Shown here: one piece after another, positions 1 to 64,000 of the stretch
How the letters are laid out: each line of letters begins with the position of its first letter
How positions within the stretch are numbered: position 1 is the first letter of the stretch
IMG/VR virus record: IMGVR_UViG_3300006990_000018
Length of the DNA: 64,000 nucleotides
Reading direction: 5' to 3' (one strand)
Source of the DNA: an uncultured virus (IMG/VR IMGVR_UViG_3300006990_000018)
Taxonomy: Duplodnaviria; Heunggongvirae; Uroviricota; Caudoviricetes
The notes under the pieces: generated by a model
What the model saw: only the letters and a program-made list of their open reading frames with translations
Databases searched by the model: none
What the model was told of the DNA's origin: nothing
Position numbers and translations under genes: made by a program

Positions 1-1
1 C

Positions 2-118
2 ACCATGACCAGCGACGACCCAACCACCTACGCCGCCGTAGGGGGCACGGCCTCGCTGACTGGCGTGGTGGACGCCCGTGCTGGGCGCCTGTTCCTGCCG
101 TTGTTCGTGAAACGATAG
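2..118 (+). CDS. 3' end of a gene truncated by the window edge
   Basis: Open frame ending at TAG 116-118, directly before the next promoter. Confidence 0.45.
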   Translation, partial: TMTSDDPTTYAAVGGTASLTGVVDARAGRLFLPLFVKR

Positions 119-155
119 GCATACCTATATATAGGGGAACCCCCTACGATTAAAC
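119..155 (+). promoter_or_regulatory. Archaeal-type BRE/TATA promoter with a conserved initiator (type example of the repeated promoter family)
   Basis: CGATACC-TATATATA-GGGG...CTACGATTAAAC-ATG; the same architecture recurs before many ORFs. Confidence 0.8.
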
Positions 156-428
156 ATGAGCCAACACATGAGCATCCTGTCCGAAGAAGAATACACTTGG
201 GCCGCCCGCGCCCTTGAGCGCCTGCAAGATATGCCGACATGGACCGAGAACCCCGACGGGACTTGGACCGAGCACCCAGCCATCTTCCCCTTCATGGAAG
301 GGTTTGAGGCCCACATGGCCATCGCCATTGGCGAGTTCGCCTCCTTCTCCGAATACCGTGAGGCTCTCATGGACGCATACGGCTGGGACCGCCTTCGTGA
401 GGAACTCGGCGACGACCCTTGGTTTTGA
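156..428 (+). CDS. Hypothetical protein, paralog of 2504..2728
   Basis: Leaderless ATG after a promoter; shares EEYTW..RALERL..DGTWTEHPA.FPFMEGFEA.MAIA.GEF with its paralog. Confidence 0.8.
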   Translation: MSQHMSILSEEEYTWAARALERLQDMPTWTENPDGTWTEHPAIFPFMEGFEAHMAIAIGEFASFSEYREALMDAYGWDRLREELGDDPWF

Positions 429-469
429 GAGCGAAACGGTCATAACCGTGGGGTTGCCGTTCAAGACCC

Positions 470-1771
470 ATGAGGGTCCTGTGGTGCTCTGAGCAACCAA
501 CCCGACCGACGGGCTATGGCGTAGTCTCCCGAGAGTTCGTGAAGCGCCTCGTTGAGCGTGGCCACGAGGTCTATGTCATGGGCTGGGACTATCACGGCGA
601 GGACTTCAAGCACGAGGAAGGCTGGACGCTGGTGCACGCTGGGAGTCGCTTCGGTGGCGACCCGCTGGTTGGCGCCGCCACCACGATGGACTACAACCTC
701 AACCGCCTCAAGCCCGATGTGGTGTTCAGTCTTGCCGATGTGTGGAACACAGGAGCCATAGTGAAGTCCTGCAATCGCTTCGGAATTGCTCATGTCTCCT
801 ATCTCCCGATTGACGGCAAGGACATTCCACGAGCATGGACGGACACCCTCAAAATGACCCATACGCCCCTGTGGATGAGCCAGCATGGGCGCCAACAGTT
901 CCAAGCCTACATTGACCGCTTCCATAGCAAGGGAGCGGCCTCAGAGGCCCTTAGAGACCCTTTCCTTGACCGATTCGCTCCGCCATTCTTCACAGAGGTG
1001 CTCTATCATGGCGTGGACTTGGACCTGTTCAAGCCCGTGGTGCAGACTCAAAAAGACGAGTGGCGTGAAGCCCTCGGTCTCGGCAAGTGGAAAACCGTGT
1101 TCCTCTCGGTCGCTCGCAACGGCAACAGGAAGCAACAACCACGCCTCCTTGAAGGCTTCAAGGAGATGCTCAGCAGGGTGGAGAACCCCGAGGAAGTAGG
1201 TCTCATCCTGCACACGGGAGACCCCACCAATATGATGGGCCTTGGCGGTTGGAACCTCCCCGAGATGGTCCGTGAGATGGGTCTTGAGGGCAACATCACC
1301 TTCTCAGACCCAAGCGCCAATCCACTCCTCGGCATGAAGCGAGAGGACATGGCCAAGTTGTTCGCTATGTCCGATTGTCATGTGATGGCTACGGGTGGCG
1401 AGGGCTTCGGCATTCCCACCGTTGAGGCGATGGCCTGCGGCATTCCTGTTATCCTCCCCAATAACTCCACGGGACCCGAGTTCATCGGCAAAGGCGCTAA
1501 GACGATGCGAGGCAAATTGGTGAAGAACGATGCGGAAATAGTCGGACCAAGCGGCGTCAAAATGTCGCTGGTCTCCATCAAGGCGCTCGCTGACGCTCTC
1601 CAATGGATGGTTGAGCACCCAGCAAAGCGTCAAGCCATGGGGGCACGCGCCCGCAGGTGGGCTGAGAAGCAGTTTGGCTGGGACAAACTCACCGACCAAT
1701 TAGAGATAACCCTTGAAAAAGCAAGCAATACTCCCCACCCACATGGGAACAATAGCGTGGTGAAATCATGA
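470..1771 (+). CDS. GT-B fold glycosyltransferase (GT4 family)
   Basis: N-terminal PTGYG motif, HGVDLDLFKP, EGFGIPTVEAMACGIPVI, F.WD C-terminus. Confidence 0.92.
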   Translation: MRVLWCSEQPTRPTGYGVVSREFVKRLVERGHEVYVMGWDYHGEDFKHEEGWTLVHAGSRFGGDPLVGAATTMDYNLNRLKPDVVFSLADVWNTGAIVKSCNRFGIAHVSYLPIDGKDIPRAWTDTLKMTHTPLWMSQHGRQQFQAYIDRFHSKGAASEALRDPFLDRFAPPFFTEVLYHGVDLDLFKPVVQTQKDEWREALGLGKWKTVFLSVARNGNRKQQPRLLEGFKEMLSRVENPEEVGLILHTGDPTNMMGLGGWNLPEMVREMGLEGNITFSDPSANPLLGMKREDMAKLFAMSDCHVMATGGEGFGIPTVEAMACGIPVILPNNSTGPEFIGKGAKTMRGKLVKNDAEIVGPSGVKMSLVSIKALADALQWMVEHPAKRQAMGARARRWAEKQFGWDKLTDQLEITLEKASNTPHPHGNNSVVKS

Positions 1772-2160
1772 GCAAGAAGAAGGAGATTCAAGGTCGCAAG
1801 GGCGGCAAGAAGAAGGAGATTGACCGACTCAAAGGGCGAAAGTGCACCGAGAAGTGCAAGATTCATGGCGAGCCTTGTGGCGTTGTCATGCGCTACAAAG
1901 ACCCGCAAATCCAAGCCACTCTTGACCTACTCCAATCAATCTCTGGCGCCCCACGGCACGGCAAGGATTCACCGTTCCACTATTGTGAACTGTGCTCTAT
2001 GGCTCTGCGTCAAAACCGACCACTCAACGCATTCGCTCGCCGCCCAAACGGCACCATTTATCTCAAGCACGCAGGCAAGAACCGCTTCGTCGGCAACGAG
2101 ACTGGCGAACTCGTCATGGTGGACGACGAGGACTACGAAGAGGAGCGGGAAGAAGAATAG
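1768..2160 (+). CDS. Hypothetical Cys/His-rich protein
   Basis: Overlaps the upstream stop; basic N-terminus, CxxxC and HxCxxC motifs, acidic tail. Confidence 0.7.
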   Translation: MSKKKEIQGRKGGKKKEIDRLKGRKCTEKCKIHGEPCGVVMRYKDPQIQATLDLLQSISGAPRHGKDSPFHYCELCSMALRQNRPLNAFARRPNGTIYLKHAGKNRFVGNETGELVMVDDEDYEEEREEE

Positions 2161-2198
2161 GCGCAACCTTAATATAGGTGGGGGACTGATGCTTAGTT

Positions 2199-2477
2199 AT
2201 GAGCAAAGAACAAGTCCCCACGCTACACAAGAAATGCACCGACTGCGACCGATACCCCCGATACGCTTCAACGGTCGGGTGCTGGAATAGGGACTTCGTG
2301 TGCAATTGCACCGAAGGCAACATGCTGAACAAAGACGGGCGACGAGTGCACCGAATCCATATCGGGCGATACGAGGACTTCATCGGACGCCCCCCACGCA
2401 GGGACACCGATGACCCCGAAGTCGCAGACCCCCTGCCTCCAACGGGTGGCGATGAAAACCAATATGCGATGCTTTAA
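2199..2477 (+). CDS. Small Cys-rich (Zn-finger-like) protein
   Basis: Own TTAATATAGG promoter; CxxC..C..CxC. Confidence 0.65.
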   Translation: MSKEQVPTLHKKCTDCDRYPRYASTVGCWNRDFVCNCTEGNMLNKDGRRVHRIHIGRYEDFIGRPPRRDTDDPEVADPLPPTGGDENQYAML

Positions 2478-2503
2478 TATAGGGGAACCCCCTACGGTTA
2501 AAC

Positions 2504-2728
2504 ATGACCAACCTAACCGACGAAGAATACACTTGGACCATCCGTGCCCTTGAACGCCTGCACGATATGAACTTCATCACATGGACTGAGCGAGACGGGA
2601 CATGGACTGAGCACCCAGCCCTGTTCCCATTCATGGAAGGGTTTGAGGCTAACATGGCCATCGCCGTTGGAGAGTTCTCCTCATGGTCCGAATACCGTTC
2701 GGCTCTCGCTTGGGCCGCTTTTGAATGA
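2504..2728 (+). CDS. Hypothetical protein, paralog of 156..428
   Basis: Near-identical promoter and clear DNA and protein similarity to 156..428. Confidence 0.8.
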   Translation: MTNLTDEEYTWTIRALERLHDMNFITWTERDGTWTEHPALFPFMEGFEANMAIAVGEFSSWSEYRSALAWAAFE

Positions 2729-2764
2729 GCACCGTTATGAACCAGCGGGCTTAGAACAAGTCCC

Positions 2765-5700
2765 ATGGCGGTCCCCGCTACGCGTGCCGACCTCATCCCA
2801 CCCGTGGGTGCTGGGGCTGGCTTGCCGCTCACTCTCGTGTGGGCGGACGACCTCACCGACGCTGGCGGCGCTGGAACCGAAGGCTACGCCTTATTTGATT
2901 CGGGTTTGTGGAAGCCGCAGTCTGAAACGACTCTGGGCGTCCCAATCGCCGTCTCGGGAGCCTCCGTCTCCTACGCTCATGGGACCTTGCTGGATTTTGC
3001 CTCCATGAACTTCCTCGGCTTGACCGCTGAGACAGAGGCACCACGATTGAACTTTGGAAACGGTCGCCTTGAGCACGGACAAGCCATGCAAGACGCTGGG
3101 TTCGGTCGGCACTCCGCTTCCAACATGCGCTCGTTCGCTCCTGCGGCAACGGCAACCATCACCGAAGTCGGTCGCCATGTGGAGCACCCTATGAGGTCGC
3201 ATACCTCCGCCCGCCCTGCGAACCACACTTGGTTTCAGCCACGACACAACGCCATGGCCAACGCCGCCATGCCGTCCTATGACCTACAAATCGGCTCGCT
3301 CGTTGATGCTGATGTTGGGTCAATTGGGACGGTGGAAGCGTTCACCCACCGAGTCGCCACGGACCTTCCATCCAACGGCGTGGGAGCCACCTATGGAGAC
3401 TCGCATAACTCAGCCTACCTGTCGTCTCTATGGTCATGCACACTCAACAATATGTCGTTGGCCAGCGGCCTACAACCCGCCGAGTTCAAGTCCACCGACC
3501 CCAAGGCATTCTCGTCTCATTGGGGAACCAATCTCCAAGTTCAACAGGAGGTCATGGTGAGCGGCACCCCATTGAGCGCCCCTGATGCCCAGAACACAGC
3601 CCCCTCTCACGGACTTATTGACGGGGATAGGCTGACCCTTCCTGCGGAGACGACGCAGACAATCATGGTCAGCGACATTCACACCGAGACGGGGACTACG
3701 GCTCAAGAGGAATTGACCTTCCCACTTGGAGCGGCCTACCTCGGGAACCATGTTGTCGCTGACACCTGTGGTCTCATCGGTTATGAAGGGGTATTTTCAG
3801 CAACAGCGTTTGCGAGCGTCTCACGCAACGCCAACGCTCCCTTTGTTGTTGCACCCCCAGCACACCCCCTCATACCCGACACGGCTTGGAATGAGGACGG
3901 AGCGGCCCTCTATGCGGGATTGAACATTCAAGTCCATAGCGGCCTCCCCTTGCGTCGCAACGGAATGTCATGGAATACCGCCAGCGAACCCCTATTCGTC
4001 TATGGAAGCGATGGAACGGCAGTCATGCCTATGACCGAGGGGATGAGCACTACGGGCGCCCGCTCGTCATTCAAAGGCGCTTCGTTCACGCTGAACGCTA
4101 ATCAAACCCGATTCCACACGGGGCGCGTCGTCCACCACACACAAGGCGGCAATATCAACGACCTGTCGGTCCCTACGCTCAATTCTCAAACCACGGGTGG
4201 GTCAGCCGCCCCAAGCGCAACAACGACGAGCAAGGGGCCTTCTCGCTTCATTCTCGGGGACTCCTACACCTCGGGGGCATGGACGGCCACCGTGAACCTC
4301 TCGCAGGAGTTCCTCAAGGACCGCATCCCAACCAAGGTGAAGGTCGTCCCAACCCTGCTGGGCTATGACGAGGTTAGCGTGGCCGCAGGAGCCAGCCATC
4401 CATCATCTGACCCCATCACCTTCAAGCGCCCTATCGTGGATTATCATGTGCTGGTGAGCCTTTCGCCCAAGGACCGCATCAACGCCACCGTGAACCTCAC
4501 GAACTCACGCATTGGGAACCCAACCGCTCGGAACTTCCCCCAAGCGAGCCGTCTAACGGCCAACATGGACCTTGAGGACGAAGGGTGTGAAATCTTCCAT
4601 GCGGTGTTCCGCGTGGCTCCTACGACGCTTGAGAGGGTCTTTTTTGACCCGTTGAGTCCGTCCGCCGCTACTTGGGGTGTGAACACATCGGATTCGGAGA
4701 TGCCGAACACGGTCATGCCTCGCCACGACGCCGACTTCGGTGGCTGGGGCCTGCATCAATTGACACCGTTCCGCCCAATAGCGAACACCTCATGGGCGCA
4801 GGTTCCTCTCCTATGCGCCGCCATAGAGTCGGGTGGCTATTATCAGAGGGGAGGGGTCTCACACCTGTGGGATGCTGACACCTACGGCAAGGAACTCTTC
4901 GTCTCTGCTGACGCCATAGACGCCAGCCACTTTGAGGACTCGGTGTGGGGCAACGGGCAAGTGTGGGCTGACGGCACGGGTGCGCTCGCCAATCCACGGG
5001 GGAGCGAACTGCTGGTGTTCAAATACAACCCCTCCCTTGACGCTTTCCATGTCAATAACCACACCACGCCAACGACAACTCCGCTCTATGAACTCGCCAC
5101 GACGCACACCACGAGCGAACAGTCCAGCGCCATAACCGTCTCGGACAAGTTCAAGCAATATGAGGGCTGGTCAATCCACGATTGGGTATTCCCTCAAATT
5201 GAACTCATGCGATACCTCGGACGAGAGGACAAAGCGGCCGCTATGCACCCTCGGCATAGCGCCAACACGGGCGGAGACCCCCTGTTCCATCCGACGCTTC
5301 ATTGTTCATCTCTGCGCTTCATGGACGACGGACGCATGGCCATGGCGGCAGTCCAGCGAGACCACATCGGGAGCGAGGAGGAATACCCAGCAAGCGACAT
5401 CAATTATCCGTTCAACCCCGAGAGTGGGTCGGGTTCGGGGTGCCCCGCTGGCTACTATCGGAGTGGCGACACCTGCGTGCCGATTTCATCGGGAGACAAC
5501 CCCAACACGGAGTCGGAACACCTTGACCCTATCACGGGTGAGGTCATTGATGGGCCACCTCCTACACCCGATAACGGCAACGGAGAGGGGCATGTTGGTG
5601 GCGGTGATAACTTCAATTTGTCCCCATCATGGAGTCGCATCGTAGCGAACACATCGGGTCGTTCGCTGGTGCTCATGTGGAGCGAAGCCAAGGCGTTGAA

Positions 5701-8700
5701 CGGCAAGGCGCAAGGTGGGCGTGCCCTCTTTGAAGCCGAGGCGAAAACGATTGACGGAGACACATACTACACCCAAAATTGGACCTACAACGACTCGTGG
5801 TGGAGCGGCTCTCGCATCTCGTATTGGTATCAAGAAAGCGGTCAGCGGGCTATCCCTATCACCTATGGTTCCTACCCCGAAGTGCGTATGTCGCACGCCA
5901 ACCTGCCCCGTTGCCTGCCCCACCTGTTCACGAGCGGAGTGGTGCATGGCTATCCACTCCTCCAACCGATTGACCGCATCAGCACACCTGCTCCCATCCG
6001 AGATGTGGCGGGGACCGACGCTTGGGCGCAGGAGCGCTACGACTTCCTCCGCCGAACGCGATTCGTCCCCACGACGATTGGCTTCGCCGACTTCGGTGCT
6101 GGTGCAAATCCGCATCAAGAAATGGGCTGGTCTGGATGGTCGTTCCCACAGGGGCTATACGACCCAATAGGGTTCGGGAACAACACGGTGTTCTTCTCTG
6201 ACGCTCCCGAATCACTTGCAGTCGCAGATGGAGTCGCCATCACTCCGTCGTCGCAGGGCCAATGGGCGGGCTTCGCCTCGTCCATCGCATTCGGGCACAT
6301 GACGGGACCGATGACTGCGTTCAGCCACCACGGACCGCTCCACTACGGCATCATGAGCGCCGACCACCCATTCAAACCCGACCGAGTATGGAAGCAGGTT
6401 CACGGCGGCGTAGGCTATGACATTCCCCTTCACCTACTGGCCCCAGCCGAGGTCCATGTGCGCGCCCGTGCGGGTGGGCGGAACTCGCTTGACCTTGAAA
6501 TGGAGACTCCGTTCCACCGAACGGACACCTTGCACCTTGACGGAGCGGCCCTGTTCAATGTCGGGTTTGACCAAGGGGGCAAGGCGACGCCCGACGCCAG
6601 CCGAACTCAATTGGGACAATATCACCTGCGGACCAACCTTTGGACCGACGATTCTCGCAAGGCAGGGGCGCTCACAGGCGGCCTTTTGACCACGGATAGG
6701 GTGAGGGGGCCTACGGTCTCGGGAAACGGCTTAGAGGCGTTTTGGAATGACCATCCGACCGAACACTTCCACGCTGGTGCAATCCCCATCATGCCGAGCA
6801 CCGACTACGATTTGAACACGATTGAGAACGAGCGCTACGCCCCAGCAATTCTCGGTCGCATCCATGAAATCAGCAACCTTGACTATGTAGCCGTCGCCGA
6901 GCAATTGCAGTCGTCCGTTGATGTTCATGTCTCTCAAGGGGCACGGCCGATGTGGGACTCGGGTTCAATTGTGAGCGGGCGTGGAGTCGGAGAGCGAGAC
7001 ACCACCACAGCGTCCAGCGTCTCTCAAGTTCGGAGTGAAATGAACGGCGAGGACATTCCAACTGCTTCCGAGTCGGCTACAAGCCACGATAACGGGATGG
7101 GCAAGGGTCAGCGAGTGGTTCGCACACCCGAGGGCACCTTGCACATTTTCCCGATTGAACGGTCGGGGCAAGCATCATCCAGCAACCTCCCACGCTTTGT
7201 TCACTACACGAAACCGTTGCACGGCGACCTGTTTTGGAACAGGAAAGCACTCAAAGCCAACCCATCCAACGCCACCTATGACGGCAAGGATGAGGTGGGG
7301 TATTTCCTCGGAGCAAGTGATGTGCTTCGGTCGGCTACATTCGCAAGCGACAGCGACGGCACGATTCACGCCGTCGTGGAAGTGCAACTCTCAACCGCCT
7401 CACCAAACCACAGCCTGTATTATCACTACGCAAAGCGGAAATTGGTTTCCTATAACCCACATCCAATCTATGAGTGGGATTGGTCCGAGCACACACCCGT
7501 TTTGATTGGAACCTTGAGCCACGACCTACGCCAACCATCGCTCGTGTGCGACTCCAATGACCGCCTGCACTTGGTCGCCCGCTATGTCTCGGACTCCTAT
7601 TCCCACATCGTCTATGGGAGCAAATTGCCGAGCGAGGACGAGTTCCCAGCCATGCCCGCCTTCGTCCAAGACCCCGCTGAGTGGGACACCAACATTTGGA
7701 GCAAGGTGAACAAGTCGCTGGTCGCTGGCTTTGTTGTGGCGAGCGACAACTCTGACGCAGGCACATCCCATGGGGTGATTGACTGCGATAACCCAAAGGT
7801 GTGTTTGCTTGGGGACGATACCCCGTTCGTGTTTTTCAGAGCAGGTGCGGCGGCTGAATCGGCAACGCTGGGAGACCGAGCCAACGACGCCATCTATGTG
7901 AACATTGGACGCAACGATACGGGTGCCTACGACCCAGCGGGTCGGTATCGGTTTAACGGCAACTTGGCCATGCACGCCATTGGCGTCCACGGAACGGCTC
8001 AATACCCCAGCACCAAGGTCATTTACTACGACGCCATCATTGACGAGCGAGACCGAGCCTTCATCACGGTAGTCAAAGACGATAATGGCCGACGGGTCTT
8101 GATGAACTCATTTGACGCATCGCTCCCCTTGACGGACCAATACACCACGGCCAAGGGCCTCGGCTTAACCAAGGCCCTGTTCATCCCCAAGAACACCACC
8201 GTCCGCCCGAACTATCAGCACATCACGACGACGACCAACGGCAAGGGCGAGGTTCACATGATTCTTGGATTCACCCTTAGCGGCGATGTGGAGCAGGCGA
8301 CTGCGATATACCGAGATGGAATCACCGAGGCCACCATAGCACCCCTTCAATGGGCTACAACGCCAGCCAGCGACTCCACGGCTACACCACCCGCCGCCAT
8401 GTCCGACGGAGGCGGCTACGAGGCTCCTGTGAGCGCCAGCGACTATGAGTGGCCCGACGGGGGAACCCACCTCACCCCAACCACGGGAACCATCACCCAC
8501 TTCATGGAGGTGTGGATGCCGACCTTTGAGTTCAGCCAAGATGTGTCGGACCCAGACGAAGTGCTCCGCTCAATCAACATTCGCTGGCTCTCCGTGCCCT
8601 CGTTGAACTACGACGCAACCAACGGCTGGTTCCCTGTTGGGTCAGCACAGTCGCTCAACGGACACGAGGACTTCACCCACACAAACCCACAATTGAGGTA

Positions 8701-8881
8701 TCAGAGGTATTGGGGCTTTGATGCTGGTGAACTTGACCTGCGATGGGCGACCAACGAACAATCGTGGATGAACACCCCACACGGCGGTTCTCGGGTTTAT
8801 TTCCCCTACGCTGGCGGTTCATTCACGACCGTTGGCGAGGGTGAAATTGAAGGCGACGGCATCGCTGGTTGGCCTATTTGA
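2765..8881 (+). CDS. Giant (2038 aa) putative virion tail/receptor-binding protein
   Basis: Long ORF rich in G/T/S/P; propeller-like DSDGTIHAV and DSNDRLHLV motifs; function inferred. Confidence 0.6.
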   Translation: MAVPATRADLIPPVGAGAGLPLTLVWADDLTDAGGAGTEGYALFDSGLWKPQSETTLGVPIAVSGASVSYAHGTLLDFASMNFLGLTAETEAPRLNFGNGRLEHGQAMQDAGFGRHSASNMRSFAPAATATITEVGRHVEHPMRSHTSARPANHTWFQPRHNAMANAAMPSYDLQIGSLVDADVGSIGTVEAFTHRVATDLPSNGVGATYGDSHNSAYLSSLWSCTLNNMSLASGLQPAEFKSTDPKAFSSHWGTNLQVQQEVMVSGTPLSAPDAQNTAPSHGLIDGDRLTLPAETTQTIMVSDIHTETGTTAQEELTFPLGAAYLGNHVVADTCGLIGYEGVFSATAFASVSRNANAPFVVAPPAHPLIPDTAWNEDGAALYAGLNIQVHSGLPLRRNGMSWNTASEPLFVYGSDGTAVMPMTEGMSTTGARSSFKGASFTLNANQTRFHTGRVVHHTQGGNINDLSVPTLNSQTTGGSAAPSATTTSKGPSRFILGDSYTSGAWTATVNLSQEFLKDRIPTKVKVVPTLLGYDEVSVAAGASHPSSDPITFKRPIVDYHVLVSLSPKDRINATVNLTNSRIGNPTARNFPQASRLTANMDLEDEGCEIFHAVFRVAPTTLERVFFDPLSPSAATWGVNTSDSEMPNTVMPRHDADFGGWGLHQLTPFRPIANTSWAQVPLLCAAIESGGYYQRGGVSHLWDADTYGKELFVSADAIDASHFEDSVWGNGQVWADGTGALANPRGSELLVFKYNPSLDAFHVNNHTTPTTTPLYELATTHTTSEQSSAITVSDKFKQYEGWSIHDWVFPQIELMRYLGREDKAAAMHPRHSANTGGDPLFHPTLHCSSLRFMDDGRMAMAAVQRDHIGSEEEYPASDINYPFNPESGSGSGCPAGYYRSGDTCVPISSGDNPNTESEHLDPITGEVIDGPPPTPDNGNGEGHVGGGDNFNLSPSWSRIVANTSGRSLVLMWSEAKALNGKAQGGRALFEAEAKTIDGDTYYTQNWTYNDSWWSGSRISYWYQESGQRAIPITYGSYPEVRMSHANLPRCLPHLFTSGVVHGYPLLQPIDRISTPAPIRDVAGTDAWAQERYDFLRRTRFVPTTIGFADFGAGANPHQEMGWSGWSFPQGLYDPIGFGNNTVFFSDAPESLAVADGVAITPSSQGQWAGFASSIAFGHMTGPMTAFSHHGPLHYGIMSADHPFKPDRVWKQVHGGVGYDIPLHLLAPAEVHVRARAGGRNSLDLEMETPFHRTDTLHLDGAALFNVGFDQGGKATPDASRTQLGQYHLRTNLWTDDSRKAGALTGGLLTTDRVRGPTVSGNGLEAFWNDHPTEHFHAGAIPIMPSTDYDLNTIENERYAPAILGRIHEISNLDYVAVAEQLQSSVDVHVSQGARPMWDSGSIVSGRGVGERDTTTASSVSQVRSEMNGEDIPTASESATSHDNGMGKGQRVVRTPEGTLHIFPIERSGQASSSNLPRFVHYTKPLHGDLFWNRKALKANPSNATYDGKDEVGYFLGASDVLRSATFASDSDGTIHAVVEVQLSTASPNHSLYYHYAKRKLVSYNPHPIYEWDWSEHTPVLIGTLSHDLRQPSLVCDSNDRLHLVARYVSDSYSHIVYGSKLPSEDEFPAMPAFVQDPAEWDTNIWSKVNKSLVAGFVVASDNSDAGTSHGVIDCDNPKVCLLGDDTPFVFFRAGAAAESATLGDRANDAIYVNIGRNDTGAYDPAGRYRFNGNLAMHAIGVHGTAQYPSTKVIYYDAIIDERDRAFITVVKDDNGRRVLMNSFDASLPLTDQYTTAKGLGLTKALFIPKNTTVRPNYQHITTTTNGKGEVHMILGFTLSGDVEQATAIYRDGITEATIAPLQWATTPASDSTATPPAAMSDGGGYEAPVSASDYEWPDGGTHLTPTTGTITHFMEVWMPTFEFSQDVSDPDEVLRSINIRWLSVPSLNYDATNGWFPVGSAQSLNGHEDFTHTNPQLRYQRYWGFDAGELDLRWATNEQSWMNTPHGGSRVYFPYAGGSFTTVGEGEIEGDGIAGWPI

Positions 8882-9016
8882 AGCAATAGTCGCAGTCTCA
8901 AACCTTGGTCCGTTTGGCCCACTTTTTTCCGTTCTTTATATACTGTCGCGTGTTTCCTTTGTCCGACACCTTAATATAGGGGGACCTCCTACGGTTAAAC
9001 AGAGGAGAGAAGAAAC

Positions 9017-9244
9017 ATGACCTATGTGCACGGACTCGGAGACGCCCAAGAACGAATGACCTACGAGGATAACACCCCTCGTGCCCCAATGTGCAAGTGT
9101 TGCGGGACAAAAACCGAATACGAGGAGAAGCGCCAAACAGGCTGTGTTGATGTCTATGTGTTCTTTTGCCCTCGTGGTGCCTGCGAGTCGTATGGTCAAG
9201 AACAAATCATCGCCATTGACCTTGACGAACTCTATGGCTACTGA
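9017..9244 (+). CDS. Small Zn-ribbon protein
   Basis: Family promoter plus a short purine-rich leader; CxxC...CPxxxC. Confidence 0.7.
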   Translation: MTYVHGLGDAQERMTYEDNTPRAPMCKCCGTKTEYEEKRQTGCVDVYVFFCPRGACESYGQEQIIAIDLDELYGY

Positions 9245-9275
9245 GCCTAAATAGGTGGGGACACCTACAAGGGCC

Positions 9276-11036
9276 ATGAGTGTGGTCCGCATCAACATCC
9301 CCAGCAAGGGCAACCTGCCCGACCTGCGGGAGAAGGTGCGGCCCGACTTCCCCATGCCGTCCTTTCGCAAGTTCCAAGCGGAGGCGCTCAGCGTCGCCTA
9401 TTGGGCGCTTGAGAACGACGACTTTCACAACATCGTGATTCAAGCCCCCACGGGGATTGGGAAGTCCGCTATCGCCATGACGATTCAGTCGCAGTTCAAG
9501 TCGGCCTACCTACTCACACCGTCTTTGGGCCTTGCAGAGCAATACAAGACCGACTATGGCCACCGATTGGAAGAGGTGCGGGGTAGGTCCAACTTTGACT
9601 GTTGGGCGCGCTCTGGGACCGCTAAGAGCGCTCCTTGTTGGACGAGGACCAACGGGTCCTGCAAGCACTCCAAACGCAAGGAGGACGGTGGGGACCCCTG
9701 CCCGTATTATGAGCAACGCTTCGCCGCTGAGGACGCTTCCTTGACCCTCTCCAACCCTGCCTACTTGTTCCGTGCTGTGCGTGGCTACACCAACTTTGAG
9801 CAACGGGAGTTCGCCATCATAGACGAAGCGCACGACATGGAGGGGTTCATTCACGACCTCTTGGAGGTGCGATTGAGCGCCAAGGAATGGACCACCGTGT
9901 TCGGCAAGGGACGGTTCCCCAACCACCTCACCCCCAAGGATTGGAGGGCTGAAATCAAGGAACGCATTGAGGTCGCTCGCAAGGTCTTGGATAAGGCCGA
10001 GGCAGAACTCAACATCACCAAGTCTGAGAAGGAGGTGGAGCGCATCAAGGAGGCTGTTTCCAAAATGGAGACGGCGCTGGAAGTGCTCGTCCAGCCAAAC
10101 AATGTGCACATCTCGTTTGAGAACAACCGCTTCGGAGAGTTCCTCATCATCAAGCCCATTCGGGTGCGAAACTACGCCGCTGAAATCCTTGAGAGCGTCG
10201 CCGAGCGTCGCATTTTCCTCTCGGCCACCGTGCTTGACCTTGATACCTTCCTGCACGGGCTGGGGCTTGAGGACCAGCGCACGCTATACATCAACATCAC
10301 GCAGTCGCCCTTCCCGAAGGAGAACTTCAATGCTCACTATGTCCCATGCGGGTCTATGTCGTGGGGCAAGCGCAAGCACACCATCCCGAAGCAAGTCAAG
10401 GCTCTGGACGCCATTCTCAAGCAATACCCGAACAAGCGAGGGGTTATCCTACCGCATAGCCACGCCATCCGAAAGGAAGTGGTGGACGGACTGATTGCCG
10501 CTGGGCACGGAGACCGAATACGAACTCACGACTCCAACGCTCGTGCTCGGGACGAGGTGCTCAAGGACTTCTTCACCAGCAAACGAGACGACCTCGTGCT
10601 CATCAGCACCTATGTCGGGCAGGGCTTTGACTTCAAGGGCAAATTGGCTGAGTTCCTGTGCATCCTCAAGGTGCCCTACCTGCCGACCAAGGACCCCGTT
10701 ATCGCCGAGCGCATGATGCAGGACGAACTCGCATGGAGGCAGGTTCACGAGGCCACTCCCTCGTGTCCCTACGAGCCTCCCAGCAAATACAGCGGCGAAC
10801 TGTGCGGAGCGGGTTTCACCTGCCCTGCACCGTGTCAGAAGTGGTATCAATTGCAGACGGCACTCTCCATCGTGCAAGGCGCAGGGCGCGTCGTGCGTAG
10901 CCCCGACGATGTGGGCCACCTGTTCATCCTTGACGGCGGCTGGGCGCGATTCGCTCGGTCCAGCGGGCATCTGCTCCCGTCTTGGTTCAAGGACAATGTG
11001 CGAGAGGCTCCACGCTGGTTGAAACGACAGTTATAG
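9276..11036 (+). CDS. XPD/DinG-family SF2 helicase with FeS cysteines
   Basis: APTGIGKS, DEAH, LSAT, GQGFDF and QGAGRVVRS motifs, four Cys after motif Ia; start moved to the ATG about 22 nt after the TATA box. Confidence 0.92.
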   Translation: MSVVRINIPSKGNLPDLREKVRPDFPMPSFRKFQAEALSVAYWALENDDFHNIVIQAPTGIGKSAIAMTIQSQFKSAYLLTPSLGLAEQYKTDYGHRLEEVRGRSNFDCWARSGTAKSAPCWTRTNGSCKHSKRKEDGGDPCPYYEQRFAAEDASLTLSNPAYLFRAVRGYTNFEQREFAIIDEAHDMEGFIHDLLEVRLSAKEWTTVFGKGRFPNHLTPKDWRAEIKERIEVARKVLDKAEAELNITKSEKEVERIKEAVSKMETALEVLVQPNNVHISFENNRFGEFLIIKPIRVRNYAAEILESVAERRIFLSATVLDLDTFLHGLGLEDQRTLYINITQSPFPKENFNAHYVPCGSMSWGKRKHTIPKQVKALDAILKQYPNKRGVILPHSHAIRKEVVDGLIAAGHGDRIRTHDSNARARDEVLKDFFTSKRDDLVLISTYVGQGFDFKGKLAEFLCILKVPYLPTKDPVIAERMMQDELAWRQVHEATPSCPYEPPSKYSGELCGAGFTCPAPCQKWYQLQTALSIVQGAGRVVRSPDDVGHLFILDGGWARFARSSGHLLPSWFKDNVREAPRWLKRQL

Positions 11037-11075
11037 GCCGACACCTTAATATAGGGGAACCTGCTACGATTAAAC

Positions 11076-11306
11076 ATGGCGAACCACTACGATTTGCCCC
11101 ACGAGCCAACCGAACTGATGGTTGAAGTTGCTATCCAAAACGGCCAACACCCGCTTGATATGTTTCAAGACGGATGGTGGATTGACGAAGGCATCCCATG
11201 TGAGATTCGTATTGCTACCAAAGATGCTATTTGGACCACTCTTGAGGCAGTTCCCGAATTGCCGTTGAAGCGATACCCACGAGCGCTAAAATTGCTCACG
11301 GTTTGA
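11076..11306 (+). CDS. Hypothetical protein
   Basis: Family promoter ending CTACGATTAAAC-ATG. Confidence 0.7.
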   Translation: MANHYDLPHEPTELMVEVAIQNGQHPLDMFQDGWWIDEGIPCEIRIATKDAIWTTLEAVPELPLKRYPRALKLLTV

Positions 11307-11351
11307 ACTTTGACCGCATGTTTAATATAGGTGTGGTCTCAAGTGAGGGGC

Positions 11352-11555
11352 ATGAACAACCCCCAACCCGACGACGAACCACTTGGGGTCGTGGCTTTTC
11401 ATGTCCCGACCGAAGCCCGACTGATTATGAAAGCCGTGTCCTACATGGTGATGATGAACGCTTCCATTCCAATGCAACGAAACGCCTTGGCGCTTGCCTG
11501 CGGCGAGACTGACTACGCTCCCGTCATTGACCACCGACGGGGGTTGTTGGAGTGA
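11352..11555 (+). CDS. Hypothetical protein
   Basis: ATG at promoter spacing; overlaps the start of the next gene. Confidence 0.6.
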   Translation: MNNPQPDDEPLGVVAFHVPTEARLIMKAVSYMVMMNASIPMQRNALALACGETDYAPVIDHRRGLLE

Positions 11556-12082
11556 ACATTTTCTTCACCGACGAACACCCCACCATCGCCGCTCGCAACC
11601 TGTGCGACGACCATGTGGTCTCGCAGTTCAAAGAGTCCATTCAAATGCTCGTGGCCGCCGCTTTGCTCCGTGGAGCGGACCCCAACGCCATGCCCCTCAC
11701 AACTTCGGGCCGTCCGCACCGTGGAGGCTACAAACATCACCCCTGCACTCGCTGGGCGTCTGAGAACCCAGCGAATTGGAATTGGCTCTGCGACCACGCA
11801 CTCGCCATCGGAGCGGAGTTCCGTATGCGCTTTGACAACGACACCAGCATTCTCCACGACCAAATCCTCCTGCTCGCCTGCTCCCGAGACACCATCCTCA
11901 GCCACTTTGACGAGGAGTGGGGCATGACAGAGCCAGCCCGAGCGCTGAACCAAAGCATCGGCGAGAACCTTGACCTGCTCGGAGACGACCTCACCACGGT
12001 GGAGGCATACCGCCTCTATTATCAGCGGGACAAGCGCTCGTTCGCCGAGTGGAAGTATTCGCGTGCTCCCGATTGGTTTTGA
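11552..12082 (+). CDS. Pyrimidine-dimer DNA glycosylase / endonuclease V-like protein
   Basis: MNIF...AA..LCD.HV.....E..QML and HPCTRW motifs, AYRxYY near the C-terminus. Confidence 0.8.
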   Translation: MNIFFTDEHPTIAARNLCDDHVVSQFKESIQMLVAAALLRGADPNAMPLTTSGRPHRGGYKHHPCTRWASENPANWNWLCDHALAIGAEFRMRFDNDTSILHDQILLLACSRDTILSHFDEEWGMTEPARALNQSIGENLDLLGDDLTTVEAYRLYYQRDKRSFAEWKYSRAPDWF

Positions 12083-12120
12083 GCGATGGGTTAATATAGG
12101 AGTGGACGCTACCAATGACC

Positions 12121-12276
12121 ATGACCCCCCAAGAAATGATGCAAGCCAACGCCGTTATCGTCATGGACGAGCAAGAGGACATTCCCGTGGAATGCCCCCT
12201 GTGCACCGACTCCGACGCTCCTGTGTGCAACGAGACCGTCTGCGACGAGTGCAAGCACGACGCCACATGGTCGTGA
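12121..12276 (+). CDS. 51-aa Cys-rich protein (not in the ORF track)
   Basis: Promoter-linked ATG; MTPQEMMQ..CPLC..C....CDEC. Confidence 0.6.
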   Translation: MTPQEMMQANAVIVMDEQEDIPVECPLCTDSDAPVCNETVCDECKHDATWS

Positions 12277-12309
12277 AGGCTCAATAACCCGTGCCCCCAT
12301 CGTTGAGGC

Positions 12310-14115
12310 ATGGGCGACGAGAACGAACGCTTCCAGCGCATCGTGAGAGCGCCTGCTGACGACCCGTTCATCATCAGCCCACCCAAGGTCCTGCTGGACG
12401 AGGTGGAACGGCTGGGACAGGACCCACGGCGTCCAAGGACGGCCGTTGCACGCTGGGCCTCCCGTCTATGGGCCGAGACCCAAAGGGAGCGCATACGGCG
12501 TGCTCCTGCGCCCTCCATGAATAACGCTCCATCCGAGAAGGAACTCATGGAACGCCCCGCTCACTACCCGACCGACTTCGGCCTTGGCCTCATCCCGTTC
12601 CCGAACGAGGTGGGTGGATGGGTGCTGGATAAGACCGCCACGACCTGCTACACAAGCCTCTCCGTCCCCCGCCCGTTTGACCCACACCTACACGGAGACC
12701 TAACCGCAGAGACCGTTGGGTTCGGCTACATGTATCACGGGACCTCTCCGTTCCCCGACCGATACGACATCGTGAACCGAAGGGGTGGAGGTCCACGAGG
12801 CGGGTTCGCTTTCACCAGCGGACCTACCGAGGGCAATTATCCCTCCACTATCCTACCCTCACCGACCTTCAACCTCGGCGACCTTGGGTTTAGCGACGGC
12901 GGCTGGAATCCCGAGGGCCTGCAATACACGAACCGCCCCCGTCAAATGCGACTCGGCGGTCTCCGCAACGGGTGGCCGCATCAAGTGTTCTTCGTCCGCT
13001 CACGGCAGGTATTCTTTCGCAACCTATACGGCCCAATAGCCTCGGACGAGGCAACGCCACGAGCACCCACCGTTGTGCTGAACGGAAGCAAATCCATTCA
13101 CGGCGTTCTCTCAGTTTCATCTCGCCACGAACTCAACGCGCCCCGTCGGCTGACGGTTCGTATTTCATCGGTCGTCGGTCGGAGAGCGGGAGTCGCCCAA
13201 GTCGGGGACACCATCCAAGTCTATGCGGCTCCACGGCGCTGGGCGAACCCACCGCTGATTTTCACGGGCTTCGTGTCCGACCTTGAGGAGACCACGAATG
13301 AGGTCGTCTTGACCTGCCTTGACCCGCTCGGGTTCCTCACCAACGAGACCATTCTGAACGATGAACTGCTCGTCCGAGGGGACGCCGCATCGGTGATAAA
13401 GGGCATCGTGGCTCAATCGTCATACGCTCCGCCTATTGGCCGTATTAGCACCGAGAGCCTCGTGTCCGTGCCGTCGGGCCTCGTGCTCAAGGGCAAGACC
13501 TTGCTGGACGCAGTTCAAACCGTGCTCGGTTTCATCAACATAGCACCAGCGCCCATGACGATTTATGCCGACGGCAAGGGCTACATTCACCTACGCTCGC
13601 TCGCCGAGGTGGACGACTCAAGCCTCACTCCTCTCGTGGCTGGGCGTATGCCCCGCACAGCCGTGCCGCAGGACTTTTATCCAACCAGCGTGGAACGGGT
13701 CAAGGGCGACCTTGACATTTTCAATGTGATAACGGTTCAGAACAACTCGGCTGGGGTCTCATTCACCTACCCACCCGAGGACGACGCCTCATATCCCCGC
13801 CGTCCAGTCCATCGGGTTGTTCAAGAATCCACAGTCCAAGACGAACGGCAAGCAGAGCAGTTCGCCCGCTTGATGTTGGCCAATAACGGGCGAACCCAAG
13901 AGCAATTCATCATTGAGGGCCTCCCAGAACGCTTTGACATTCGGGCGGGTGATGTGATGGAGTTTGCATCGTCGGCGGGTATCGCTGGCCGCCACCGAGT
14001 CTTTTCGGTTGGTTGGGAATTGACACCCGAAGGGGCGCGTATGACGCTCTCCGTGGGCCGCCAATCGGCGAACCTTGTGGCCACCTTGCGATTCGCAAGC
14101 GGCCTGTCGTTGTGA
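12310..14115 (+). CDS. Baseplate hub / tail tip protein (gp27/GpD/Tal-like)
   Basis: IFTGFV..LEE....LTCLD, YADGKG, NVITV and DIRAGDV..RVFSV..ELT..MTLSVG pattern typical of hub proteins. Confidence 0.7.
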   Translation: MGDENERFQRIVRAPADDPFIISPPKVLLDEVERLGQDPRRPRTAVARWASRLWAETQRERIRRAPAPSMNNAPSEKELMERPAHYPTDFGLGLIPFPNEVGGWVLDKTATTCYTSLSVPRPFDPHLHGDLTAETVGFGYMYHGTSPFPDRYDIVNRRGGGPRGGFAFTSGPTEGNYPSTILPSPTFNLGDLGFSDGGWNPEGLQYTNRPRQMRLGGLRNGWPHQVFFVRSRQVFFRNLYGPIASDEATPRAPTVVLNGSKSIHGVLSVSSRHELNAPRRLTVRISSVVGRRAGVAQVGDTIQVYAAPRRWANPPLIFTGFVSDLEETTNEVVLTCLDPLGFLTNETILNDELLVRGDAASVIKGIVAQSSYAPPIGRISTESLVSVPSGLVLKGKTLLDAVQTVLGFINIAPAPMTIYADGKGYIHLRSLAEVDDSSLTPLVAGRMPRTAVPQDFYPTSVERVKGDLDIFNVITVQNNSAGVSFTYPPEDDASYPRRPVHRVVQESTVQDERQAEQFARLMLANNGRTQEQFIIEGLPERFDIRAGDVMEFASSAGIAGRHRVFSVGWELTPEGARMTLSVGRQSANLVATLRFASGLSL

Positions 14116-14316
14116 AGAAAAGGTGAGGCGCAGGGAGCGAGAACTTTGCCCTGTTGGGATTCTCGGTATGCGCCTCGGGGCGAGCACAGGGAGCGAGAAC
14201 TTGGCCCTACACGGGATTCTCGGTATGTGCTCTAAGCGTTCCCTCGCCGCCTATCCATCCCATCTCCCCACAGGTGTGGTTCTTGGGCGTGGCGGGTTCG
14301 GCTTGGGTCTGCTCTG
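14116..14316 (-). ncRNA. Putative structured ncRNA of about 200 nt with two tandem domains
   Basis: Intact minus-strand promoter, no usable ORF, duplicated ~51-nt covarying domain, U-tract end. Confidence 0.6.
14125..14232. repeat. Tandem ~51-bp hairpin repeat (14125-14176 and 14182-14232)
   Basis: Shared core GGGAGCGAGAACTT.GCCCT...GGGATTCTCGGTA closed by GAGGCGCA/TGCGCCTC and GAGCACA/TGTGCTC. Confidence 0.9.
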
Positions 14317-14359
14317 ATTAGTCCTATGAGCCACTCCTATATGAAGGTGTCGCTCAAAA
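14317..14359 (-). promoter_or_regulatory. Minus-strand family promoter
   Basis: Reverse complement reads TTTGAGCGACACC-TTCATATA-GGAGTGG. Confidence 0.75.
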
Positions 14360-14615
14360 GGGTTGGACCCCCGCCGACGCTTCACCATTCAGCAAAAACG
14401 CACCCCCTCAACACCTTGCGATGTGAGGTTGGGTGGGCGTGCGGCGGGGTGGCCCCCAAGGGTTCCGTGTGCATGAGGGCGGTGGAATTGCTCCGCCTTG
14501 CATCCGCTCGTAGGTATTTCACCTTCCGCTAAACACATCGGTCCCTTGAGGGCCTGTCCTTGAATCCCCCCGACTCGCATCGGGAGGTGCTTCGGTCGGG
14601 GTTGTTGCCCCAACA
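14357..14615 (-). ncRNA. Putative structured ncRNA of about 260 nt
   Basis: Promoter with no ATG; GNRA-capped hairpins (GCGA, GCAA); 5'/3' terminal pairing; UUUU end. Confidence 0.62.
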
Positions 14616-14659
14616 ATCTATCGTAGCGGTCGCCCCTATATCAATGTGTCGGTCTCAAA
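14616..14659 (-). promoter_or_regulatory. Minus-strand family promoter
   Basis: Reverse complement reads CCGACACA-TTGATATA-GGGGCGACCG-CTACGATAGA. Confidence 0.8.
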
Positions 14660-14763
14660 GGTTTAATTCAAGGGGCTTTGGGCAAAAATCCGACATGAAG
14701 AAACACTCGGCATATAGGTTCTGAGCGTTCTCAAGGCCAAAAATCGCAAAAAGCCCCCATCAT

Positions 14764-14864
14764 TAGCCCCCCTATGGGGGGCTACCCCCAATGATTGAAA
14801 CAGACTTACACACTAACACACACACACAACAAACAAACTGTGTGTATGAAAGAGGAGAGGGGTC
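14764..14864. other. Candidate replication origin element
   Basis: Perfect 9-bp inverted repeat at 14764-14784 plus a (CA)n/(TG)n element homologous to 44321-44373, just upstream of the helicase gene. Confidence 0.4.
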
Positions 14865-14909
14865 GGTCTGCATCATTGTTAAGAGGGTGGGGGTAGGCTT
14901 GAGGTGAGC

Positions 14910-16904
14910 ATGGCCCCCGAAATTATCGTCAGTCAATCCACCGAGTCGTCGTCCGACTTCCTCTTTGAAGCCGCCGACCTACCCGTGAAATTGACCTTCC
15001 TGTCGTCCACAAAGGGACGCATGGAGTTCAGCGCTGAGGTGGATGGCGAACCCAAGGGCAAGGTCAATGTCCTGTCCCAGCACTCCATCGCTCGGCTCGC
15101 CAAGTCGTCGCTCAAGGACGAGGGACTCAAGGACGAGTTCACCGCCACGATGCTCAAGGCTGGCGTGATTCTCCGAGAAGGCACCTATGTCGTCGCCACC
15201 ATGGAGGACAAAACAACCGCCGAAGTCATGTCGCTTGAGGGCGAGTCATCCACCTACGGGGACATTGAGCCAGCGACCATCGGACGATTCCTCGGCGAGC
15301 GCTTCCTGTTGGACCGTATCAACGAGATTCTCCACGAGAGTCGTGAGACCCCGTTCGTCGGAGACGATGCTAACCTGCTCCTCACCTTCCTCGTGTTCTT
15401 GTCCTGCAAGACGGACAACCCGCTCAACCTTGAGATGATTGGGCAGTCATCCAGCGGCAAGACCTACATGACCTTGACCGCTCGCAACGGCTTCCCCAAG
15501 TCCATGATTATGGTTCTCGCTGGGGCCTCCAAGGAGGCGCTGAAATACGACTACGACGAGGTGGATGAGGACGGAAACTTCATCGTCAATGTGGACGGTC
15601 GTTGCATCGTCGTCTTGGAAAAGGACGAGTCATTCGCATTCATTCGCAAGATGAAGCCCATCATGTCGGGAGACGACACGGAACTCGTTTGGAAAACTCC
15701 CATCAAGAATGAGTTATCGGGGGAAATAGAGACGAGGGACTTCATCATCAGAGGTCGTCCGTCGTTCATCACGCTCACCACTCGCAACCCCAGCGAGCAG
15801 GAGCAAATCACACGGCAACTCATCATGACACCCGACACGACGGTGGAGAAGGTGAATGAAGTGGTCAAGAACGCCTTGCTGGCCAAGGCACGACCCGAGA
15901 CCTTCAAGGTGCACCCCGACCTCAAAATGCTTCAAGCGTCCATGCTTTCACTCAACCGCTATCGGGTCCGCAACATTTTCGCCCCGCTCATGGTGGACTT
16001 CTTCCCCGCTCGCAACGCTCAGCACCAGCGAGACATCGGCAAGGTGCTCTCCATCATTGACGCCGTGGCTCTGCTCCACCAGCACCAGCGACCTGTGCAA
16101 AAGGACGAGCACGGGGACGAATACCTGCTGGCCTCCGTGGAGGATAATGTGATAGGGCTTATGCTCTGCGACCTCGTTCTCCGAGCCAGCCTGTCGGGGG
16201 TGCCCGACGACACTTGGACCGTATATCAGCAAATGACCGCCATGGAGGAAGCCAAGCGCCCGCTCACCGAGGACAACATTCTCCAATGGCTCGGCATCCA
16301 CGCCTTCACCATCAGCAAGAACGCCCTCAAGGAGAAGCACCTCCCAACGCTTGAGGACGCTGGCCTCATTGAGGTCGCTCGTCGTGGCGGAGGGCGCGGT
16401 GGCGGCAAGAAGGCATACCGCCTCGTCAAATCTCGCATCGGTCTCATGGACGACTACGCCCTGTCCCCCCTGTTCGTGGAAGCGGCGGCGGCGAACCTAC
16501 ACGACCTCGCCAACGAATACAACGATGTTTTGACCAGCGCCGAACCTGCCGCTCACCGATTCCCATTGAAGGCGAAGGACCAATCCCTTCTCCGCTCCAT
16601 CGGATGCCCCAGCAAGGAAGCGTCCGAGGTTTGGCGGTCTTTGTTCCTCCCATCCTACCTACGCCCTGCTGGACGCTCAACGCTCCTGTGGGACATCGTA
16701 GGAAAGGACTCCAAACACCGAGACGGATTGTTCGGTGGGGACGCTTGGTTCAACGCTACGAGCGACGCAACAGCGGCATTGAGCAAGCGCCGAGAAGTCA
16801 AGGAAGCCATCAAGACTGCCTCGCAGTCCACCACTTTGGATAACGAGGACCTATGGGAAGCGATGATGGATGCACACCTGTCGGGACTTGAGGATGATGA
16901 TTGA
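14910..16904 (+). CDS. MCM-like AAA+ ATPase, putative replicative helicase, with a wHTH-like C-terminal region
   Basis: Walker A GQSSSGKT, IVVLEKDE Walker B-like motif, ITLTT sensor, ITRQ arginine finger; adjacent to the SSB. Confidence 0.7.
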   Translation: MAPEIIVSQSTESSSDFLFEAADLPVKLTFLSSTKGRMEFSAEVDGEPKGKVNVLSQHSIARLAKSSLKDEGLKDEFTATMLKAGVILREGTYVVATMEDKTTAEVMSLEGESSTYGDIEPATIGRFLGERFLLDRINEILHESRETPFVGDDANLLLTFLVFLSCKTDNPLNLEMIGQSSSGKTYMTLTARNGFPKSMIMVLAGASKEALKYDYDEVDEDGNFIVNVDGRCIVVLEKDESFAFIRKMKPIMSGDDTELVWKTPIKNELSGEIETRDFIIRGRPSFITLTTRNPSEQEQITRQLIMTPDTTVEKVNEVVKNALLAKARPETFKVHPDLKMLQASMLSLNRYRVRNIFAPLMVDFFPARNAQHQRDIGKVLSIIDAVALLHQHQRPVQKDEHGDEYLLASVEDNVIGLMLCDLVLRASLSGVPDDTWTVYQQMTAMEEAKRPLTEDNILQWLGIHAFTISKNALKEKHLPTLEDAGLIEVARRGGGRGGGKKAYRLVKSRIGLMDDYALSPLFVEAAAANLHDLANEYNDVLTSAEPAAHRFPLKAKDQSLLRSIGCPSKEASEVWRSLFLPSYLRPAGRSTLLWDIVGKDSKHRDGLFGGDAWFNATSDATAALSKRREVKEAIKTASQSTTLDNEDLWEAMMDAHLSGLEDDD

Positions 16905-16936
16905 CCTTCATATAGGTGGGGTGAGAAGTGGGGGTC

Positions 16937-18094
16937 ATGTCAGCAAAAAACCTGCCTGCCTCCGTGAAAAGCCGCCTACAACCCTTCATTGACAAGGGGA
17001 TTCAGAACGGTATTTTCCAAGACGCCCAGCCTGTCGTGAACCTATACCGCAAGAAAGCGGCCGAACTCAAAGACACCGTGAGTGAACTCGGTGGGATGAA
17101 GTCCAAGAACGCTCAGATGTTCGTGGCGAACTGCGTCATGACCGACCTCTCCGCCATGCTTCGTCAGAAGTCCTTCATGGTCCACCTTGATGTTTGGACC
17201 GTGGACTCCCGAATGACCCGCACAGGCCGAGCCATGGCCAATGTGTTCGGCCAAGCCATCGTTGAGGATGGCGACTCCGTGATGGACTCCGCTCTGTTCA
17301 AGATGTCCCTATGGGACGAGGACGCCGCTCTCGCCGACGACCTCGTGGGCGGTTGCACCTACAACGCATCAGTCTCCTGTCGCAACCTTGACGCCGAAGT
17401 GCTGGACTTCCGCCCACTCTCGGGCATGACCACCTTCACCGAGGAGGAATACGAGCACGGCGCCTCTGCCGATGTGCTCCAAGCCACCTTTGACATCACT
17501 CCAATTGCTGAATTGGAGAACGACATTTCACGCAACCGCAACGACTACCGCATGGTGCAAGCCACGGTCTCCTACGCTGGCGTTCAGACCTCCAAGACGG
17601 GCAACACCTTCGGGAAAATGCTACTCAAGGACGAGTCCACCATGACCATTGAGGCCATTGAATCGGGCGAGGGCTTGATGCTCAACGCTCTCTGCGACAC
17701 CACCACCGCCAACCGCTTCGGCAAATACAGCGAGGTGCTCGCTCTCATCACCACTTCCATGTCCGAGCAATACGGACTCTCCGCCACCATTGAGTGCGCT
17801 GTGGGTCTCGTTGTGATTGCTCCGCCCAAGGTTGAGGCTCCCAAGTCGGGAGACGACGCCGAGGACAACGCATCGGACTACTTCAACAACGCTCCAACCA
17901 TTGACCTTGACGACGACGAGGACGCATCGGAAGAGACCACGCAAGGCGAAGGACTACCCGAAACTGAAAGCGAAGCCGAGGAGGCCGTTGAGTCTCCGCA
18001 GGCAGAAACCTCAGACGGGACACAGGCCAAAGCCGACGACGAGGGCTGGACCGAAGGCTCCGACGACGAAGAATGGGACGATGATTGGGACTGA
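16937..18094 (+). CDS. RPA-like OB-fold ssDNA-binding protein with acidic tail
   Basis: KMSLWDEDA and LLKDES OB-fold motifs; D/E-rich tail ending WDDDWD. Confidence 0.7.
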   Translation: MSAKNLPASVKSRLQPFIDKGIQNGIFQDAQPVVNLYRKKAAELKDTVSELGGMKSKNAQMFVANCVMTDLSAMLRQKSFMVHLDVWTVDSRMTRTGRAMANVFGQAIVEDGDSVMDSALFKMSLWDEDAALADDLVGGCTYNASVSCRNLDAEVLDFRPLSGMTTFTEEEYEHGASADVLQATFDITPIAELENDISRNRNDYRMVQATVSYAGVQTSKTGNTFGKMLLKDESTMTIEAIESGEGLMLNALCDTTTANRFGKYSEVLALITTSMSEQYGLSATIECAVGLVVIAPPKVEAPKSGDDAEDNASDYFNNAPTIDLDDDEDASEETTQGEGLPETESEAEEAVESPQAETSDGTQAKADDEGWTEGSDDEEWDDDWD

Positions 18095-18293
18095 GGCAGA
18101 GCACGCTTCACCTTTTTGCTCTGAAAAGCCCAGCGTCGGCTACCCGTGAGGGCGTCGTAGGAGTTCCATCCTTTTCAACGCTGAGCGTTCCTCACCCACT
18201 TTCTCTTTGGGGCGGGGGTTTCGGGGGTTTCCCCCGTCCCTCCCATTGTTATTGAGCGATGGTTTAATATAGGAGTGCACGCTACCACTATTC

Positions 18294-18581
18294 ATGGCGA
18301 ACAACCCGACCACCATCCTGCCCATGATACGACTGACCCGTGAGGCTTCCACCCTTGAAATCAACTGTCAATGTGGCGGTGTGATTCGCTGGGATGGCTC
18401 CACCAATGTCCGCATCATCCGAGACATGACGCTCGCTGACTACGGCGGCGTGTGCGACGGCTGTGGATGGAAAGGTCGTTTGCTAACGGGAGATGCCCGA
18501 GACGGCGACACCGAATGGACCATTGACTACGACCCCGAAGGCATTTCCTCATTCTATCAGTTCCTCTTAGAATCTGCTTAA
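18294..18581 (+). CDS. Small Zn-ribbon protein
   Basis: Own promoter; CxC...CxxC. Confidence 0.65.
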   Translation: MANNPTTILPMIRLTREASTLEINCQCGGVIRWDGSTNVRIIRDMTLADYGGVCDGCGWKGRLLTGDARDGDTEWTIDYDPEGISSFYQFLLESA

Positions 18582-18606
18582 ATAGGTGGGGGACCAACCC
18601 TTCACC

Positions 18607-19497
18607 ATGGCTCGCTCAAAGAAGAAGGCTCAGAACTACGCAGACCTCATCGCTTCCTGTGATACGGGAGAGGACATGATTCGCCGACGACCTCGGCACA
18701 TGAAGGTCCAAGGATTCAGCGGGGCGGGCAAGTCCACCTTCGCTCTCACATTCTTTGCTCACCACGCATCTCAAGTGGACCCCGAAGCGGCGCTCATGTG
18801 CATCATTGACTGCGACCTTGAGGGTCAAGCAGACCTCGTGGCTCGGGACGACCTCGTGCCTCCCAGCGTCCGTCCACGCATCCTCCGCAAGGTGTGTCGC
18901 ACACCCGACGAGGTGAACGACATGAGCCTCGCCTTCATTGACCTCATGCGTCAGCACAAAGAGGAGCACCCCGAAGGTGTGCGAGTCTTGGTCATGGAGA
19001 ACGAGGGAGCATTTTACCTCGCCTGCCGTGAGCACTACGCTTCCAGCGTCCACGGTATGTCCGAGGGCGAACTTCTCCTCTCCCGTCAGCAAGAGGCTAT
19101 CAGCCAAGGCAAAAAGACACTACCTGCCTACGCTGAGGGTCAAATGCACGCCTACAAGGTCATTAACAAACTGTTCTATTCACCCTATGAGCGCCTCAAA
19201 ATCGGCGGCGAAATGTATGGGTATCACTTCCTCTCCACGGTCCTCCTCAAGACCAAGACTGAGAACTACGGCACGCCTAACGAGAGCCGTGTGATTCTCG
19301 CCGCTGGTCGCCCCGACATGACCGACCCCCTATTTGATTGGATAGTTGAGATAACCCAGCAACAGCGCACCGTCAAGGGCGAGGTTGAGTCTCGCCACTT
19401 CGCTCACATCAAGAAGTCCCGAGCCTGCCGCCCGTTCCGTCTTGAGAACCCAACGCAGGAACGCTTTTGGAAGGCCGTGGATAAGGCGTCTCAATGA
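18607..19497 (+). CDS. P-loop ATPase, RecA/Sak4 (AAA_24)-like recombination protein
   Basis: GFSGAGKST Walker A, IIDCD; next to an exonuclease. Confidence 0.75.
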   Translation: MARSKKKAQNYADLIASCDTGEDMIRRRPRHMKVQGFSGAGKSTFALTFFAHHASQVDPEAALMCIIDCDLEGQADLVARDDLVPPSVRPRILRKVCRTPDEVNDMSLAFIDLMRQHKEEHPEGVRVLVMENEGAFYLACREHYASSVHGMSEGELLLSRQQEAISQGKKTLPAYAEGQMHAYKVINKLFYSPYERLKIGGEMYGYHFLSTVLLKTKTENYGTPNESRVILAAGRPDMTDPLFDWIVEITQQQRTVKGEVESRHFAHIKKSRACRPFRLENPTQERFWKAVDKASQ

Positions 19498-19507
19498 GGT
19501 GCCCTGC

Positions 19508-20728
19508 ATGAGAGTCCCCTACATCTCGGCTTCCCGTCTCAAGACGGCGCAAGACTGCTCTCTGAAATACCACTTTCACTACGAGGTCCCCAATGCGGAC
19601 GCCGCCACTCTCAAGGAGATGAACAACCACCGAGACGAAAGCCAAGCAGGCCGTCTTGGAAACAATGTGCACGACGCCTTGGAAGAGTGGCGACGACCCG
19701 ATGAGAACGGCAAGACGCCCAAGCCATCGTTCGGACGCCTCATGACTCTGTATAAGGAGGTCTCGGCAACTCGTGAAGTCAATTTTGACATGTATGAGGA
19801 CGGGAAGAAGATGCTCAAGCGTTGGTTTGACCGCCGTGGACGCGACCCTGTGCGTGTTCTCGCTGTTGAACAACAGTTCGGGTCCACGAGTGCCCCCCAT
19901 GTCCTTCAACGGACAGGAACCCCTGTTTATGGGTTCATTGACCTCGTGATTGAGCACAAGGACGGCACCATTGAACTCATTGACTACAAAACGCAACGAC
20001 TTGACATCACGCAAGGCGAGGCGGACAACAATGTGCAGGCCGCCATATACCTCTCGGTGGCTCGTGAGATATGGCCCGACCGACCGCTCGTGTTCACCTT
20101 TGACCTACAACGCCACGGCACCGTCTCAACGGTGTGGACTGATGAGCGATTGGAGACCTTCAAGGACTGGCTACACGGCCAATACGAGTCCATCCTTGCC
20201 GTGGACTCATCGGACACCCTCAAGGTGCCTGCAACCATCGGGAAAGGGTGTCAATGGTGTGGGTTCACCGACATCTGCCCCAAGGCACAGGACCTCATGC
20301 AGAACGGTGCTTGGGACATGATAAACCCGACCTTGAGCGCCGAACTTGACGACCTACTCAACGAACTCGCCGTTATCAAGGCCAGCAACGCCATGCTCAC
20401 CAAGCGCAAGAAGGCTATTGACCAACATATCAAGAACGAGGTGTTTGACCGCCACATGAAGGTTGAGGACTGCAAAGCCGAGACGGACAACTGGTCCGTG
20501 GAGTGGCGAGAGCAGAGCCGCCGTTCCTACATTCCCACCGAGGTCCAGCGCCTCGTGCCTCCGACCGTATTCGGAACCATGGTGTCGCTCTCCAATAGCG
20601 CCGTGGACCGAGTGCTCCCTATTCTTCCCGATGATGTGGCCGAAGCCATCAAGCGAACTCAAATCGTTAAGCCTCAGCGTATGCTCATCATCAAGCCAAA
20701 GGAGAGCGGAGATGACGGAGAGAACTGA
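19508..20728 (+). CDS. PD-(D/E)XK Cas4/RecB-like exonuclease
   Basis: ISASRL...C, G..VH..LE, GFIDL...LIDYKT, Q...Y and C..C.....C FeS motif. Confidence 0.9.
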   Translation: MRVPYISASRLKTAQDCSLKYHFHYEVPNADAATLKEMNNHRDESQAGRLGNNVHDALEEWRRPDENGKTPKPSFGRLMTLYKEVSATREVNFDMYEDGKKMLKRWFDRRGRDPVRVLAVEQQFGSTSAPHVLQRTGTPVYGFIDLVIEHKDGTIELIDYKTQRLDITQGEADNNVQAAIYLSVAREIWPDRPLVFTFDLQRHGTVSTVWTDERLETFKDWLHGQYESILAVDSSDTLKVPATIGKGCQWCGFTDICPKAQDLMQNGAWDMINPTLSAELDDLLNELAVIKASNAMLTKRKKAIDQHIKNEVFDRHMKVEDCKAETDNWSVEWREQSRRSYIPTEVQRLVPPTVFGTMVSLSNSAVDRVLPILPDDVAEAIKRTQIVKPQRMLIIKPKESGDDGEN

Positions 20729-21047
20729 CGACGAAGTGCCGTCGTCCAAATACGGAACTCGCAAGAAAGGCCGCCTCGGCAAGTCCGACGGCAGGAATGT
20801 CCGCCGTCTATGGTCCGCCATGATTGAGGCTGGTGCCGTGTTCCCCGAAGGAACTCCCATCGCCACGGGCGAGATTCTGACCCTACCGAACCAACCGTTT
20901 GAGATGAATCGTCTCAGCAATCACCTCGCCAAGAAACCGCACCTGTTCTTCAACGCTGGTTCGGTCCGAATCGCTTCGCTGGACGGGCGAACGAAATATC
21001 CCCAGAAGGTTTGGCTCGCCTACCCCGATGCCTATGATGAAGAATAG
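20712..21047 (+). CDS. Hypothetical protein, possibly wHTH
   Basis: Overlaps the upstream gene end; codon usage matches the genome. Confidence 0.6.
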   Translation: MTERTDDEVPSSKYGTRKKGRLGKSDGRNVRRLWSAMIEAGAVFPEGTPIATGEILTLPNQPFEMNRLSNHLAKKPHLFFNAGSVRIASLDGRTKYPQKVWLAYPDAYDEE

Positions 21048-21086
21048 TGAGCGATGGGTATATATAGGAGTGCCCCCATGGACTAC

Positions 21087-21422
21087 ATGAGGCGAACCAA
21101 CATGACCCGACGACCCCAAACCCAAGAACAAGCAACGAAGCAAATCAACGCTCTGACCGAGCAAATCCGAGCCATTGAAGCCAAGCGCATGGAAATCGTG
21201 AATGACTTCACTCCCGAGGCAGTCCATCAATTTGACAAATTGGGCGACGAGTCAAGCACTCTCATTTATGAGCGACACGACCTCATCATCATACGAGAAG
21301 TCCTCCCAACCCAAGCCCAATACGACTACGAGGCTGACATGCGACTCCAAGAGCAAATCGCCAACGACCCCTACGGTGGCGACGACTTCATGGCCTACAA
21401 CATGATGGGCGACTGCTGGTGA
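21087..21422 (+). CDS. Hypothetical coiled-coil protein
   Basis: Own TATATATAGG promoter; start may be 21102. Confidence 0.65.
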   Translation: MRRTNMTRRPQTQEQATKQINALTEQIRAIEAKRMEIVNDFTPEAVHQFDKLGDESSTLIYERHDLIIIREVLPTQAQYDYEADMRLQEQIANDPYGGDDFMAYNMMGDCW

Positions 21423-21452
21423 TTGAAATAGGTGGGGCGACCCCTTGGGGGT

Positions 21453-22262
21453 ATGCTCACCCCGAACTCCAAGGTGTCTCGGACCGCTCGCATTGAAGCG
21501 AACGGTGGAGCGCTGGCGACATTCCTTAGTCGTCTGGCCTTGGACTCACCACCCGTGCCCGTCCGCATCCTCTTTGAACCCGAGGGAGCATCCTGCTGGA
21601 CGATGAACGCAGGCAAGACCCTCATGGTTCTGATGGACCGCTGGGCGATTGACGGCCTCAAGGTCAAGGAGCCATGCGCCATCGTGTGCAACCCCAAGGA
21701 ACTCGCCGACCTCGTGCGAGCCAAGTCCCGAGGGGGAACGGTGCGTCTGACGACCTCGGCCAACGAGCCAATCGCCATTAGCACGAAAGAGCACGGGGGT
21801 GCCGAGGTTATGCCCGCCGATGAGGACGACTGCCTCATCATCCCCGACAAGAATGTGCTTCCCACCAACGACGAAGGCAAACGACTTTTCCCCATGTTTG
21901 ACGACGAGCCAGCGACGAGCGAGGCCATCCTCACCATCTCAGAATTGACCAAGGCCAGCATGGAGATGCAAACGGCCAACGCTCCCTATGTGGCGGTGTC
22001 GTTTGACGCCAAGTCTGAGGCTCGGGCTGGTCATTGGGGAGGCAAGACTACCCGCTCGTGGACCCCAATTGAAGCCACCTTCTCGGGCGCGCCGTTCACC
22101 GTCTCCTTCACCGATACCCTCAAATCGCTCATAAGCGTGCTCAACGGCGCAGGAGATGCTCTCAAGGTCTCCAAGCACCACAAAGGACATTTCCTCGTTG
22201 TGGAGACGACGACAGGCAACAAAACCACAATAGTCGCCACCGAGGCAATCAAGGAGACATAG
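21453..22262 (+). CDS. PCNA-like DNA sliding clamp (divergent)
   Basis: About 270 aa with the PCNA-like pattern ILFEPEGASCWTMN..KTLMVLM and VKEP.AI..N.KEL; RFC and a PIP-bearing PolB are also present. Confidence 0.65.
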   Translation: MLTPNSKVSRTARIEANGGALATFLSRLALDSPPVPVRILFEPEGASCWTMNAGKTLMVLMDRWAIDGLKVKEPCAIVCNPKELADLVRAKSRGGTVRLTTSANEPIAISTKEHGGAEVMPADEDDCLIIPDKNVLPTNDEGKRLFPMFDDEPATSEAILTISELTKASMEMQTANAPYVAVSFDAKSEARAGHWGGKTTRSWTPIEATFSGAPFTVSFTDTLKSLISVLNGAGDALKVSKHHKGHFLVVETTTGNKTTIVATEAIKET

Positions 22263-22264
22263 AC

Positions 22265-22474
22265 ATGACAACAAACGAACGATTCATAGAGACCGCTGAG
22301 AAAGCGCTGGGACTAACAGACGACGATAGGGGCCACCTGCGGGTGCTGGTGTGCATTGACCTGCTCATCGCTCAAGCAGGCATCACCGACGAACAGGTTC
22401 GGATGGCGTATGAGAACCGTCTCCGAACTGAAATCAAGGCGTCGGCTGATACCTTGAAGGGTTTGCTGGATTGA
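22265..22474 (+). CDS. Hypothetical protein
   Basis: Operonic, preceded by AGGAG. Confidence 0.6.
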   Translation: MTTNERFIETAEKALGLTDDDRGHLRVLVCIDLLIAQAGITDEQVRMAYENRLRTEIKASADTLKGLLD

Positions 22475-22515
22475 TAGGCGACACCTTAATATAGGTGTGG
22501 ACGCTACGGTTAAAC

Positions 22516-23010
22516 ATGACCAACCTAACCCTGACCACCATGCCCGAGATTGACTTCGCCGACAACCGAGTTCGGAGAGGAAAGACCGCCCTTGAGTGGA
22601 TTCGTGTCAAGGCTGAGAACAACCAATACGGAAGCGAAGGCGGCACGGTCTATATGGCCACCCTCGGCGACCACTCCTACACGAAGAACAAAATGTATCG
22701 TGGCGAGACCGCTGTTTGCCTGTTCAAGACCACCAAGGCAGAACACGGCCACGCTGGCTGGGCCATGACCGTCCGCCACCCTGTTCACACCGACGGTATG
22801 TGGCTCCCCGTCTATGACGGCTTCAACGAGCACGAGCAGACTCACTATGTCAAGGCATACCGCAACGCCCCTGCTGGTGCTGGTCGTGAGGGCCGCACAT
22901 CCCTCTGCGGCTTCTCCTCCACTCTCCGATACTTGAAGGAGCAAGCCACCTTCCTCGCCTACTACGAGGCCGTGTTCCCCGTCCGCATGAGCGCTGAGGT
23001 GTGGAATTGA
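22516..23010 (+). CDS. Hypothetical protein
   Basis: Family promoter ending CTACGGTTAAAC-ATG. Confidence 0.75.
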   Translation: MTNLTLTTMPEIDFADNRVRRGKTALEWIRVKAENNQYGSEGGTVYMATLGDHSYTKNKMYRGETAVCLFKTTKAEHGHAGWAMTVRHPVHTDGMWLPVYDGFNEHEQTHYVKAYRNAPAGAGREGRTSLCGFSSTLRYLKEQATFLAYYEAVFPVRMSAEVWN

Positions 23011-23318
23011 CTACGCTGAACATACGCCTCTTTGTGAAGCCCAACCGCTCCGCTATGGAGTCATGGCTTGAGCACAAGTTTGGAGCGAAGCGACGGGACG
23101 ACTTCCGACTGTTCGTCTTGGCCAACGGAGACACGAGGGTGTTTTTCAAGCGGTCCAGCGAGCGAGCCAACCGACTTATGCGCTTTGATAGCGACTACGC
23201 CACAAGACTCCCAATGGCGTTTGACTCCGTGCTCCATGCGTTCTGCAAGGAGTTCGGGTTCCTCATCGTTGCCGAGGACAAGCGCATGGACGGAGCATGG
23301 TTCTGCGTCAAACAATAG
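23001..23318 (+). CDS. Hypothetical protein
   Basis: GTG start after GAGGT, overlapping the previous gene. Confidence 0.6.
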   Translation: MELTTLNIRLFVKPNRSAMESWLEHKFGAKRRDDFRLFVLANGDTRVFFKRSSERANRLMRFDSDYATRLPMAFDSVLHAFCKEFGFLIVAEDKRMDGAWFCVKQ

Positions 23319-23491
23319 GCCGACAGGTATATATAGGGGTGGCTACACACCTCTATACATGCAGAAGCAGACCCGCCGATTCGTGAGCCGAATCATCATC
23401 AGCCCGACCATTCGTGTTGCATGGGACCGAACGCAGTCCGAGGTTGCAGTCTATCGCAGTCGTTAAGAACCACCTTGACGAACGATACGGT

Positions 23492-23887
23492 ATGGCTACC
23501 CATGAATACACGGGCATCACAGCGAAAATCACGGTCTCCACGAGCCTCGTCGGATTCGTGTCGGGCGACTTCACGCTCACCCAAGCAACGGGGAAATACA
23601 TCACTCTCGGAAACGCTACGGCGACCGACCACACCCGTGGTCTCAAGTCCGCATCGGGCACACTCAAAAGAGCATGGGGGATTGATGATTCAACCCTCTT
23701 CACCTACTTTGACACCGATGAGAAGTTTGACATCACCTTTGACAACGATGGCGCCACGGGCGCTAACACCTACACTCTCACCGACTGCGTTTTCACGGAC
23801 CTCTCGGTGGAAGGAATTGAAGCAGGTTCGGAGGGAGCGTTGATGATTAACGCCTCCTTTGAGGCGCTCACATTCTCCCGAGACTGA
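23492..23887 (+). CDS. Tail tube (major tail) protein
   Basis: 131 aa, T/G-rich beta-type sequence (ASGTLKR, YTLTDCVFT, SFEAL); directly upstream of the chaperones and tape measure. Confidence 0.75.
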   Translation: MATHEYTGITAKITVSTSLVGFVSGDFTLTQATGKYITLGNATATDHTRGLKSASGTLKRAWGIDDSTLFTYFDTDEKFDITFDNDGATGANTYTLTDCVFTDLSVEGIEAGSEGALMINASFEALTFSRD

Positions 23888-23916
23888 TGAAGTCTCAAAC
23901 TTAGGAGGCACACCCT

Positions 23917-24255
23917 ATGACATGGCTGGATAACGCGATTGAGAAAGCAGGCGGCGAGGTCGCCGTTGATGTTTCACACCTTGACTTTGAGATTGACACC
24001 ATCATGGTGAAACCACTCACGGCGAACGAATATCAAGTGCTCAAGAGCCACCCCGAGATGGCCAACATCACCGACCCCGAGGACAAAGCCGAGCGGCTGG
24101 GTCTGCTCATGGTCGCTCAGATGATGAGCAAATGCGACTCGTCCATCACATGGAATCGTCTCAAGCACCTACCCTTAACGATGCTCGCTCAGTTATCCAC
24201 GGCAATAACCGCCGCCATAGGCAACGCCAACGGCGGTGGGGTGCTGGGGGAATAA
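23917..24255 (+). CDS. Tail assembly chaperone (gpG-like)
   Basis: Position between tube and tape measure; ends in the slippery GGGGGAA. Confidence 0.8.
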   Translation: MTWLDNAIEKAGGEVAVDVSHLDFEIDTIMVKPLTANEYQVLKSHPEMANITDPEDKAERLGLLMVAQMMSKCDSSITWNRLKHLPLTMLAQLSTAITAAIGNANGGGVLGE

Positions 24256-24455
24256 TCGCCCTCGCCGAATCGGACGAGGGCCAATTCCTATTTTCGTTGA
24301 TGAAGGACCTCGGCATCACGCCCGAAGAATGGAGGTCCATGGACCTACGGGACACGACCTTCCTACTCTCCGCCAAGTCGGAGTCAAACCGAAGAGTCAA
24401 TAACGAGCAACGCAGAGTCCAATCTCAGCAAAGGGCGCGTAGGAGGCTGAGGTGA
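24246..24455 (+). CDS. Tail assembly chaperone -1 frameshift extension (gpT-like)
   Basis: -1 frame open from the slippery site; LGITPEEWRSMD motif. Confidence 0.75.
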   Translation, partial: GGIIALAESDEGQFLFSLMKDLGITPEEWRSMDLRDTTFLLSAKSESNRRVNNEQRRVQSQQRARRRLR

Positions 24456-24457
24456 GG

Positions 24458-26734
24458 ATGGCGGACACAACAGCAGTCATTGATGTTCGCGCTAACACGA
24501 CGCAGTTCCGCAAAGCCATGACGGGCGTTTCGGCGTCCATGTATGCCGCTGGTGGGGCCGCTTCTCGCTTCGGAACTATCACTCGTGGGGTATTGACGCC
24601 ACTCAGCGCATCGCTCACGACTGTGGCGATTTCAGCCAAGGCCGTGGCCACCATAATTCAACGGTCGTCCGTGCTGTTCATCGGCTTCAACGACACGCTG
24701 GCCCGAACGGGCGCCATTCTCGGTGAGAGCGGCGCTGGGATGCAGGCACTTGAGACGGAGATTCGGAAGGTCGGTTCAACGACACGATTCACAGCCGAGC
24801 AAGTGGGTGAGGCGGCCAACGCTCTCGCTATTGCTGGTGTGAACGCCGAGGAGATGATTTCAGAGAAGGCGTTGGAGAACCTCGTTAAGTTCGCTATCGC
24901 TGGTGGAACCGACATTCAAACAGCAACCAACATCGGCATCGCTGGTGTGAAAGCATTCGGCATGGAGATGAGCGAATTGTCCTTCGTCTCCGATGTGCTC
25001 ACACGGACCTTCACTCGGTCAAATGTGAACATCATCAGCCTCGGTGAGGGCATGAAGTTCCTCGCTCCCGTAGCGCACGCCGCAGGCGTCGGGATTGAGG
25101 AAGCGGCGGCCGCTATTGGTGCTCTCGGCAACGCTGGCCTGCGTGGAACGATTGCGGGCACAGGTATGCGTATGGCCATCAACAAATTGCTCAAGCCTAC
25201 CTTTGACTCGCAGAAGGCCATCAACGACCTCGGACTCACCATCCAAGTTCTCAGTCCAGCGGGCGAGCAGGCCAGACAAACTCTCACGGGCGTGGCCACT
25301 CAATTGGACCGAACAAAGATGCAGTCGTCGGCGCTCACCAACGAACTCAAGATGCTCAACGGGCAAATGAACGACCTCAGCATTGAGCAGAAGGCCAACA
25401 CGCTGGCTATTGAGCAAATTAGGGCACGGGCCGCACGAAGCAACCGAGACCTCACCGACATGGAGATGGCGCAGGTTGAGCGCCTCACCAAAACCAACGA
25501 CTCACTCCGAGTGAGTGAAATGGAACTTGACTTGGAACGCATGAAGAAGCAACGCTCGCTGAACATCGTCGTGGAGCAGGAGAAGGCTTTGGATGAACAG
25601 TCCAAGACGCTCACGAAAACGGTTGAGCAACAAACAACGGGCATCACGAGCCTCGGCGATGTGTTGGACCAATTAGCAAGCGCTGGGGCCACTACAACGC
25701 AAGTGCTTGAGATTTTCGGGGTGCGTGGTGGAACGGCCGTAGCGGCACTCTTGAGCCAGCGTGAGTCGTTCCACGAACTCGTCAAGGAGAACGAGAACGC
25801 CACCGATGCTACGAAGGACTACACCAAGTCGCTTCAACAACAGGTTGAGGCTGGCGGTTCGGCCAAGGAGTCTTTGCTCCTACTCGTCTCAGCCATCCAA
25901 GAGGGGATGCTTGAGGTCGGTCGTCCATTCGTTATCATGCTCACCGAATTGGCGGTCCTTTTCAAGGACGACATTCAGCAGGCGCTCAAAGACAATGTGC
26001 CCCTATTCAAGGAACTGGCTCTCTCCATCATGAGCGCTATGAGAATCATCGTGCCGCTGGTGATTGACATGCTCCCATCTATGATTCAAGGCTTGAAAGC
26101 CATCGTCCCCATCATCGTCGTGCTGGTTGGTGCGTTCCGAATCCTCATGGCCGTGCTGTCCCCCGTCTTGCAGTTATTGAGCGGTATAGGACAAATCTTG
26201 ATGGGGATTGTGAACCTCTTCCAACTGGATTTTGACACGGGACTGAAAAACATCGCAGTCGGCATCAAGGATGCAGGCATTGGACTCGCCATCACGGCCG
26301 CTTCCGTGGCCACAGGAGGAGCAATTGGCGCTGGTGCAGGTATCGCATCGGCGGCGGGTGGAATGATTGCTGGGAGGGCAACCACGGGCGCCATGATGGC
26401 TCTTGGTGGATTCGCTGGGGACCAATTGAACAACCCCTTCTCGGGAGGCATCCAAGCACAGTTCGCTGACGGTGGCTTCGTTAATGGCCCTACGGTGGGG
26501 CTGGTGGGCGAGGCAGGCCCCGAGGTAGTCATACCCCTTGGCGCAGGAAAGGAGGCCCGTAGGGACGCCTTAGCGTCATCTGCTGGGCTTGGGGGCATGG
26601 AGGTCTCCATCGGCGATATTGTCATTAACGGCGGTTCCAACCTTTCAATTGCTGAGGTGCGAGCGCTCATGTCAAATGAAATGCCCCGCATCATTCGGCA
26701 AGAACTACTGCGTGGCTCAAGGGGTGTGATTTGA
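24458..26734 (+). CDS. Tail tape measure protein
   Basis: TTRFTAEQVGEA and LGNAGLRGTIAGTGMR motifs; C-terminal FADGG..GEAGPEVVIPL. Confidence 0.93.
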   Translation: MADTTAVIDVRANTTQFRKAMTGVSASMYAAGGAASRFGTITRGVLTPLSASLTTVAISAKAVATIIQRSSVLFIGFNDTLARTGAILGESGAGMQALETEIRKVGSTTRFTAEQVGEAANALAIAGVNAEEMISEKALENLVKFAIAGGTDIQTATNIGIAGVKAFGMEMSELSFVSDVLTRTFTRSNVNIISLGEGMKFLAPVAHAAGVGIEEAAAAIGALGNAGLRGTIAGTGMRMAINKLLKPTFDSQKAINDLGLTIQVLSPAGEQARQTLTGVATQLDRTKMQSSALTNELKMLNGQMNDLSIEQKANTLAIEQIRARAARSNRDLTDMEMAQVERLTKTNDSLRVSEMELDLERMKKQRSLNIVVEQEKALDEQSKTLTKTVEQQTTGITSLGDVLDQLASAGATTTQVLEIFGVRGGTAVAALLSQRESFHELVKENENATDATKDYTKSLQQQVEAGGSAKESLLLLVSAIQEGMLEVGRPFVIMLTELAVLFKDDIQQALKDNVPLFKELALSIMSAMRIIVPLVIDMLPSMIQGLKAIVPIIVVLVGAFRILMAVLSPVLQLLSGIGQILMGIVNLFQLDFDTGLKNIAVGIKDAGIGLAITAASVATGGAIGAGAGIASAAGGMIAGRATTGAMMALGGFAGDQLNNPFSGGIQAQFADGGFVNGPTVGLVGEAGPEVVIPLGAGKEARRDALASSAGLGGMEVSIGDIVINGGSNLSIAEVRALMSNEMPRIIRQELLRGSRGVI

Positions 26735-29700
26735 TGGCGTCGTTCAAGAAGTCTCCCCAAAAGAAGTTCAGTCGGGTCAAGAACGACCTCGCCGAACTCC
26801 AACGCTGGTGGCCTGCGTTCATCAAAGACGACGGCGTTCTCGGTATCTCGGTGGACCCCGTTCTGTTCCGAACGAACTTCGGGACCTACGAAGGCGATGA
26901 TGGCGACGAGTCTCGTGTGGCGGGCATTCGTGTTGAGGCTATCAACGACGACGGAACCGATGTGAGCGGAACTGAGCCGACCATCGTGATAAGCGGGTCG
27001 GGGACCTTTGAGCCGAAGTGCACCATCAACCACGCCGACGGGACATCAACCGACATCATGTTGATTGCGCCCAGCAGGTCGGTATTCACAGGCTCGGTGA
27101 ACATGAACTACACCGATAGTAGTGGAAACTCTCAGAACGGCGGCATAACCGTTGATACCGACATGGATGATGTGGCGATGAACGGCACACGCACGGGGCC
27201 ATACCCCGTATTCATGACCGTGCAGGAACTTGCCGAGGTGATTGACACCTATCGGCATGTTGGAGCGGCTGACACGGAGAAGAAGGCGTTCTTGCCTCAT
27301 GGGGTTCGGGTTCCTCAGACTACGGCGTTTCCCGACATTGAGACCGACCCACGAATCACGAACACAGACGCTTTGCCGACCACAGTTCCCTATCGGGCTA
27401 CTGTGTTCATGCCTATGATGCTGGATAACAACCAATTGAGCAAGAACATAACAGGTTCAATGACGCTCTGGGGCGGGCATAACAGCCGATGGGACAAGAA
27501 CGGCATCAGCCGATATGACACCGACCCCGAAGGCGAGGACTCGGCGACTATTGACTACAAAAAATATGGAACGAGTGGGGACCACCAACGGAACTCCAAC
27601 AAAGCCATGAACGCAACGAACATACGAAGGTCCGTGTGGACGAGTCAAGACTCCTCGGACTGCCCTGCACCAAAATACCGCATGGCCATGGCGCTGGCGT
27701 GCTTCCTCAAGGACGGCACCTATTCGCTCAAGGACGGCGTTATCATCCCTTATTCCTACGACGCCAGCCGAACACTCGGCGGCGTGAACACGGACACCAT
27801 GTATTTGACATGGAACGGTAGGGAGGGAGCGGGGGACAGTTCGGGTCTTGACAACAACAAAAAATACCCAGCGGGCATATACCCACTCTTTGATTTCGTG
27901 CAAGGACCCATCACCCCACGAGCACAGGGAAGCAATTGGACGCACGCCGTCTTGGCTGACCACGAAGGAACAAACTACCCCCTGCGTTATGAGGTGCCCC
28001 CGAACTCCATGCCGTTGGAGATTCTCGCCGTGGAGGTGGCCGACAAAGACCTCGCCACCGCCCCACCTCACACAGGCAAACAGTTCTGCATCCGAGTTTC
28101 CGATGTGATTTCATCATCCGAACCCGAGCACACCTACCCCGTCAATGTAGGTCAAGCCGTCTATATCCAAGGTCTGGATGGCGTGCTGGGAACAGGCACC
28201 GATATGCGGAAGGCCACGGGCAACATTTGGCCCACTCGCTATGACAAGCGACGGAAGCCCGACGCTACGGTGGCCTCGGACTGCAACGGTTGGTGGATTG
28301 TCTCGGGGGTGAACGATACCGAGTTCACAAACGAGATTGAATACCGATTCAATGTGCACCCCGACCTATTGCCTGTTGTAGCCTCCTATGTCCCATCGGC
28401 GGGGGCGACTGCTTGCGCTGGACGAGCGGGTGGACCCGAGATTGCATTCAACACCTACTTCGCCGCCGACGCTGACGACAGCGGCAACCCATACGACGGT
28501 TCTATGGAGACAGGTATGACGGGGGTGAACAGTTCAGAGGCCAAGAACCCTGTTGTTCCCAAAACCGACTTCCAAACCTCTGACGGACGAGCGGCTTCCG
28601 CCACGATAGGCACGGGTTATCAAGCAGGGATGGGACAGGGGGACCTCAATGTCCCGCCCGCTTCGTCTCGCAACGACACCGCTCCAACACGAATCACCAT
28701 CGCAGAGACAGCCACGGTGGATAACCTCGGAGAGTTCACGGGCAACCGACCCGTGCCTCGTTCCATTCACATTCAAACGCTTGATGTAGTCCCAAACGAG
28801 GACATTCCATCAGCCCCGCCTGTTATCACCTCGGGCAACGGCTCTCTGCGAGTTCCTGCACCGCTGGGGCACGACCTATGCACTCGCTACAATTCAACGG
28901 GCGAGGATGGGGAGTCGGCCTTTCGGCCAACCAACATCGTGGATTCAATGTGGCGCCTGCGCTCCGACCTTGACCGAGACGAGGATGGGACAGGGCGGCG
29001 GGCGATGATTGGTGGACCCGACCGTTGGGCGCACAGGGGTGTCTCAACACCGCTTTGGTCCTACATTGACGGGAACACGGGCCGCCACGCTTGGGACTAC
29101 ATCAAGCCCTCGGGGTGGACCTTCGGACGCAACCGACCATGGCCCGCTCACGAGCGCATGGGAACCCGCCTTTCTATGTCTCCATCCCTGCAAAGCGGGG
29201 TATGGGGTGGATATGGTTCGGGTGTTGGGTTGTTCAATCGGGTTCCACCCTACCAAGAGACGACCAAAATTGGACTCTCAGAGATTGGTTGCTCACCCGT
29301 GTTCCTTGACATTGAGTTCACGGCGTTCATCCCGAATCAAGACAACCGCATGGTCATGATTGACTTTGACATGAACGATGCTGATTCAATGCTTGGTCGC
29401 CATCACATGATTTTCGGAACAACAAATCGGGACATGGGCTTTGGGTTCCGACCACGCTGGGACGCCACCACGGGCGCTGGTGTTTATCGCAAGGACGGGT
29501 TCGTGGACCATGAAGGGGGAGACCTCACAATCACTCCATCCCCTAATCCTGCTGTCCTACATCGTGATTGGATAAAAGCCGCAGGAGTCGCAAATGCCGT
29601 TGCAGGCGATAACCCGAATTGGGCTGGGTTCCCAATTGACACCGCCGCCTCACGACTCCCCACAACGCCCCCTCATTCGGATTCATCAGAGCCACCATAC

Positions 29701-31746
29701 CCACTTCAAACGACCGCCAACCGACCGTCCATTTGGTTCCTTGGCGGAGCCAGTCATTGGGTTAGCGATGATTGGGTCGGCAACCAAGAGTTCACCTTGC
29801 CCTCGGCGGCTGGCTTTGGTCGCATGGGGACAGGCTTTGGTCAAGGTCCATCCTTCGCCTTCTCAGAGGGGACCAACAAAGTGCGCTCGGTGTTCACAAC
29901 GGGCGGCATGACGATGGTGTTCAACGGCACGACGATTGGAACGGACATAAGCGCCGACGAACCCGTGTGGGGGATGCAGTTCAAAGCGTGCAACACCTTC
30001 GCCATGACGGACCGTCGCCCGTATTGGCTCACGAACGGAGGGAGTGCAACGCTTGTTCCTTCCGAATACGACCACCTTAGCGGAGAGGAGCCGCTGATTC
30101 ACGGGGAGCGAGACGACACTTCATTCACCAACGCTCGCCACCCAGCAGACCGATTCATGGAAATTGATGGCTCACCACCCAGCACTTGGGCGGGCATCAC
30201 CGACCATTATCCCGATGAGTTCCCAGCGGCCATGGCGTCTTTGAGAACGAGCGACAACCGCATGAGCCGAGCCGACTACCCAGCGCTCCAAACCTCCAAT
30301 GTTGATTTCAGCATTGATGAAGTCGTTATGCGACAAATCCCAACACCCGCCATGCTCCCGTTCACGGTTGATACGCTGACTCAGCAAGCGTCTGGAATCA
30401 CGCCCGCACGCTATTCCTCATTGATTATTGAGGCCGATAACATCAGCGTGGACGATAAGAAGCGCATCACAATCACCCTCCTTGAACCTCCGACCTCAAG
30501 CACCATCGCTCAAGAGGCATCAACCGTTATCACGGGCTATGAGAACCTTGACCCCGACTTCCTCGGGGGCGTGGGTTCCATTGACCTGTCGGGACTCCCA
30601 GATTCGGCCGTGGCCAACGGCTTCGTGATTCGGTTCAATTTCTTCATCCCCTCGTCTGAGGACACGAGCCTTCACCCGCTGGATTGGTCGTCTTTGCCCA
30701 TCGTGCGCTCCTATTCCATCTATTTTGACCACAAGCCCACGAGCGAGGGAACCATCCTCGGCAACACCTACGACGGCTCCACGGCCACCACGATTGGGAC
30801 CTCGGGCACGCAGACCTTCACGACCAAGGTGGGCCACATCGTCTCCCTACGGATGCAAGGCGACACGACCGACCCCGACCGAAAAATCACCCACCTCAAG
30901 GCGGACTTCGGAGACGGTTCAATCACCGACTTCCTACCCGTAGCAACGCCTGCGGCAAGCGCTACCTATGACATATCCCATGTGTTCTCAACGCGCCCTG
31001 CTGGCGGCACCTACGACATAGTGGTCTATGCGAAAGACGATAACGGCAACGAGACCGTGGCCAGCGATATTCTCCGAGCCACCATCGTGGCGGCTGAACC
31101 TGTGGCCATCGTGCGAGCCGTCCCATCCATGGTTCGGGCTGGCCAACCGATTCGGTTTGACGGCTCCGACTCATATACGATTGACACCGCCGCCTCAATC
31201 GCCTCCTACACATGGACCTTCGGTGATGGGTCGTCAAGCGTGAGTGGAGCGGCCGTTTATCAAGACCACACCTACGCCGAGGCTGGTGAGTTCATGGCCA
31301 CGCTGGTCGTGAACGACGGGACTTCCAACAGCCCCACGGCGAAAGCCGTCGTGAAGGTGCTTCCTGCGACGCTCGTGGTCCCCTTGACACTCTCCACCAA
31401 GCCATCGTCCTTCCGACGAACACGGTCCGCCAGCCTCACGAGAACGCCCATTTTGGATGCCGTTTATCCCGAGGTCTCGGACATGGGCCAGCGTGGCGAT
31501 GAGTTCACGCTCTCGGGTATGTTCCTCAAGAGCACGCAGGACACCGATGTTGCCTTCATGGAGGAACTACTCTTCTCGGGAGCGCTCGTTGAGTTCGCCT
31601 ACCAAGATGTGAACTACGACGGGGTGGCCGACTCCAAGGTGTTCACGGGGCGAATGGTTTCGTTTGACTACAACCGACAGGGTGGAAATGTGGACCGCAC
31701 ACCCTACACGGCCGTGTTCGTTCGGGAGGCTGGTCTTGGTGCTTGA
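26734..31746 (+). CDS. Giant tail protein with C-terminal PKD/Ig-like domains
   Basis: TGATG-coupled to the tape measure; ADFGDG and WTFGDG..HTY..AGEF PKD motifs. Confidence 0.75.
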   Translation: MASFKKSPQKKFSRVKNDLAELQRWWPAFIKDDGVLGISVDPVLFRTNFGTYEGDDGDESRVAGIRVEAINDDGTDVSGTEPTIVISGSGTFEPKCTINHADGTSTDIMLIAPSRSVFTGSVNMNYTDSSGNSQNGGITVDTDMDDVAMNGTRTGPYPVFMTVQELAEVIDTYRHVGAADTEKKAFLPHGVRVPQTTAFPDIETDPRITNTDALPTTVPYRATVFMPMMLDNNQLSKNITGSMTLWGGHNSRWDKNGISRYDTDPEGEDSATIDYKKYGTSGDHQRNSNKAMNATNIRRSVWTSQDSSDCPAPKYRMAMALACFLKDGTYSLKDGVIIPYSYDASRTLGGVNTDTMYLTWNGREGAGDSSGLDNNKKYPAGIYPLFDFVQGPITPRAQGSNWTHAVLADHEGTNYPLRYEVPPNSMPLEILAVEVADKDLATAPPHTGKQFCIRVSDVISSSEPEHTYPVNVGQAVYIQGLDGVLGTGTDMRKATGNIWPTRYDKRRKPDATVASDCNGWWIVSGVNDTEFTNEIEYRFNVHPDLLPVVASYVPSAGATACAGRAGGPEIAFNTYFAADADDSGNPYDGSMETGMTGVNSSEAKNPVVPKTDFQTSDGRAASATIGTGYQAGMGQGDLNVPPASSRNDTAPTRITIAETATVDNLGEFTGNRPVPRSIHIQTLDVVPNEDIPSAPPVITSGNGSLRVPAPLGHDLCTRYNSTGEDGESAFRPTNIVDSMWRLRSDLDRDEDGTGRRAMIGGPDRWAHRGVSTPLWSYIDGNTGRHAWDYIKPSGWTFGRNRPWPAHERMGTRLSMSPSLQSGVWGGYGSGVGLFNRVPPYQETTKIGLSEIGCSPVFLDIEFTAFIPNQDNRMVMIDFDMNDADSMLGRHHMIFGTTNRDMGFGFRPRWDATTGAGVYRKDGFVDHEGGDLTITPSPNPAVLHRDWIKAAGVANAVAGDNPNWAGFPIDTAASRLPTTPPHSDSSEPPYPLQTTANRPSIWFLGGASHWVSDDWVGNQEFTLPSAAGFGRMGTGFGQGPSFAFSEGTNKVRSVFTTGGMTMVFNGTTIGTDISADEPVWGMQFKACNTFAMTDRRPYWLTNGGSATLVPSEYDHLSGEEPLIHGERDDTSFTNARHPADRFMEIDGSPPSTWAGITDHYPDEFPAAMASLRTSDNRMSRADYPALQTSNVDFSIDEVVMRQIPTPAMLPFTVDTLTQQASGITPARYSSLIIEADNISVDDKKRITITLLEPPTSSTIAQEASTVITGYENLDPDFLGGVGSIDLSGLPDSAVANGFVIRFNFFIPSSEDTSLHPLDWSSLPIVRSYSIYFDHKPTSEGTILGNTYDGSTATTIGTSGTQTFTTKVGHIVSLRMQGDTTDPDRKITHLKADFGDGSITDFLPVATPAASATYDISHVFSTRPAGGTYDIVVYAKDDNGNETVASDILRATIVAAEPVAIVRAVPSMVRAGQPIRFDGSDSYTIDTAASIASYTWTFGDGSSSVSGAAVYQDHTYAEAGEFMATLVVNDGTSNSPTAKAVVKVLPATLVVPLTLSTKPSSFRRTRSASLTRTPILDAVYPEVSDMGQRGDEFTLSGMFLKSTQDTDVAFMEELLFSGALVEFAYQDVNYDGVADSKVFTGRMVSFDYNRQGGNVDRTPYTAVFVREAGLGA

Positions 31747-31864
31747 TGTCGTCGGAGGCTTGGTCGTGTTGGAGATTCTTTGGTGGCTATTGGTTATTGT
31801 AGCCATCAAGCAGTTCCGTGCCCTGCGAAAGGAAATTGAATCGCTCCCCGTGGAATACCTTTGA
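31739..31864 (+). CDS. Small single-TM protein
   Basis: GTG start after GGAGG; hydrophobic stretch followed by basic residues. Confidence 0.45.
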   Translation: MLDVVGGLVVLEILWWLLVIVAIKQFRALRKEIESLPVEYL

Positions 31865-31902
31865 CCGCTATCTTAATATAGGGGTGGCGCATACGGTTAA
31901 AC

Positions 31903-32226
31903 ATGGCCGAAGCAAGCAACCCTGCAAAGAAAACATGGTGGAGATACACCGACGAGGCTGACATGAGCCGCCCCGACGATGGATTCAGCGTGTCCCGTGA
32001 AACGGGAGACATCAACGCTCATCGCTCCTTCATCAACGACTGCATACGGTCCACCCGCTCGGCTGGAAACTCAGGATTTTGCCGTGCCGTCGCACCCTTT
32101 TGGAACACACGAGACCGTGCTTTCTATATCAACGGCATGAGCGGCAAGGACGCCTGTGCCGAGGGCTACAAAGCCATGATGGTTTTCTATGATGTGGACG
32201 CTCCCGAGTGGGCTTGGTGGGTTTGA
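31903..32226 (+). CDS. Hypothetical protein
   Basis: Family promoter. Confidence 0.72.
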   Translation: MAEASNPAKKTWWRYTDEADMSRPDDGFSVSRETGDINAHRSFINDCIRSTRSAGNSGFCRAVAPFWNTRDRAFYINGMSGKDACAEGYKAMMVFYDVDAPEWAWWV

Positions 32227-32228
32227 AT

Positions 32229-32525
32229 ATGGACCTACGACCATTCAAGCGTGAATACCAAGGCTACATCAACGCCACCGACACGGGGTCATTCACCGTT
32301 CTCCATGACGAAGTGCCGCTCGGCACACCGCTCGGCAAAGCCATGCACCACATCGCCAAGGACGCCGTGAAGCACGGTGCTACGGAGAGTGTGTTGAACA
32401 TTGATTTCATGTTCATGTTCCGAGCATACCGCTTGTTCGGCATTCGCATCACCCCATGGCGGGTTGCCTATGACTTTGACCCCGAGGATGAAGAGGAGAC
32501 GGACCCACATTTCATGCTCCTTTGA
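32229..32525 (+). CDS. Hypothetical protein
   Basis: Operonic ATG 2 nt after the upstream stop. Confidence 0.62.
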   Translation: MDLRPFKREYQGYINATDTGSFTVLHDEVPLGTPLGKAMHHIAKDAVKHGATESVLNIDFMFMFRAYRLFGIRITPWRVAYDFDPEDEEETDPHFMLL

Positions 32526-32563
32526 GCGATGCTTTAATATAGGTGTGGCCCATACCCTTAACC

Positions 32564-32770
32564 ATGAGCCGCTTCAAAGTGTCTAACCCCCTGCCCAGCC
32601 CCAGCCCAAGTCTGGACTACGCCTTCTCATGTTTGAGTAGCAAAGCCATACCCTACGCCAAGGGCTACAAGCGAGCCTCCATTTCCTTCGCCACGCTGAC
32701 GGACGACTGCTATATCGGCGGCCAAGCCATGACCCTCATCCACTTCTATGTCGTTAGCATTGTGGATTGA
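32564..32770 (+). CDS. Hypothetical protein
   Basis: TTTAATATAGG promoter, leaderless ATG. Confidence 0.55.
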   Translation: MSRFKVSNPLPSPSPSLDYAFSCLSSKAIPYAKGYKRASISFATLTDDCYIGGQAMTLIHFYVVSIVD

Positions 32771-32796
32771 AATAGGTGGGTGCACCCCTTCGGGGT

Positions 32797-33960
32797 ATGC
32801 TAACGCCCGCCAAGGTTGATGAATTGACCGAGGCTCTCGGTTTCAATCATTGGCCCCGAGCGGTCGGCAATCCCCGCCAGCAGTTCATCTATGCGAGCGA
32901 GCAAGCCTACACGGCGTTCCACGAGTGGTGGGGCGAGTCGTCGTGCTTCATCAGCACCGCAGGCTACGAGAACCTCGTGTTTGACAACGGCAAGCAGATA
33001 CCCCGCTCCATCATCTATGGACTCACCTTCTTTGACTTTGACCACGACACCAAGCCCGAGAACGCCTTTGCAGACGCCCAGCGGCTCTCCCAATACCTCA
33101 CCGAACTCAATGTGGCCCATTGGGTGCAATACAGCGGCGCCAAGGGCTACCACCTCTTCATCGTGCACCGACCCACCCGCTTCCGATTTGACCACCGAGA
33201 CGGGAGCGCAGATGCTCTCAAGACGCTGGTGAACCAAACGCAGACCCACCTCAAGAAAACACTCGGCCTCAACACGCTGGACGAGCAGACGACGGGCGAC
33301 CCCAAGCGACTCTGCCGATTTCCATTCACTCCGCACATCAACCGACACGGTGAGCGTTCGGGTCGGCACGCCATGCCCGTCTCGGCTGAGGTTCTGAACA
33401 AGCGGTCTCACGCTGACATTGAAGCGTTATCCTATCGGCCCCGATATGCTCTCCCCGAAGTGGTTGGAGACCGACTAACCCTGCCCGAACTCATCGCCCT
33501 CCTTGAAGTCAAATTGCACAAGCCCGAGACTGACATTCGCCCTGTGATTCACACCGACTTCGGGTTCACCGACATGGCGAGCGCCACAGCGGCCTTCACG
33601 GCCTCGTTAGACGACAGGTGCATGGGAGTGGTCAATGAACTCAAGCGACGCAACCCAAGCCATTCCAGCCGTGTTTATTCGGCTCTTTTCGCCAAGACCA
33701 TAGGCATGACCATGGAGGCGTTTGAGGAGGTGTGGGTTGAACTCGGGACGAGGATGGGCTATGTGGACCTACACAACACTCAGCATCGCCACTATCAGAT
33801 GAAAACCCTCTTTGACGACCCCCGCTTTGTCTCCTTCCCGAACTGCTCCACGCTCAAGGCGAAGGGGTGTTGTGTCGGAGAGGTGTGCCCTCGCTACATT
33901 GACATGGGCGAGGCAAAGCCCCAGCGAATCATCAAACGACGATGGAGGAAACAAACATGA
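32797..33960 (+). CDS. Archaeo-eukaryotic primase: PriS-like catalytic domain fused to a PriL-like FeS domain
   Basis: FDFD, SGAKGYHL and D.KRLCR.P motifs; C-terminal C...PNC......C.....CP. Confidence 0.88.
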   Translation: MLTPAKVDELTEALGFNHWPRAVGNPRQQFIYASEQAYTAFHEWWGESSCFISTAGYENLVFDNGKQIPRSIIYGLTFFDFDHDTKPENAFADAQRLSQYLTELNVAHWVQYSGAKGYHLFIVHRPTRFRFDHRDGSADALKTLVNQTQTHLKKTLGLNTLDEQTTGDPKRLCRFPFTPHINRHGERSGRHAMPVSAEVLNKRSHADIEALSYRPRYALPEVVGDRLTLPELIALLEVKLHKPETDIRPVIHTDFGFTDMASATAAFTASLDDRCMGVVNELKRRNPSHSSRVYSALFAKTIGMTMEAFEEVWVELGTRMGYVDLHNTQHRHYQMKTLFDDPRFVSFPNCSTLKAKGCCVGEVCPRYIDMGEAKPQRIIKRRWRKQT

Positions 33961-34748
33961 GAATCAAGAGAATGGACCAAATCAAGGACGACCCAGCGAA
34001 GGTGGAGGACCTGCTCAAGAAGGGCACCCTCGGCAACAAACTCGGACTATTGAGGGCGATGGGTCCCGACCACGCAGGGCGCGTTGAAGTCGGCGAATCC
34101 ATCCTCACCGAACTGCTCAGCAGGCACCGACGGATTGACCACCGAGAGCACCCACTCATGATAGGGTATTTCAGCAACCTTGGCTTTGAGGTCGCTCATC
34201 TCAACACAGGGGACGGGGACATGAAAGGCGGCACCACGAGCGTGGAGCGCAAGGAGGATGACTTCATGGATAGCCTGTTTGACGACCGCTGGCTACGCCA
34301 ATTGGGCGCTATGCGTGAGGAGGCAGAGCACTCCTACCTTATCATCACCAAGTCCTACGAGGCCATCAAGAACGAGGTGCACGAGCGTGGCGTTAGTGAG
34401 CAGGTCTTGACAGGCTTCGTGGCCGCCCTGTGCGCCGTAGGCTACACACCGCTGTTCGTCCCCGATAAGTGGGACGCCGCCGTCATCGTCCGCAAAATCA
34501 TGGATAAAATAGACGACGACACCTCTCGTCTCTATGTTCCCCGACCCCGCTCGCCCAAGGCGACCGAATACCGAAACGCCATCATTGAGGCCCTGCCGAA
34601 GGTCGGCATCAAGACCCGTCGGAAAATCGTTGAGGCGTTCCCATCGCTGGCCGACCTCACGGGAGCGACCGTGGAGGACCTCTCGGCGATTGAGGGCATC
34701 GGGAAGAAAACCGCTGAACGGATTCATGAAATCCTTCATGCGAAATGA
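33957..34748 (+). CDS. XPF/ERCC4-family structure-specific nuclease with HhH repeats
   Basis: ID.RE, GD, VERK..DF..SL motifs; LPKVG and IEGIGKKTA HhH motifs. Confidence 0.88.
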   Translation: MRIKRMDQIKDDPAKVEDLLKKGTLGNKLGLLRAMGPDHAGRVEVGESILTELLSRHRRIDHREHPLMIGYFSNLGFEVAHLNTGDGDMKGGTTSVERKEDDFMDSLFDDRWLRQLGAMREEAEHSYLIITKSYEAIKNEVHERGVSEQVLTGFVAALCAVGYTPLFVPDKWDAAVIVRKIMDKIDDDTSRLYVPRPRSPKATEYRNAIIEALPKVGIKTRRKIVEAFPSLADLTGATVEDLSAIEGIGKKTAERIHEILHAK

Positions 34749-34778
34749 CTATATAGGTGGGGCACATAGGGGTATAAC

Positions 34779-35183
34779 ATGAGCAACCTAACATGGACTG
34801 ACAACCGACACTCCCTGTGTCAAGACGGACACAAGGGACACGAATGGGCCGATGGCGCCCAGAGCACCTTCAAGACCGAGAGTGGAGACTCATTTTGGCG
34901 AATCACACCGATTCGGACTGACATGAGCAAGACTACTCAAAGCGTGGCCACCTTCACACCTATACGGGTCATGTGGTATGTTGAGTTCGGCCACGAGCAC
35001 AACCGATGGACCACCATGGAACATGGCTACACCTACGACCAAGAGTGGGTTCCCGCCTCATACCGCTGGGCGTCCTGCAACGAAACCAAGCGATTCCTGT
35101 TCTTTTCGCTGGACTACGCCAAGGCGTTCTGCGAGCAGACCTACGGCTTCTCCACCATGGTGAACACAAAGGCGGTGCTCTGA
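34779..35183 (+). CDS. Hypothetical protein
   Basis: Own promoter. Confidence 0.7.
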   Translation: MSNLTWTDNRHSLCQDGHKGHEWADGAQSTFKTESGDSFWRITPIRTDMSKTTQSVATFTPIRVMWYVEFGHEHNRWTTMEHGYTYDQEWVPASYRWASCNETKRFLFFSLDYAKAFCEQTYGFSTMVNTKAVL

Positions 35184-35539
35184 TGGCGAGAGGCAACTCC
35201 AAAGGCGTTCTCCGAGACCGCTTGGTCCGACAGGCCATCCAAGACATGAACGGTGCTCCGTTCGTTGCTGGCGACCTGCTGGATAAAATGACCTACTCAC
35301 GCAACATGCCTACCGTCCGAGAGGTCGGTGCCGTCATCAACCAATTGAAACGGGGAGGAGAAGTGATATACCTCGGCGAGGCAGGAAGCCGTGTCGGTCG
35401 TGAACTGCTGGAAGCCGCAGGCTTGACGCAACACGGTGTCCGCAAAACGGGCCTTTACATCTCAGCCGACTCACCCAACGCACCGAGGAATGACCATGAC
35501 AACGATACCGACGACCTACCTACAAACAATGAGGAATGA
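35183..35539 (+). CDS. Hypothetical protein, wHTH-like
   Basis: TGATG-coupled; PTVREVGAVINQL helix. Confidence 0.6.
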   Translation: MARGNSKGVLRDRLVRQAIQDMNGAPFVAGDLLDKMTYSRNMPTVREVGAVINQLKRGGEVIYLGEAGSRVGRELLEAAGLTQHGVRKTGLYISADSPNAPRNDHDNDTDDLPTNNEE

Positions 35540-36092
35540 AACCAACTGGACCGTCCGTCTCGGCATCAAGACCCACGACCATTGGACTCCGTTTCAATGG
35601 GACGGTGAGGACCTCGCCACGGGCATTCATGCCGTATGCAAAGCCGCTCTGAAAGTGAGCGACGACGAGTCGCTGGACGACTTGTATATGCTCGGCATTG
35701 ACCTTGACACCTTCGTCTCCAAGAGCGCTGAGTGCTCCGTCAATTGGGGCATCACCGTGTTCCGAACGCAGGGGTATTGGTTCGGCCTTCTTGGCTATCG
35801 GGAGCAATACGCTGACAGGGAGTGGGCCACGGCCTGCGCCGACGAGAGCATTCACGCCGCCGTCGGACAACTGGACCCAAGGAAAACCTGCTCCGCCGTT
35901 CCGTGGCGACGAGACATGGTGAACCGCATCATGCCTCGGAACGCCAAAGGCAAGGTCATGAGCCGCACGCCCGAGGACGCCGACGCCAAGCGCAAGAAGG
36001 CGCAGGCGGCCAACCTTGAGATTCGTGAGAACTTCCATCGCTGGGAGGGCAAGGCCAAGTGGGACGAACTCGTCGCCAAGCGTAGTGCATGA
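35490..36092 (+). CDS. Hypothetical protein
   Basis: Long ORF with genome-like codon usage. Confidence 0.68.
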   Translation: MTMTTIPTTYLQTMRNETNWTVRLGIKTHDHWTPFQWDGEDLATGIHAVCKAALKVSDDESLDDLYMLGIDLDTFVSKSAECSVNWGITVFRTQGYWFGLLGYREQYADREWATACADESIHAAVGQLDPRKTCSAVPWRRDMVNRIMPRNAKGKVMSRTPEDADAKRKKAQAANLEIRENFHRWEGKAKWDELVAKRSA

Positions 36093-36137
36093 CTATCGGC
36101 CGACATCTATATATAGGAGTGCCCCCGTGGGTGTATC

Positions 36138-36386
36138 ATGGTGCAAATCCTTGAAGAACACAAAGCGGCCTGCCTTGCTGAAATCCTTGACATTGAGTGT
36201 CAAATGTCCCCCGAGCGAATCACGGGCGACGGCGAGTGGGGGCGCATGAGCGACCCACACATTCAGCGAGAACTCAAGGCGTTGGAGAAGGAGAAGGCCG
36301 ACTTGGTTCGTCGGTTCCGAGGCATCATGCAATTGCTTGAAGGCGAATGCCGAGACCCGACATGGGACGAGATTTGGTCGGCTTGA
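36138..36386 (+). CDS. Hypothetical protein
   Basis: Own promoter. Confidence 0.68.
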   Translation: MVQILEEHKAACLAEILDIECQMSPERITGDGEWGRMSDPHIQRELKALEKEKADLVRRFRGIMQLLEGECRDPTWDEIWSA

Positions 36387-36464
36387 CTCCAAAGTGGGGC
36401 CACGACCTCATTCTTTGAACTATCGGCCGCTACCTTAATATAGGGGACCCCCCATGGGAGTATC

Positions 36465-36677
36465 ATGGCCGCAACACAAACACCCAACCACCCGACCTGT
36501 GAAGCAAGCACACCCTCCAAGTTGAAGCGAGAGTCCCCCACTTGCTCCGTTCGTGGATGCAAGATGCCCGCAACACACTTCGTCAAGTCCCGAGACATCC
36601 ACATGGGCGGTGCCCGAGTCGGCAAGTGTTGCTATCACGCAAATTGCCGCCAATACCTCCGAGAGCCTCTGTCTTGA
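36465..36677 (+). CDS. Small Cys/His-rich protein
   Basis: Own promoter; CxxxxC...CCxHxxC. Confidence 0.62.
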   Translation: MAATQTPNHPTCEASTPSKLKRESPTCSVRGCKMPATHFVKSRDIHMGGARVGKCCYHANCRQYLREPLS

Positions 36678-36702
36678 AATAGGTGGGTGTCGTAGTCCAA
36701 CC

Positions 36703-36912
36703 ATGCAATACCTCATCACCATTCGGTTTGAGCACGAGACCGTGGAACTGACTCACGACGGCACGCTGAGCGAAGCCCTCAAGGCCGCTTGGGCCGAGTG
36801 TAGGACCCGCAAGGCTCAGCCCGCTCACATCACCTGCCTACGACAAGACGCCACCGTTGAGGTGGACGAGGATGGCTGGGAAACTGTCTCCCCGATTGCA
36901 CGAGCCTCATGA
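36703..36912 (+). CDS. Hypothetical protein
   Basis: TTGAAATAGG promoter, ATG at the usual spacing. Confidence 0.62.
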   Translation: MQYLITIRFEHETVELTHDGTLSEALKAAWAECRTRKAQPAHITCLRQDATVEVDEDGWETVSPIARAS

Positions 36913-36976
36913 AGCCTCAAGAACCCCGACTGCAAACACTACACCAATGCACGACGAGGGGGATGCGAACATAGCC

Positions 36977-37291
36977 ATGAATTGGGTCGTAGCAGGCAAG
37001 CAGTCTATGGAAATGCACGGCTACTTGCCGAGCAACCAAGACGAACCCGCCGTCATGGTCAAGACCTCGGGGTCGGGCGTGTGGACCTTCAAGTTCACCG
37101 ACCGCAAGGGCACGGGTCGCATTCAAGTCTCCAAGGGAGCGGACTACAACCCGCTGGACCTCATAGAGACGCTTTATCACCACATCACCAACCTCCCGAG
37201 AGAAACACCCAATAACCCCAAGGAGCAGACGATTGACTACGACGATTCTGTCATGCAATTTGATGCGAACTTTAGGGGCGAATGGGAATGA
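36977..37291 (+). CDS. Hypothetical protein (start uncertain)
   Basis: Open frame with genome-like codon usage. Confidence 0.55.
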   Translation: MNWVVAGKQSMEMHGYLPSNQDEPAVMVKTSGSGVWTFKFTDRKGTGRIQVSKGADYNPLDLIETLYHHITNLPRETPNNPKEQTIDYDDSVMQFDANFRGEWE

Positions 37292-37575
37292 TGGCGTGGA
37301 CGGTCAAGGCTGACGATGGTGCCGTCCTAACTTCCGTATTCCAAGTGGATTCATGGGGCGACCTCGTGGTCGTCGCTGACCTCATAGAGGAGAACGAGGA
37401 ATGGACCATTGAAACGGCCGAGGAGTCGTTCACCTTGCTCCAACCCAAGGGTGATTCACACCAATACCTCGCCGCCTTGTTCGGGGCTGGGAACCCGCCA
37501 TCAATTGACACGACGAAGCCCTTCATGAACTACCGTTCGGGCTTGTTGTCGTTTGATGTGTGGGAGGTCAAGTGA
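37288..37575 (+). CDS. Hypothetical protein
   Basis: Overlaps the upstream stop. Confidence 0.6.
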   Translation: MMAWTVKADDGAVLTSVFQVDSWGDLVVVADLIEENEEWTIETAEESFTLLQPKGDSHQYLAALFGAGNPPSIDTTKPFMNYRSGLLSFDVWEVK

Positions 37576-39414
37576 TTGCCCGAGACTCCCGAGGAACTCC
37601 GCTCCCTTTTGCGAGGGGCTGGCCTACCCGTCTTTGAGACTGAATCCTACAAGGAACTCCGCTATCGTGCCCAGCGTGCTGGCTTAGTGTCCTCCACGAC
37701 CTCCACAGGGACCGCCACGGGCCTCCAAGGCCCTCGGGGTCCCCAAGGCCCAGCAGGACAAAGGGGGGCCACAGGAGCGGCAGGAGCGGCAGGAACCGCT
37801 GGTGCTACGGGCGCCACGGGCGCGACAGGTGCCGCAGGCCCAGCAGGAGCGGACGGCTCTGATGGAGCGGACGGTGCGACAGGACCCACAGGACCCGCAG
37901 GAGCCACAGGAGCCGCTGGTGCTGACGGAGCAGATGGCTCCGATGGTGCTACGGGACCCACAGGACCCACGGGACCCGCAGGGGCAGATGGCTCTGACGG
38001 TGCTGATGGAGCGCAAGGTCCAGTCGGTCCGATAGGACCTCAAGGTCCCGCTGGCTCAGATGGCTCAGATGGCTCCGATGGTGCAGATGGTGCCGCAGGC
38101 CCAGCAGGACCCCAAGGCCCAGCAGGAAATGACGGTGCTGATGGTGCAGATGGCTCTGACGGAGCCACAGGTCCCGCTGGTCCCATTGGACCCATTGGAC
38201 CCCAAGGCCCTGCTGGTGCGGACGGTGCGGACGGTGCTGATGGTTCTGACGGTGCGGCTGGCCCTGCTGGACCCGCTGGACCCGCTGGCCCTGCTGGTGC
38301 TGATGGCTCAGACGGAGCAGACGGAACAGACGGGGCGGCTGGACCTGCTGGCCCTGCTGGACCCATAGGTCCACAAGGACCCGCTGGTGCAGATGGGAAC
38401 ACGATTGACCTTCCATCGCTCCCAGCAGACACACAACTTGCCGACGCCGACTTAATTCTCATTGACGCAGGGGCTAATGGGACCAATAAGAAAACCACAT
38501 TCACCGAGGTCAAGGAGTGGATTCGGGGCGAAGGTGTTCGGGTTGGTAGGGATGGCGGAGTCAATCAGTTGAGAATCCGAGACTCAAGGGATGACGGGGA
38601 ACTGACGCCCGATGACTTCCTCAATCAGATGGTCCACTTTGACTTCACCGACGACATGGCTGGTTCACCAAACAGTTGGGATGCAGTCTTGACAATGAAG
38701 GGTTGGACTGATTCATACCGTGTGTTTCAAATCTATTCTTCGGCTTCAAGTGAGGGGACAGACCAAACAAGAAAGGACACCGAGCCGCTGTTTTTCCGTA
38801 GCGGAGAGGATTCGGGTTGGGGTGCTACACGGCAGATTATGACCTTCGCTGGGACAACCCCGAACGCTGACGGTGCGGCTAATCAAATCCTACAAACCGA
38901 CGGTGCTGGGACGCTCTCGTGGGCGGACCTACCTACTAACCCTGCACTCTCACAATACGAACGATATGAACTTGATTCGTCCATTCCAGCGGCCAACGGA
39001 ACAACCGTGCTTTTGACATTTGGTGTGGGTTCGGGTCCTCACCTCAAATCCACCTACAACCCAGCAATAACTGCGTGGGCTGTCAATCCAGCAAACACTC
39101 ACATTGACATACTGGCGAATGGGTTGTATCAATTCACCTTTCAAGCCTTCATGGCCTCATTGGGAACTTCTCAAGCCGATTATCGGATAGCAATTTCAAC
39201 GAGTCCGTCGCTCACGGGAGACTTGCTTATGGTCCGCAATAGGACATCCTATGTGGACCGCCACACATCAGTCGGCACGGCCACGGTGTATTTGACGGCG
39301 GGGGCCACGGTTTATTTCAGCGTTTTCAAGGGTGGAGGCAACGCCTACGAACTCGGTGGGACATTGGCTGGCCCCGAACTCCGAACATTCATTGACATGA
39401 GGAGGGTTCAATGA
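37576..39414 (+). CDS. Collagen-like tail fibre with a C1q/TNF-like C-terminal domain
   Basis: Long G-X-Y repeat, [11 protein letters not shown] motif, [15 protein letters not shown] jelly-roll pattern. Confidence 0.85.
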
Positions 39415-39587
39415 TGCTGACACAATTAGAGACACGATACCCCGACCACGATTGGGGCACAATGGATATACTGCCCATCATTTTGATGTCGGGAAGTGGC
39501 GAATACAGGGTCAATGAAGCCCTTTGGCCCTACACTACATACCCCACTCCTCCCACTTCGGACGAAATCAAAGCGTGGTTCGCATGA
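39411..39587 (+). CDS. 58-aa XkdW-like tail fibre assembly protein (not in the ORF track)
   Basis: ATGA overlap with the fibre gene; W.....P.PPTSDEI motif. Confidence 0.55.
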
Positions 39588-39719
39588 ACGAAGAGTGCGA
39601 GCCTAATGGATGCAAGGACAAGGACTACGAAGAGTGGTGTCTGGCCTGCAAAATCCGTTGGGCTATTTGGTTCGGTCGGGCCTATTGATTCATATAGGGG
39701 AAGCCGCCACGCAATACAC

Positions 39720-40049
39720 ATGAGTTCCGATGAAATCGTCGCAGTTCTTGCCCTACTCGGCATCGTTGCCGCAGTCGCATACCGAGCCTACTTGAAACAC
39801 AAGCCCGCCATTGACGAGATTCTTGAGGATGGGTTGTCGCTTGACGACTTGGACGACATCAAGGAACTCGCAGAGGACGCCAAGGAGGACATTGAGGAGG
39901 TCGTGAACCTCGTCTCGTCGCTCCCCAAGACCAAGACGGAACTCAAGGGACTCAAGAAGAACGAACTCGTGGCCCTCGCTGAGGAACACAACCTTGACAT
40001 TGAAGGCACGAAGGCCGACCTCGTGGAACGCCTCCTCCCACTTCTCTGA
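39720..40049 (+). CDS. N-terminally membrane-anchored SAP-domain protein
   Basis: IVAVLALLGIVAAVAY TM helix; LKKNELVALAEEHNLDIEGTKADLVERL SAP consensus. Confidence 0.75.
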   Translation: MSSDEIVAVLALLGIVAAVAYRAYLKHKPAIDEILEDGLSLDDLDDIKELAEDAKEDIEEVVNLVSSLPKTKTELKGLKKNELVALAEEHNLDIEGTKADLVERLLPLL

Positions 40050-40050
40050 T

Positions 40051-40302
40051 TCAGACGCCCGTGTGATACGCCGAAAAGGCGGTCGGGTCAAAGACTCGGT
40101 ATTCCTTGCGGTTCGTGTAGCCGACATTCCTTCCGAGCACGCCAGCCTCCTTGATGGATGCCGCTTTGACCAAGTGTTGAAGCGTGCGGACATGAGCATT
40201 GACGCCCATCCCACGCAGGATGTCGCACATCTCAGCGACCGTCAGCCAGCGGTCTTGAGGCAGTCGGTGGAACTGCCGTAGGATTTGCTGGTGGCGGGGC
40301 AT
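40051..40302 (-). CDS. Small wHTH-like protein, the only convincing minus-strand CDS
   Basis: GAGGAGG RBS; WLTVAEMCDIL...VRTLQHLV HTH-like sequence; fills the gap between + genes. Confidence 0.6.
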   Translation of the reverse strand: MPRHQQILRQFHRLPQDRWLTVAEMCDILRGMGVNAHVRTLQHLVKAASIKEAGVLGRNVGYTNRKEYRVFDPTAFSAYHTGV

Positions 40303-40355
40303 TGACCCTCCTCACGGCGGCACGGTTGAAATAGGTGGTGGTGCCGTCCGAGTGC

Positions 40356-40520
40356 ATGGCCAAGCGATATGACGACGACGAAGTGCCGATTGTGAAGAAG
40401 CACATCTGCATCGTGTGCAAGCGTTCGGGACGCACGGGGACAAAGAGCCTCGTGGCTGATGGATGGCTTGACACCGCTAAGGGGCTGGTCTGCCCTGCTT
40501 GCCCCGAACCCGAGGCGTGA
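40356..40520 (+). CDS. Small Zn-ribbon protein
   Basis: TTGAAATAGG promoter; CxxC...CPxC. Confidence 0.6.
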   Translation: MAKRYDDDEVPIVKKHICIVCKRSGRTGTKSLVADGWLDTAKGLVCPACPEPEA

Positions 40521-40522
40521 GC

Positions 40523-40663
40523 ATGACCCAAGGACTCCGCAAGCCCAAGAGGGAGTGTGAGAACACATTCTGCCGACGGCTCATCAGCAACCAATATCCA
40601 CTTTGTCGCATCTGCGGCACTTGCGCTCGCCTTCGTAGGGAAGGCAATTCCATTAAGCGCTGA
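40523..40663 (+). CDS. 46-aa Cys-rich basic protein (not in the ORF track)
   Basis: MTQGLRKPKRECENTFC..CRICGTC. Confidence 0.5.
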   Translation: MTQGLRKPKRECENTFCRRLISNQYPLCRICGTCARLRREGNSIKR

Positions 40664-40716
40664 TTGAGCGACATTTACCGCAACCGTGAAAAACGATAGG
40701 CGAGTGTGGGTGTAGC

Positions 40717-41343
40717 ATGGATGTGGATGACGACGAGTGGAACGACGGCCCCGAGGCGGAAGTGCTTGACATTGACACATGGGGCAAGGGAGGCCAGACG
40801 GAAGGGCTGGACGACGCTCTGATACGCTGGGTGGCGCTTCTGATGGTGCAGGGCTACAAAGAACACGAGGTCATGCGTCGTCTCGGAGAAGCCGATTTGG
40901 ATAGGCGACTCACCCGAGGTGAACAAACCCGCCTTATGCGACTTGCGAGGATGGAATCAGAGGACCTTCGCCACCTCTCCATAGCCAAAGCCGAAATGGG
41001 CGACACCGATTGGCTAAGGTTGGACTCATACGCACGACGAAAGCGAATGCTGACGCTCACGGAGGGACTCGTTCACCAAGCACACGCCATGGCTGACAAT
41101 GTGAGCAAACTGAACAATGTCTCCTTCATGGCGGCGAACCTCGTCAAGCAACAGGACCAATTGGATAAGATGAGTGGCGCTCAAGACGCCAAGCCACAGG
41201 TCGTGGTGAACATTGGCTACGACCCAATAGAGCAGTTCCGTTCCGTGGTGCAGGAAGAACTGCGAACCATAGACGATGCGGTGAGGATTATTCCAGCCGA
41301 TAGGGACGATTCAGAGGCCGACGAAACCGACGACGAGAATTGA
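40717..41343 (+). CDS. Putative terminase small subunit-like protein
   Basis: HTH-like N-terminus (GYKEHEVMRRL), helical core, terminal VVVNI strand; followed by iterons. Confidence 0.4.
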   Translation: MDVDDDEWNDGPEAEVLDIDTWGKGGQTEGLDDALIRWVALLMVQGYKEHEVMRRLGEADLDRRLTRGEQTRLMRLARMESEDLRHLSIAKAEMGDTDWLRLDSYARRKRMLTLTEGLVHQAHAMADNVSKLNNVSFMAANLVKQQDQLDKMSGAQDAKPQVVVNIGYDPIEQFRSVVQEELRTIDDAVRIIPADRDDSEADETDDEN

Positions 41344-41358
41344 TTCATAACCGATGGG

Positions 41359-41471
41359 GATTGAACCGATACCTGCGGAACTTGCCGTTGATTTAGCCGA
41401 TACTTGCGACACTCGGCATGGATTTAGCCGATACTTGCGAGGTCGGAGGTTGATTTAGCCGATACCTTCGG
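41359..41471. repeat. Four ~20-bp direct repeats at exact 31-bp spacing
   Basis: GATT(T/G)A(G/A)CCGATAC(T/C)T(G/T)CG at 41359, 41390, 41421 and 41452. Confidence 0.9.
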
Positions 41472-41947
41472 CAGGACGCGTTGTTTTGGTCTCGTGTTGG
41501 CTTCGCCCGCTCGGTCGGGCTGACGCTCAAGGGGTTATAAACCTTTAGGTGTAGCGTTCTCTTTAGGTCAAAGGAGAATGTAGGGGAGGAAAGATTATAT
41601 ACCCCCTGCGGCGGGGGTCGGCGTGGCGGGTGCTTTGGCCGCTTGCGCTTCATCTGCCCCATGTTGGGACCTAAAGCATTTGACCCTATAAAGGTTTGGG
41701 TGTGGCGTTCTCCCGTCGGCGAAACGGCCCCGCCGCCCGTAGGTTGATGGGCTGGGGGTATATAGTCTTTCCGTTCTGATAGTCTCCCGAGGTCGGACCC
41801 TATCATGAACGGGCCGCCCCTCTGGCCTTCGGAGGGCCTCGGAGGACCCCCGAAAAAGCCGAAAATGCAGGCCGACCTATATCCCCCTATAAACCTATCG
41901 CAATTCTGCGCCGAAACCTTTAAGGTGGGAGGCGGTATAGGACAACC

Positions 41948-42469
41948 ATGGCGCAACAAGCGAACCAAACCCCAGCCCGAACTGAAACCACCCTCGTTGT
42001 GGAGGAAACCACCTCCCTCGTTGGCCTTCAAGCCATCGCCAAGGCGATGGATAAGGTCCACACCACCAACAACAAGGCAACCGTCCAAGCCCTTGGCGAG
42101 GACTCCGCCACCCCCTTCATGCTCACGGGCGTTTTGACCGTCGGCGAAGAGACCGCCCTCATTGACGAGAGCGGCATGATTGAAGTCGGCGCCTCCTTCC
42201 AGCGTGCTCAGACCTCAGCGTTCAAGACCACGAACGCCATCCGCGACGCTCTCGCCGTCATGGGCATGCACGCCCCCAAAATGGCCGAAGCCATCATGGC
42301 TTCCATGCTCGCTTCCAAAGACGGTGGAGACTCCGCCGCCGCACTTGAGGCCAACGGCTTCAACATTTCCGAAGCCGCCCTTGACCGAGCCAACGCCTTC
42401 ATGGCCTCCCTCGCCACCAAGAGCACCCGCACCGTTTCCGCCGCTGTCAAGGTCAGCCTTGACGACTGA
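41948..42469 (+). CDS. Hypothetical Ala/Thr-rich protein
   Basis: CCGAAACC-TTTAAGGT promoter; strong codon bias. Confidence 0.75.
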   Translation: MAQQANQTPARTETTLVVEETTSLVGLQAIAKAMDKVHTTNNKATVQALGEDSATPFMLTGVLTVGEETALIDESGMIEVGASFQRAQTSAFKTTNAIRDALAVMGMHAPKMAEAIMASMLASKDGGDSAAALEANGFNISEAALDRANAFMASLATKSTRTVSAAVKVSLDD

Positions 42470-42860
42470 GACCGACAGACACGCCCAGACACGCCGCCCC
42501 TGCCCCTTCGGGGGTGGGGACCCTGCGAGGTCCCTCCCAGCGGGAGCAAGGCCCACAGGGACGCCCACAGGGCCACGCATGACCCCCAGCGGGAGCGAGG
42601 CCCCCAAGGAGCGCCCGAGTGCACGCAAGGTCCGCCCGAAAGGCCCGCCGCCCATATCCGATGGGCTGACGGCCTATAAAGGTTTTGGACCTACACTTTC
42701 CTTTTCTCAAGAGAACGCCACGCCGAAAGGTTTATAGGGTGTCAGCGCCCGTGTTCAAGTGGAGAGACGACTTCCAACGGGGCGCGTTGGAGACGGCATC
42801 TCCCCGAGTGCCCTCGCCCCTGCCCCGACCCCCACGGGTCCTCGCATCAATCTAAGGGAA

Positions 42861-42927
42861 CGGCTGACACCCTATAAAGGTTTCGTTCACCGATAGGTTT
42901 AATAGGGGGGACCCCCTACGATAAAAC
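42861..42927. promoter_or_regulatory. Back-to-back divergent promoter pair (type example)
   Basis: GCTGACACCCTATAAAGGTTTCG (minus-strand TATA) abuts CCGATAGGTTTAATAGGGG (plus-strand TATA). Confidence 0.7.
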
Positions 42928-43269
42928 ATGCGAGACCTAACCCGCCTAACCCAAGCCGAGACCCGCCGAATACCTGCCCTATACGCTACCGACGGCGTGC
43001 CCATGAGCGAGAAGGTCGCTCAAGCCCGCTACTTCTTCGGCGGCCGCTCTGCCTTCTATGTCCTTGAGCGAGACCCCAGCACGGGCGAGATGTTCGGCTT
43101 TTGGATTTCCGAGCACGGCAACGACATGAACGAACTCACCTACGCCGACGCTGAGACCATGCGGTGTGTGCGAGCCGAGAAGGACCGCTTCTTCTCCCCG
43201 AAAAACCTCATTGAGGCCGTCAAGAGCCGAGAGGGTGCGAACGCCGTCCCATCATGGTGGAGTGAGTGA
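42928..43269 (+). CDS. DUF2958-like protein
   Basis: IPALYATD..K....FF....FYV.E.D...EMFGF....ELTY pattern. Confidence 0.55.
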   Translation: MRDLTRLTQAETRRIPALYATDGVPMSEKVAQARYFFGGRSAFYVLERDPSTGEMFGFWISEHGNDMNELTYADAETMRCVRAEKDRFFSPKNLIEAVKSREGANAVPSWWSE

Positions 43270-43272
43270 AAC

Positions 43273-43503
43273 ATGACCTACCGCCCATCATTCCGAGCAC
43301 AGACCTACGCCAAGGGCCGCCTTGAACTCGGCTTCAAAATGCACTACGACGAATCCTACACCGTTTCCATGATGGTTGAGGTCGCACTTGAAGAGGACTT
43401 CTATTTCGGCGTTCGTGGCTCACCAGACACCGCCGACGAGGATGCCGTCAAGGCATGGGCTACCGACCTGTATCGTGGCCGCCTCAACCCTAACAAGTAT
43501 TGA
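43273..43503 (+). CDS. Hypothetical protein
   Basis: Operonic ATG. Confidence 0.65.
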   Translation: MTYRPSFRAQTYAKGRLELGFKMHYDESYTVSMMVEVALEEDFYFGVRGSPDTADEDAVKAWATDLYRGRLNPNKY

Positions 43504-43731
43504 GTGGGGGGCATCTTCTATACCCCGCCCATGACGGGCGGGGCTACGCTGAGCAATAGCCCCAGCGGGAGCGAGGATTTCAATTCCTGAGATTTTCAGT
43601 CGCCCCGAATCCGTCAAAATTGACAGACCCAGCGGGGCGCGTTGGCCCGTTGCCTATAACCGATGGGCTGACAGCCTATAAAGGTTTCTAACACCGAAAG
43701 TTTTAATATAGGGGACCTCCTACGATTGAAC

Positions 43732-44115
43732 ATGACGGACACCCCGACACCCGCCCACCGCTTTGCCCTCGGACAGACCTACACCACGCTCAACGCCACA
43801 TGGCCTCTGAGAGACTACGATAGGAAGTTCAACACCACGGTTGCGGGTCATGCCCGCATCATGAGCATGGAAGTGTTCACGACCTCCACAGGCCGTGAAA
43901 TCCACCGTGCTCATTTCTCCATCACCTACACCCGAGCCGACGGCTCCACGAGTGCTGGCGGCCTCTTCTCCCGTGAAATTGAGGTCGTGCCCTTCCGCAA
44001 GGCTGAAGCGCTCATCCTTGACACCATCCACGACGGTTGGTGGTGGTCCGCCGACATGACGGCTGAGGAGTCCCCTCGGGTCGCTGAGTTCACGGATTGG
44101 CTCGCCGAGCAATAG
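43732..44115 (+). CDS. Hypothetical protein
   Basis: Family promoter. Confidence 0.72.
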   Translation: MTDTPTPAHRFALGQTYTTLNATWPLRDYDRKFNTTVAGHARIMSMEVFTTSTGREIHRAHFSITYTRADGSTSAGGLFSREIEVVPFRKAEALILDTIHDGWWWSADMTAEESPRVAEFTDWLAEQ

Positions 44116-44320
44116 GCCGCCCGTCTTTGTAGCAACGGCCCCGAGCGGGGCGCGTTAATGTTGGGGGCTTTTCGCCCGTTTGTCGGGTCCAGCCACCGCA
44201 GTTCAAACCCCGTGGCCACCGTTCAAACCCCACGCCAACAGGACAAACCGCCCGAAAGCCTGCAACATTGTTTGGCCTCGCCGTGCCCCGTTTGGTTATA
44301 ATGGAAAATAATTCAGAGGA

Positions 44321-44435
44321 GACCCCCTTCCCCATTTCACACACACACCTTGTCATGTGTGTGTGTCATAGTGCATTCTATTCATTTAATTTAATTGAAA
44401 ATAAGATAATATAGATAAGAAAAGACTATATACTC
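44321..44435. other. Candidate origin: (CA)n/(TG)n inverted repeat plus an AT-rich tract
   Basis: Homologous to the reverse complement of 14811-14864; followed by a strongly AT-rich stretch. Confidence 0.45.
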
Positions 44436-44531
44436 CCATCTCATGGTCTATCGGTATGCGGAGCCTACAAGCGGGCGGGACCGATACCTTTAAGGTGGGA
44501 GACCCCGTGGCTTAGAACAGAGGGAACAAAC

Positions 44532-44951
44532 ATGACCTGCCTAACCCGAACCGAAAGCCAAGCCTACAACACGACCCGCGCCAAGAAGCACATTCGCGCC
44601 GTGCACTATCACGCCGCATTCTATGACGCTCCCAGTCAATATGTTGGCGACGACGGCATAAGCCAAGACTCCGCCAACATTCTTCTTCGCCACGGCGACG
44701 CCAGCCTCCACATCACCGCCGACGGCCGAGCCTACCTCTCCGCCACCAAGACGGGTTCACGGAACTACGGCGGGAACTCCTGCTTGCGAGACGGCGACCG
44801 CAAGGGCGACGACGGCCGCTATGTGGTCATTCACGAGGTCCCACGCTACAACCGCACCGCTGGCCCCGTGGACGCCCACGCCGCACTCATGGCCGTCATT
44901 GACTCCATGGTCATGAAGGGACACCGCTTCTCCATCAGCAAGATGTTTTGA
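44532..44951 (+). CDS. Hypothetical protein
   Basis: Promoter plus short leader. Confidence 0.7.
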   Translation: MTCLTRTESQAYNTTRAKKHIRAVHYHAAFYDAPSQYVGDDGISQDSANILLRHGDASLHITADGRAYLSATKTGSRNYGGNSCLRDGDRKGDDGRYVVIHEVPRYNRTAGPVDAHAALMAVIDSMVMKGHRFSISKMF

Positions 44952-44979
44952 GGCCGACGGCCGCACCGATTCCAGCACC

Positions 44980-45022
44980 TTTGAGCGAAAGTCTTTAATA
45001 GGGGATTCCCCTACGATAGACC
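44980..45022 (+). promoter_or_regulatory. Family promoter with no downstream ATG
   Basis: TTTGAGCGAAAGTC-TTTAATAGGGG...CTACGATAGA. Confidence 0.8.
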
Positions 45023-45385
45023 AGAGCGCACCTGTCCCCTCAGCGGGGGTGGGGGTGCCGACCCGAGATTGAGAACCTCGCCGTCCCGCACAGGGATAAG
45101 CGGCGAGCGGCCAACCGTCGCTTCTGGTGGCGGGGACTCCGAGAGTTCTAAGGTGCAGGGAGAAGGCTTAGCGGCCAAACCCTCAACCTCGGCAGGGAAG
45201 CCACGGCGGCCCTGTCGGCAAAGCCTCGCTTCAACGATGAGGGCGAGAGACGGCACCAATCCCGCACGGGAACCAATGGCCAAAACAGGAACCTCGGGGG
45301 ACTACTCCTCCCCAGAGAGCCACGCCCAATAGGCAGGCGTGGACCCGTGCCTACTGCGGAGGAAGGGGGTCGGCGCTGGCGCTCA
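45023..45385 (+). ncRNA. Putative large structured ncRNA of about 360 nt
   Basis: 5'/3' closing helices, many hairpins, two possible pseudoknots, own promoter, no leaderless ORF. Confidence 0.68.
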
Positions 45386-45568
45386 CATTGAGCCGATACT
45401 TTAGCCGATACCCGTTGTTTGGCGCGTTGTTTGTGGATGCGGAGTCTCCCCCCGTGCCCGCTCCTCTCGGGGTCCGCCCCCGCTCCTCGCAATATGAACA
45501 GGGAGCCGACAGCCTATAAAGGTTTGCTTGACCGATACCTTTAAGGGGGCAAGCCCCGTGGAGCAAAC

Positions 45569-45808
45569 ATGGAGAACCAAACCTTCACCCAACACGCCCG
45601 CCGAGAAGCCACCAGCACCCTCGTTCATTACTTGGACCAAGGAGAGACCAACAAGGCCCTTCTAATTGGAATCACGGCCGCTCGCCTCTTTGAGTGCTAC
45701 CTTCAAGACACGGCGGAGCCTTGCCCCTACGCATTCATTGACGCCCGCCGCTGGGCCATGGCCGAAGTGTCAGAAGCCACCGCCAAGCCTTGGGCCGTCC
45801 TTCAATGA
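45569..45808 (+). CDS. Hypothetical protein
   Basis: Promoter-linked ATG. Confidence 0.68.
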   Translation: MENQTFTQHARREATSTLVHYLDQGETNKALLIGITAARLFECYLQDTAEPCPYAFIDARRWAMAEVSEATAKPWAVLQ

Positions 45809-45847
45809 GTCGGCAGGCTCAAAGAGGTGGCCTGCACGGGTCGCCTC

Positions 45848-46177
45848 ATGATGCCCGAGCAACCCAAGCGCCGACAGTCCCGACGAGAGCGGCGAGAGTC
45901 CAAGCGAGCGACCCGACGCCTTCGGCGGTTCCGTGCTGGCGAGGTTCTGCGACTCCGAAAGGATGCCGTTCGCTTCACGCTCTCTGAGGCCATCGTCATG
46001 GCCTCCCTGCGCCGTGAGGCCGCCGCCATCGCCGAACCTACCGACGAGACGGGGAAGCCTGCACAGCGCACCGTTCAACGCTTCCATGCGTGGGCGGGCC
46101 AACTGAGGGCGGTTGATTCGTCTCGGTGGCGGTGGTTCGTGGACGGCGACAGAATCGCCGCATTTGAGAACCTTTGA
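45848..46177 (+). CDS. Arg-rich hypothetical protein
   Basis: Open frame after GAGGTG; start uncertain. Confidence 0.5.
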   Translation: MMPEQPKRRQSRRERRESKRATRRLRRFRAGEVLRLRKDAVRFTLSEAIVMASLRREAAAIAEPTDETGKPAQRTVQRFHAWAGQLRAVDSSRWRWFVDGDRIAAFENL

Positions 46178-46214
46178 CCGAACTCTTTATGTAGGGGCAC
46201 TTTCTGGCCGTAGC

Positions 46215-46403
46215 ATGAACCAAGTCCCCTACCAGTCCAGCGAGGCGAGCGCCGACATTATCAACGCCTACGCCAGCCAATACCGAACATATGCCCGTCA
46301 AGGTCCGAGCCGCTTGGTCCGAGCCATGAAGTTCATTGGACCCATCGCCGTTTTGGTGTTCCCGCCGCTTACTCTCATCGCTTTGATTATCGTTCACCGC
46401 TGA
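46215..46403 (+). CDS. Small membrane protein
   Basis: Own promoter; C-terminal hydrophobic helix. Confidence 0.6.
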   Translation: MNQVPYQSSEASADIINAYASQYRTYARQGPSRLVRAMKFIGPIAVLVFPPLTLIALIIVHR

Positions 46404-46451
46404 GCGGTTCGCCCGATACATCAGAGCGCCGCCGTTGATTTTGCCGAGGGC

Positions 46452-46500
46452 AAAACCGACGGACTGAGGGGCCGCCGCCCTATGAGTCGTCGTCGTCCAC
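46452..46500 (-). ncRNA. Putative small RNA, family copy A
   Basis: TATA..TGTTCAA-GTGGACGACGACGAC...GGCGGCCCCTCAGTC..TTTT. Confidence 0.5.
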
Positions 46501-46577
46501 TTGAACACGGGCGACGAAAGCACATAAAGGTTTTGTTCACCGATACCTTTAAGGTGGGACGCCTCGTGGTTTGAAAC

Positions 46578-46793
46578 ATGGGAGACACCCGAACACCAAA
46601 GAACGCCCGATGGGCCACAGGCCAGCAAAAAGTCCACCTCGCACACCCCTTAACGGGTTGTTGCCTTGGATGCAAAAAGAAGGTCGCCGCATGGCCAAAC
46701 GCTCAAGATAAGACCGTTGAAGAAGTCAAGAACTCGGACTTTGGCCTCTGTTCCTTCGTCAGCGACTTTTGGCTTGACCGTTTCACCAAATGA
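46578..46793 (+). CDS. Small Cys/His protein
   Basis: Promoter-linked ATG. Confidence 0.62.
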   Translation: MGDTRTPKNARWATGQQKVHLAHPLTGCCLGCKKKVAAWPNAQDKTVEEVKNSDFGLCSFVSDFWLDRFTK

Positions 46794-46948
46794 AGCCGCC
46801 CGTCCGCCCAGAAACTCCGCCCCTCGGGGCGCGCTGGGTCTCGCAGGCCGATTTTGGCCGATAGGCTCGCAGTCATGCGTTTAGGCCCGAACGGGTCCAG
46901 AACCTTTGAGCGAACCTTTGATATAGGGGAGCCTCCCGTATTCACATC

Positions 46949-47257
46949 ATGCGAAACAACACACACGCCCGAGACCGAATGATGAGCCGCCTCACCGAGA
47001 GCGAGCGTTCAGAGGTCAAAGCCACCGTGGCCGCCGTCCGAGAGGCTGGCCTCATCACCCCCACCGAGGACCTCGCCATTTACGCCGCTCGCCTCTCCCG
47101 CTCCCGTGCGGCTGAGTGCGGTTCAAACGGTCAAAATGTCGTGGTCATGGTCCGCCGTGGAAAAGTCGCCACCGTCATGCTCCGCCGAGACAACCAACCA
47201 CCCACCCGCTCCGCTCTCCGAGTGGACCGAGTGCTTCGCATGAACGGGGGCGTTTGA
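46949..47257 (+). CDS. Hypothetical protein
   Basis: Promoter-linked ATG; HARDRMMSR..VVVMVRRGKVATVML is reminiscent of small RNase-like folds. Confidence 0.68.
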   Translation: MRNNTHARDRMMSRLTESERSEVKATVAAVREAGLITPTEDLAIYAARLSRSRAAECGSNGQNVVVMVRRGKVATVMLRRDNQPPTRSALRVDRVLRMNGGV

Positions 47258-47258
47258 G

Positions 47259-47393
47259 ATGGCCAAGGCCCAAGGACGACCCAACAAGAAGCACGCCAAC
47301 CGCAAGGCTGGCCACCACTACAAGCGCACGCAGGGCGGCCCACGCCGCACGGGCGTTCATCGCCTTGAGAACTGCCGCCTTCACGGCCGCTGA
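47259..47393 (+). CDS. 44-aa highly basic peptide (not in the ORF track)
   Basis: MAKAQGRPNKKHANRKAGHHYKRTQGGPRRTGVHRLENCRLHGR. Confidence 0.5.
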   Translation: MAKAQGRPNKKHANRKAGHHYKRTQGGPRRTGVHRLENCRLHGR

Positions 47394-47434
47394 GGTCTGG
47401 ACGGGGCGCTCTCGGGCGCGAGCCGCCGACAGCG

Positions 47435-47483
47435 AAAAACGCACGACTGAGGGGCCGCCGACCCCCCGCTCATCATCATCCAC
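47435..47483 (-). ncRNA. Putative small RNA, family copy B
   Basis: TTTATA..TGTTCAA-GTGGATGATGATGAG...GGCGGCCCCTCAGTCGTGCGTTTTT. Confidence 0.5.
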
Positions 47484-47559
47484 TTGAACATAAGGCTGAC
47501 AGTCTATAAAGGTTTTGATGACCGATAGTTTTATAGTGGGAAGCCTCGTGGATTGAATC

Positions 47560-47841
47560 ATGGGAACACAAACCATGACCGAGCAAGCAAGCGGATTCTC
47601 CACGGAGTCCTTCACCGACCAAGGCCAACACGGAGCCGTTAATATCGTGGTCCGCCGTGGTGCATACGGTGGCGGGAACTCCGTCGGCGTGCACATCAGC
47701 AACGGCAAAGGCGCCAGCGTTTCCGCTCACATGAACCGAGCCGAAGCCATCGCCATGGCTCAAGCCATCATAGCCGCCACGACCGACCAAGCGACCGAGG
47801 ACGCCTACACCTTCCCCCACCGCTCCGAGGTGAACGAATGA
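47560..47841 (+). CDS. Hypothetical protein
   Basis: Promoter-linked ATG. Confidence 0.68.
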   Translation: MGTQTMTEQASGFSTESFTDQGQHGAVNIVVRRGAYGGGNSVGVHISNGKGASVSAHMNRAEAIAMAQAIIAATTDQATEDAYTFPHRSEVNE

Positions 47842-48124
47842 GCGCCGCCGCCGCTTGGAACTACCTCGCCACCGCTGACACGGGCGAGATAACCCACATC
47901 TGCGTTGTCTTGGCCTTCGTCGTGTTCCCCTTCGTTCAAGGCGTCTGGGAGTCCGTGTCGTCCCTTGTGGAGCGTGTGCGCTGATGCTGGCGGACATTGT
48001 GCTCATTCTCTCCTTCCTGCTCATGTGGGCGGCTGTGTGCGCTGAGGACGGCGACCTCTGAACGGGTTCACGCCAGAACCTTTGAGCGAATCCTTTATGT
48101 AGGGGATGCCTCCCATCTTGTATT

Positions 48125-48637
48125 ATGAGCAACCTCGCCTTCCACCGCACCACCGAAAACGGAGCCGCCCAAATCCTCGCCCACGGCATCAAGTCCATGG
48201 CTTCTCAAGGCTGGGACCTTCCCGACTACAAAGAGGACGCTGAGGGCTACGAGAACGCCCGCCAATTCATCGCCAGCGCTGGCTTCAAGTTCCAAATCCG
48301 CCCGCTCTCGTGGATTAAAATGTATGAGGCCGCTGAACCCAACTGCTGGATGATGCGCCGAGACTTCCGAGAAGTCCAGAGCCGCTTGAACTCCGTCTTT
48401 GTCCGCACGGGCGGCGTTGAGACCTGCTGGGCGCCCGAGGGATGCACCATCGCTATTGACCTTGACAAAGTGGACGCTGAGCGCACCACGGACGGCTATG
48501 GCCAATCTGACAACGGGACAGGCGTTGAGGACTTGCAGGTGTTCGGAGACATCCCAGCCAGCGCCGTCCTTGGTATCGTGTGCGATGACTGGATGACCGC
48601 CCACGGCTTCACCGTTGAGAGCGGCGGCCTTGAGTGA
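48125..48637 (+). CDS. Possible ADP-ribosyltransferase-fold protein
   Basis: FHRTT...A..I...GI at the N-terminus, SVF strand, GDIPASAV near the C-terminus. Confidence 0.45.
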   Translation: MSNLAFHRTTENGAAQILAHGIKSMASQGWDLPDYKEDAEGYENARQFIASAGFKFQIRPLSWIKMYEAAEPNCWMMRRDFREVQSRLNSVFVRTGGVETCWAPEGCTIAIDLDKVDAERTTDGYGQSDNGTGVEDLQVFGDIPASAVLGIVCDDWMTAHGFTVESGGLE

Positions 48638-48701
48638 GCCGTTCAGCGTGCTCGGCGACGCCCTCGGGCGAGCGCTGGCGCTGGCGCTGTCTCTGATGCG
48701 G

Positions 48702-48751
48702 AAAAACGCATGACTGCGAGGCGGTGGCCCCTTCGGGTCATCATCATCCAC
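48702..48751 (-). ncRNA. Putative small RNA, family copy C
   Basis: TTTATA..TGTTCAA-GTGGATGATGATGAC...CAGTCATGCGTTTTT. Confidence 0.5.
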
Positions 48752-48847
48752 TTGAACATAAGGCTGACAGCCTATAAATGTTTCGTGCCTATACTTTCAG
48801 AACCTTTGAGCGAATCCTTTATGTAGGGGTGGCTTCCATGAGGAACC

Positions 48848-49561
48848 ATGGCGAACACCACCCTAACCCTAACCTTCCCTAAGCGAGTCGGCGGCGCCGC
48901 CGTCCGTGCTGATGTGGCCGACCTCATCCACCGAGTCATTGACTCCGTGGCCGCTGACCTTGACTTGAGCGAAAACACCCTTGAAGTTCACTTCACGAAC
49001 GACCGCAACACCCACCGACCCGCACACCTTGCGACCTCCATGAAGGTCCTTCAAGACGAGCGCCAAGGACGCTATGTGAACATTGAGGCCATTAGCACCC
49101 TCGGCGTTGGCTTTGATGGCTCCCTTCCTCACATGAAGGTCAATCTCCAAGGCGTCAAGGCCGCAGACTATGACGGCTTGACACCCTACACGGCGAACCA
49201 TGTTATTCATGAGACGCTCCACTACCTTCAAACCGCCCTCGGCGTCATGTCCTCAACGCAGACCGTCAAGGGCTACGGACGAAGCGTGAGCCGCCGCACA
49301 ACGACCACATGGAACCATGGCCCAGCCTTCGCCCTCAACCACGCCATCCGCACGGCCGCAGGTCGCAACATGATGAACGAGCCTCAAGAGAGCGACGAGA
49401 GCACCACCTACGACCGCCGAAGCATCACCTACGATGAAATGCCGTGGGAGCACCAAGCATGGCGAGGAGCCTACATTCTCGGCCGTGCGCTTGGCTTCGC
49501 ACCCTGCGAGGAAACCCGAGCGACCTACCGACGATTCATGAAGAAGGCGGGTCGCCGCTGA
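48848..49561 (+). CDS. Zincin-like metallopeptidase
   Basis: HETLHYLQ (HExxH) and downstream MPWEHQA. Confidence 0.75.
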   Translation: MANTTLTLTFPKRVGGAAVRADVADLIHRVIDSVAADLDLSENTLEVHFTNDRNTHRPAHLATSMKVLQDERQGRYVNIEAISTLGVGFDGSLPHMKVNLQGVKAADYDGLTPYTANHVIHETLHYLQTALGVMSSTQTVKGYGRSVSRRTTTTWNHGPAFALNHAIRTAAGRNMMNEPQESDESTTYDRRSITYDEMPWEHQAWRGAYILGRALGFAPCEETRATYRRFMKKAGRR

Positions 49562-49752
49562 GGCCGTCCGTCGCCGTGGTCTCATCGCTTGATTGGACCC
49601 TATCATAATAGGTCTGGGGACCCCCCCCTATGATTCTCAGTAGCATAATTTTTTCCGATTCGCCCACATACCTCTCTCGGACGCTGAGTCAAAAATCGTC
49701 TTATGTTTTTATAGGAGATACCTTAATATAGGTGTGGCCCCTACGGTATAAC

Positions 49753-49869
49753 ATGGACGAAACACCGACCACCGAGATTGGAGAAATCATCGCATACCGA
49801 GACTGTTGTGGAATGCCCCACCGAAACGGAGAGGGCGATTGTTGCTCTTGGTGTGGAACTTGGGCGTGA
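49753..49869 (+). CDS. 38-aa Cys-rich peptide (not in the ORF track)
   Basis: Family promoter ending CTACGGTATAAC-ATG; CC..H....CC..C. Confidence 0.55.
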   Translation: MDETPTTEIGEIIAYRDCCGMPHRNGEGDCCSWCGTWA

Positions 49870-49910
49870 GCCGCCACCGTTAAGAGCCATGCTGGCCAGA
49901 GGGTCAAGTC

Positions 49911-50231
49911 ATGAGCACCGTCAGCACGCTAACAGCCACAGGAGTGGCCACAGGCAAACACGCCATACTTTACGGCATAACGGTCAGCACGGTCGTCCCA
50001 ACTCCTCCTCCAACAGGGGACCTCATCATAGACATACGAGACTCAGCGGCCGCTGATGGGACAGGCGACCTAATCGCCCGCATGGTTCTCGGGGGCGTTC
50101 AGCCACCAACCTCGCAAATGAACAGTATCACCTTTGACGGCGTTCGCTGTGCAAACGGCATCGCCGTGAACATCACAAACTCCGCACCCGATGCACATGA
50201 CGACATCGTGGTTAGCATTGAATACGAATGA
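49911..50231 (+). CDS. Putative small virion structural protein
   Basis: T/G/V-rich beta-type sequence (IDIRDS, ITFDGVRCANGIAV). Confidence 0.55.
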   Translation: MSTVSTLTATGVATGKHAILYGITVSTVVPTPPPTGDLIIDIRDSAAADGTGDLIARMVLGGVQPPTSQMNSITFDGVRCANGIAVNITNSAPDAHDDIVVSIEYE

Positions 50232-50509
50232 GCAACATGCAACAGGTCATTTTCTGCTGGAACGACGAAGCAACCCGTCTTTGGATTCTTTGGGACAACG
50301 ACCAGCGGGAATCATTCTCGTCTCTGGTATTCCCCGACCGCTTCGCCCTATTCTCTCACATAGCCTCGTGTGCGAACTCGTGGGCGAGAGACTACGATGT
50401 GAACATATGCTCGGTGGTTGTCAAGAACCCAAAGGCAGACCATCAGTCATGGTTGATTGACTGGCGACCGATGGAGCACCCAAACGCTCGTTGCATCACT
50501 CTTTCATAA
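50228..50509 (+). CDS. Hypothetical protein
   Basis: ATGA overlap with the upstream gene. Confidence 0.55.
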   Translation: MSNMQQVIFCWNDEATRLWILWDNDQRESFSSLVFPDRFALFSHIASCANSWARDYDVNICSVVVKNPKADHQSWLIDWRPMEHPNARCITLS

Positions 50510-50554
50510 GTTTTGAGCGACACATTGATATAGTAGTGCCTACTACGCTTAACC

Positions 50555-50989
50555 ATGCAACCCCTAACATGGACCCCGAACAACAAGACCGCCAAGGACA
50601 TAGGTGCACATAACCTATACGAAACCCAAACCAGCGATGGAACCAGCATCCGAATCATCAAGTTCGGACGAAACTCTCAATGCTCTGAGGTATATCCATG
50701 GACCATCGCCGTGTCAAACGGAATCACAGGTTCCAATTGGTTCAATGTGGCCTCCCCTGCATCCTGCGGAGGGCACTTGCTTCAAGATGTCTCTTTGATT
50801 GATGCAAAGGGCTTCGTCCAATTGTTCAACTCTGAAATGCGTGAACTGGACTACTCCTACGCCTCTCTCGCTCAAGCACAGGAAGCCGTTGAAAGCGTGT
50901 CGTTCCTTTATGCCCATTTCAAAGAGCACCGCCCCAACGGCTGGCCCCACACCGCTGGCTCGTTCATTCCCGAACCCCGTGTGTATTGA
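50555..50989 (+). CDS. Hypothetical protein
   Basis: Family promoter. Confidence 0.68.
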   Translation: MQPLTWTPNNKTAKDIGAHNLYETQTSDGTSIRIIKFGRNSQCSEVYPWTIAVSNGITGSNWFNVASPASCGGHLLQDVSLIDAKGFVQLFNSEMRELDYSYASLAQAQEAVESVSFLYAHFKEHRPNGWPHTAGSFIPEPRVY

Positions 50990-51177
50990 ATAGGTGGGCA
51001 ATCGGTATATACCGTATGACGCCTCCCTTGGAGCATGGAACGCAAGAGGCTGAGCCTCATGAGCGACCCGTCGGCAATTGGCTCGGCGGTCCAAGCGCTC
51101 CTGCTGATGAACCCTCATCGCACATTTGTCCTTGCCCGAGAAGGGGAGGACATGGTGATTCACACCGAGGATTGAAC

Positions 51178-51705
51178 ATGGCGCTCACGAGCGAACACCA
51201 AACCCACATCCACCAACTATTCTATGCCCTGTGCAAGGAGCGGGGCTGGGCCTTGGGTCTGCCGACTTGCTTTGACTACGGGTATCTGAATGCCGATGTG
51301 AAGTGTGTGCAGGCCCGCATCACCCTCGGGGAGGGCAAGCCCCTCATCCTCTTCCATCCTGCCGCCTTTGGCCGTGGAAGGCTCGTGAAGGGTCTCCTAC
51401 ACCACGAACTGTGTCATTATCTCCTCGGACCCGAGGTTGGCCATGGGCCACGATTCTTGACGCTTGAAGAGGGCTGGGACGGGTATTATGCCTTCAAACA
51501 AGAGTCGGCCGACTTCGCTCGGTGGCTCCTGCGACAACGACCCGAATATCGTCTCACCTGCCTTGCCTGTGGGACGGTTATGCTAAGGAATACAGTTCCA
51601 GTCGGCCGAATAGCATGCCGTGCCTGTTGTGAGAAACATGCTAATGGTGAATATGACGAGAGGTATAACCTTCATATAGGTGGGGAAGGTTGGCTAAAAT
51701 CATGA
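51178..51705 (+). CDS. SprT-like metalloprotease
   Basis: LLHHELCHY..GHGPRF followed by CxxC...CxxC. Confidence 0.78.
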   Translation: MALTSEHQTHIHQLFYALCKERGWALGLPTCFDYGYLNADVKCVQARITLGEGKPLILFHPAAFGRGRLVKGLLHHELCHYLLGPEVGHGPRFLTLEEGWDGYYAFKQESADFARWLLRQRPEYRLTCLACGTVMLRNTVPVGRIACRACCEKHANGEYDERYNLHIGGEGWLKS

Positions 51706-52187
51706 CCGCAACAAAAATCGGCAAGCAAGAAATGAAAAGACTGACCAAAGACCTCATTCAAAAGCGATTTGAGGACGCTGGATTCACAGCCATGACTCGT
51801 TCCGCAGGTGCCGTGAACTACATCGCCTTGAAACCTGACCCCAACGAGCAGTATGTCGCCGCTTCCATTTACGGAGACCGACGAGGTGCCGCTTCCATTT
51901 GGGTCAAAGACGAAGTGCTCCACGACTTGAAGTCCGAAGGCAAAGTCTCGGCCACCGATGACCGCACCATCCAAGATGTGTCCTTCTTCAAGCGGGGCAT
52001 GGATTGGAAAATTGAGATTCACAACACCTCTGACACTCTCATTGAGGACATCGTTCGCCTCTCAACCGCATGGTGGAACACCAAGAAGGTGGAACTTGAC
52101 GCCAAGGCCGCTGAGGCCGCTGAGAAGGCTCGTGTCGCCGCAGAGCGAGAAGCCGCCATGGACGCCAAGCGCCGCTCTCCATTCTGA
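51702..52187 (+). CDS. Hypothetical protein
   Basis: TTCATATAGG promoter lying inside the upstream gene. Confidence 0.72.
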   Translation: MTATKIGKQEMKRLTKDLIQKRFEDAGFTAMTRSAGAVNYIALKPDPNEQYVAASIYGDRRGAASIWVKDEVLHDLKSEGKVSATDDRTIQDVSFFKRGMDWKIEIHNTSDTLIEDIVRLSTAWWNTKKVELDAKAAEAAEKARVAAEREAAMDAKRRSPF

Positions 52188-52245
52188 GTCGGTTCCATTT
52201 GTTTTGAGCGACAGGTTAATATAGGGGTGTCCCCTACGATTAAAC

Positions 52246-52542
52246 ATGCAAGAAGCAACCCGAACCCGATTTGAAGCAGGCCGAACCTACTTTGTGAACA
52301 CCCGAACCACGGGGCTGAAAACCGCCTTCCGTGTTGTCGCCGTTCATGACGACCTCAACCTCGCCACCATTGAAATGCAAGACGGAACGGTCCAGCGCCG
52401 ACCTATTCAACGACACGGCATCGCAGACGGCCGTGTGGTTGATGTGTTGGCTTTCAATGAATACAACCGCCTCTCATGGTCCGACCAACCCGCTGACGAA
52501 GTGTTTGGTGAAGAGTGGGTCGCCGTCTTTTGGGACGAGTGA
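52246..52542 (+). CDS. Hypothetical protein
   Basis: Family promoter ending CTACGATTAAAC-ATG. Confidence 0.72.
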   Translation: MQEATRTRFEAGRTYFVNTRTTGLKTAFRVVAVHDDLNLATIEMQDGTVQRRPIQRHGIADGRVVDVLAFNEYNRLSWSDQPADEVFGEEWVAVFWDE

Positions 52543-52585
52543 TTTGAGCGACTCCTTCTTATAGGTGGGGCGTCAAGTCCAAACC

Positions 52586-52819
52586 ATGAGAACAACGACC
52601 GTTGAAATCAGCATTGGAAATGTGAGCATTCGGATTGAGGCACCAGCCGACGCATCCGTCGTCGTGGCTGAGGTCCCCAAGACCGAGACTCTCGTTCATG
52701 AACGCAAGAGCAAGGCTGGCTACACCATCCCCGACCGAGCACCCGACCATTGTTCTCAATGCGGCGCCGAAGGGCGACGATGCAACCACGACCTCGGCGG
52801 TTGTGTTGAGTGCAGGTGA
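52586..52819 (+). CDS. Small Cys-rich protein
   Basis: Promoter-linked ATG; CxxC..C.H...CxxC. Confidence 0.6.
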
Positions 52820-52824
52820 ACCCG

Positions 52825-53826
52825 ATGTGGACTGAACAACACCGCCCGCAGAACCTCTTTGAGGTCGTGGGCCAACATCACATCATCAAAGTCCTACTGG
52901 CCATGGTTCAACGCCTCCACGAGGACGGCGACACCAGCGTCCCCCACCTACTCTTTGCAGGTCCCGCTGGGACGGGCAAGACCTCAACGGCCATCGCCTT
53001 CATGAAGCACGCCTTCGGCGACTCGTGGGAATCCAATTGGCTGGAACTCAATGCCTCGGACGAACGCTCCATCGGAGTCATACGCACCAAGGTCAAGGAG
53101 TTCGCCAGCCGTGGCGTCATCGGGACCTACACTACCCCCGACGGAGAAACGCGTCCTATGCCGTTCAATGTCGTGTTCTTGGACGAGGCGGACAACCTCA
53201 CCCCAGACGCTCAGTCGGCCCTGCGCCGCACCATGGAGCGCTACAAACAGACCCGCTTCATCCTCTCAGCGAACTACCCTCAAAAATTGATTGACCCCAT
53301 CAAGGACCGATGTGCATTCAGCGACACGAGATTCCGTCCCGTGTCAAACGAGGACATGAGGCTCGCCCTCACCGCCCTATCGGACTCACTAAGCCCCGAC
53401 GCTATGCACCTCCTGTGCAAGACCAGCCGAGGCTCTATGCGGAAAGCACTCAACCTCCTGTGGACGCTAACCCGAATCAAAGGCCCCGTTCATGTGGACG
53501 ATGTGAAGGACCTCATCACTACGATGGACCCCGACCGCACCAAGTCCCTGCTGGCCAAGGTGGCCAAGGCCAAGAAGGCTCCTCGTGGCGACTCACTCCG
53601 ACTCTTCCGTGAGGTGGATAAGGAGGTGGACGCCATGGCCAAGCGAGGCATGACGGGCGTGGAGATTCTCAACGCCTTCTATGACCTCGTGGCCTACGAC
53701 GAGTCCATGCCCCTCGGCCTACAACAAGCGGTGCTCTCGGGACTTGGCGATGGCCTCTATTGGGCCAGCGTCGCTCAAGACGATGTGCTGGCCGTCAAGG
53801 CGTTCCTACGGAAGGTGGTTCTTTGA
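52825..53826 (+). CDS. rfcS: Replication factor C small subunit (clamp loader)
   Basis: [43 protein letters not shown] and GSMRKA motifs. Confidence 0.92.
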
Positions 53827-53864
53827 GCACAATCCTTATATATATGGGGCTAACTCGCAAGACC

Positions 53865-54053
53865 ATGTGGGAAGTCCTATCGTTCCAACGAAACCGCTCA
53901 ACCGCCGAGGAACTCGCCATTGAATGTGAGAACTTCCTCGCCATCCCATGTCATGTTCGTCAAACTTGGCTTGACCGTTTGCTCCGACGCTACCGTGTCG
54001 TGTGCGACCGCTCGGGACTTGAGAACGGATTCGTATGGGAGAGGAGACCATGA
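53865..54053 (+). CDS. Hypothetical protein
   Basis: TTATATATA promoter. Confidence 0.5.
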   Translation: MWEVLSFQRNRSTAEELAIECENFLAIPCHVRQTWLDRLLRRYRVVCDRSGLENGFVWERRP

Positions 54054-54397
54054 GCCACGAAGCGGACGACAACCCTCGCATCATTGAACTCATCAAAGAG
54101 CGCATGGCCATCGGTGTGGACCGATACGGCCACGGCCTTCGCAACCAAGACGACACTACCCAATGGGGAACCAAAGAGGACTCGTGGGTGGAGATGGCGA
54201 TTGAAGAGGCGCTGGATATGTGCGTTTATCTCTCCGCCGCCCTCGTTCGCATTGAGTGCGAGCGCAAGGCGCTGAACGACAAAATCCGTGAGATGGAGCG
54301 CAAGCAAACCCAATTGCTCATGACCACGAAGGGCGTGAGCAAGAAGCGACGCTCAGCATGGCGCCGTCTCCTGTGGGGGAATGGCGATGAGTCGTGA
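54050..54397 (+). CDS. Hypothetical protein, possibly all-alpha nucleotide pyrophosphatase-like
   Basis: R...G..RYG..L...W...A.EE.LD...Y motif common in viral proteins. Confidence 0.55.
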   Translation: MSHEADDNPRIIELIKERMAIGVDRYGHGLRNQDDTTQWGTKEDSWVEMAIEEALDMCVYLSAALVRIECERKALNDKIREMERKQTQLLMTTKGVSKKRRSAWRRLLWGNGDES

Positions 54398-57008
54398 ACC
54401 CCTCCTCATTCTTGATGTGGCCGCAGACGGCGACGAGAAAGCGTGGAGCACGGTGCTCCGATGCAAGCGACGAAACGGCGACACGGTGAACCTGCGTGTG
54501 CACGGATGCAAGGCCGCCTTTTGGACGGCCAAGCCCAAGTCCCAGCACCCATGGACGAACAGAGTGGACGGTGTGAAGAAGGTCTCCATCTCGGACAAAA
54601 CCAGCGTGGAGGGCACGCCCCTCATGGAGGTCCTGTGCGATTCTCCATTCCACATTCGCAAGGTTCGGGACTTCTATTATCCGCACTACGCCGCAGACGC
54701 CAAGTGGTCGTCTCTCGTGCGCTGGACTCACGGCTGGGAAGCCGTCATTGAGGTGGACCTCAGCAAAGACCTCCAAGCCTTGCGCCCCGTGAACATTCAC
54801 CCCAGCGAGGTGCCTGCCTCTGACTTCACTCCCTCTCTCCTCTATTTTGACATTGAGACCGCTGACTCGTTGGATATGGAGAACGCGCCCGAACCCGTCG
54901 TGTCAATCGCTCTCTATGACTCAATCACAGGCATCCATGAAATCGCTACAACAGCCCCTACGAGCGAGCGTTTGGTCAAGAGGTTCCTTGGGTCCTCCGA
55001 GGCGCTTGAGGCGGTTGTGGAGCACGAGAACCCCATTCCTCCGATTGACCCCGATAAGGTCGTCGTGGTCAATTTTGACGCACCCGACTTTGCTGAAAGA
55101 GAAGTGGACCTCCTCAAGTGGTGGGCCGACGCCATTCGGCGCTACGACCCCGATGTCCTCGCAGGTCAGAACATCAAGGGTTATGACATTCCATACCTCG
55201 TGAACAGAGCCAAACGGCTCAAGTGGAAGGAGGGGTTGTCCGCTCCAAACCTACACTTCATGCGACGGATGCCGACCTTTGACACCAAAATTGCCTACGC
55301 AGAGCAGGTGCAAGGCGCCGCCGCCACAACGGGAGCGGCCTCGCTCTCGTGGATGGCTCACTCAACGCTGGGCTACGGCAAGGTGCCGAGGACCCGCATC
55401 GTCCAATTGATGCAAGAGGACCCCATGATGCTCGCCGTTTATAACGCGTGGGACAATGTGTGCGCTCATCGTTGCATGGACCGTTTGGACCTCCTCCCCT
55501 TCTATGTGATGAAAACGGCGTATCACAATTCAACGCTACACAATAGCCACTCCAACATGATGCTCGTTGAGGACATGATGGGCCACCTGCTAATGCACGA
55601 GAACATCATCCTCCCATCCGTGCAGGTCGTCGCTGACTCCATGCCCGAGGGCGGGATTGAGCAGGGTGGGTTTGTCATGGACGCCCCGACGGGCGTGTGG
55701 AAGAACGCCTTTGAATTGGATAACTCCATGGAATACCCCTCCGCCATCATCACGGGGAACTTCGGCCCCGACACCAAGGTGAACCCCGCCGACTATCCCG
55801 ACGGCTTCCCGTTCCCTTACACCAAAACACAGGGCGGTCGCTACTATCGCCGAGACAAAGAGTCCATCATGGCCCGTGTTCTCCGCAACCTCGCCAGCGC
55901 CCGTCAAGCACTCAAGGACGAGATGAGGACCGAGAAAGACCCCGAGCGACTGCTCCTGCTGGACCGCCAGCAACGGGTTATGAAGGAGAATATGAACTCG
56001 TGGTATGGCGTGTTGGGTTCGGGGCGAACCGAAAAAACCCGCAACCGACCGTTCCGTCTCGCCGACCCCGAGATTGGGTCTGACATCACCGAGACCGCAC
56101 GACTGCACAACGATTGGAACAAGCACTACATCAACCGCCGCACCCTTTGGTTCTGTGATGAAGGGGTATATGTGGAAAAAGACTATATACCCCCATCCCT
56201 TGGGTGTATAGAACTCCGCTTCATGACGCTCTATCAAGACACGGACTCCTGCAAGGTCGCCATCGCCAATCACGACGAGGCCGAAGAGTCAATTCGTCCC
56301 TTCACCGAGCGAGACATCATGGATATGGCTCAAATCCTGTGCTCCGAACTCAACGAATCGTTCCACGACTTCACCAAGGAGACGCTCAATGTGGCCAAGA
56401 ACGAGTTCTTCAACATCAAGCCCGACGCCTATTATGAGCGATACTTCCAATGGGGCGTCAAGAAGCGCTATGCCTATCGGGATTATTCGGGGAAGCACGG
56501 TTATCGGGGTGTGGAACTGCGCCGCTCATCGTCTCCGCCCGTTGTCAAGCGTGTTCAGCAGGCCATTTTTGACTGCATTTTGGATGGTGGAGACGCTCCC
56601 GAGGTCGCTCAATTGGTCAGAGAACACCATGAAACCATGCTTGACCCAGCCAAAACCGAGCAGAAGGACTTCGGCCAACCGTTTGGATTCAAGAAACGGG
56701 GCACTTTCGCCTACAAGGCGGCTATGTGGAGCAACGATAACATCGGAACGACCTTTGACTTGGGAGACAAACCACTCATTTTCTTCGCAAAATCGGCCCC
56801 CAAACCTCTCCCAAACAACCGACGAGTGGCTGTGGAGTGGGGAGACACTCCCGACCAGCACGGTATTGAGGTTGATAGGCCCATGAGCATTGAATCGTTG
56901 TTCGCTCAGTCCAACTCATTCGCCGCCATCCTTGGAGCGCTGGGAACAAATTGGGACCGTTGCATATCGGGGGTCGGAACCTCCACCTTGGATGAGTGGT
57001 TCTCGTGA
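54387..57008 (+). CDS. polB: Family B DNA polymerase with 3'-5' exonuclease
   Basis: FDIET, QNIKGYDIPY, YN..D, D....YPS, K...NSWYG, DTDS and KKRYA motifs; C-terminal PIP-like TLDEWF. Confidence 0.95.
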   Translation: MSREPLLILDVAADGDEKAWSTVLRCKRRNGDTVNLRVHGCKAAFWTAKPKSQHPWTNRVDGVKKVSISDKTSVEGTPLMEVLCDSPFHIRKVRDFYYPHYAADAKWSSLVRWTHGWEAVIEVDLSKDLQALRPVNIHPSEVPASDFTPSLLYFDIETADSLDMENAPEPVVSIALYDSITGIHEIATTAPTSERLVKRFLGSSEALEAVVEHENPIPPIDPDKVVVVNFDAPDFAEREVDLLKWWADAIRRYDPDVLAGQNIKGYDIPYLVNRAKRLKWKEGLSAPNLHFMRRMPTFDTKIAYAEQVQGAAATTGAASLSWMAHSTLGYGKVPRTRIVQLMQEDPMMLAVYNAWDNVCAHRCMDRLDLLPFYVMKTAYHNSTLHNSHSNMMLVEDMMGHLLMHENIILPSVQVVADSMPEGGIEQGGFVMDAPTGVWKNAFELDNSMEYPSAIITGNFGPDTKVNPADYPDGFPFPYTKTQGGRYYRRDKESIMARVLRNLASARQALKDEMRTEKDPERLLLLDRQQRVMKENMNSWYGVLGSGRTEKTRNRPFRLADPEIGSDITETARLHNDWNKHYINRRTLWFCDEGVYVEKDYIPPSLGCIELRFMTLYQDTDSCKVAIANHDEAEESIRPFTERDIMDMAQILCSELNESFHDFTKETLNVAKNEFFNIKPDAYYERYFQWGVKKRYAYRDYSGKHGYRGVELRRSSSPPVVKRVQQAIFDCILDGGDAPEVAQLVREHHETMLDPAKTEQKDFGQPFGFKKRGTFAYKAAMWSNDNIGTTFDLGDKPLIFFAKSAPKPLPNNRRVAVEWGDTPDQHGIEVDRPMSIESLFAQSNSFAAILGALGTNWDRCISGVGTSTLDEWFS

Positions 57009-57469
57009 GACTCGGCAAGGAGCGGGAATGCTACCGCCTACTACGAGGCGAGGTTGGCTTGACCCACTTTCAGATTCGGACGCTGGCCTATCGCCACATG
57101 AGGAGCGACCGCTGGGTCCGAGCAATCGGCAAGGAGCGAGCCTCCTTTGTGGAGGAGAACGCCGAACTCATTGACTCCATCGCCATACAATGTATGCGTG
57201 AGGACCCTCGGGTCGCAGGGCGGGCCATCCTGTCTTTGGTTTGGAATGACCGAACCCATTCTCCTGCCGTTTGCTGGACGGTCGTTGCCGAGGCAAACCT
57301 CCGCATCGCCAAGGCTATGGACTATGATAGGAAGGCGGTTCGTCAAATGTGGGAGACAACCCGAACAATGAGAGAGTGGGAATCAAATCAAGGTCATAAA
57401 CGATGGACTGAGGACCACTTGGAGACATACCTCATCATCAAAGGATTCATCCCTCCCAAAACACTTTGA
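57005..57469 (+). CDS. Hypothetical protein
   Basis: GTGA overlap with the polB stop. Confidence 0.6.
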   Translation: MRLGKERECYRLLRGEVGLTHFQIRTLAYRHMRSDRWVRAIGKERASFVEENAELIDSIAIQCMREDPRVAGRAILSLVWNDRTHSPAVCWTVVAEANLRIAKAMDYDRKAVRQMWETTRTMREWESNQGHKRWTEDHLETYLIIKGFIPPKTL

Positions 57470-57521
57470 CCGCTACTTTGATATAGGTGGGCTGTGTTAG
57501 GTCGGTTTGGAGAGAACCCAA

Positions 57522-58757
57522 ATGAGCCTAACAACCATTGAAGCCATGACCCAAGCCGTCGCACTTGCTGGCGGCCGTATGACCGAAGAACAATACCTTG
57601 AGAGCGTATGCGGTCTCATCACAGCCAGCGGCCGTGAGACGACTGTGAAATCGTTGAAGTCCAACGCTTTCAGCGCCAACCGCATGGATAAAGCAGGTGT
57701 CTGCCGTGTTTCCATCGGCGACGACCGCCAAGTGTGGTCCAAAGCCCAAGCAGATGTCCTGCTTGCTGGTGGCGCCCCCATGGTGAACTCTGTTGTTTCC
57801 CCATCACCTTCCACCCCTGTGAGCGTTGTCCCTGCGGACGACACCCCTGTGGCCACCGTGCAGGTCGGCGGGTCGTTTTACGGCGTCCCACGCAACAGCC
57901 CCGACGCCATCGCCAATTTCAGCGAGTGGTTCAAGTCCCTCATTCCAGCGCGCCGTGTGTTCGTTGAGTCGGACCGACAGGAATACCGCTTGTTGGCCAA
58001 CCGCTACCGCCGTTCGTTGAACGGTGAGACCATCAAGGCTCACCTGCTTGCAGTCGGCCCCACGGGTTGCGGCAAGTCTGAACTCGCCAAGTCCTTCTTC
58101 CACGAGGTCCAAGTGCCCCTCCTCCGAGTGAACCTCTCGGACGGCATCACCGAGGACCAATTCATTGGCTCTCGCACCCTGCGAGACGGCGAAGTCGTGT
58201 TCCAAGACGGCATCCTCACCATGGCCGCTGAGCACGGTCTGCCCCTCCTCTGTGATGAAATCAACGCCGCTCGTGAGAACATTCTCATCGCACTCAACGG
58301 CTTGATGGACACAGGCATGATGGTCATTCCCGACGACAACAACCGTGTGGTCAAGGCCAAGGCTGGCTTCATGATTATTGGAACCATGAACCCACCCGAG
58401 GACTACGCTGGCGTGAACGAGATGAACGCCGCCACCAAGAACCGTTTCACCTACGCCATTCCCTTCACCTACCTCCCACGGGACTTGGAAGTGCAGGTCG
58501 TCATGAGCCAAACAGGCTTCGCCGATGAGGAACTCGTCGGCAACCTTGTGGACCTCGCCAACGACCTCCGCCGCCTCAAGAAGGAGCACCAAATGGAGTC
58601 TGACACCTCCACCCGTATGCTCGTTCAATTGTGCGACGAATTGCAGGACCTCTCCCTCTCCGAAGCCGTGCGGTATGTCATGATTGGCCGCTACCTCCCC
58701 GACGAGATGGCGACCGTTGAGGCCGCCGCACGCGCTCGCCTTGAGGACTTCGTTTGA
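57522..58757 (+). CDS. MoxR/CbbQ/CobS-like AAA+ ATPase
   Basis: GPTGCGKS, DEIN, TMNP..YAG...N.A...RF and STR motifs. Confidence 0.9.
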   Translation: MSLTTIEAMTQAVALAGGRMTEEQYLESVCGLITASGRETTVKSLKSNAFSANRMDKAGVCRVSIGDDRQVWSKAQADVLLAGGAPMVNSVVSPSPSTPVSVVPADDTPVATVQVGGSFYGVPRNSPDAIANFSEWFKSLIPARRVFVESDRQEYRLLANRYRRSLNGETIKAHLLAVGPTGCGKSELAKSFFHEVQVPLLRVNLSDGITEDQFIGSRTLRDGEVVFQDGILTMAAEHGLPLLCDEINAARENILIALNGLMDTGMMVIPDDNNRVVKAKAGFMIIGTMNPPEDYAGVNEMNAATKNRFTYAIPFTYLPRDLEVQVVMSQTGFADEELVGNLVDLANDLRRLKKEHQMESDTSTRMLVQLCDELQDLSLSEAVRYVMIGRYLPDEMATVEAAARARLEDFV

Positions 58758-58863
58758 GACTCACCCCCAGCCGTGAACACGGCGAGGGAGGCACGGTTGG
58801 GAGTTCGCTCTCTTCCCTCCCTCGCCACCTCGGTTCATATAGGTGGGAGTGGCCCTTGAGGCC

Positions 58864-59016
58864 ATGACGCCTCTTGAGATGAAGCAACGGATTGAAGAAC
58901 TTGAGGACCTCGTGCGCCGCCTGTGCAAGCACACAGGAATGCGTATGGAGACCATCAAGGAACTACACCGAGACCAACAAACGCTCCTCCCACTCAAGCA
59001 ACGACGGCTGGACTGA
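58864..59016 (+). CDS. 50-aa coiled-coil protein (not in the ORF track)
   Basis: Promoter-linked ATG; MTPLEMKQRIEELEDLVRRL. Confidence 0.55.
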   Translation: MTPLEMKQRIEELEDLVRRLCKHTGMRMETIKELHRDQQTLLPLKQRRLD

Positions 59017-59018
59017 CC

Positions 59019-59768
59019 ATGCTCCTTGGACCCAAGGCGCCCATTGAGGGCGTCCGTCAATGGCTACGAGACCCCATCCGACCGCTCATCCTCTTTGGGC
59101 CAGCGGGATGCGGGAAGAACCATGTCCTTGAGACCATTGGCGAAGCGTTGGAGATGCAAGCGGAGACCCACGAGGACCCCTTGACCGCCATGGATAACGC
59201 ACGCCATCCGACCTTTGGTGGAAATGGCCGCTACGCCGTCGTGGACGACGCCGATTTCATCAGCGGTAGGATATGGTCCCGAATAGCGAAAGCGCTCCCT
59301 CACGCCCCTCCTACGGCCATTCTCGCCCAATCCTTGCACTCGGTCCCGTATCAAGTGCGGAAGTCCTGTGTTGTCATTGAACTCAAGCGACCGAGCGAAT
59401 CGCATATGCGTTCCATGCTGGGCGAGCACCCCCTATCGGCCGACATAGCCAAGACCGCCAAGTCGTGGAGGCAGGCTATCACCGCCGCTACAATCGGCGT
59501 GGTTCCGAACACCGAGGACCTCGGATTCGTTCATGCACGAGACCAAGCGAAGGCCGTCCTCGCTGGGCACCTCACCCATGACTTTGACACTCATCCACTC
59601 TCGGTTCTGGGCATGGCCCATCACAACGGCACTCCACCCGAGCAGGTGGCCCGTGGTCTGATGATGCACTCCCACGCTTGGGACATTGACCATCTCTCCG
59701 CCGTATCAAGGCGCTACATCGCTACGCTCCGCTCGGACCGACAGGATAACCCACCCTATCGTTTGTGA
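59019..59768 (+). CDS. Degenerate RFC large subunit-like AAA+ protein
   Basis: V.QWL..PLILFGPAGCGK, VVDDAD, C.VIELKRP. Confidence 0.65.
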   Translation: MLLGPKAPIEGVRQWLRDPIRPLILFGPAGCGKNHVLETIGEALEMQAETHEDPLTAMDNARHPTFGGNGRYAVVDDADFISGRIWSRIAKALPHAPPTAILAQSLHSVPYQVRKSCVVIELKRPSESHMRSMLGEHPLSADIAKTAKSWRQAITAATIGVVPNTEDLGFVHARDQAKAVLAGHLTHDFDTHPLSVLGMAHHNGTPPEQVARGLMMHSHAWDIDHLSAVSRRYIATLRSDRQDNPPYRL

Positions 59769-59810
59769 TAGGCCGCCACCTTAATATAGGTGGTGTTCAT
59801 AGGACCAAAC

Positions 59811-62003
59811 ATGACCCAACCATGGACCCCCACTACCCAGCGTGCCTATCAGCACCACCTCGGCAACCTCGCCAAAGTGCTGAGCGGACAATACGAAGGG
59901 AAAGGCCGAGCAGTCAAGCGTTTGAAAGTCGGACCATCGGAGCCATGTGCAACTGACGGCGACACCGTTCACCTGTCCTACCCCATCATGCAGGGCATCA
60001 GCGATAGCATGAACCTCATTCTCACCGAAGCCATCCTCGCCCACGAGGCCGCTGGCCACCTTCGCTACACAAACTTCAACGCTTGGAAAACCATGACCGA
60101 CGCTATCAAGCGTGGTGATGAGGACCGCTTGCTCCACGACTTCGTGAACATTTTTGAGGACGCCCGAGTGAACTACCTTCTCGGCAAGGACTTCGCTGGC
60201 TCCAAGAAGCGCTTGGATATGGCTCAGAACATGATGATGGCCCAGCACAAGGCTGGCGTCGCAGGCCGTGTCATTGAGGACAAGGAAGCCCCCAAGATGG
60301 GTGTTATCGCCATCGCCACCGAAGCCATTCTCAGCGTTGGCCACTTCATCAACCACCCGAAGGTTATCGCCATGATGGACGAGGCTCGCCCCCTATTCGT
60401 CAATGCTTTGGCCGCCAAGAACACCAACATAGTGGTCAAGGGTGCCCGTGAAGTGCTCGCCATTTACCGCAAGCACTTCCCCGAGGACGAGACGGATGGC
60501 TCCGAATACGGCGCCTCCACCTCCGATGAGGGAGAAGGTCTCTTCTCGGACGACATGAGCATTGAGAACATTGAGAAGGCGGCGAACTCGCAGAAGCGAA
60601 ACAAAGCCAAGGCTCAAGACGCCCCAGCCAAGCGCTTCAAAGACCTCGTGGAAAAAATGCCTGTGGCCGACTCCACTCAAGACGGCGACGGCCCTGCCGC
60701 TGGCGATGCTGACGGCGACGGTGAGTCCGCTGGTGGAGATGCTGGCGACGGCAACGAGACTGGCGACGAGACTGGCGACGACGGCGATGGTGCTGGCGAC
60801 GGTGCTGGCGGAGATTCTGCTGGCGGAGATGTTGGCGACGAGACTGGCGACGACGGCAACGGGAAGGGTATGAACGCTCTCCCCGAGACCCAAGACGACG
60901 ACTTCGGCTCCTCTGCCGTTGTCCGTGAAGGCGACAACGACGAGGCAGAGTTCCTCGGCGGCTCAACTGGTTCATACGAGGCATTGTTTGAAGGAGACGA
61001 CTTGACGGAGAACCTCAAGGCTGAGGCCCAAGCCGTCCTTGACGGTGCCGATGACCTGTGGTTCCCCGAGGACGCAGACCTTGAGGACCTCACCGTGGAC
61101 CATGTGGTTCCCGATTCGGGCGAGCGTGTGAACGACGGTGGCCACCTCATCATCACTCAAGAAAACGAATCGTGGCGAGACGGCATGGCTGATGTTGGCG
61201 CTTATGATGCGACCAAGGCTCAAACGAAGGGCGCTGTGAAGCGTGTCGCCAAGACCTTGCAGAACCTCATCAAGGGCGCTGACACTCGCTTCACGACCCA
61301 CCACAAGCGAGGCAAATTGGACGACCGCCGCCTGTGGGCTGTGCGCTCCTCCGACCGCTTGTTCACCAAGGACAAGACCTACGAGGAGTTCAAGTTGCGA
61401 TGCGTCATTCTCATTGACGCCTCGGGGTCCATGAGTGGTGGCCGTGCTCGTCAAGCCGCTAAGGCCGCTGTGGCGCTCTCTGAGGCCATGGAAGCCGTTG
61501 GGGCGGACTACGAGGTCGTGGACTTCAATTCGTCCAATGGAGGCATTCGTGGCTACTCTCAAGGAGCAACCTACATCAATGTGCGAAAGGGCGCCAACCA
61601 ATCGCTCACCACGACTGTCAAGCAACAAATCGCCACACCATTCTCGGGTTCCCAAAACTCCGATGGCTACGCCGTCAAATGGGCCATGAACCGCACCAAG
61701 CAGTTCGGCCAACCCGACGCTCGCCGTATGGTGTTCATCATCAGCGACGGCTCCCCATGTGGCCCTGCTCCACGGGGTATGGGTAGCGGCACCCATTTGC
61801 AGTCCGTCTTGGCTGAGGCTGAGAAGGACGACTGCATTCTGTTCTCTGTCGGCATCGCTGGAATGAACACGGCCAAGTGGTATGCAAACCACGGCCACGC
61901 CTCTGTGAAAGACATCAGCACGCTCGCCTCGGACATTCTCGTGCCCCTCAAAATGGCGCTCAAGAAGGCGCTCAAGAAGAAAATGAAGGTAGTGGTCCAA
62001 TGA
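59811..62003 (+). CDS. CobT-like protein: metallopeptidase-like N-terminus, acidic linker, vWA domain
   Basis: HEAAGH..N.FED.R, D/G-rich repeats, MIDAS DASGSM, ISDG. Confidence 0.88.
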   Translation: MTQPWTPTTQRAYQHHLGNLAKVLSGQYEGKGRAVKRLKVGPSEPCATDGDTVHLSYPIMQGISDSMNLILTEAILAHEAAGHLRYTNFNAWKTMTDAIKRGDEDRLLHDFVNIFEDARVNYLLGKDFAGSKKRLDMAQNMMMAQHKAGVAGRVIEDKEAPKMGVIAIATEAILSVGHFINHPKVIAMMDEARPLFVNALAAKNTNIVVKGAREVLAIYRKHFPEDETDGSEYGASTSDEGEGLFSDDMSIENIEKAANSQKRNKAKAQDAPAKRFKDLVEKMPVADSTQDGDGPAAGDADGDGESAGGDAGDGNETGDETGDDGDGAGDGAGGDSAGGDVGDETGDDGNGKGMNALPETQDDDFGSSAVVREGDNDEAEFLGGSTGSYEALFEGDDLTENLKAEAQAVLDGADDLWFPEDADLEDLTVDHVVPDSGERVNDGGHLIITQENESWRDGMADVGAYDATKAQTKGAVKRVAKTLQNLIKGADTRFTTHHKRGKLDDRRLWAVRSSDRLFTKDKTYEEFKLRCVILIDASGSMSGGRARQAAKAAVALSEAMEAVGADYEVVDFNSSNGGIRGYSQGATYINVRKGANQSLTTTVKQQIATPFSGSQNSDGYAVKWAMNRTKQFGQPDARRMVFIISDGSPCGPAPRGMGSGTHLQSVLAEAEKDDCILFSVGIAGMNTAKWYANHGHASVKDISTLASDILVPLKMALKKALKKKMKVVVQ

Positions 62004-63037
62004 AGCGCTCAGTCCTCATTCCGACTGGCGATGAGCCACCCGAGCGCCGCACAGGCACCTACAACGAGCAAGAAGCCGTGCGCTATGACCTTGCGTTCAC
62101 GGCGGTGGATTATCACCCAGCCAAACCGATTCTCGGCTTCGTTGATTTAGCGCACCGCTACACCGAATCATTGAATTGGGGACACTTTGAGATGACGCAT
62201 GGTGGCGTCGTTGAGATGATACACAGTATCATGGAGTCGCCTGCTCTCGGCGAGATTTCCATTGACAACGAAAACGGATGGGTCCGCACCGATGAAGCGG
62301 TTCAAATCGGCGTCATTTGGCCCAAGGACCGTGTGCCTCAAGGAGTGTTCATGCGTGGCCAAGGATGTGCTCCCAAGCACCGCATGGAGGTATGCCTCAA
62401 GACCATATCACCACGAGATGCTCACGACTTCCAATCAGTCCTTCAAGGCGAGACGGAGATGGTGTCGGCTCCGAAAAATAACGCAGTTCACACCCGTCTC
62501 TCGCAGGTTATGGCCCGTTTGATTGGGTTCATCGCTAACGGCGATTGGGACGAGGGTGGGGCGTTTGGTATTTGTGGCGAAACAGAGAACCTTGCTGGCT
62601 TGATTAACTCCGCTCGGTCGGATGCGTCATCCCCGACAATCGGATGGAAAGGACGCCTCTATGCACCTCAGCGCTTCTCCACGACATCACGGCGCTACGC
62701 TGATGCAGTTCGTCGTGGCTGGGAGATGGGTGATGCTATTTGGACCAATATCCCCTCAGAGTGGGACGGGGAGACGAATGAATGGGAGGCCTTCCCAAGG
62801 GTCGTGGAACACGATGAGAACCCATTCGTTGTTCAAGAACTTCCACCGATTTACAAAGAGCGACGGGCCTCAATCCACATCAACCTCGGTGGCGACTTTT
62901 GGGTGGAAGAGACCCGATGTCCGAAGTGTGCCCAAAGGCTTATCATCCACACTCCCGCCTCTATGTGTCCCAGCGGACACCCTGTTGGGCTGACTGTCAA
63001 GTGCGGCGACTGCAAGCACTCATTCGGTTGGCCTTGA
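62000..63037 (+). CDS. Hypothetical protein with a C-terminal Zn ribbon
   Basis: ATGA overlap; CPKC...CGDC. Confidence 0.7.
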   Translation: MKRSVLIPTGDEPPERRTGTYNEQEAVRYDLAFTAVDYHPAKPILGFVDLAHRYTESLNWGHFEMTHGGVVEMIHSIMESPALGEISIDNENGWVRTDEAVQIGVIWPKDRVPQGVFMRGQGCAPKHRMEVCLKTISPRDAHDFQSVLQGETEMVSAPKNNAVHTRLSQVMARLIGFIANGDWDEGGAFGICGETENLAGLINSARSDASSPTIGWKGRLYAPQRFSTTSRRYADAVRRGWEMGDAIWTNIPSEWDGETNEWEAFPRVVEHDENPFVVQELPPIYKERRASIHINLGGDFWVEETRCPKCAQRLIIHTPASMCPSGHPVGLTVKCGDCKHSFGWP

Positions 63038-63102
63038 ACGATGTGTCCTTTGCGGCACACTTATATATAGGGACCTCCTACGGTCAAATGGAGCGGACAA
63101 AC

Positions 63103-63396
63103 ATGAAAATCCCCAAGCCACTACGCCAAGCCATCGTGAGCCGACTACGCTCGGAGCCACGACCCCAAAGCGCCAGCGAACTCACCGCACCCGTGAACGA
63201 CGCCGTGAAGCCATCCTACCGCAAGACGCCCAAGCAGATGGCGTTCGTGCTCAAGCAGATGAAGCGAGACGGTGATGTCGTCGTGGCGAAGGAGGTCAAG
63301 AACGGCTTGACCGCCCACGGCAACGAGCGCTCTCGTGTGGAATACACCCTCAACCACGAGGTTCACGACCCCGACATTGTGGAGGAGAGCGAATGA
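63103..63396 (+). CDS. wHTH-like DNA-binding protein
   Basis: RQAIVSRL..P.SASEL..TPKQMAFVLKQM..DG.V...EYTL. Confidence 0.62.
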   Translation: MKIPKPLRQAIVSRLRSEPRPQSASELTAPVNDAVKPSYRKTPKQMAFVLKQMKRDGDVVVAKEVKNGLTAHGNERSRVEYTLNHEVHDPDIVEESE

Positions 63397-64000
63397 GCAC
63401 CCGACTGTTTGACGGCCCTCTCCCCGAGCATATCGTGGAGAACCTACAACGAGGCGTAGCCCCGCACGAGAAGCGTGTGGTCGCCAACCTCGCCAAGGTC
63501 TCACGCATCGTGAACACCGAGAACATGACCATCCGAACCTACGACGACTTCAAGCAGGATTGGAAATACACCCACTCTCTCTATGCAAAGGTCGGAGAGC
63601 ATAACTGCTTCCTGTGTGGAAAACAGCACATCCGTGAACTGTGTCAAGTCCACGACGAAGTGCAAGGAAAAACCATCACCGTCGGCAACGAATGCGTGTG
63701 GAAGCATGTTGAGATTATGACTGACGCCGCTGAGGGACTCACAGGCGACGCCAAGCGAGACTTCCTCAAGGACGCCATGGCCAAGGCCAAGGCCAAGTTC
63801 ATGCGAGAGAAGTTCGCCGCTGGGGGACACCTCACTACCGATTGGGAAGAATACCGAGACTACGCCACGGGCGCTCGTGAAGGCTGGCCCGTCTTTGGGA
63901 AGGAGAACCGCACCTACGCCAAGCGTGCCGACCGCATGATTAACGAGCGAGGCTACCTCACGGGCAAGACCGAAGAGTGGTTCATGACCAAGCGCCGAGA
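63393..64000 (+). CDS. Hypothetical Zn-binding protein, truncated by the window end
   Basis: ATGA overlap; CFLCGKQHI...ITVGNECV; open to the window end. Confidence 0.7.
   Translation, partial: MSTRLFDGPLPEHIVENLQRGVAPHEKRVVANLAKVSRIVNTENMTIRTYDDFKQDWKYTHSLYAKVGEHNCFLCGKQHIRELCQVHDEVQGKTITVGNECVWKHVEIMTDAAEGLTGDAKRDFLKDAMAKAKAKFMREKFAAGGHLTTDWEEYRDYATGAREGWPVFGKENRTYAKRADRMINERGYLTGKTEEWFMTKRR

What the first reader, a model, noticed from the sequence alone, without database searches (positions are those of the whole stretch)
14116..14359. Third ncRNA with a tandem duplicated domain showing compensatory base changes
Seen: a second minus-strand promoter begins exactly where the 260-nt RNA terminates. 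The downstream ~200 nt hold two ~51-nt copies with a nearly invariant core (minus strand UACCGAGAAUCCC-loop-GGGC(C/A)AAGUUCUCGCUCCC). The closing stems differ but stay perfectly paired (GAGCACA/UGUGCUC vs GAGGCGCA/UGCGCCUC), and otherwise mainly the apical loop varies. This is internal covariation evidence for selection on structure. Inference: tandem aptamer or protein-binding modules, such as a decoy or sponge for a host protein or defence factor, or a small ribozyme.
Basis: partly seen in the sequence, partly recalled or inferred. Interest (0 to 1): 0.82.

Follow-up and report, generated by a model that had tools for sequence, protein, structure and literature searches.

The report
Conserved hairpin module in archaeal-virus RNA
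A marine archaeal-type tailed virus carries an optional small noncoding RNA gene, driven by the virus's own promoter, that contains one or two copies of a strongly conserved 51-base bulged hairpin matching no known RNA family and of unknown function.

Summary
Two hairpin modules lie on the minus strand (c1 14182-14232, c2 14125-14176). Their 36-37-nt cores differ at one bulge base and in the apical loop. The closing stems differ but stay paired.

The minus strand is the likely functional strand:
- A 47-nt profile built only from 22 plus-strand gene promoters scores the site at 14316-14362 (minus) 47.1 bits, rank 10 in the window.
- A UUUUCUU run follows c2.
- The intergenic region has 6 T-runs on minus and 0 on plus.

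The predicted RNA runs from about 14315 to about 14115, roughly 200 nt, and is noncoding.

Against a relative, the modules are 98% identical while the flanking genes are 76-86% identical. The module occurs only in the closest relatives, in three lineages:
- two copies at the RNA's 3' end (window type and L009 type);
- one copy 7 nt from the predicted 5' end (L007);
- a 93% relative (L008) lacks the whole cassette.

There is no Rfam match, no copy in prokaryote genomes, and no expression data.

Best reading (about 0.4): an accessory viral ncRNA whose hairpin is a sequence-specific binding module, probably for a protein. The ligand and purpose are unknown. The ribozyme reading is unsupported; the decoy reading is untested.

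The parts
14316..14362 (-). Promoter of the third noncoding unit. It covers an upstream CCUUUUGAG element, CGACACCTTCATATAGG, and a 20-nt proximal element.
   Evidence: A PWM built from the 22 plus-strand promoters only scores it 47.1 bits, rank 10 of all positions on both strands. The 17-mer matches perfectly. It is 46/47 identical in L009.
14315..14315 (-). Predicted transcription start (the A of AGAGCAG). There is no start codon here.
   Evidence: In 16 of 22 plus-strand sites the ATG lies exactly 20 nt after the motif, and in 3 more at 21 nt. Here that position reads AGA. The start is inferred, not measured.
14233..14314 (-). 5' domain: a long irregular hairpin that varies among relatives.
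   Evidence: Folds. It is 81% identical to L009 with a 12-nt apical insertion. It is absent from L007.
14182..14232 (-). Module c1: P1 GAGCACA/UGUGCUC, loop GUGUA, bulge CCAA.
   Evidence: 72.2 bits; z -4.70.
14177..14181 (-). GCCCC linker between the modules.
   Evidence: L009 has one extra C here.
14125..14176 (-). Module c2: P1 GAGGCGCA/UGCGCCUC, loop AACA, bulge CAAA.
   Evidence: 83.3 bits; z -5.65.
14115..14124 (-). ACC spacer plus UUUUCUU run: the likely 3' end or terminator. Its last U is complementary to the final A (14115) of the TGA stop codon (14113-14115) of the convergent 601-aa gene.
   Evidence: T>=4 runs in the 788-nt intergenic region number 6 on minus and 0 on plus.
12310..14115 (+). 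Convergent 601-aa gene with a weak tail-protein match. It ends 9 nt before c2.
   Evidence: phrog_1887, E 1.5e-6.
14394..14661 (-). Upstream neighbouring minus-strand unit: promoter 14615-14661, predicted start 14614, U5 run at 14394-14398.
   Evidence: (27.9 bits, rank 26).

Best explanation
This is an accessory, self-contained transcription unit of an archaeal-type tailed virus.

The virus's own leaderless-gene promoter is placed antisense to the surrounding genes. It drives a noncoding RNA of about 200 nt (about 14315 to 14115, minus strand).

The conserved working part is a hairpin of about 51 nt:
- a variable closing stem of 6-8 bp;
- an invariant asymmetric internal loop (UAC / CUCCC);
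- an invariant 7-bp helix (CGAGAAU/GUUCUCG, with a U-G pair);
- a 4-nt bulge (CCAA or CAAA);
- a CCC/GGG helix;
- a free apical loop.

It is present once or twice. I think it most likely acts at the RNA level as a sequence-specific binding site for a trans-acting factor, most plausibly a protein of the host or the virus, which it would titrate or recruit. In the window the last copy plus the U-run also forms the RNA's 3' end.

Shown: the motif, its fold, the stem covariation, its conservation and its distribution.

Inferred: transcription, the RNA's ends, and RNA-level action.

Guessed: the kind of ligand and its purpose.
For: Promoter and strand:
- The promoter motif occurs 25 times against 0.72 expected.
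- The minus site scores 47.1 bits with a profile trained only on plus-strand sites.
- ATG sits at a fixed 20-nt distance in 16 of 22 gene promoters, but the same position reads AGA here, so the unit is noncoding.
- The modules fold better and more uniquely on the minus strand: z -4.7/-5.65/-3.54 with MFE frequency 0.65, against z -3.28/-3.59/-1.59 with frequency 0.19-0.43 on plus.
- One inner pair is U-G on minus, which would be a C-A mismatch on plus.
- T-runs in the intergenic region number 6 on minus and 0 on plus.

Selection:
- Modules plus linker are 107/109 identical to L009. The RNA's own 5' domain is 81% identical, and the flanking genes 76% and 86%.
- Between the two paralogous copies, the differences fall only in P1 (always compensated), the apical loop and one bulge base.

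Modularity:
- In L007 a single copy sits 7 nt from the predicted start and is followed by a different 3' hairpin.
- So the module is not tied to the terminator position.

Accessory status:
- L008 (93% flank-protein identity) lacks the promoter, the RNA and the modules.
- Relatives at 78-81% carry a small leaderless protein gene or other RNAs in the same slot.
Against: - There is no expression evidence.
- Only three lineages carry the module, so covariation rests on a few events. It is confined to P1 and is strand-symmetric.
- P2 and P3 never vary, so their pairing rests on energy models alone.
- High conservation next to diverged flanks could also come from recent recombination of a cassette.
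- No candidate binding protein was identified. Pfam on 77 ORFs in all gave no recognised RNA-binding domain.
- No host RNA that it could mimic was found.
- Invariant helices would equally fit recognition as double-stranded DNA.
Confidence: 0.4

Rival explanations
1. The hairpins are mainly 3'-end formers. They would act as a tandem terminator or stabiliser and as an insulator between the convergent 601-aa gene and the minus-strand RNA, with no specific ligand.
For: c2 is followed after 3 nt by UUUUCUU, and c2 lies 9 nt beyond the stop codon of the convergent gene. The two upstream minus-strand units also end in a hairpin plus a U5 run.
Against: A terminator needs a stable stem, not an invariant asymmetric core. 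The core is identical in all copies while the stem drifts. In L007 the module is at the 5' end and another hairpin closes the RNA. To my recollection, archaeal termination needs oligo-U rather than a hairpin.
Confidence: 0.17
2. The modules are ligand-sensing aptamers, a tandem riboswitch. They would decide whether minus-strand transcription stops at the U-run or runs on as antisense RNA into the 601-aa gene.
For: A variable closing stem and apical loop with invariant internal loop and bulge is also the signature of small aptamers. In the window P1 of c2 doubles as the terminator stem. In L007 the module is followed by a second hairpin.
Against: No Rfam riboswitch matches at E<=10. No gene lies downstream in cis. 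The pocket is small. The module is found in only three lineages.
Confidence: 0.1
3. The RNA is a base-pairing regulator. It would be either cis-antisense to plus-strand read-through from the 601-aa gene, or a trans-acting C-rich (UCCC/CUCCC) small RNA that pairs with G-rich pre-start sequences.
For: The whole unit is antisense to any read-through, and the plus strand has no T-run in the 788-nt region to stop such read-through. Each module carries AAUCCC and GCUCCC. The 3' tail CCUCACCU is complementary to AGGUGAGG just before the ATG of the tape-measure gene.
Against: No complementarity longer than 12 nt to anything else in the window. There were 3 such 12-mers per strand, near the ~0.8 I estimated by hand. 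Most C-rich bases are inside helices. The tail is not shared by L007.
Confidence: 0.1
4. It is a DNA-level element: a protein-binding inverted repeat, cruciform or iteron belonging to a replication origin or operator next to the 666-aa P-loop/winged-helix gene.
For: CGAGAA...TTCTCG is a dyad. The 666-aa neighbour has a Walker A motif and a winged-helix-like DUF7344 in 16 of 21 homologues. The stem changes are strand-symmetric.
Against: L008, with a 93% identical 666-aa protein, lacks the element, so it is not essential. It lies about 700 bp from that gene. The conserved asymmetry (3x5 loop, 4-nt bulge) and the U-G pair make sense only in a single strand. There is no GC-skew turn here.
Confidence: 0.1
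5. It is a small palindromic mobile or recombining element (MITE/PATE-like). Its similarity among copies would reflect recent spread, not function.
For: It appears in two different RNA contexts and in 1-2 copies. A palindrome-associated element is the most transcribed, antisense, intergenic region of a haloarchaeal tailed virus (PMC10544981, passages read).
Against: There are only 1-2 copies per virus, none elsewhere in the 64-kb window or 57 related loci, none in 185,579 species' genomes by pattern, and none in other viruses. No transposase was seen in the window. Copies differ by compensated stem changes, not random ones.
Confidence: 0.06

Closest known systems
Phage-encoded antitoxin-mimic RNA (pseudo-ToxI of phage PhiTE against ToxIN; PMC3475682, abstract seen; repeat length and copy-number details recalled)
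   Same: A noncoding viral RNA made of short tandem repeats. Copy number differs between close relatives. The element is dispensable.
   Different: ToxI repeats are near-identical and mimic a host RNA. Here the copies differ by compensated stem changes, and no host counterpart was found. The host is archaeal.
RNA anti-CRISPRs (Racr, solitary repeat units; PMC10651486, abstract seen)
   Same: A small promoter-driven viral ncRNA hairpin of about the length of a CRISPR repeat (the core is 36-37 nt), in an accessory position.
   Different: No similar repeat was found in any of 185,579 species' genomes by pattern or in 151 genomes of the putative host order by covariance model. The module has its own complementary flanks rather than spacers.
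Highly transcribed antisense intergenic PATE of Halorubrum tailed virus DL1 (PMC10544981, passages read)
   Same: An archaeal tailed virus with an intergenic, antisense-oriented noncoding element rich in palindromes.
   Different: That element is 99% identical to a host sequence and is transposon-derived. This one has no host copy and uses the virus's own promoter.
Hairpin-plus-U-run terminators
   Same: c2 followed by UUUUCUU at the end of the unit.
   Different: The core is invariant and asymmetric. The module is duplicated. In L007 it lies at the 5' end.
Tandem bulged-hairpin RNAs such as the class I NAD+ riboswitch (nadA motif) and HK022 put RNA (both recalled, not read)
   Same: Two similar adjacent stem-loops with conserved internal loops or bulges.
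   Different: No Rfam match at E<=10. There is no downstream gene in cis, and no sequence resemblance was established.

Membership tests
Any Rfam 15 family (including self-cleaving ribozymes, riboswitches, C/D and H/ACA RNAs) | Covariance-model match at the gathering score | tested here: not met
   0 matches in the whole window. At E<=10 in 14000-15000 there were only three miRNA-like hits of 15-20 bits against cut-offs of 71-88.
Hairpin + U-run terminator | Stable hairpin directly followed by a U-run at the end of a transcription unit | tested here: inconclusive
   Met for c2 in the window and L009 (ACC then UUUUCUU or UUUUCAUU). Not met for c1. Not met in L007, where the module is 7 nt from the predicted start.
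RNA anti-CRISPR / CRISPR repeat mimic | Sequence and structure similarity to a host CRISPR repeat | tested here: not met
   The core pattern has 0 matches in genome contigs. Model R1 found no significant match in G002 and G003 or in 151 genomes of G002's order (best E 0.12 per genome). The host itself is not identified, so absence is not proven.
Type III antitoxin mimic (pseudo-ToxI-like) | Near-identical tandem repeats matching a host antitoxin array next to an endoribonuclease toxin gene | tested here: not met
   The copies differ in stem and loop. No host copies were found. Copy number does vary, 1 versus 2.
Archaeal H/ACA guide RNA | ACA box right after the lower stem, a large pseudouridylation pocket, and a K-turn or K-loop in the upper stem (features recalled) | tested here: not met
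   By inspection: GCCCC follows c1 and ACC follows c2. The internal loop is only 3x5 nt. There are no tandem G-A pairs.
Bulge-helix-bulge splicing/processing motif | Two 3-nt bulges on opposite strands separated by 4 bp (recalled) | tested here: not met
   The fold has a 3x5 internal loop and one 4-nt bulge, separated by 7 bp.
IS200/IS605-derived PATE/MITE | Many dispersed copies, and a transposase or its remnants | tested here: not met
   Copies occur only at this locus in 5 viral contigs. There are 0 in prokaryote genomes. No transposase family was found in 77 ORFs.
Origin iterons / initiator binding repeats | Repeats required next to the initiator gene and conserved with it | tested here: not met
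   L008 keeps the 666-aa gene at 93% identity and lacks the repeats.
Archaeal-type promoter-driven transcription unit | TATA-like element at a fixed distance upstream of the start, shared with the virus's genes | tested here: met
   The centre of TTAATATA lies about 26.5 nt before the A of the ATG in the gene promoters. The canonical archaeal spacing is recalled, not tested here.

The most novel reading that the evidence does not exclude
The hairpin is an RNA decoy. An uncultured marine archaeal virus would express one or two copies of a high-affinity binding site to titrate a host sequence-specific RNA-binding protein, such as a defence nuclease or regulator. It would sit in a hot-spot slot where related viruses swap promoter-equipped RNA or small-protein cassettes. 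That would be an RNA-based counter-defence or host-takeover device in archaeal viruses.
Probability: 0.15. Interest if true: 0.8.

Novelty: new member of a known kind. Interest (0 to 1): 0.5.

Why it matters
Noncoding RNAs of marine archaeal tailed viruses are essentially undescribed. A full-text search for 'magroviruses' listed 18 papers. The founding magrovirus paper has no occurrence of promoter, noncoding or intergenic.

This locus offers three things:
- a precisely defined 47-nt viral promoter that separates coding from noncoding units by the presence of ATG at +21;
- a compact RNA module under strong constraint that can be synthesised and probed;
- a variable slot that exchanges RNA and protein cassettes between relatives.

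If the module binds a host factor, it would give a handle on virus-host conflict in an uncultured, abundant group of archaea.

Its narrow distribution (three lineages) limits its general importance until a function is found.

Tried and rejected
- **Rfam:** nothing at the gathering score or at E<=10.
- **Phage GenBank collection:** blastn of 13000-16000 found no match.
- **Expression:** no RNA holder listed. Laying four runs gave, for the one run guessed to be RNA, a single 151-nt contig over 14042-14182 at depth 2. This says nothing about transcription.
- **Wider homologues of the module:**
  - Three viral pattern scans found only the same contigs: 4 with the first, 5-nt-loop pattern, and the same 5 with the two relaxed patterns.
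  - The metagenome scan gave 10 loci. 5 are the same virus clade. 5 are inner-helix chance matches inside coding-like DNA without the outer stem.
  - A structure-only descriptor over the slot of 26 relatives found the shape only in the known carriers, plus 3 chance-looking hits.
- **Host mimicry:** 0 pattern matches in genome contigs. R1 found nothing in two MAGs that carry related viral contigs or in 151 genomes of one MAG's order. The order's identity is not disclosed.
- **Trans targets:** no complementarity beyond chance in the window.
- **Coding:** rejected. There is no ATG at +21. Against L009 there are two 1-nt indels, a 4-nt indel, a 12-nt insertion in L009 and a TAG in the window frame.
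- **tRNA-like:** ARAGORN found nothing.
- **Kissing between the two apical loops (UGU/ACA):** dropped, because L009 has GUGCA.
- **H/ACA, C/D, K-turn, BHB:** rejected by inspection.
- **Identity of the neighbouring 666-aa and 601-aa proteins:**
  - PDB phmmer and a PDB profile search, NCBIfam and PHROGs gave nothing usable.
  - There were only weak DUF7344 and atlas PF27228 leads.
- **Earlier-findings look-ups:** empty.
- **Literature:** one search was badly framed and useless.

Full report
**Setting**

The window is a tailed virus with nearly all genes on the plus strand. Recognised genes include a tape-measure protein, collagen-like fibre, family B DNA polymerase, primase-polymerase, XPF/ERCC4 nuclease, XPD-like helicase, CbbQ-like AAA and a CobT-VWA protein. 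An RFC-like AAA was found later.

The polymerase's best annotated relatives are haloarchaeal tailed viruses at about 24% identity. All related contigs come from marine or seawater collections.

The finding lies in a 788-nt intergenic region (14116-14903). On one side is a 601-aa gene with a weak tail match. On the other is a 666-aa gene of unknown function with a Walker A motif. A winged-helix-like DUF7344 is detectable in 16 of 21 of its homologues.

On the minus strand the two modules are c1 (14182-14232) and c2 (14125-14176).

- The core pattern occurs exactly twice in the window and never in 100 shuffles.
- Each module folds alone into the same hairpin: P1 of 7-8 bp; internal loop UAC/CUCCC; a 7-bp P2 ending in a U-G pair; a 4-nt bulge CCAA or CAAA; CCC/GGG; and a 4-5-nt loop.
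- The fold scores z -4.7 and -5.65, and the MFE structure makes up 65% of the ensemble.
- On the four distinct module sequences I could find, 4 of 8 P1 pairs change on both sides. All 10 inner pairs are invariant. 97.1% of cells pair, against 22-53% with slid partners.

The covariation is therefore real but limited to the outer stem. It is strand-symmetric (A-U to G-C swaps and one compensated pair insertion).

**Which strand**

CGACACNTTNATATAGG occurs 25 times in the window (0.72 expected). 22 copies are on the plus strand, and two perfect copies are on the minus strand at 14336-14352 and 14635-14651. The third minus hit, at 21985-22001, has 3 mismatches and does not score in the profile.

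In 16 of the 22 plus-strand sites an ATG follows exactly 20 nt after the motif. In 3 more it follows at 21 nt. In the remaining 3 it lies elsewhere. That places the centre of TTAATATA about 26.5 nt before the A of ATG. As I recall it, this is the canonical archaeal TATA-to-start spacing, so the genes look leaderless.

A 47-nt weight matrix built only from the 22 plus-strand sites scores the minus site at 14352 at 47.1 bits. That is rank 10 of all positions on both strands. The minus site at 14651 scores 27.9 bits, rank 26. No other minus-strand site is in the top 40.

At the position where genes have ATG, these two units read AGA and GTT. They are therefore gene-type promoters without a gene.

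Further polarity evidence:
- The intergenic region has 6 T>=4 runs (4 of them T>=5) on the minus strand and none on the plus strand.
- c2 is followed by ACC-UUUUCUU.
- The modules fold less uniquely on the plus strand: z -3.28, -3.59 and -1.59, with MFE frequency 0.19-0.43.
- For the whole region, z is -2.33 on minus against -0.38 on plus.

The predicted RNA runs from about 14315 to about 14115, roughly 200 nt. It comprises a variable 5' hairpin, c1, a GCCCC linker, c2 and a U-run. Transcription itself is inferred. I found no expression data.

**It is not coding**

- There is no start codon at the predicted start.
- The only ATG-initiated frame stops at a TAG in c1's loop in the window but stays open in L001.
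- Against the same relative (L001, same contig as L009) the alignment shows two 1-nt indels, a 4-nt indel near the 3' end and a 12-nt insertion in the relative.

**Distribution**

The flanking 666-aa protein retrieved 59 related viral loci at 49-100% identity. A covariance model of the module (R1) was run over the window plus 57 of those loci. The two 100%-identical loci were not included.

The model hit only:
- the window (2 copies);
- L009 and L010, one lineage at 92% (2 copies each);
- L007 at 94% (1 copy);
- one 16-bit chance hit.

Pattern scans of all viral contigs returned only these contigs: 4 with the first pattern, and the same 5 with the two relaxed patterns. The metagenome scan added only further copies of the same three variants, plus 5 chance inner matches. 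A structure-only descriptor found no analogous hairpins in the same slot of 26 relatives.

In L007:
- the single copy is c2-like, with P1 GACGCA/UGCGUC and loop GAGA;
- it starts 7 nt after the predicted transcription start;
- it is followed by a different 3' hairpin, which L012 also has.

L008, at 93%, lacks the entire unit. The sequence passes from the end of the upstream RNA directly to the stop codon of the 601-aa gene.

Other relatives hold other cassettes in the same slot, each with its own copy of the promoter:
- L018, L019 and L016 have a minus-strand leaderless gene of about 80 aa.
- L012, L016 and L017 have unrelated RNAs. Those of L016 and L017 start AGAGC.
- The L012-type RNA is inverted in L018.

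The unit is therefore an accessory, exchangeable cassette, and the module is a lineage-specific part that can sit at either end of an RNA.

**Selection**

Identity between the window and L009:

| Segment | Identity |
|---|---|
| Modules plus linker | 107 of 109 aligned positions (1 loop substitution, 1 linker indel) |
| Promoter | 46 of 47 |
| RNA's 5' domain | 81% |
| Last 400 nt of the 601-aa gene | 76% |
| First 400 nt of the 666-aa gene | 86% |

At 14% divergence, one or no substitution in 108 nt has a probability of about 2e-6 (my arithmetic from those figures).

Between the paralogous copies, the differences are confined to P1 (always compensated), the apical loop and one bulge base. So the core is constrained in sequence, not only in pairing. 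That points to recognition by a specific partner. The alternative is very recent recombination with breakpoints at the module edges, which I cannot exclude.

**What it is not**

- It matches no Rfam family.
- It has no ACA box, K-turn, C/D boxes or bulge-helix-bulge geometry (inspection).
- It is not a tRNA.
- There are no copies in one genome for each of 185,579 prokaryote species, by core pattern.
- R1 has no significant match in two MAGs that contain related viral contigs or in 151 genomes of the order of the archaeal one (best per-genome E 0.12).
- There is no target complementarity beyond chance in the window.
- No recognised RNA-binding protein was found among 77 ORFs scanned against Pfam.

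**Mechanism**

A variable closing stem, a free apical loop and invariant internal loop, bulge and inner helices form the pattern seen in protein-binding hairpins and small aptamers. Position independence (5' end in L007, 3' end here) and copy number of 1-2 argue against a purely terminator role. Dispensability (L008) argues against an origin or other essential cis element.

I therefore favour an RNA-level, sequence-specific binding module on an accessory viral ncRNA (0.4). A protein is the most likely ligand. In the window, c2 doubles as the 3'-end hairpin.

The rivals, in my order:
1. a plain terminator or insulator (0.17);
2. a ligand-sensing tandem aptamer controlling antisense read-through (0.10);
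3. a base-pairing regulator (0.10);
4. a DNA-level site (0.10);
5. a small mobile palindrome (0.06).

The closest precedents by logic are:
- phage decoy RNAs, namely pseudo-ToxI (PMC3475682, abstract) and RNA anti-CRISPRs (PMC10651486, abstract);
- the highly transcribed antisense intergenic element of a haloarchaeal tailed virus (PMC10544981, passages).

The membership tests for all of these fail or are inconclusive.

**Verdict**

This is a real, well-defined, strongly conserved RNA motif with good indirect evidence for transcription, and it is new as a family. Its function is open, and it occurs in a very narrow set of viruses. Interest is moderate (0.5).

Noticed in passing
window, 22 plus-strand sites, e.g. 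8964-8980, 11039-11055, 22479-22495, 52209-52225: The virus has a long (~47 nt) conserved promoter: ccTTTGAG-CGACACCTTAATATAGG-gGTGgccCCTACGGTTAAAC, followed directly by ATG (exactly 20 nt after the motif in 16 of 22 sites). The conservation between the TATA-like box and the start is unusually strong and may be a regulator site.
   Followed up: partly
window 9255-9278, 18586-18609, 21432-21455, 32776-32799: A weaker promoter variant, (T/A)AAATAGG-N20-ATG, precedes several genes. The listed ORF starts (GTG inside the motif) are probably 21 nt too far upstream.
   Followed up: no
window 14394-14661 (minus): The upstream minus-strand unit has its promoter at 14615-14661 and a predicted start at 14614. 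Its 5' ~75 nt (two hairpins) are conserved in L007, L008 and L009. The middle is variable, with a large insertion in L008. It ends in a hairpin plus U5. It matches no Rfam family.
   Followed up: partly
window 14739-14880: A G/C hairpin (GGGGGUAGCCCCCC...GGGGGGCUA) is followed by two U5 runs on the minus strand. A CACACACA/TGTGTG-rich block lies just upstream of the 666-aa gene. Recognisable versions of both are present in relatives down to 78% (L012, L016, L018). No consensus promoter precedes the 666-aa gene.
   Followed up: no
L018 2350-2606 (minus); L016 1820-2100 (minus); L019: In 78-81% relatives the same slot holds a leaderless minus-strand gene of about 80 aa behind the same promoter. 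In L018 the L012-type RNA is present in inverted orientation. The slot behaves as a cassette hot spot.
   Followed up: partly
window 14904-16904: The 666-aa protein is conserved in 59 viral loci. It has Walker A (GQSASGKT) and a VVLEKDES box, and a weak DUF7344 in 16 of 21 homologues. The language-model neighbours carry PF27228 and TrmB-type HTH.
   Followed up: partly
window 2765-8881: A 2038-aa ORF has no Pfam or PHROG match.
   Followed up: no
window 14115-14132 (minus) versus 24446-24457 and 14895-14909 (plus): The RNA's 3' tail CCUCACCU is complementary to AGGUGAGG directly before the ATG of the tape-measure gene, and to AGGUGAG before the ATG of the 666-aa gene. This could be chance, and the tail is not shared by L007.
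   Followed up: no
L081 (genome contigs), L082/L083: A 55.5-kb contig of this virus group is filed in a MAG labelled Legionellales, which looks like mis-binning. Two further contigs sit in a MAG labelled Methanobacteriota archaeon, a possible host hint.
   Followed up: partly

What the first reader, a model, noticed from the sequence alone, without database searches (positions are those of the whole stretch)
14357..14659. Second promoter-driven structured RNA (~260 nt) on the minus strand, sharing the CTACGATAGA initiator
Seen: the minus-strand promoter CCGACACA-TTGATATA-GGGG..CTACGATAGA has the same initiator variant as the 45 kb RNA, whereas protein genes use CTACG(A/G)TTAAAC-ATG. The predicted transcript has tetraloop hairpins CUCCCGAU-GCGA-GUCGGGGG and CCUCA-CAUC-GCAA-GGUG-U-UGAGG. 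It also has AGGU-GAAAU-ACCU, GGCGG/CCGCC, terminal GUUGGG/UCCAAC pairing and a UUUU end. It runs against the genome-wide + strand coding bias. Inference: a functional ncRNA, transcribed divergently from the helicase gene and next to an origin-like element.
Basis: partly seen in the sequence, partly recalled or inferred. Interest (0 to 1): 0.85.

Follow-up and report, generated by a model that had tools for sequence, protein, structure and literature searches.

The report
Modular non-coding RNA gene in marine virus
An uncultured marine tailed virus, probably one that infects archaea, carries a small gene with its own promoter that most likely makes a folded RNA rather than a protein, and the first 60 bases of that RNA recur almost unchanged in related viruses whose versions are otherwise unrelated.

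Summary
Window 14644-14356 (minus strand) has a consensus viral promoter followed by about 220-260 nt of non-coding, strongly folding sequence.

The promoter looks archaeal. It is a TATA-like box with a fixed 30-nt spacing to the ATG of leaderless genes (26 of 32 sites). The same spacing puts the RNA 5' end at G14614, the first base of a terminal hairpin.

The 75-aa TTG frame is not conserved.

The RNA belongs to a family defined only by its 5' module: G(A/U)UUGU, hairpin 1, CCGAAG, then hairpin 2, often with a GNRA loop. I found the module in about 25 viral contigs, once per genome. It is in the window and in 4 of 8 other near-complete genomes.
- 95.7% of cells are paired.
- 11 of 17 pairs have compensatory changes.

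Bodies, position and orientation differ between lineages, as with a "moron" cassette.

No Rfam family matches. No expression data could be obtained. The function is unknown; my best guess is a trans-acting RNA whose 5' module is a protein-binding or stabilising handle.

The "helicase" neighbour, the terminal pairing and the origin link are not supported. The scan had already flagged a longer sibling RNA in another genome.

The parts
14645..14659 (-). Upstream promoter element TTTGAGACCGACACA (T-run plus a BRE-like CCGAC). The same kind of element precedes most promoters of the window.
   Evidence: Reading it as BRE-like is an inference from recalled archaeal promoter architecture.
14637..14644 (-). 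TATA-like box TTGATATA
   Evidence: Motif enrichment. There is a fixed 29-31 nt offset from the first base of the box to the ATG at 26 of 32 plus-strand sites.
14617..14626 (-). Promoter-proximal element CTACGATAGA, probably not transcribed
   Evidence: It is replaced by other sequences in sibling promoters with unchanged spacing.
14595..14614 (-). Predicted RNA 5' end (G14614) and hairpin 1: GUUGGGG-CAACAA-CCCCGAC
   Evidence: Offset 30 from the TATA box. In alignment A4 the helix is 97.8% paired; two of its seven pairs change on both sides and two on one side.
14588..14594 (-). Single-stranded linker CGAAGCA. CCGAAG is invariant in all 14 aligned family members.
14566..14587 (-). Hairpin 2: CCUCCCGAU-GCGA-GUCGGGGGG, with a GNRA tetraloop
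   Evidence: 9 of its 10 modelled pairs show changes on both sides across the family.
14360..14565 (-). Lineage-specific body: a multi-branched fold with the GCAA-loop and GAAAU-loop hairpins, the GGCGG/CCGCC helix and the long helix GGCCCUCAAGGG/CCCUUGGGGGCC
   Evidence: It is shared only with the closest relatives.
14394..14398 (-). T5 run: a possible early termination site, giving an RNA of about 217-221 nt
   Evidence: It is absent from variant B. Oligo-T termination is recalled knowledge of archaeal RNA polymerase.
14356..14359 (-). T4 run: the likely 3' end, giving an RNA of about 256-259 nt. It overlaps the TTTTGAGCGA upstream element of the next promoter.
14118..14345 (-). Second minus-strand unit. 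TATA box TTCATATA at 14345-14338; predicted start A14315; about 198 nt of non-coding RNA. It contains two tandem three-tier hairpins (14232-14182 and 14174-14127) and ends at UUUU 14121-14118, three bases beyond the stop codon of the convergent 601-aa gene.
   Evidence: (z = -3.2)

Best explanation
The locus is a stand-alone gene for a stable, structured, non-coding RNA. It runs from 14614 to about 14356 (or 14394) on the minus strand and is transcribed from a consensus viral TATA-box promoter of archaeal type.

It belongs to a modular RNA family. An almost invariant 5' module of about 60 nt is fused to bodies that differ completely between virus lineages. The module is a 5'-terminal hairpin, a single-stranded CCGAAG, and a second hairpin that is often GNRA-capped.

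The cassette (promoter, RNA, T-run or hairpin terminator) sits once per genome, at changing places and in changing orientation, and is missing from about half of the related genomes. That is how a phage "moron" behaves.

Most likely mechanism (inferred, not shown): the RNA acts in trans. The 5' module is the recognition core. It would be a handle for a conserved viral or host protein, and at the same time a 5' cap-like hairpin that protects the RNA from decay. The fast-changing body would carry a lineage-specific accessory function in the contest between virus and host.

Shown here: the promoter context, the absence of coding, conservation and covariation of the 5' module, and modularity.

Inferred: the transcription start and end, stability, action in trans, and a protein partner.
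For: **Promoter and start**
- The TATA-like box is enriched.
- 26 of 32 plus-strand sites place an ATG 29-31 nt after its first base.
- The same offset falls on G14614, the first base of hairpin 1.
- In seven promoter contexts the conserved block begins at offset 26-27, although the sequence between box and block differs.

**Not coding**
- The TTG frame stops after 18 codons in L004/L081, is frameshifted in L014/L072 and diverges in L012/L082.
- The indels are not multiples of three.

**Structure**
- z = -4.2 to -4.7 on the minus strand against -2.6 on the plus strand.
- In a MAFFT alignment of 10 variants, 96.9% of cells are paired, and no slid register exceeds 69.5%.
- In the model-fitted alignment of 14 sequences (13 distinct), 95.7% are paired, 11 of 17 pairs change on both sides, and 0 of 500 shuffles reach that.
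- Frequent U-G pairs would be C-A mismatches on the other strand (for example columns 39/66, U-G in 10 of 13).

**Family**
- The exact 20-mer is in 13 viral contigs, plus 3 chance hits.
- The hairpin-2 pattern adds 8 contigs.
- Covariance models add L024, L025, L028 and G006.
- There is one copy per genome.
- It is present in G002, G003, G004 and G006. It is not detected in the complete genomes G005, G007, G008 and G009.

**Modularity**
- The bodies share no similarity beyond the first 26-52 nt.
- D has a replaced body and C has a 186-nt insertion.

**Stand-alone units**
- G006 and E end in a hairpin plus T6. L025 and the window end in T-runs followed by a new promoter.
Against: - There is no expression evidence for this locus. 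No RNA run was listed, so the start, end, strand and abundance are all inferred.
- The body is supported by only three effectively distinct sequences.
- The 14-sequence alignment is fitted to the model, which favours pairing. The four most divergent members score only 20-35 bits.
- None of the 68 window ORFs tracks the presence of the RNA across 8 genomes. A dedicated viral partner is therefore not indicated.
- In F, H and G the RNA runs straight into a downstream gene (portal or giant ORF) without an obvious terminator or new promoter. The module might therefore be primarily a 5' leader element.
- The identical 26-nt stretch in viruses whose proteins are only about 63-65% identical could also reflect recent recombination rather than selection.
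Confidence: 0.5

Rival explanations
1. The unit acts in cis. What matters is the act of transcribing leftwards from 14644, or the back-to-back arrangement with a plus-strand TATA-like site near 14710-14718. This would regulate the neighbours: antisense or collision control of the convergent 601-aa gene, promoter competition with the 666-aa gene, or activation of a nearby origin-like element. The RNA itself would be a by-product.
For: - The promoter is 65 nt from a divergent CATATAGG site.
- A conserved hairpin and a CA/TG inverted repeat lie between it and the 666-aa gene.
- In 4 lineages the RNA abuts the 601-aa gene.
Against: - The conserved part is the transcript's 5' end, with RNA-type covariation and G-U pairs.
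- Siblings sit at unrelated positions and in both orientations.
- T-runs end the unit before it reaches the 601-aa gene.
- G005 and G008 keep the hairpin and the CA/TG element without the RNA.
- Cumulative GC skew shows no turn at 14.7 kb.
Confidence: 0.12
2. It is a virion-assembly or DNA-packaging RNA, working like phi29 pRNA. The invariant 5' module would dock on a conserved structural protein such as the portal, terminase or a tail protein.
For: - Sibling RNAs lie inside the morphogenesis module. In G002 and H the order is TerL, small ORFs, RNA, portal. In G003 and G006 the order is 601-aa tail-like gene, RNA, giant ORF.
- In the window it follows the 601-aa gene, which has a weak PHROG hit to a tail protein (E 1.5e-6).
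- There is one copy per genome.
Against: - There is no match to any Rfam family, and I recall that Rfam includes a pRNA family.
- Four complete related genomes lack a detectable copy while keeping the structural genes.
- Loop-loop complementarity between copies is not conserved (inspection).
- The E copy lies among small early-type genes.
Confidence: 0.08
3. It is a selfish or decaying remnant. The 5' module would be the leader of a structural operon (as upstream of portal in F and H) that was copied to this site by recombination. Here it drives a functionless transcript.
For: - Mosaic replacement, insertion and inversion occur among close relatives.
- The distribution is patchy.
- The body is unrelated to those of its siblings.
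Against: - The body keeps its helices through compensatory changes in A, B and C.
- It folds far better than shuffles.
- The promoter is a full consensus.
- The cassette is retained in all five contigs of the closest lineages.
Confidence: 0.1
4. It is a small protein gene: the 75-aa TTG frame at 14616-14389, or another frame.
For: The TTG lies 2 nt upstream of the position where leaderless genes have their ATG. The frame is open for 75 codons.
Against: - The frame is cut to 18 codons in C, frameshifted in B and divergent in D.
- No frame on either strand is shared by A-D beyond the residues encoded by the invariant module.
- The start would be TTG in a leaderless context.
Confidence: 0.02
5. 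The virus infects a bacterium. The promoter is read by a sigma-70-type or phage-type polymerase, so the transcript starts elsewhere. It would still be a non-coding RNA.
For: - TTGATA-18 nt-TAGATT scores 9 of 12 as a sigma-70 site.
- TATAGG resembles the end of T7-type promoters (recalled).
- One sibling contig was binned in a bacterial MAG.
Against: - Only the TATA-like box and its 30-nt spacing are common to all promoters. TACGAT-like -10 elements occur in a minority.
- F has CCCCC after the box where a T7-type start would need G.
- There are no Shine-Dalgarno sequences before most genes.
- PolB is closest to those of haloarchaeal tailed viruses.
- The 666-aa protein resembles an all-archaeal cluster.
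- No RNA polymerase gene was recognised.
Confidence: 0.05

Closest known systems
Earlier finding of this scan, e1-6030203: a 445-640 nt promoter-driven RNA between terminase and portal in another genome (here G002 / L068)
   Same: - The first 52 nt align at 94% identity with one 3-nt insertion.
- The spacing from TATA box to start is the same.
- No Rfam family matches.
   Different: - The body is unrelated and longer.
- It is on the plus strand, directly upstream of the portal gene.
- Its reported abundance was not checked here, and part of that report later fell.
ROOL and GOLLD RNAs, large ornate RNAs of bacteria and their phages (recalled)
   Same: It is a virus-borne, highly structured non-coding RNA of unknown function with GNRA loops, and it is variable between relatives.
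   Different: - No covariance-model match.
- It is much smaller (about 260 nt).
- It has an archaeal-type promoter.
- The family is defined by a short 5' module rather than by a conserved whole fold.
Bacteriophage phi29 pRNA (recalled)
   Same: It is a virus-encoded structured RNA of a few hundred bases with its own promoter. Sibling copies lie between terminase and portal.
   Different: - No Rfam match.
- It is not universal in the clade.
- No conserved intermolecular loop pairing is seen.
- No evidence of a packaging role.
Phage "morons": autonomous promoter-gene-terminator cassettes inserted between late genes (recalled concept)
   Same: It has its own promoter and terminator, lies between structural genes, and varies in position, orientation and presence among relatives.
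   Different: The product is an RNA, not a protein.
HK022 put and lambda nut 5' RNA modules (recalled)
   Same: Two adjacent hairpins lie at the very 5' end of a transcript and are conserved, while the downstream sequence varies.
   Different: - The window copy ends at T-runs with no gene behind it.
- G006 and E copies end in strong hairpin-T6 terminators. This argues against a read-through function.
- Put and nut are bacterial systems.

Membership tests
Any Rfam 15 family (including pRNA, ROOL, GOLLD, 6S, RNase P, SRP, C/D and H/ACA sRNAs, and self-cleaving ribozymes) | Covariance-model score at or above the family's gathering threshold | tested here: not met
   - Whole window at gathering thresholds: 0 matches.
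- 14000-15000 at E up to 10: three microRNA models at 15-20 bits, against thresholds of 71-88.
- 10 sibling loci: one hit of 26 bits against a threshold of 70.
- 42500-47000: 0 matches.
Family-1 viral RNA (defined here) | 5' module: G(A/U)UUGU, hairpin 1, CCGAAG, hairpin 2 | tested here: met
   The window scores 78.1 bits with R1 and 74.3 bits with R2. It was among the sequences used to build the model, so the score is partly by construction. The independent support is that the exact module recurs in other contigs.
Family-1 viral RNA (defined here) | The module begins at the predicted start, 26-27 nt after the first base of a TATA-like box | tested here: met
Archaeal TATA/BRE promoter with leaderless start | A-T-rich box centred about 26 nt upstream of the start, with a fixed distance to the start codon of leaderless genes | tested here: met
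   26 of 32 plus-strand sites have an ATG at offset 29-31. The start itself was not mapped.
Archaeal TATA/BRE promoter with leaderless start | Transcription by archaeal RNA polymerase with TBP and TFB in an archaeal host | not testable with these tools
   The host is unknown. Indirect support only: PolB is nearest to haloarchaeal tailed viruses at 24% identity, and there is an archaeal cluster for the 666-aa protein.
Small protein gene | Reading frame conserved among relatives | tested here: not met
phi29-type packaging RNA | Present in all members of the virus group, and binds portal or terminase | tested here: not met
   Not detected in 4 of 8 related near-complete genomes. Binding was not tested.
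Magroviruses (viruses of marine group II archaea) | MCM helicase, RadA-like ATPase, sliding clamp and chaperonin alongside PolB, RFC and primase. Source: passages found by term search in PMC5434244. | tested here: inconclusive
   PolB, an RFC-like AAA protein and a primase-polymerase are present. No MCM or chaperonin was recognised in the 64 kb. PolB relatives are unnamed marine contigs of 76-86 kb.

The most novel reading that the evidence does not exclude
The invariant 5' module is the docking handle of a virus-specific ribonucleoprotein. The family would then be the first class of functional structured RNAs in archaeal tailed viruses. It could be an assembly or packaging RNA analogous to phi29 pRNA, since siblings sit between terminase and portal or next to tail genes. 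Or it could be an RNA decoy against a host defence or RNase, with the swappable body tuned to the host lineage.
Probability: 0.15. Interest if true: 0.85.

Novelty: new variant of a known kind. Interest (0 to 1): 0.6.

Why it matters
Structured non-coding RNA genes are almost undescribed in archaeal viruses. My searches of the paper library found nothing on promoters or non-coding RNAs of marine archaeal tailed viruses.

Here a whole set of promoter-driven RNAs appears in an abundant, uncultured clade of marine viruses of about 80 kb. There are at least three families, and the window alone carries three units. The family studied here shows an unusual mode of evolution: a nearly frozen 60-nt 5' module attached to freely exchanged bodies, moving around the genome like a moron.

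This gives three things:
- a concrete, short and testable RNA element for pull-down, structure probing or cryo-EM;
- a promoter and leaderless-start model for these viruses;
- a covariance model for finding more members in ocean metagenomes and metatranscriptomes.

Tried and rejected
- **Expression:** no RNA holder was listed for window 12000-17000, so no reads could be laid.
- **Own genome:** none is held.
- **Phage collection:** blastn of 14000-15000 found no match.
- **Host copy of the module:** the exact 24-mer occurs in GTDB genome contigs only in one contig. That contig has the same length and coordinates as a viral contig and was binned in a MAG. Shorter or imperfect host matches could not be searched.
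- **Antisense target:** no complementarity to the rest of the window beyond what shuffled RNAs give. The longest perfect match is 13 nt.
- **Partner protein by phylogenetic profile:** none of the 68 window ORFs follows RNA presence across 8 genomes.
- **Body pattern scan:** the scan for the body found only the A, B and C contigs.
- **Second-round model R2:** it found no further members in 63 sources.
- **K-turn, C/D box, H/ACA pocket, bulge-helix-bulge and tRNA-like readings:** considered by eye and dropped, because none was conserved across variants. These were not computed.
- **Pairing of the 5' UUGUUG with the CAACAA loop:** it is present in A-F but is not kept in G or G006.
- **666-aa neighbour:** no Pfam or PDB sequence match.
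- **601-aa protein against the G002 terminase:** unrelated.
- **Literature:** one search was wasted by a loose term setting.

Full report
**What the window is**

The window is 57% G+C. Nearly all long ORFs are on the plus strand. It encodes:
- a family-B DNA polymerase;
- an RFC-like AAA protein;
- a primase-polymerase;
- an XPD-like helicase (9255-11036);
- a PD-(D/E)XK nuclease;
- a CobS/CobT-like pair;
- a tape-measure-like protein;
- a 1671-aa PKD-bearing protein.

Most other proteins match nothing in Pfam or PHROGs. No tRNA gene was found. The polymerase is closest, at only 24% identity, to those of haloarchaeal tailed viruses. Its closer relatives (43-91% identity) all come from unnamed marine contigs, many of 76-86 kb.

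No whole genome is held for the window. Related IMG/VR records are complete 80-82 kb genomes, some with direct terminal repeats.

I do not file the virus under magroviruses. The passages found by my term search in PMC5434244 list MCM, RadA and a chaperonin as typical, and I did not recognise any of these in the window.

**The promoter**

A TATA-like decamer (consensus TTAATATAGG) is strongly enriched. There are 73 sites with up to 2 mismatches, against 21.1 +/- 4.7 in shuffles.
- Of the 32 plus-strand sites picked by a stricter pattern, 26 have an ATG 29-31 nt after the first base of the box (20 at exactly 30). Each opens an ORF of 35 to 730 codons.
- Three others have a longer leader with a GGAG-type motif.
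- The sequence between box and ATG is not uniform.

An A-T-rich box centred about 26 nt upstream of the first base of leaderless mRNAs is the textbook archaeal arrangement (recalled). It fits the gene content.

A sigma-70 scan also finds TTGATA-18-TAGATT at the target, scoring 9 of 12. The genome-wide pattern does not support a bacterial reading.

**The target**

On the minus strand the box TTGATATA (14644-14637) is followed by GGGGCGACCG-CTACGATAGA and then TTGTTGGGG.
- Offset 30 falls on G14614.
- No ATG follows.
- From 14614 the sequence folds at -125.2 kcal/mol. The z-score is -4.2, or -4.7 for a slightly longer stretch, and 0 of 200 shuffles fold as well.
- The opposite strand gives z = -2.6.

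The unit ends at a T4 run (14359-14356), which is also part of the TTTTGAGCGA element of the next promoter. A T5 run at 14398-14394 could end it earlier.

No Rfam family matches the region, the window or the sibling loci.

**Not a protein**

The TTG frame of 75 codons starts 2 nt before the leaderless position, so it deserved a test. Four variants of the locus exist in close relatives (neighbouring proteins 92-100% identical).
- In C (L004/L081) the frame stops after 18 codons.
- In B (L014/L072) it is shifted by indels that are not multiples of three.
- In D (L012/L082) the whole downstream part is replaced.

No frame on either strand is shared beyond the residues encoded by the invariant first 50 nt.

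**A family defined by its 5' end**

The alignment of the four variants showed that the first 50 nt or so are identical while the rest is mosaic.
- The exact 20-mer of hairpin 1 was found in 16 IMG/VR loci. Thirteen are true copies, and 3 are chance hits inside a coding region.
- The 24-mer was found in 7 metagenome contigs.
- In GTDB genomes the 24-mer was found only in a contig identical in length and coordinates to one of the viral contigs.
- A pattern for hairpin 2 gave 39 loci. Twenty are family members, including two new types (G, H) with compensatory changes in hairpin 1. The other 19 are unrelated hairpins.
- A covariance model built from 7 sequences (R1) then found weaker members in L024, L025, L028 and genome G006 (20-27 bits). 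I accept these four because each is preceded by a TATA-like box at the same offset, each keeps GUUUGU...CCGAAG, and each lies directly after the homologue of the 601-aa gene.
- A second model (R2) found nothing further in 63 sources.

The consensus is G(A/U)UUGU, hairpin 1 (7-8 bp), CCGAAG, 1-5 nt, then hairpin 2 (5-10 bp). The loop of hairpin 2 is GCGA, GGGA or GAAA in most members.

| Alignment | Sequences | Cells paired | Covariation | Control |
|---|---|---|---|---|
| MAFFT | 10 variants | 96.9% | not listed here | no slid register exceeds 69.5% |
| Model-fitted | 14 (13 distinct) | 95.7% | 11 of 17 pairs change on both sides | 0 of 500 shuffles reach any of the five measures |

The second alignment leans towards the structure by construction.

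Many pairs are U-G (for example 10 of 13 at columns 39/66). These would be C-A mismatches on the other strand, so the fold belongs to the strand that the promoter reads.

The conserved block starts at offset 26-27 from the box in seven different promoter contexts. In those contexts the intervening sequence may be GGGGCGACCGCTACGATA, CCCCCACCTGCTGTCATG, GTAGTGGTTGTTCACATA or GGGGCGACTGATAGGGTA. Conservation therefore begins with the transcript, not with the promoter. I take this as the strongest argument for an RNA-level function in the absence of expression data.

**Modularity and mobility**

Beyond the first 26-52 nt the bodies of the lineages share nothing detectable.
- Lengths range from about 215 nt (D) through about 260 (window) and 330 (G006) to 445-650 (F, E, G).
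- Within the window's own lineage, C has a 186-nt insertion between the module and the body, and D has a different body.
- The window-type body is found only in A, B and C. Its helices are kept with a few compensatory changes, for example G-C to U-A in the long helix and C-G to U-A in GGCGG/CCGCC. Only three effectively distinct sequences support this.

The position changes between lineages:

| Lineage | Position of the RNA |
|---|---|
| Window lineage | between the 601-aa and 666-aa genes, minus strand |
| L024/25/28 | same interval, plus strand |
| G003, G006 | directly after the 601-aa homologue and before a 2000-2400-aa ORF |
| G002, H | downstream of the large terminase gene and several small ORFs, directly before the portal gene |
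| G004 | among small genes at 45.4 kb |

The G004 place is syntenic with the window's "45 kb RNA", which belongs to another family.

Each genome has one copy. Four complete genomes of the same clade (G005, G007, G008, G009) have none detectable, although all keep the 601-aa and 666-aa genes.

Several copies are clearly closed units. G006 and E end in a hairpin plus T6. L025 and the window end in T-runs followed by a new promoter. In F, H and G the RNA runs into the next gene without an obvious stop. There the module may head a long leader.

**What it does**

This cannot be shown with the data at hand.

The features are those of a moron-like accessory cassette: own consensus promoter, own stop, one copy, patchy presence, shifting place and orientation, and a fast-changing body. 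The frozen 5' module, a terminal hairpin plus a single-stranded invariant CCGAAG and a GNRA-capped hairpin, looks like a recognition handle. It would also shield a triphosphate 5' end.

I therefore favour a stable trans-acting RNA that works through a protein bound to the module, with the body providing a lineage-specific function in virus-host interplay (confidence 0.5 for the whole statement, about 0.85 for "independent non-coding RNA gene").

Points against or left open:
- No window ORF follows RNA presence, so the partner would have to be a core viral or a host protein.
- No antisense target exists in the window.

Rival readings are listed with their odds: cis-acting transcription, a packaging or assembly RNA, a remnant, a small protein, and a bacterial host.

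- The neighbour at 14904-16904 is not a recognisable helicase. It has no Pfam or PDB match. The protein atlas places it with clusters carrying PF27228, one of them all-archaeal with HTH/TrmB domains.
- The "origin-like element" is a conserved hairpin (TAGCCCCCC/GGGGGGCTA, 14764-14784) plus a CA/TG inverted repeat (14817-14848). It is kept upstream of the 666-aa gene or downstream of the 601-aa gene in distant relatives that lack the RNA. It may equally be part of a 165-nt leader of the 666-aa gene, starting behind a CATATAGG site at 14711-14718. That is my inference.
- GC skew gives no sign of an origin there.

**Novelty**

- Rfam 15 has no such family.
- The paper library returned nothing on promoters or non-coding RNAs of these viruses. 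"magrovirus" gave 22 papers, and two of them, searched for promoter, TATA, non-coding and intergenic, had 0 occurrences. "archaeal virus" + "structured RNA" + "metagenom" gave 4 papers, judged from their listed titles and abstract openings, and none concerns such RNAs. "Poseidoniales" + "leaderless" + "TATA" gave 0.
- Supplements could not be seen.
- The scan itself had already flagged the longer sibling in G002 (finding e1-6030203). Its claim of high abundance is a lead that I could not test.

Noticed in passing
window 14345-14118 (-): A second minus-strand unit lies directly behind the target. It has a TTCATATA box, a predicted start at A14315 (cAGAGC) and no ATG. It would give about 198 nt of RNA, with z = -3.2. 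The RNA has two tandem 48-51-nt three-tier hairpins (14232-14182 and 14174-14127). Their outer stems covary between copies and relatives (GCGCA/UGCGC, GAGCACA/UGUGCUC, GACGCA/UGCGUC) and their loops vary (AACA, GUGUA, GUGCA, GAGA). It ends at UUUU, 3 nt from the stop codon of the convergent 601-aa gene.
   Followed up: partly
window 45011-45400 (+); L110: The "45 kb RNA" starts AGAGCGCACCUGUCCC. It has a 97% identical homologue in contig L110, where a second RNA with the same first 18 nt but a different body lies in tandem before it. In G004 the syntenic site holds a family-1 RNA instead. So RNA cassettes are exchanged between loci.
   Followed up: partly
L092, L093/L113, L100, L114: A third family of CTACGATAGA-driven non-coding RNAs starts ACAGAGGCGACAA. 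These are about 300 nt long with a conserved 3' half, and occur in relatives whose 666-aa protein is 72-73% identical.
   Followed up: no
window, 32 plus-strand sites (for example 126, 2474, 11046, 22486, 52216): The promoter architecture is TTTGAgCGA, N4-5, TTAATATAGG, then 20 nt, then ATG. 26 of 32 sites have the ATG at offset 29-31, so most genes appear leaderless. Three sites (8971, 57478, 63062) have GGAG-containing leaders.
   Followed up: yes
window 14764-14848 and 44338-44444: A CACACACA...TGTGTGTG inverted repeat occurs twice. At 14.8 kb it lies next to a conserved G/C hairpin upstream of the 666-aa gene. At 44.3 kb it lies next to a very A-T-rich stretch. Either could be an origin or another protein-binding site.
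   Followed up: partly
window 2765-8881 (+); L162 7573-14802: A giant ORF of 2038 aa has no Pfam or PHROG match. It has a 2409-aa homologue in G003 (36-44% identity) and homologues in 7 of 8 related genomes.
   Followed up: no
L084 (genome contigs PBLX01000067.1): A 55,503-bp contig filed in a MAG labelled Legionellales has the same length and coordinates as IMG/VR contig 2786546787_000011 of this virus clade. It is probably a viral contig mis-binned into a bacterial MAG.
   Followed up: no
window 12310-14115 (+): The 601-aa protein (weak PHROG hit to a tail protein) has homologues in all 9 related records examined, G001-G009 (42-100% identity; G001's is the 100% copy). It is the immediate neighbour of the family-1 RNA in four separate genome arrangements.
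   Followed up: partly
L014/L013/L004, insertion relative to window 14662: Close relatives carry an extra block of about 270 nt between the RNA promoter and the 666-aa gene side. In them the RNA is driven by the other promoter class of this virus (CCTATAAAGGTT...CCGATAG-TTTAATATAGG).
   Followed up: no

Follow-up and report, generated by a model that had tools for sequence, protein, structure and literature searches.

A repeated sequence between the early genes of a marine archaeal virus is real and widespread among related viruses, and the family resembles a replication-initiator docking site, set on a promoter that faces backwards, more than it resembles small RNAs or tiny genes. In the window, the 64,000-nucleotide stretch of viral DNA analysed here, the 12-mer TGTTCAAGTGGA has four exact matches, at 42752 on the plus strand and at 46507, 47490, and 48758 on the minus strand, whereas it is present in none of 100 dinucleotide-preserving shuffles (mean 0.00). 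The four units have the coordinates and motifs of the original prediction: the GTG of the three minus-strand units is at 46500, 47483, and 48751, and that of the plus-strand unit at 42759. The motif search in relatives that it proposed recovers at least 37 distinct copies from contigs of related viruses and marine metagenomes, indicating a real multicopy family that is virus-specific.

Each unit consists, in order, of a BRE/TATA-like box, a short palindrome, the invariant 11-mer GTTCAAGTGGA, and either (GAY)3–4 or GAGAGACGAC. The box comes in two unrelated sequence flavours that are about equally frequent among the copies, CCTTTATAG and GACTATATAC, and in both the distance from the TATA core to the 11-mer is constant. 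Conservation peaks in the 11-mer and in the GA of each triplet, ahead of the TATA box, and the sequence downstream is variable, a pattern that fits a protein site better than an RNA. The copies lie at gene boundaries, about 0.5–4 kb apart overall and about 1–3.7 kb apart in the window, with genes between them. On a 3.3-kb TARA contig, five copies occupy successive intergenic gaps, four in the same direction followed by a divergent one, so that the last two diverge. In look, this succession is more that of a gene-boundary element than of a classical origin.

In the three minus-strand copies, TTTATR starts 27 nt ahead of GTG, and GTG is followed by four GAC triplets (unit A) or by three GAT triplets and GA (units B and C). 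A short GC-rich hairpin comes after the GAY run, then CNCAGTCNNNCGNTTTT with 0 mismatches (46452–46468, 47435–47451, and 48702–48718), and the T4–5 tract begins 44–45 nt past the G of GTG. Unit A (46452–46539, minus) has a BRE-like AAAACC and a TTTATG box (46528–46523), the core GTTCAAGTGGA at 46506–46496, GAC triplets at 46497–46486, a GGG/GC hairpin (46480–46469), and CAGTC followed by TTTT (46455–46452). Unit B (47435–47521, minus) has CAAAACC and a TTTATA box (47510–47505), the palindrome-like GACTGTCAGCC, the core at 47489–47479, the G-string GGGGGG (47467–47462), and CTCAGTCGTGCG followed by TTTTT (47439–47435). In unit C (48702–48789, minus), CGAAACA and a TTTATA box (48778–48773) precede the palindrome GGCTGTCAGCC and the core (48757–48747), and the G-string (48731–48728, within CGAAGGGG) precedes the mini-hairpin CGCAGTCATGCG and TTTTT (48706–48702). 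The diverged unit (42711–42800, plus) points towards the minus-strand units and has the promoter-like GAGAACGCCACGCCGAAAGG with TTTATA (42732–42737), the core at 42753–42763, GAGAGACGAC after the core, and the G-string GGGG (42779–42782).

The best reading of the unit, which from its sequence we put slightly short of an even chance, is an ORB-like initiator-binding site inside an intergenic promoter cassette. The 11-mer agrees with the euryarchaeal core of the archaeal origin recognition box (ORB), GTTCCAGTGGA, at 10 of 11 positions, differing in a single base. In the section of PMC1868953 that describes it, the euryarchaeal ORB has the form GTTCCAGTGGAAAC-AAA----GGGGG, and entries in Table 2 of PMC4153887 give the form GTTCCAGTGGAAATGG-AGGGGTA and the archaeal consensus CTTCCAGTGGAAACGAAAGGGGT. 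Real ORBs in those table entries vary in the same left half as the unit core. Set against a mini-ORB core near GTTCCAGTGGAAA, this 10-of-11 match keeps neither TTCC nor GAA, the motifs called perfectly conserved in Pyrococcus ORBs (PMC1904270); the units read TTCA instead of TTCC, and GAY or GAG instead of GAA. Orc1 reads DNA shape and makes very few base contacts, so that variant sites are credible (PMC3089459). The canonical 13-mer is matched by the units at 10–11 of 13 positions, and a scan of the window with up to three mismatches gives 11 sites against 17.6 expected, with no enrichment. The likeness to ORBs lies only in the block that is invariant across the family and does not emerge from a genome scan. 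The original prediction had missed the resemblance of the invariant block to the ORB.

In many units a G-string stands at an ORB-like distance from the core, as counts on both strands indicate. GGGG starts 23–29 nt from the first G in 20 of the 37 units, against 5.3% of random positions in 41–50 kb, the 37 copies not being phylogenetically independent. The gapped consensus puts the G-string at position 23, often preceded by GA(A) as in unit C. On the sense strand the units read TCCACTTGAAC-ATAAGGCTG, with GG[GC] within 2–7 nt in 27/37 (24% background). Read in this way, the unit agrees at 16 of 19 positions with an ORB-type element of two Thermoplasmatota genomes, where it and a canonical ORB flank an AT-rich gap immediately upstream of orc1. 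Since the core is a quasi-dyad, the putative ORB could be read in either direction. The resemblance was recognised after several other motif families had been tried, and some look-elsewhere discount therefore applies. The fixed-distance TATA box and the T-tract motif are left unexplained by the ORB reading. That an Orc1/Cdc6-like or winged-helix protein binds the 11-mer together with the G-string is a little less likely than not.

The arrangement of the copies is also reminiscent of an origin region. Only two stretches of the window reach 62% AT or more. The stronger one, 44322–44475 (strandless, up to 78% AT in 80 nt), has the plus unit (42753) on one side and the first minus unit (46506) on the other, carries the inverted repeat CACACACACA/TGTGTGTGTG, and is a candidate duplex-unwinding element. 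G003, a relative, has its strongest AT stretch (15711–15868) between the 13354 and 17648 units. That of the more distant G002 (8567–8746) adjoins the unit at 8701 and lies between 7734 on the plus strand and 10794 on the minus strand. In all, three viral sequences, representing two lineages, have copies on both sides of their strongest AT-rich stretch. In the window the units are 1.6–2 kb away from it; ORB clusters outside the unwinding site and initiator titration have both been described (PMC1904270; PMC4010727).

The virus encodes archaeal-type replication proteins, namely PolB, an RFC small subunit (2chq, 9e-54), a prim-pol, a helicase, and nucleases. Cellular origins usually have an orc1/cdc6 gene nearby. 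Pfam finds no Orc1/Cdc6 domain in the 71 ORF translations of the window, which is an incomplete genome searched with limited sensitivity, and no Cdc6_C in the four related fragments G001–G004, also incomplete genomes. The magrovirus paper describes a near-complete replisome, with 0 occurrences of Orc1/Cdc6. Because a viral orc1/cdc6 was not found, the initiator is probably the host's. The search of possible host genomes gave nothing clear. In 401 Thermoplasmatota genomes the exact 11-mer is no commoner than a reversed control, and GTTCAAGTGGAA has 60 matches in 151 genomes, one of them within 3 kb of a Cdc6_C match against about 0.09 by chance, a weak signal; this one, in G108, falls in the gap that separates orc1 from its neighbouring gene.

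We infer that in this marine archaeal tailed virus each unit is a composite DNA control element of the early and replication region, with the invariant 11-mer at its heart, followed by a purine-rich spacer of GAY triplets and the G-string. Core, spacer, and G-string together would act as a variant ORB, the putative docking site for an Orc1/Cdc6-type initiator. The putative ORB lies where the BRE/TATA-like box, pointing opposite to the genes, is predicted to start transcription, and it directly adjoins the forward promoter of the next gene cassette. Initiator binding could mark or control the viral origin region, or titrate the initiator. From the backward TATA a short transcript may run through the site and end at the T-tract; such a transcript would be secondary, serving activation, priming, or insulation, and would not be a trans-acting sRNA.

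The backward TATA is, on balance, probably an active promoter. A rival account, possible but less probable than the ORB-like site, makes this promoter the point of the unit: autonomous backward promoters of the intergenic-repeat type would each fire a short non-coding RNA, its 5′ end within GTTCAAGTGGA or immediately past it and, in the window's three copies, its 3′ end at the T-tract after 45–50 nt. The putative RNA would overlap the upstream early mRNA at its 3′ end as a cis-antisense transcript, and would insulate cassettes or control the mRNA in the manner of lambda OOP, which is the original small-RNA prediction minus its decoy and guide ideas. The constant TATA-to-11-mer distance in two unrelated flavours fits such a promoter, as does the purine-rich CGAAA or CAAAA upstream of the box, expected of a BRE. 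The first T of the TATA lies 27 nt before GTG, a spacing like that of the virus's leaderless promoters (28–33 nt before ATG in 25 ORFs); in archaeal promoters the box is expected about 26–30 nt ahead of the start. However, in a weight matrix made from 18 forward promoters outside 41–50 kb, with ±4 nt slack, the backward boxes of units A, B, and C rank 179th, 282nd, and 853rd of 127,956 positions, and early forward promoters rank 11th to 104th. The BRE-like A-run is, moreover, a T-run on the gene-sense strand and could equally be a sense terminator, and the (GAY)n run and the G-string go unexplained by a backward promoter.

A T4–7 motif about 45 nt downstream, in stopping orientation, is found in 16/37 units and also ends a plus-strand gene (46866–46884), and the module can point with or against the adjacent genes, as expected if it were autonomous. 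Against this, the T-tract is inverted in at least 9/37 copies, so no short RNA would come from those. For 15 type-I units, RNAalifold gives −1.75 kcal/mol and 4 pairs, with 0 compensatory or covarying; single-fold energies are within about 1.5 sd of shuffles; and no ORF or RNA family is found downstream of the units. Rfam at E ≤ 5 over 41–50 kb returns no family, only two unrelated sub-threshold matches. Of the predicted small-RNA family, the multicopy units, the TATA-like box at a constant distance, and the T-tract stand, and they keep a backward-facing promoter making a short RNA plausible; a conserved fold does not. Among the listed sequencing runs that contain the sequence, none is of RNA. 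The predicted pairing of 5′ GAY with 3′ GUCRU appears in the minimum-energy folds of units A, B, and C but is absent from most relatives.

The results speak against two RNA classes. A structured small non-coding RNA disagrees with the zero covarying pairs, the near-shuffle energies, and the Rfam result. For an archaeal C/D box sRNA (C box RUGAUGA towards the 5′ end and D box CUGA towards the 3′ end, on one strand), AUGAUGA is present only in GAT-type units and not in GAC-type units, and the 3′ part reads CAGUC rather than CUGA.

It is rather unlikely that the unit works instead at the DNA level alone, as part of a mobile intergenic regulatory cassette. It would then serve a viral regulator unrelated to Orc1 as operator or upstream site, or insulate cassettes as a roadblock or terminator, and would in addition provide a shared homology patch for cassette shuffling between related viruses. 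The unit does always lie between a gene end and the next forward promoter, as on the TARA contig with its five successive gaps, and it is bundled with a perfect palindrome, GGCTGWCAGCC, and with promoter repeats of 60–100% identity, the flanking genes differing between genomes. T-runs on the gene-sense strand close the module, and the forward promoter families have their own conserved blocks between TATA and start, suggesting several sequence-specific factors. Yet no DNA-binding domain is found in 18 early-region proteins with Pfam (E ≤ 0.1) or in 19 with PHROGs, the variable orientation to the neighbouring promoter speaks against a geometry-dependent upstream site, and the one-base difference from the ORB core, together with the G-string, would be left as coincidence.

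Very improbable is a leaderless micro-ORF, in which an RNA from GUG would be translated to MDDD(D)(X) and engage ribosomes or tRNA-Asp as a minigene, lambda bar minigenes being the system for comparison. The ORF reading itself is as predicted (MDDDDS-stop in copy A, no stop before the T-tract in copies B and C), GTG falls where forward genes have their leaderless ATG, give or take 3 nt, and 15/32 GAY-type units stop within 6 codons, using all three stop codons. The start is nevertheless GTG in 37/37 units and ATG in none, the 25 leaderless starts used for comparison having all been found via an ATG search. The remaining 17/32 units read on for 10–218 codons or off the locus, total lengths spanning 4–218 codons. 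Orthologues differ, with 218, 135, 95, and 83 codons for unit C, 103 (window) and 33 for unit B, and TGG in L138 against TAG in its near-twins L054 and L111. Within a unit the Asp codons are uniform, GAC in 12 units and GAT in 20; with 0/32 mixed they are not a product of synonymous drift. Five GAG-type units encode MERR... or MEGV... instead of MDDD.

Compared with archaeal ORBs and mini-ORBs bound by Orc1/Cdc6, the units are similar in the core (10 of 11 positions), the purine-rich spacer with a G-string at a comparable distance, multiple copies, and, apparently, opposed orientations on either side of an AT-rich stretch; cellular orc1 loci also show ORBs beside leaderless promoters. They differ in TTCA and GAY for TTCC and GAA, in a spacer made of a triplet repeat, and in lying about 0.5–4 kb apart at gene boundaries rather than clustered within a few hundred bases. 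The units also lack an adjacent orc1/cdc6, have a TATA box at a fixed 22-nt distance, and occur in a virus, their binding being putative. The PeSL cassettes of T4-type phages are promoter-plus-hairpin repeats that flank small ORFan genes in a plastic early region, the same module standing beside different genes in related genomes, and their bacterial sigma-70 promoters are oriented with the genes. The units are likewise repeated modules of a putative promoter and a hairpin that flank small ORFan genes in a plastic early region and adjoin different genes in related genomes, but PeSL has no initiator-site-like block.

Lambda OOP RNA is a short, terminator-ended transcript opposite early genes that overlaps an mRNA end. 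The Tant RNA of phiH, in the account given in PMC8707807, is a short viral cis-antisense RNA. The units' putative transcript would likewise run opposite early genes, overlap an mRNA end, and be ended by a terminator. Unlike those single-copy, demonstrated transcripts, the units are multicopy with a shared 5′ block, their transcript is putative, and the T-tract is inverted in at least 9/37 copies. According to the portion of PMC8707807 on halovirus HF2, an archaeal tailed virus, its class I/II intergenic repeats are early-region modules with BRE, TATA, and a strongly conserved start-site block, kept in related viruses and verified as promoters with reporters, a precedent for autonomous promoters. 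As described there, HF2 repeats point with the genes and drive mRNAs, and class I reverse activity is low or negligible, whereas the units, unrelated in sequence, mostly face against the genes and have no downstream ORF.

The 17-nt motif CTCGCAGTCATGCGTTT, which ends unit C, recurs at 46866–46884 (plus) in gene-sense orientation just 3′ of the plus-strand gene 46578–46793, which suggests a terminator module usable on either strand. A forward leaderless promoter (46539–46580, plus; ACCGATACC TTTAAGG ... AACATG), the predicted driver of that gene, adjoins unit A, and equivalent plus-strand promoters adjoin unit B (47521–47562) and unit C (48798–48850). The backward TATA-plus-palindrome module AAACCTTTATAGGCYGTCAGCC also occurs without the 11-mer at 42663–42685 (minus). 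Other copies of this type end at 41697, 42883, 43687, and 45525, and the one ending at 43687 has a GC hairpin followed by TTTT about 35 nt beyond the predicted start.

The features that the original prediction described for the repeated intergenic units are all present in the window, with a GTG at 46500 (unit A), 47483 (unit B), and 48751 (unit C) on the minus strand and at 42759 in a diverged unit on the plus strand. Four exact copies of the 12-mer TGTTCAAGTGGA are present (at 42752 on the plus strand and at 46507, 47490, and 48758 on the minus strand), compared with a mean of 0.00 in 100 shuffles. As predicted, copies A, B, and C continue with GAC ×4 or GAT ×3 plus GA, a short GC hairpin, and then CNCAGTCNNNCGNTTTT, which is found with 0 mismatches at 46452–46468, 47435–47451, and 48702–48718 on the minus strand.

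Read on its own strand, the unit begins with a purine-rich CGAAA/CAAAA, followed by a TATA core of two flavours that are about equally common among the copies and lie at equal distance (CCTTTATAG and GACTATATAC), a palindrome-like CTGWCAGCC, four variable bases, and the invariant 11-mer GTTCAAGTGGA, which reads GCTCAAGTGGA in a single copy. Then comes either (GAY)3–4, in 32 units that use GAC throughout (12) or GAT throughout (20) and never mix the two, or GAGAGACGAC/GAGGGAGTC, in 5 units. These features and their statistics are direct observations on 37 units with full flanks, identical copies removed; many are mutually orthologous, and unit counts and enrichment figures overstate independence because the copies are phylogenetically related. 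Conservation is highest in the 11-mer and in each triplet's GA, above that of the TATA box, and drops off beyond ~20 nt.

A motif search in related viral genomes, proposed in the original prediction, recovers copies in four IMG/VR records (G001–G004). A 21-letter pattern run over viral contigs gives six loci, of which four are relatives and two are chance coding matches. A looser promoter-plus-core pattern finds 3, 1, and 2 sites in three of the four records and none in G004, whose copies were recovered by other pattern scans. In metagenomes, the scan returns at least 125 loci; those among the matches listed are mostly chance in-gene hits, with ~20 true members told apart by their TATA context. 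In cellular genomes, an 18-mer pattern yields only two family members among the 121 matches listed, both on a 55,503-base viral contig that is the same contig as G002. In the species-genome collection, this contig (L189), with its archaeal-virus units and promoters of archaeal type, bears a bacterial MAG title, probably through a binning error. Literature searches gave no description of the unit, and their matches to its 10-mers are only unrelated primers.

The core of the unit resembles the archaeal origin recognition box (ORB), the docking site of Orc1/Cdc6 initiators, with 10 of 11 positions identical to the ORB core. This likeness was recognised after several other motif families had been tried. 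The euryarchaeal ORB consensus is GTTCCAGTGGAAAC-AAA----GGGGG in the available part of PMC1868953, and Table 2 of PMC4153887 gives GTTCCAGTGGAAATGG-AGGGGTA for Methanomassiliicoccales and CTTCCAGTGGAAACGAAAGGGGT for archaea, the left half being variable among its individual sites. A GGGG starts at positions 23–29 in 20 of the 37 related units, compared with 5.3% of random early-region positions, often after GA(A). The unit core is a quasi-dyad; therefore, an ORB can also be read on the other strand (TCCACTTGAAC-ATAAGGCTG), and a GG[GC] follows 2–7 nt on in 27 of the 37 related units, compared with a 24% background.

Several results count against an ORB-like reading, and the core motifs of the unit are altered. 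TTCC and GAA, perfectly conserved in Pyrococcus ORBs according to PMC1904270, which gives their oligonucleotides, are not kept in the viral units. An orc1 gene next to the units, a defining ORB feature, was looked for and not found. With up to three mismatches allowed, the canonical ORB 13-mer shows no enrichment, at 11 sites in the window versus 17.6 expected. In addition, an ORB-like function leaves the TATA box and the T-tract motif unexplained.

The Cdc6_C domain is present in 149 of the 151 Thermoplasmatota genomes searched, and canonical ORBs, such as GTTCCAGTGGAAATAAAGGGGTG, are found at several of 30 scanned orc1 loci. In two Thermoplasmatota genomes, G016 and G115, a variant ORB, CCAGTTGAAAT(T/A)AAGGC, lies just upstream of a leaderless orc1, inverted relative to a canonical ORB (..TTCCAAAGGAAATAGAGGGGTC) with an AT-rich gap between. 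The G016 variant and the viral sense strand agree at 16 of 19 positions. The ORB pairs directly upstream of orc1 at ~2400–2710 of L308 (G115) and ~2740–3100 of L307 (G016) make these loci look like cellular origins. Also against an ORB-like reading, neither the exact 11-mer (401 Thermoplasmatota genomes) nor the 12-mer (151 genomes) is commoner than its reversed control. Only one of the 60 hits of the 12-mer in the 151 genomes is beside orc1, compared with ~0.09 expected by chance; it is located in G108, between orc1 and the gene that follows, where AT content peaks locally. Two apparent clusters from this host search proved to be coding repeats.

Taken on its sequence, the unit could well be an ORB-like initiator site set in a promoter cassette, a reading that we favour tentatively. 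The ORB-like site would coincide with the start predicted for a promoter-like box that faces backward, and both would sit within an intergenic cassette that bears the forward promoter of the next gene. Through such a site, an Orc1/Cdc6-type protein would mark the origin and early region or regulate them; alternatively, binding would soak up the initiator. In the available part of PMC4010727, such titration by ORB clusters is proposed for Haloarcula. A short backward transcript, if any, would be accessory. That the unit binds an initiator, is transcribed, or takes part in replication is our inference. Against the ORB-like reading, no Orc1/Cdc6 domain was found by Pfam in 71 ORF translations of the window or in G001–G004, although these genomes are incomplete and divergent proteins could escape, and no regulator or initiator was found among the early-region proteins and three large unknown proteins by Pfam, PHROG, and PDB sequence searches. 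Magroviruses encode nearly the whole replisome and are described without an initiator in the available part of PMC5434244, which is why host Orc1/Cdc6 is the obvious candidate binder. The same part of that paper contains no mention of promoter, repeat, intergenic, Orc1, or Cdc6. A more elaborate version, which we consider rather improbable, is that an initiator-less virus with its own archaeal replisome hijacks or titrates host Orc1/Cdc6 through ORB mimics fused to small outward promoters. A short G-rich transcript, fired from the promoter over the site, would open or prime the DNA, the multi-site, transcription-activated origin zone would be spread over early gene cassettes, and the modules would double as shuffling joints of those cassettes.

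Only two stretches of the window reach at least 62% AT in 80 nt, and the strongest (44322–44475, 78%) has the plus unit on one side and the minus units on the other. The same pattern is seen in G003, with the strongest AT-rich stretch between units. G002 is AT-richer, with 40 such stretches; its strongest one adjoins a unit and is flanked by opposed units. The units of the window are spaced by 1–3.7 kb. On a 3.3-kb TARA contig, five units occupy successive intergenic gaps, the last two being divergent. This layout looks like that of a gene-boundary element, and both it and the spacing in the window count against the ORB-like reading.

That each unit is an autonomous antisense promoter with a short RNA, a reading close to the small RNAs from reverse promoters of the original prediction, is possible but doubtful on the sequence. 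The TATA core stands at a fixed spacing in both of its flavours, the BRE-like run is on the correct side of it, the predicted start is at a distance equal to that of forward genes, and a terminator-like motif follows ~45 nt downstream in 16 of the 37 units. In halovirus HF2, intergenic repeats that combine BRE and TATA with a block conserved around the start site have proven promoter activity in the available part of PMC8707807. However, in a weight matrix built from 18 hand-picked forward promoters outside 41–50 kb, with ±4 nt slack, the backward-facing boxes of the three minus units rank only 179th (A), 282nd (B), and 853rd (C) among 127,956 positions, compared with ranks 11–104 for ten early forward promoters. 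The unit, a candidate promoter with a weak matrix match, would work like both an ORB and an HF2-type promoter repeat while being a clean member of neither. RNA structure also argues against the small-RNA reading. Minimum-energy folds of 15 type-I units are within ~1.5 s.d. of mononucleotide shuffles (unit A, −18.3 versus −15.6 ± 2.9; unit C, −13.8 versus −13.9 ± 2.7), and RNAalifold on the same number of type-I units gives 4 pairs, 0 compensatory, at −1.75 kcal/mol. The closing stem proposed between the GAY run and a 3′ GUCRU holds in A, B, C, and two orthologues and fails in the remaining units. Rfam at E ≤ 5 over 41–50 kb returns only the unrelated, sub-threshold SNORA71 and an IRES. A bacterial-type scan for sigma-70 promoters and intrinsic terminators is uninformative, with 0 promoters and 10 terminator-like sites versus 9.2 expected. 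By eye, the GAC-type units lack a C box and no D box is seen, and a C/D box sRNA was rejected; no convincing match was seen by eye to a tRNA T-loop mimic, a CRISPR-repeat mimic, or anti-Shine-Dalgarno pairing. Comparison systems are lambda OOP, T4 PeSL cassettes, T4 R-loop origins, and lambda bar minigenes.

Downstream, the units fall into three classes. In the 16 units with the terminator-like motif, including A, B, and C, a GC-rich segment precedes C(T/G)CAGT(C/A)N3-5CG(G)TTT(TT); at least 9 units, read by eye, carry the inverted motif AAAAACGNNNGACTGCGAG with the T-run on the gene-sense strand; and the remaining 12 have neither orientation. The terminal 17-mer of unit C recurs in gene sense directly after the plus-strand gene 46578–46793. 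Therefore, the T-tract motif looks like a terminator module usable on either strand. The majority of units are oriented against neighbouring genes (the window and loci L051 and L062), and some are oriented with them (42753 of the window and loci L026, L063, and L135).

That the unit is some other operator, an insulator, or a shuffling module is unlikely. A leaderless micro-ORF starting at the GTG is very improbable: 15 of the 32 GAY units do give ORFs of only 4–6 codons (MDDD*, MDDDDS*, MDDDDL*), but the other 17 give 10 to 218 codons or run past the locus end, one unit reads TGG where both near-twins read TAG, and the supposed GTG-Asp start with synonymous GAC/GAT variation does not hold up, as ATG is never used and Asp codons are unmixed within any unit. 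ORF lengths among orthologues are 218, 135, 95, and 83 codons for unit C and 103 and 33 for unit B; because of these truncations, the 218-aa and 103-aa minus ORFs were rejected as genes. At most, the frequent early stops would be a guard against junk translation.

The unit is a conserved virus-specific element one base off a cellular initiator docking site, and it could serve as a sequence tag for early and origin regions in metagenomic viral contigs. Should it prove to be no more than a promoter repeat, it would remain of use in annotation, though as an ordinary kind of element.

The window has a G+C content of 55–60%, and of its long ORFs, nearly all are encoded by the plus strand. It encodes a family-B DNA polymerase, a prim-pol, an XPD-like helicase, a homologue of the RFC small subunit (PDB 2chq, E 9e-54), PD-(D/E)XK and XPF/ERCC4-HhH nucleases, a MoxR/VWA gene pair, a tape-measure-like tail protein, and a PKD-bearing giant tail protein. 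A 612-aa protein with collagen triple-helix repeats (37576–39414) is probably a tail fibre, and a 2038-aa ORF (2765–8881) has no Pfam or PHROG match. The polymerase matches those of haloarchaeal tailed viruses at only 24% identity; the annotated phage collection gives no match to the DNA in near or distant modes, and no tRNA or tmRNA was found in the window. Between 0.69 and 0.96 of sampled words from 45400–49000 are present in 11 runs from 9 studies (possible source sample excluded), all labelled marine metagenome. From these data and the available part of PMC5434244, the source is probably an uncultured tailed virus of marine archaea whose gene set resembles that of magroviruses.

Magrovirus-type tailed viruses of marine archaea are uncultured but abundant. 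BRE/TATA boxes precede the genes of the window, with the first T 28–33 nt upstream of ATG in 25 ORFs (21 on the plus strand), a spacing that, by sequence, is the pattern of leaderless archaeal mRNAs. At least three forward promoter families are conserved from BRE to start, with ATG ~30 nt after TATA (for example at 126, 2473, 11046, 22486, 31873, 49723, and 52216): GAGCGAYR..TTAATATAGG with GGGGAACCCCCTACGRTTAAAC-ATG, ACCGATACCTTTAAGGTGGGA..CGTGG..AAC-ATG, and CAGAACCTTTGAGCGAATCCTTTATGTAGGGG. They also have backward-facing members, and their division hints at temporal classes that different factors would read. Four tandem 31-nt repeats (TTTAGCCGATAC...GTTGATT) at 41361–41486, right of the last structural-side gene, and two overlapping related copies lie at 45388–45432. 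CCGATAC is common to these repeats and the BRE region of early forward promoters, and the repeats are possible iterons or a possible regulator array. At 44190–44480, the one strongly AT-rich region of the window, there are a CACACACACA/TGTGTGTGTG inverted repeat (~44341–44368), two direct GTTCAAACCCC repeats (~44201–44232), and a plus-strand second-flavour box, GAAAAGACTATATACTCCCA, without the 11-mer. Promoter-like modules at 42726–42763 (plus) and 42863–42885 (minus) lie face-to-face, 116 nt apart, as a 23-nt inverted repeat (91% complementary), and their transcripts would overlap if both fire. A tandem 49-nt GC-rich repeat (CCCAGCGGGAGCRAGGCCC..) occupies 42536–42610, in the gap after gene 41948–42469, and related CCAGCGGGGCGCGTTGG hairpins are found at 42774, 43629, and 46821.
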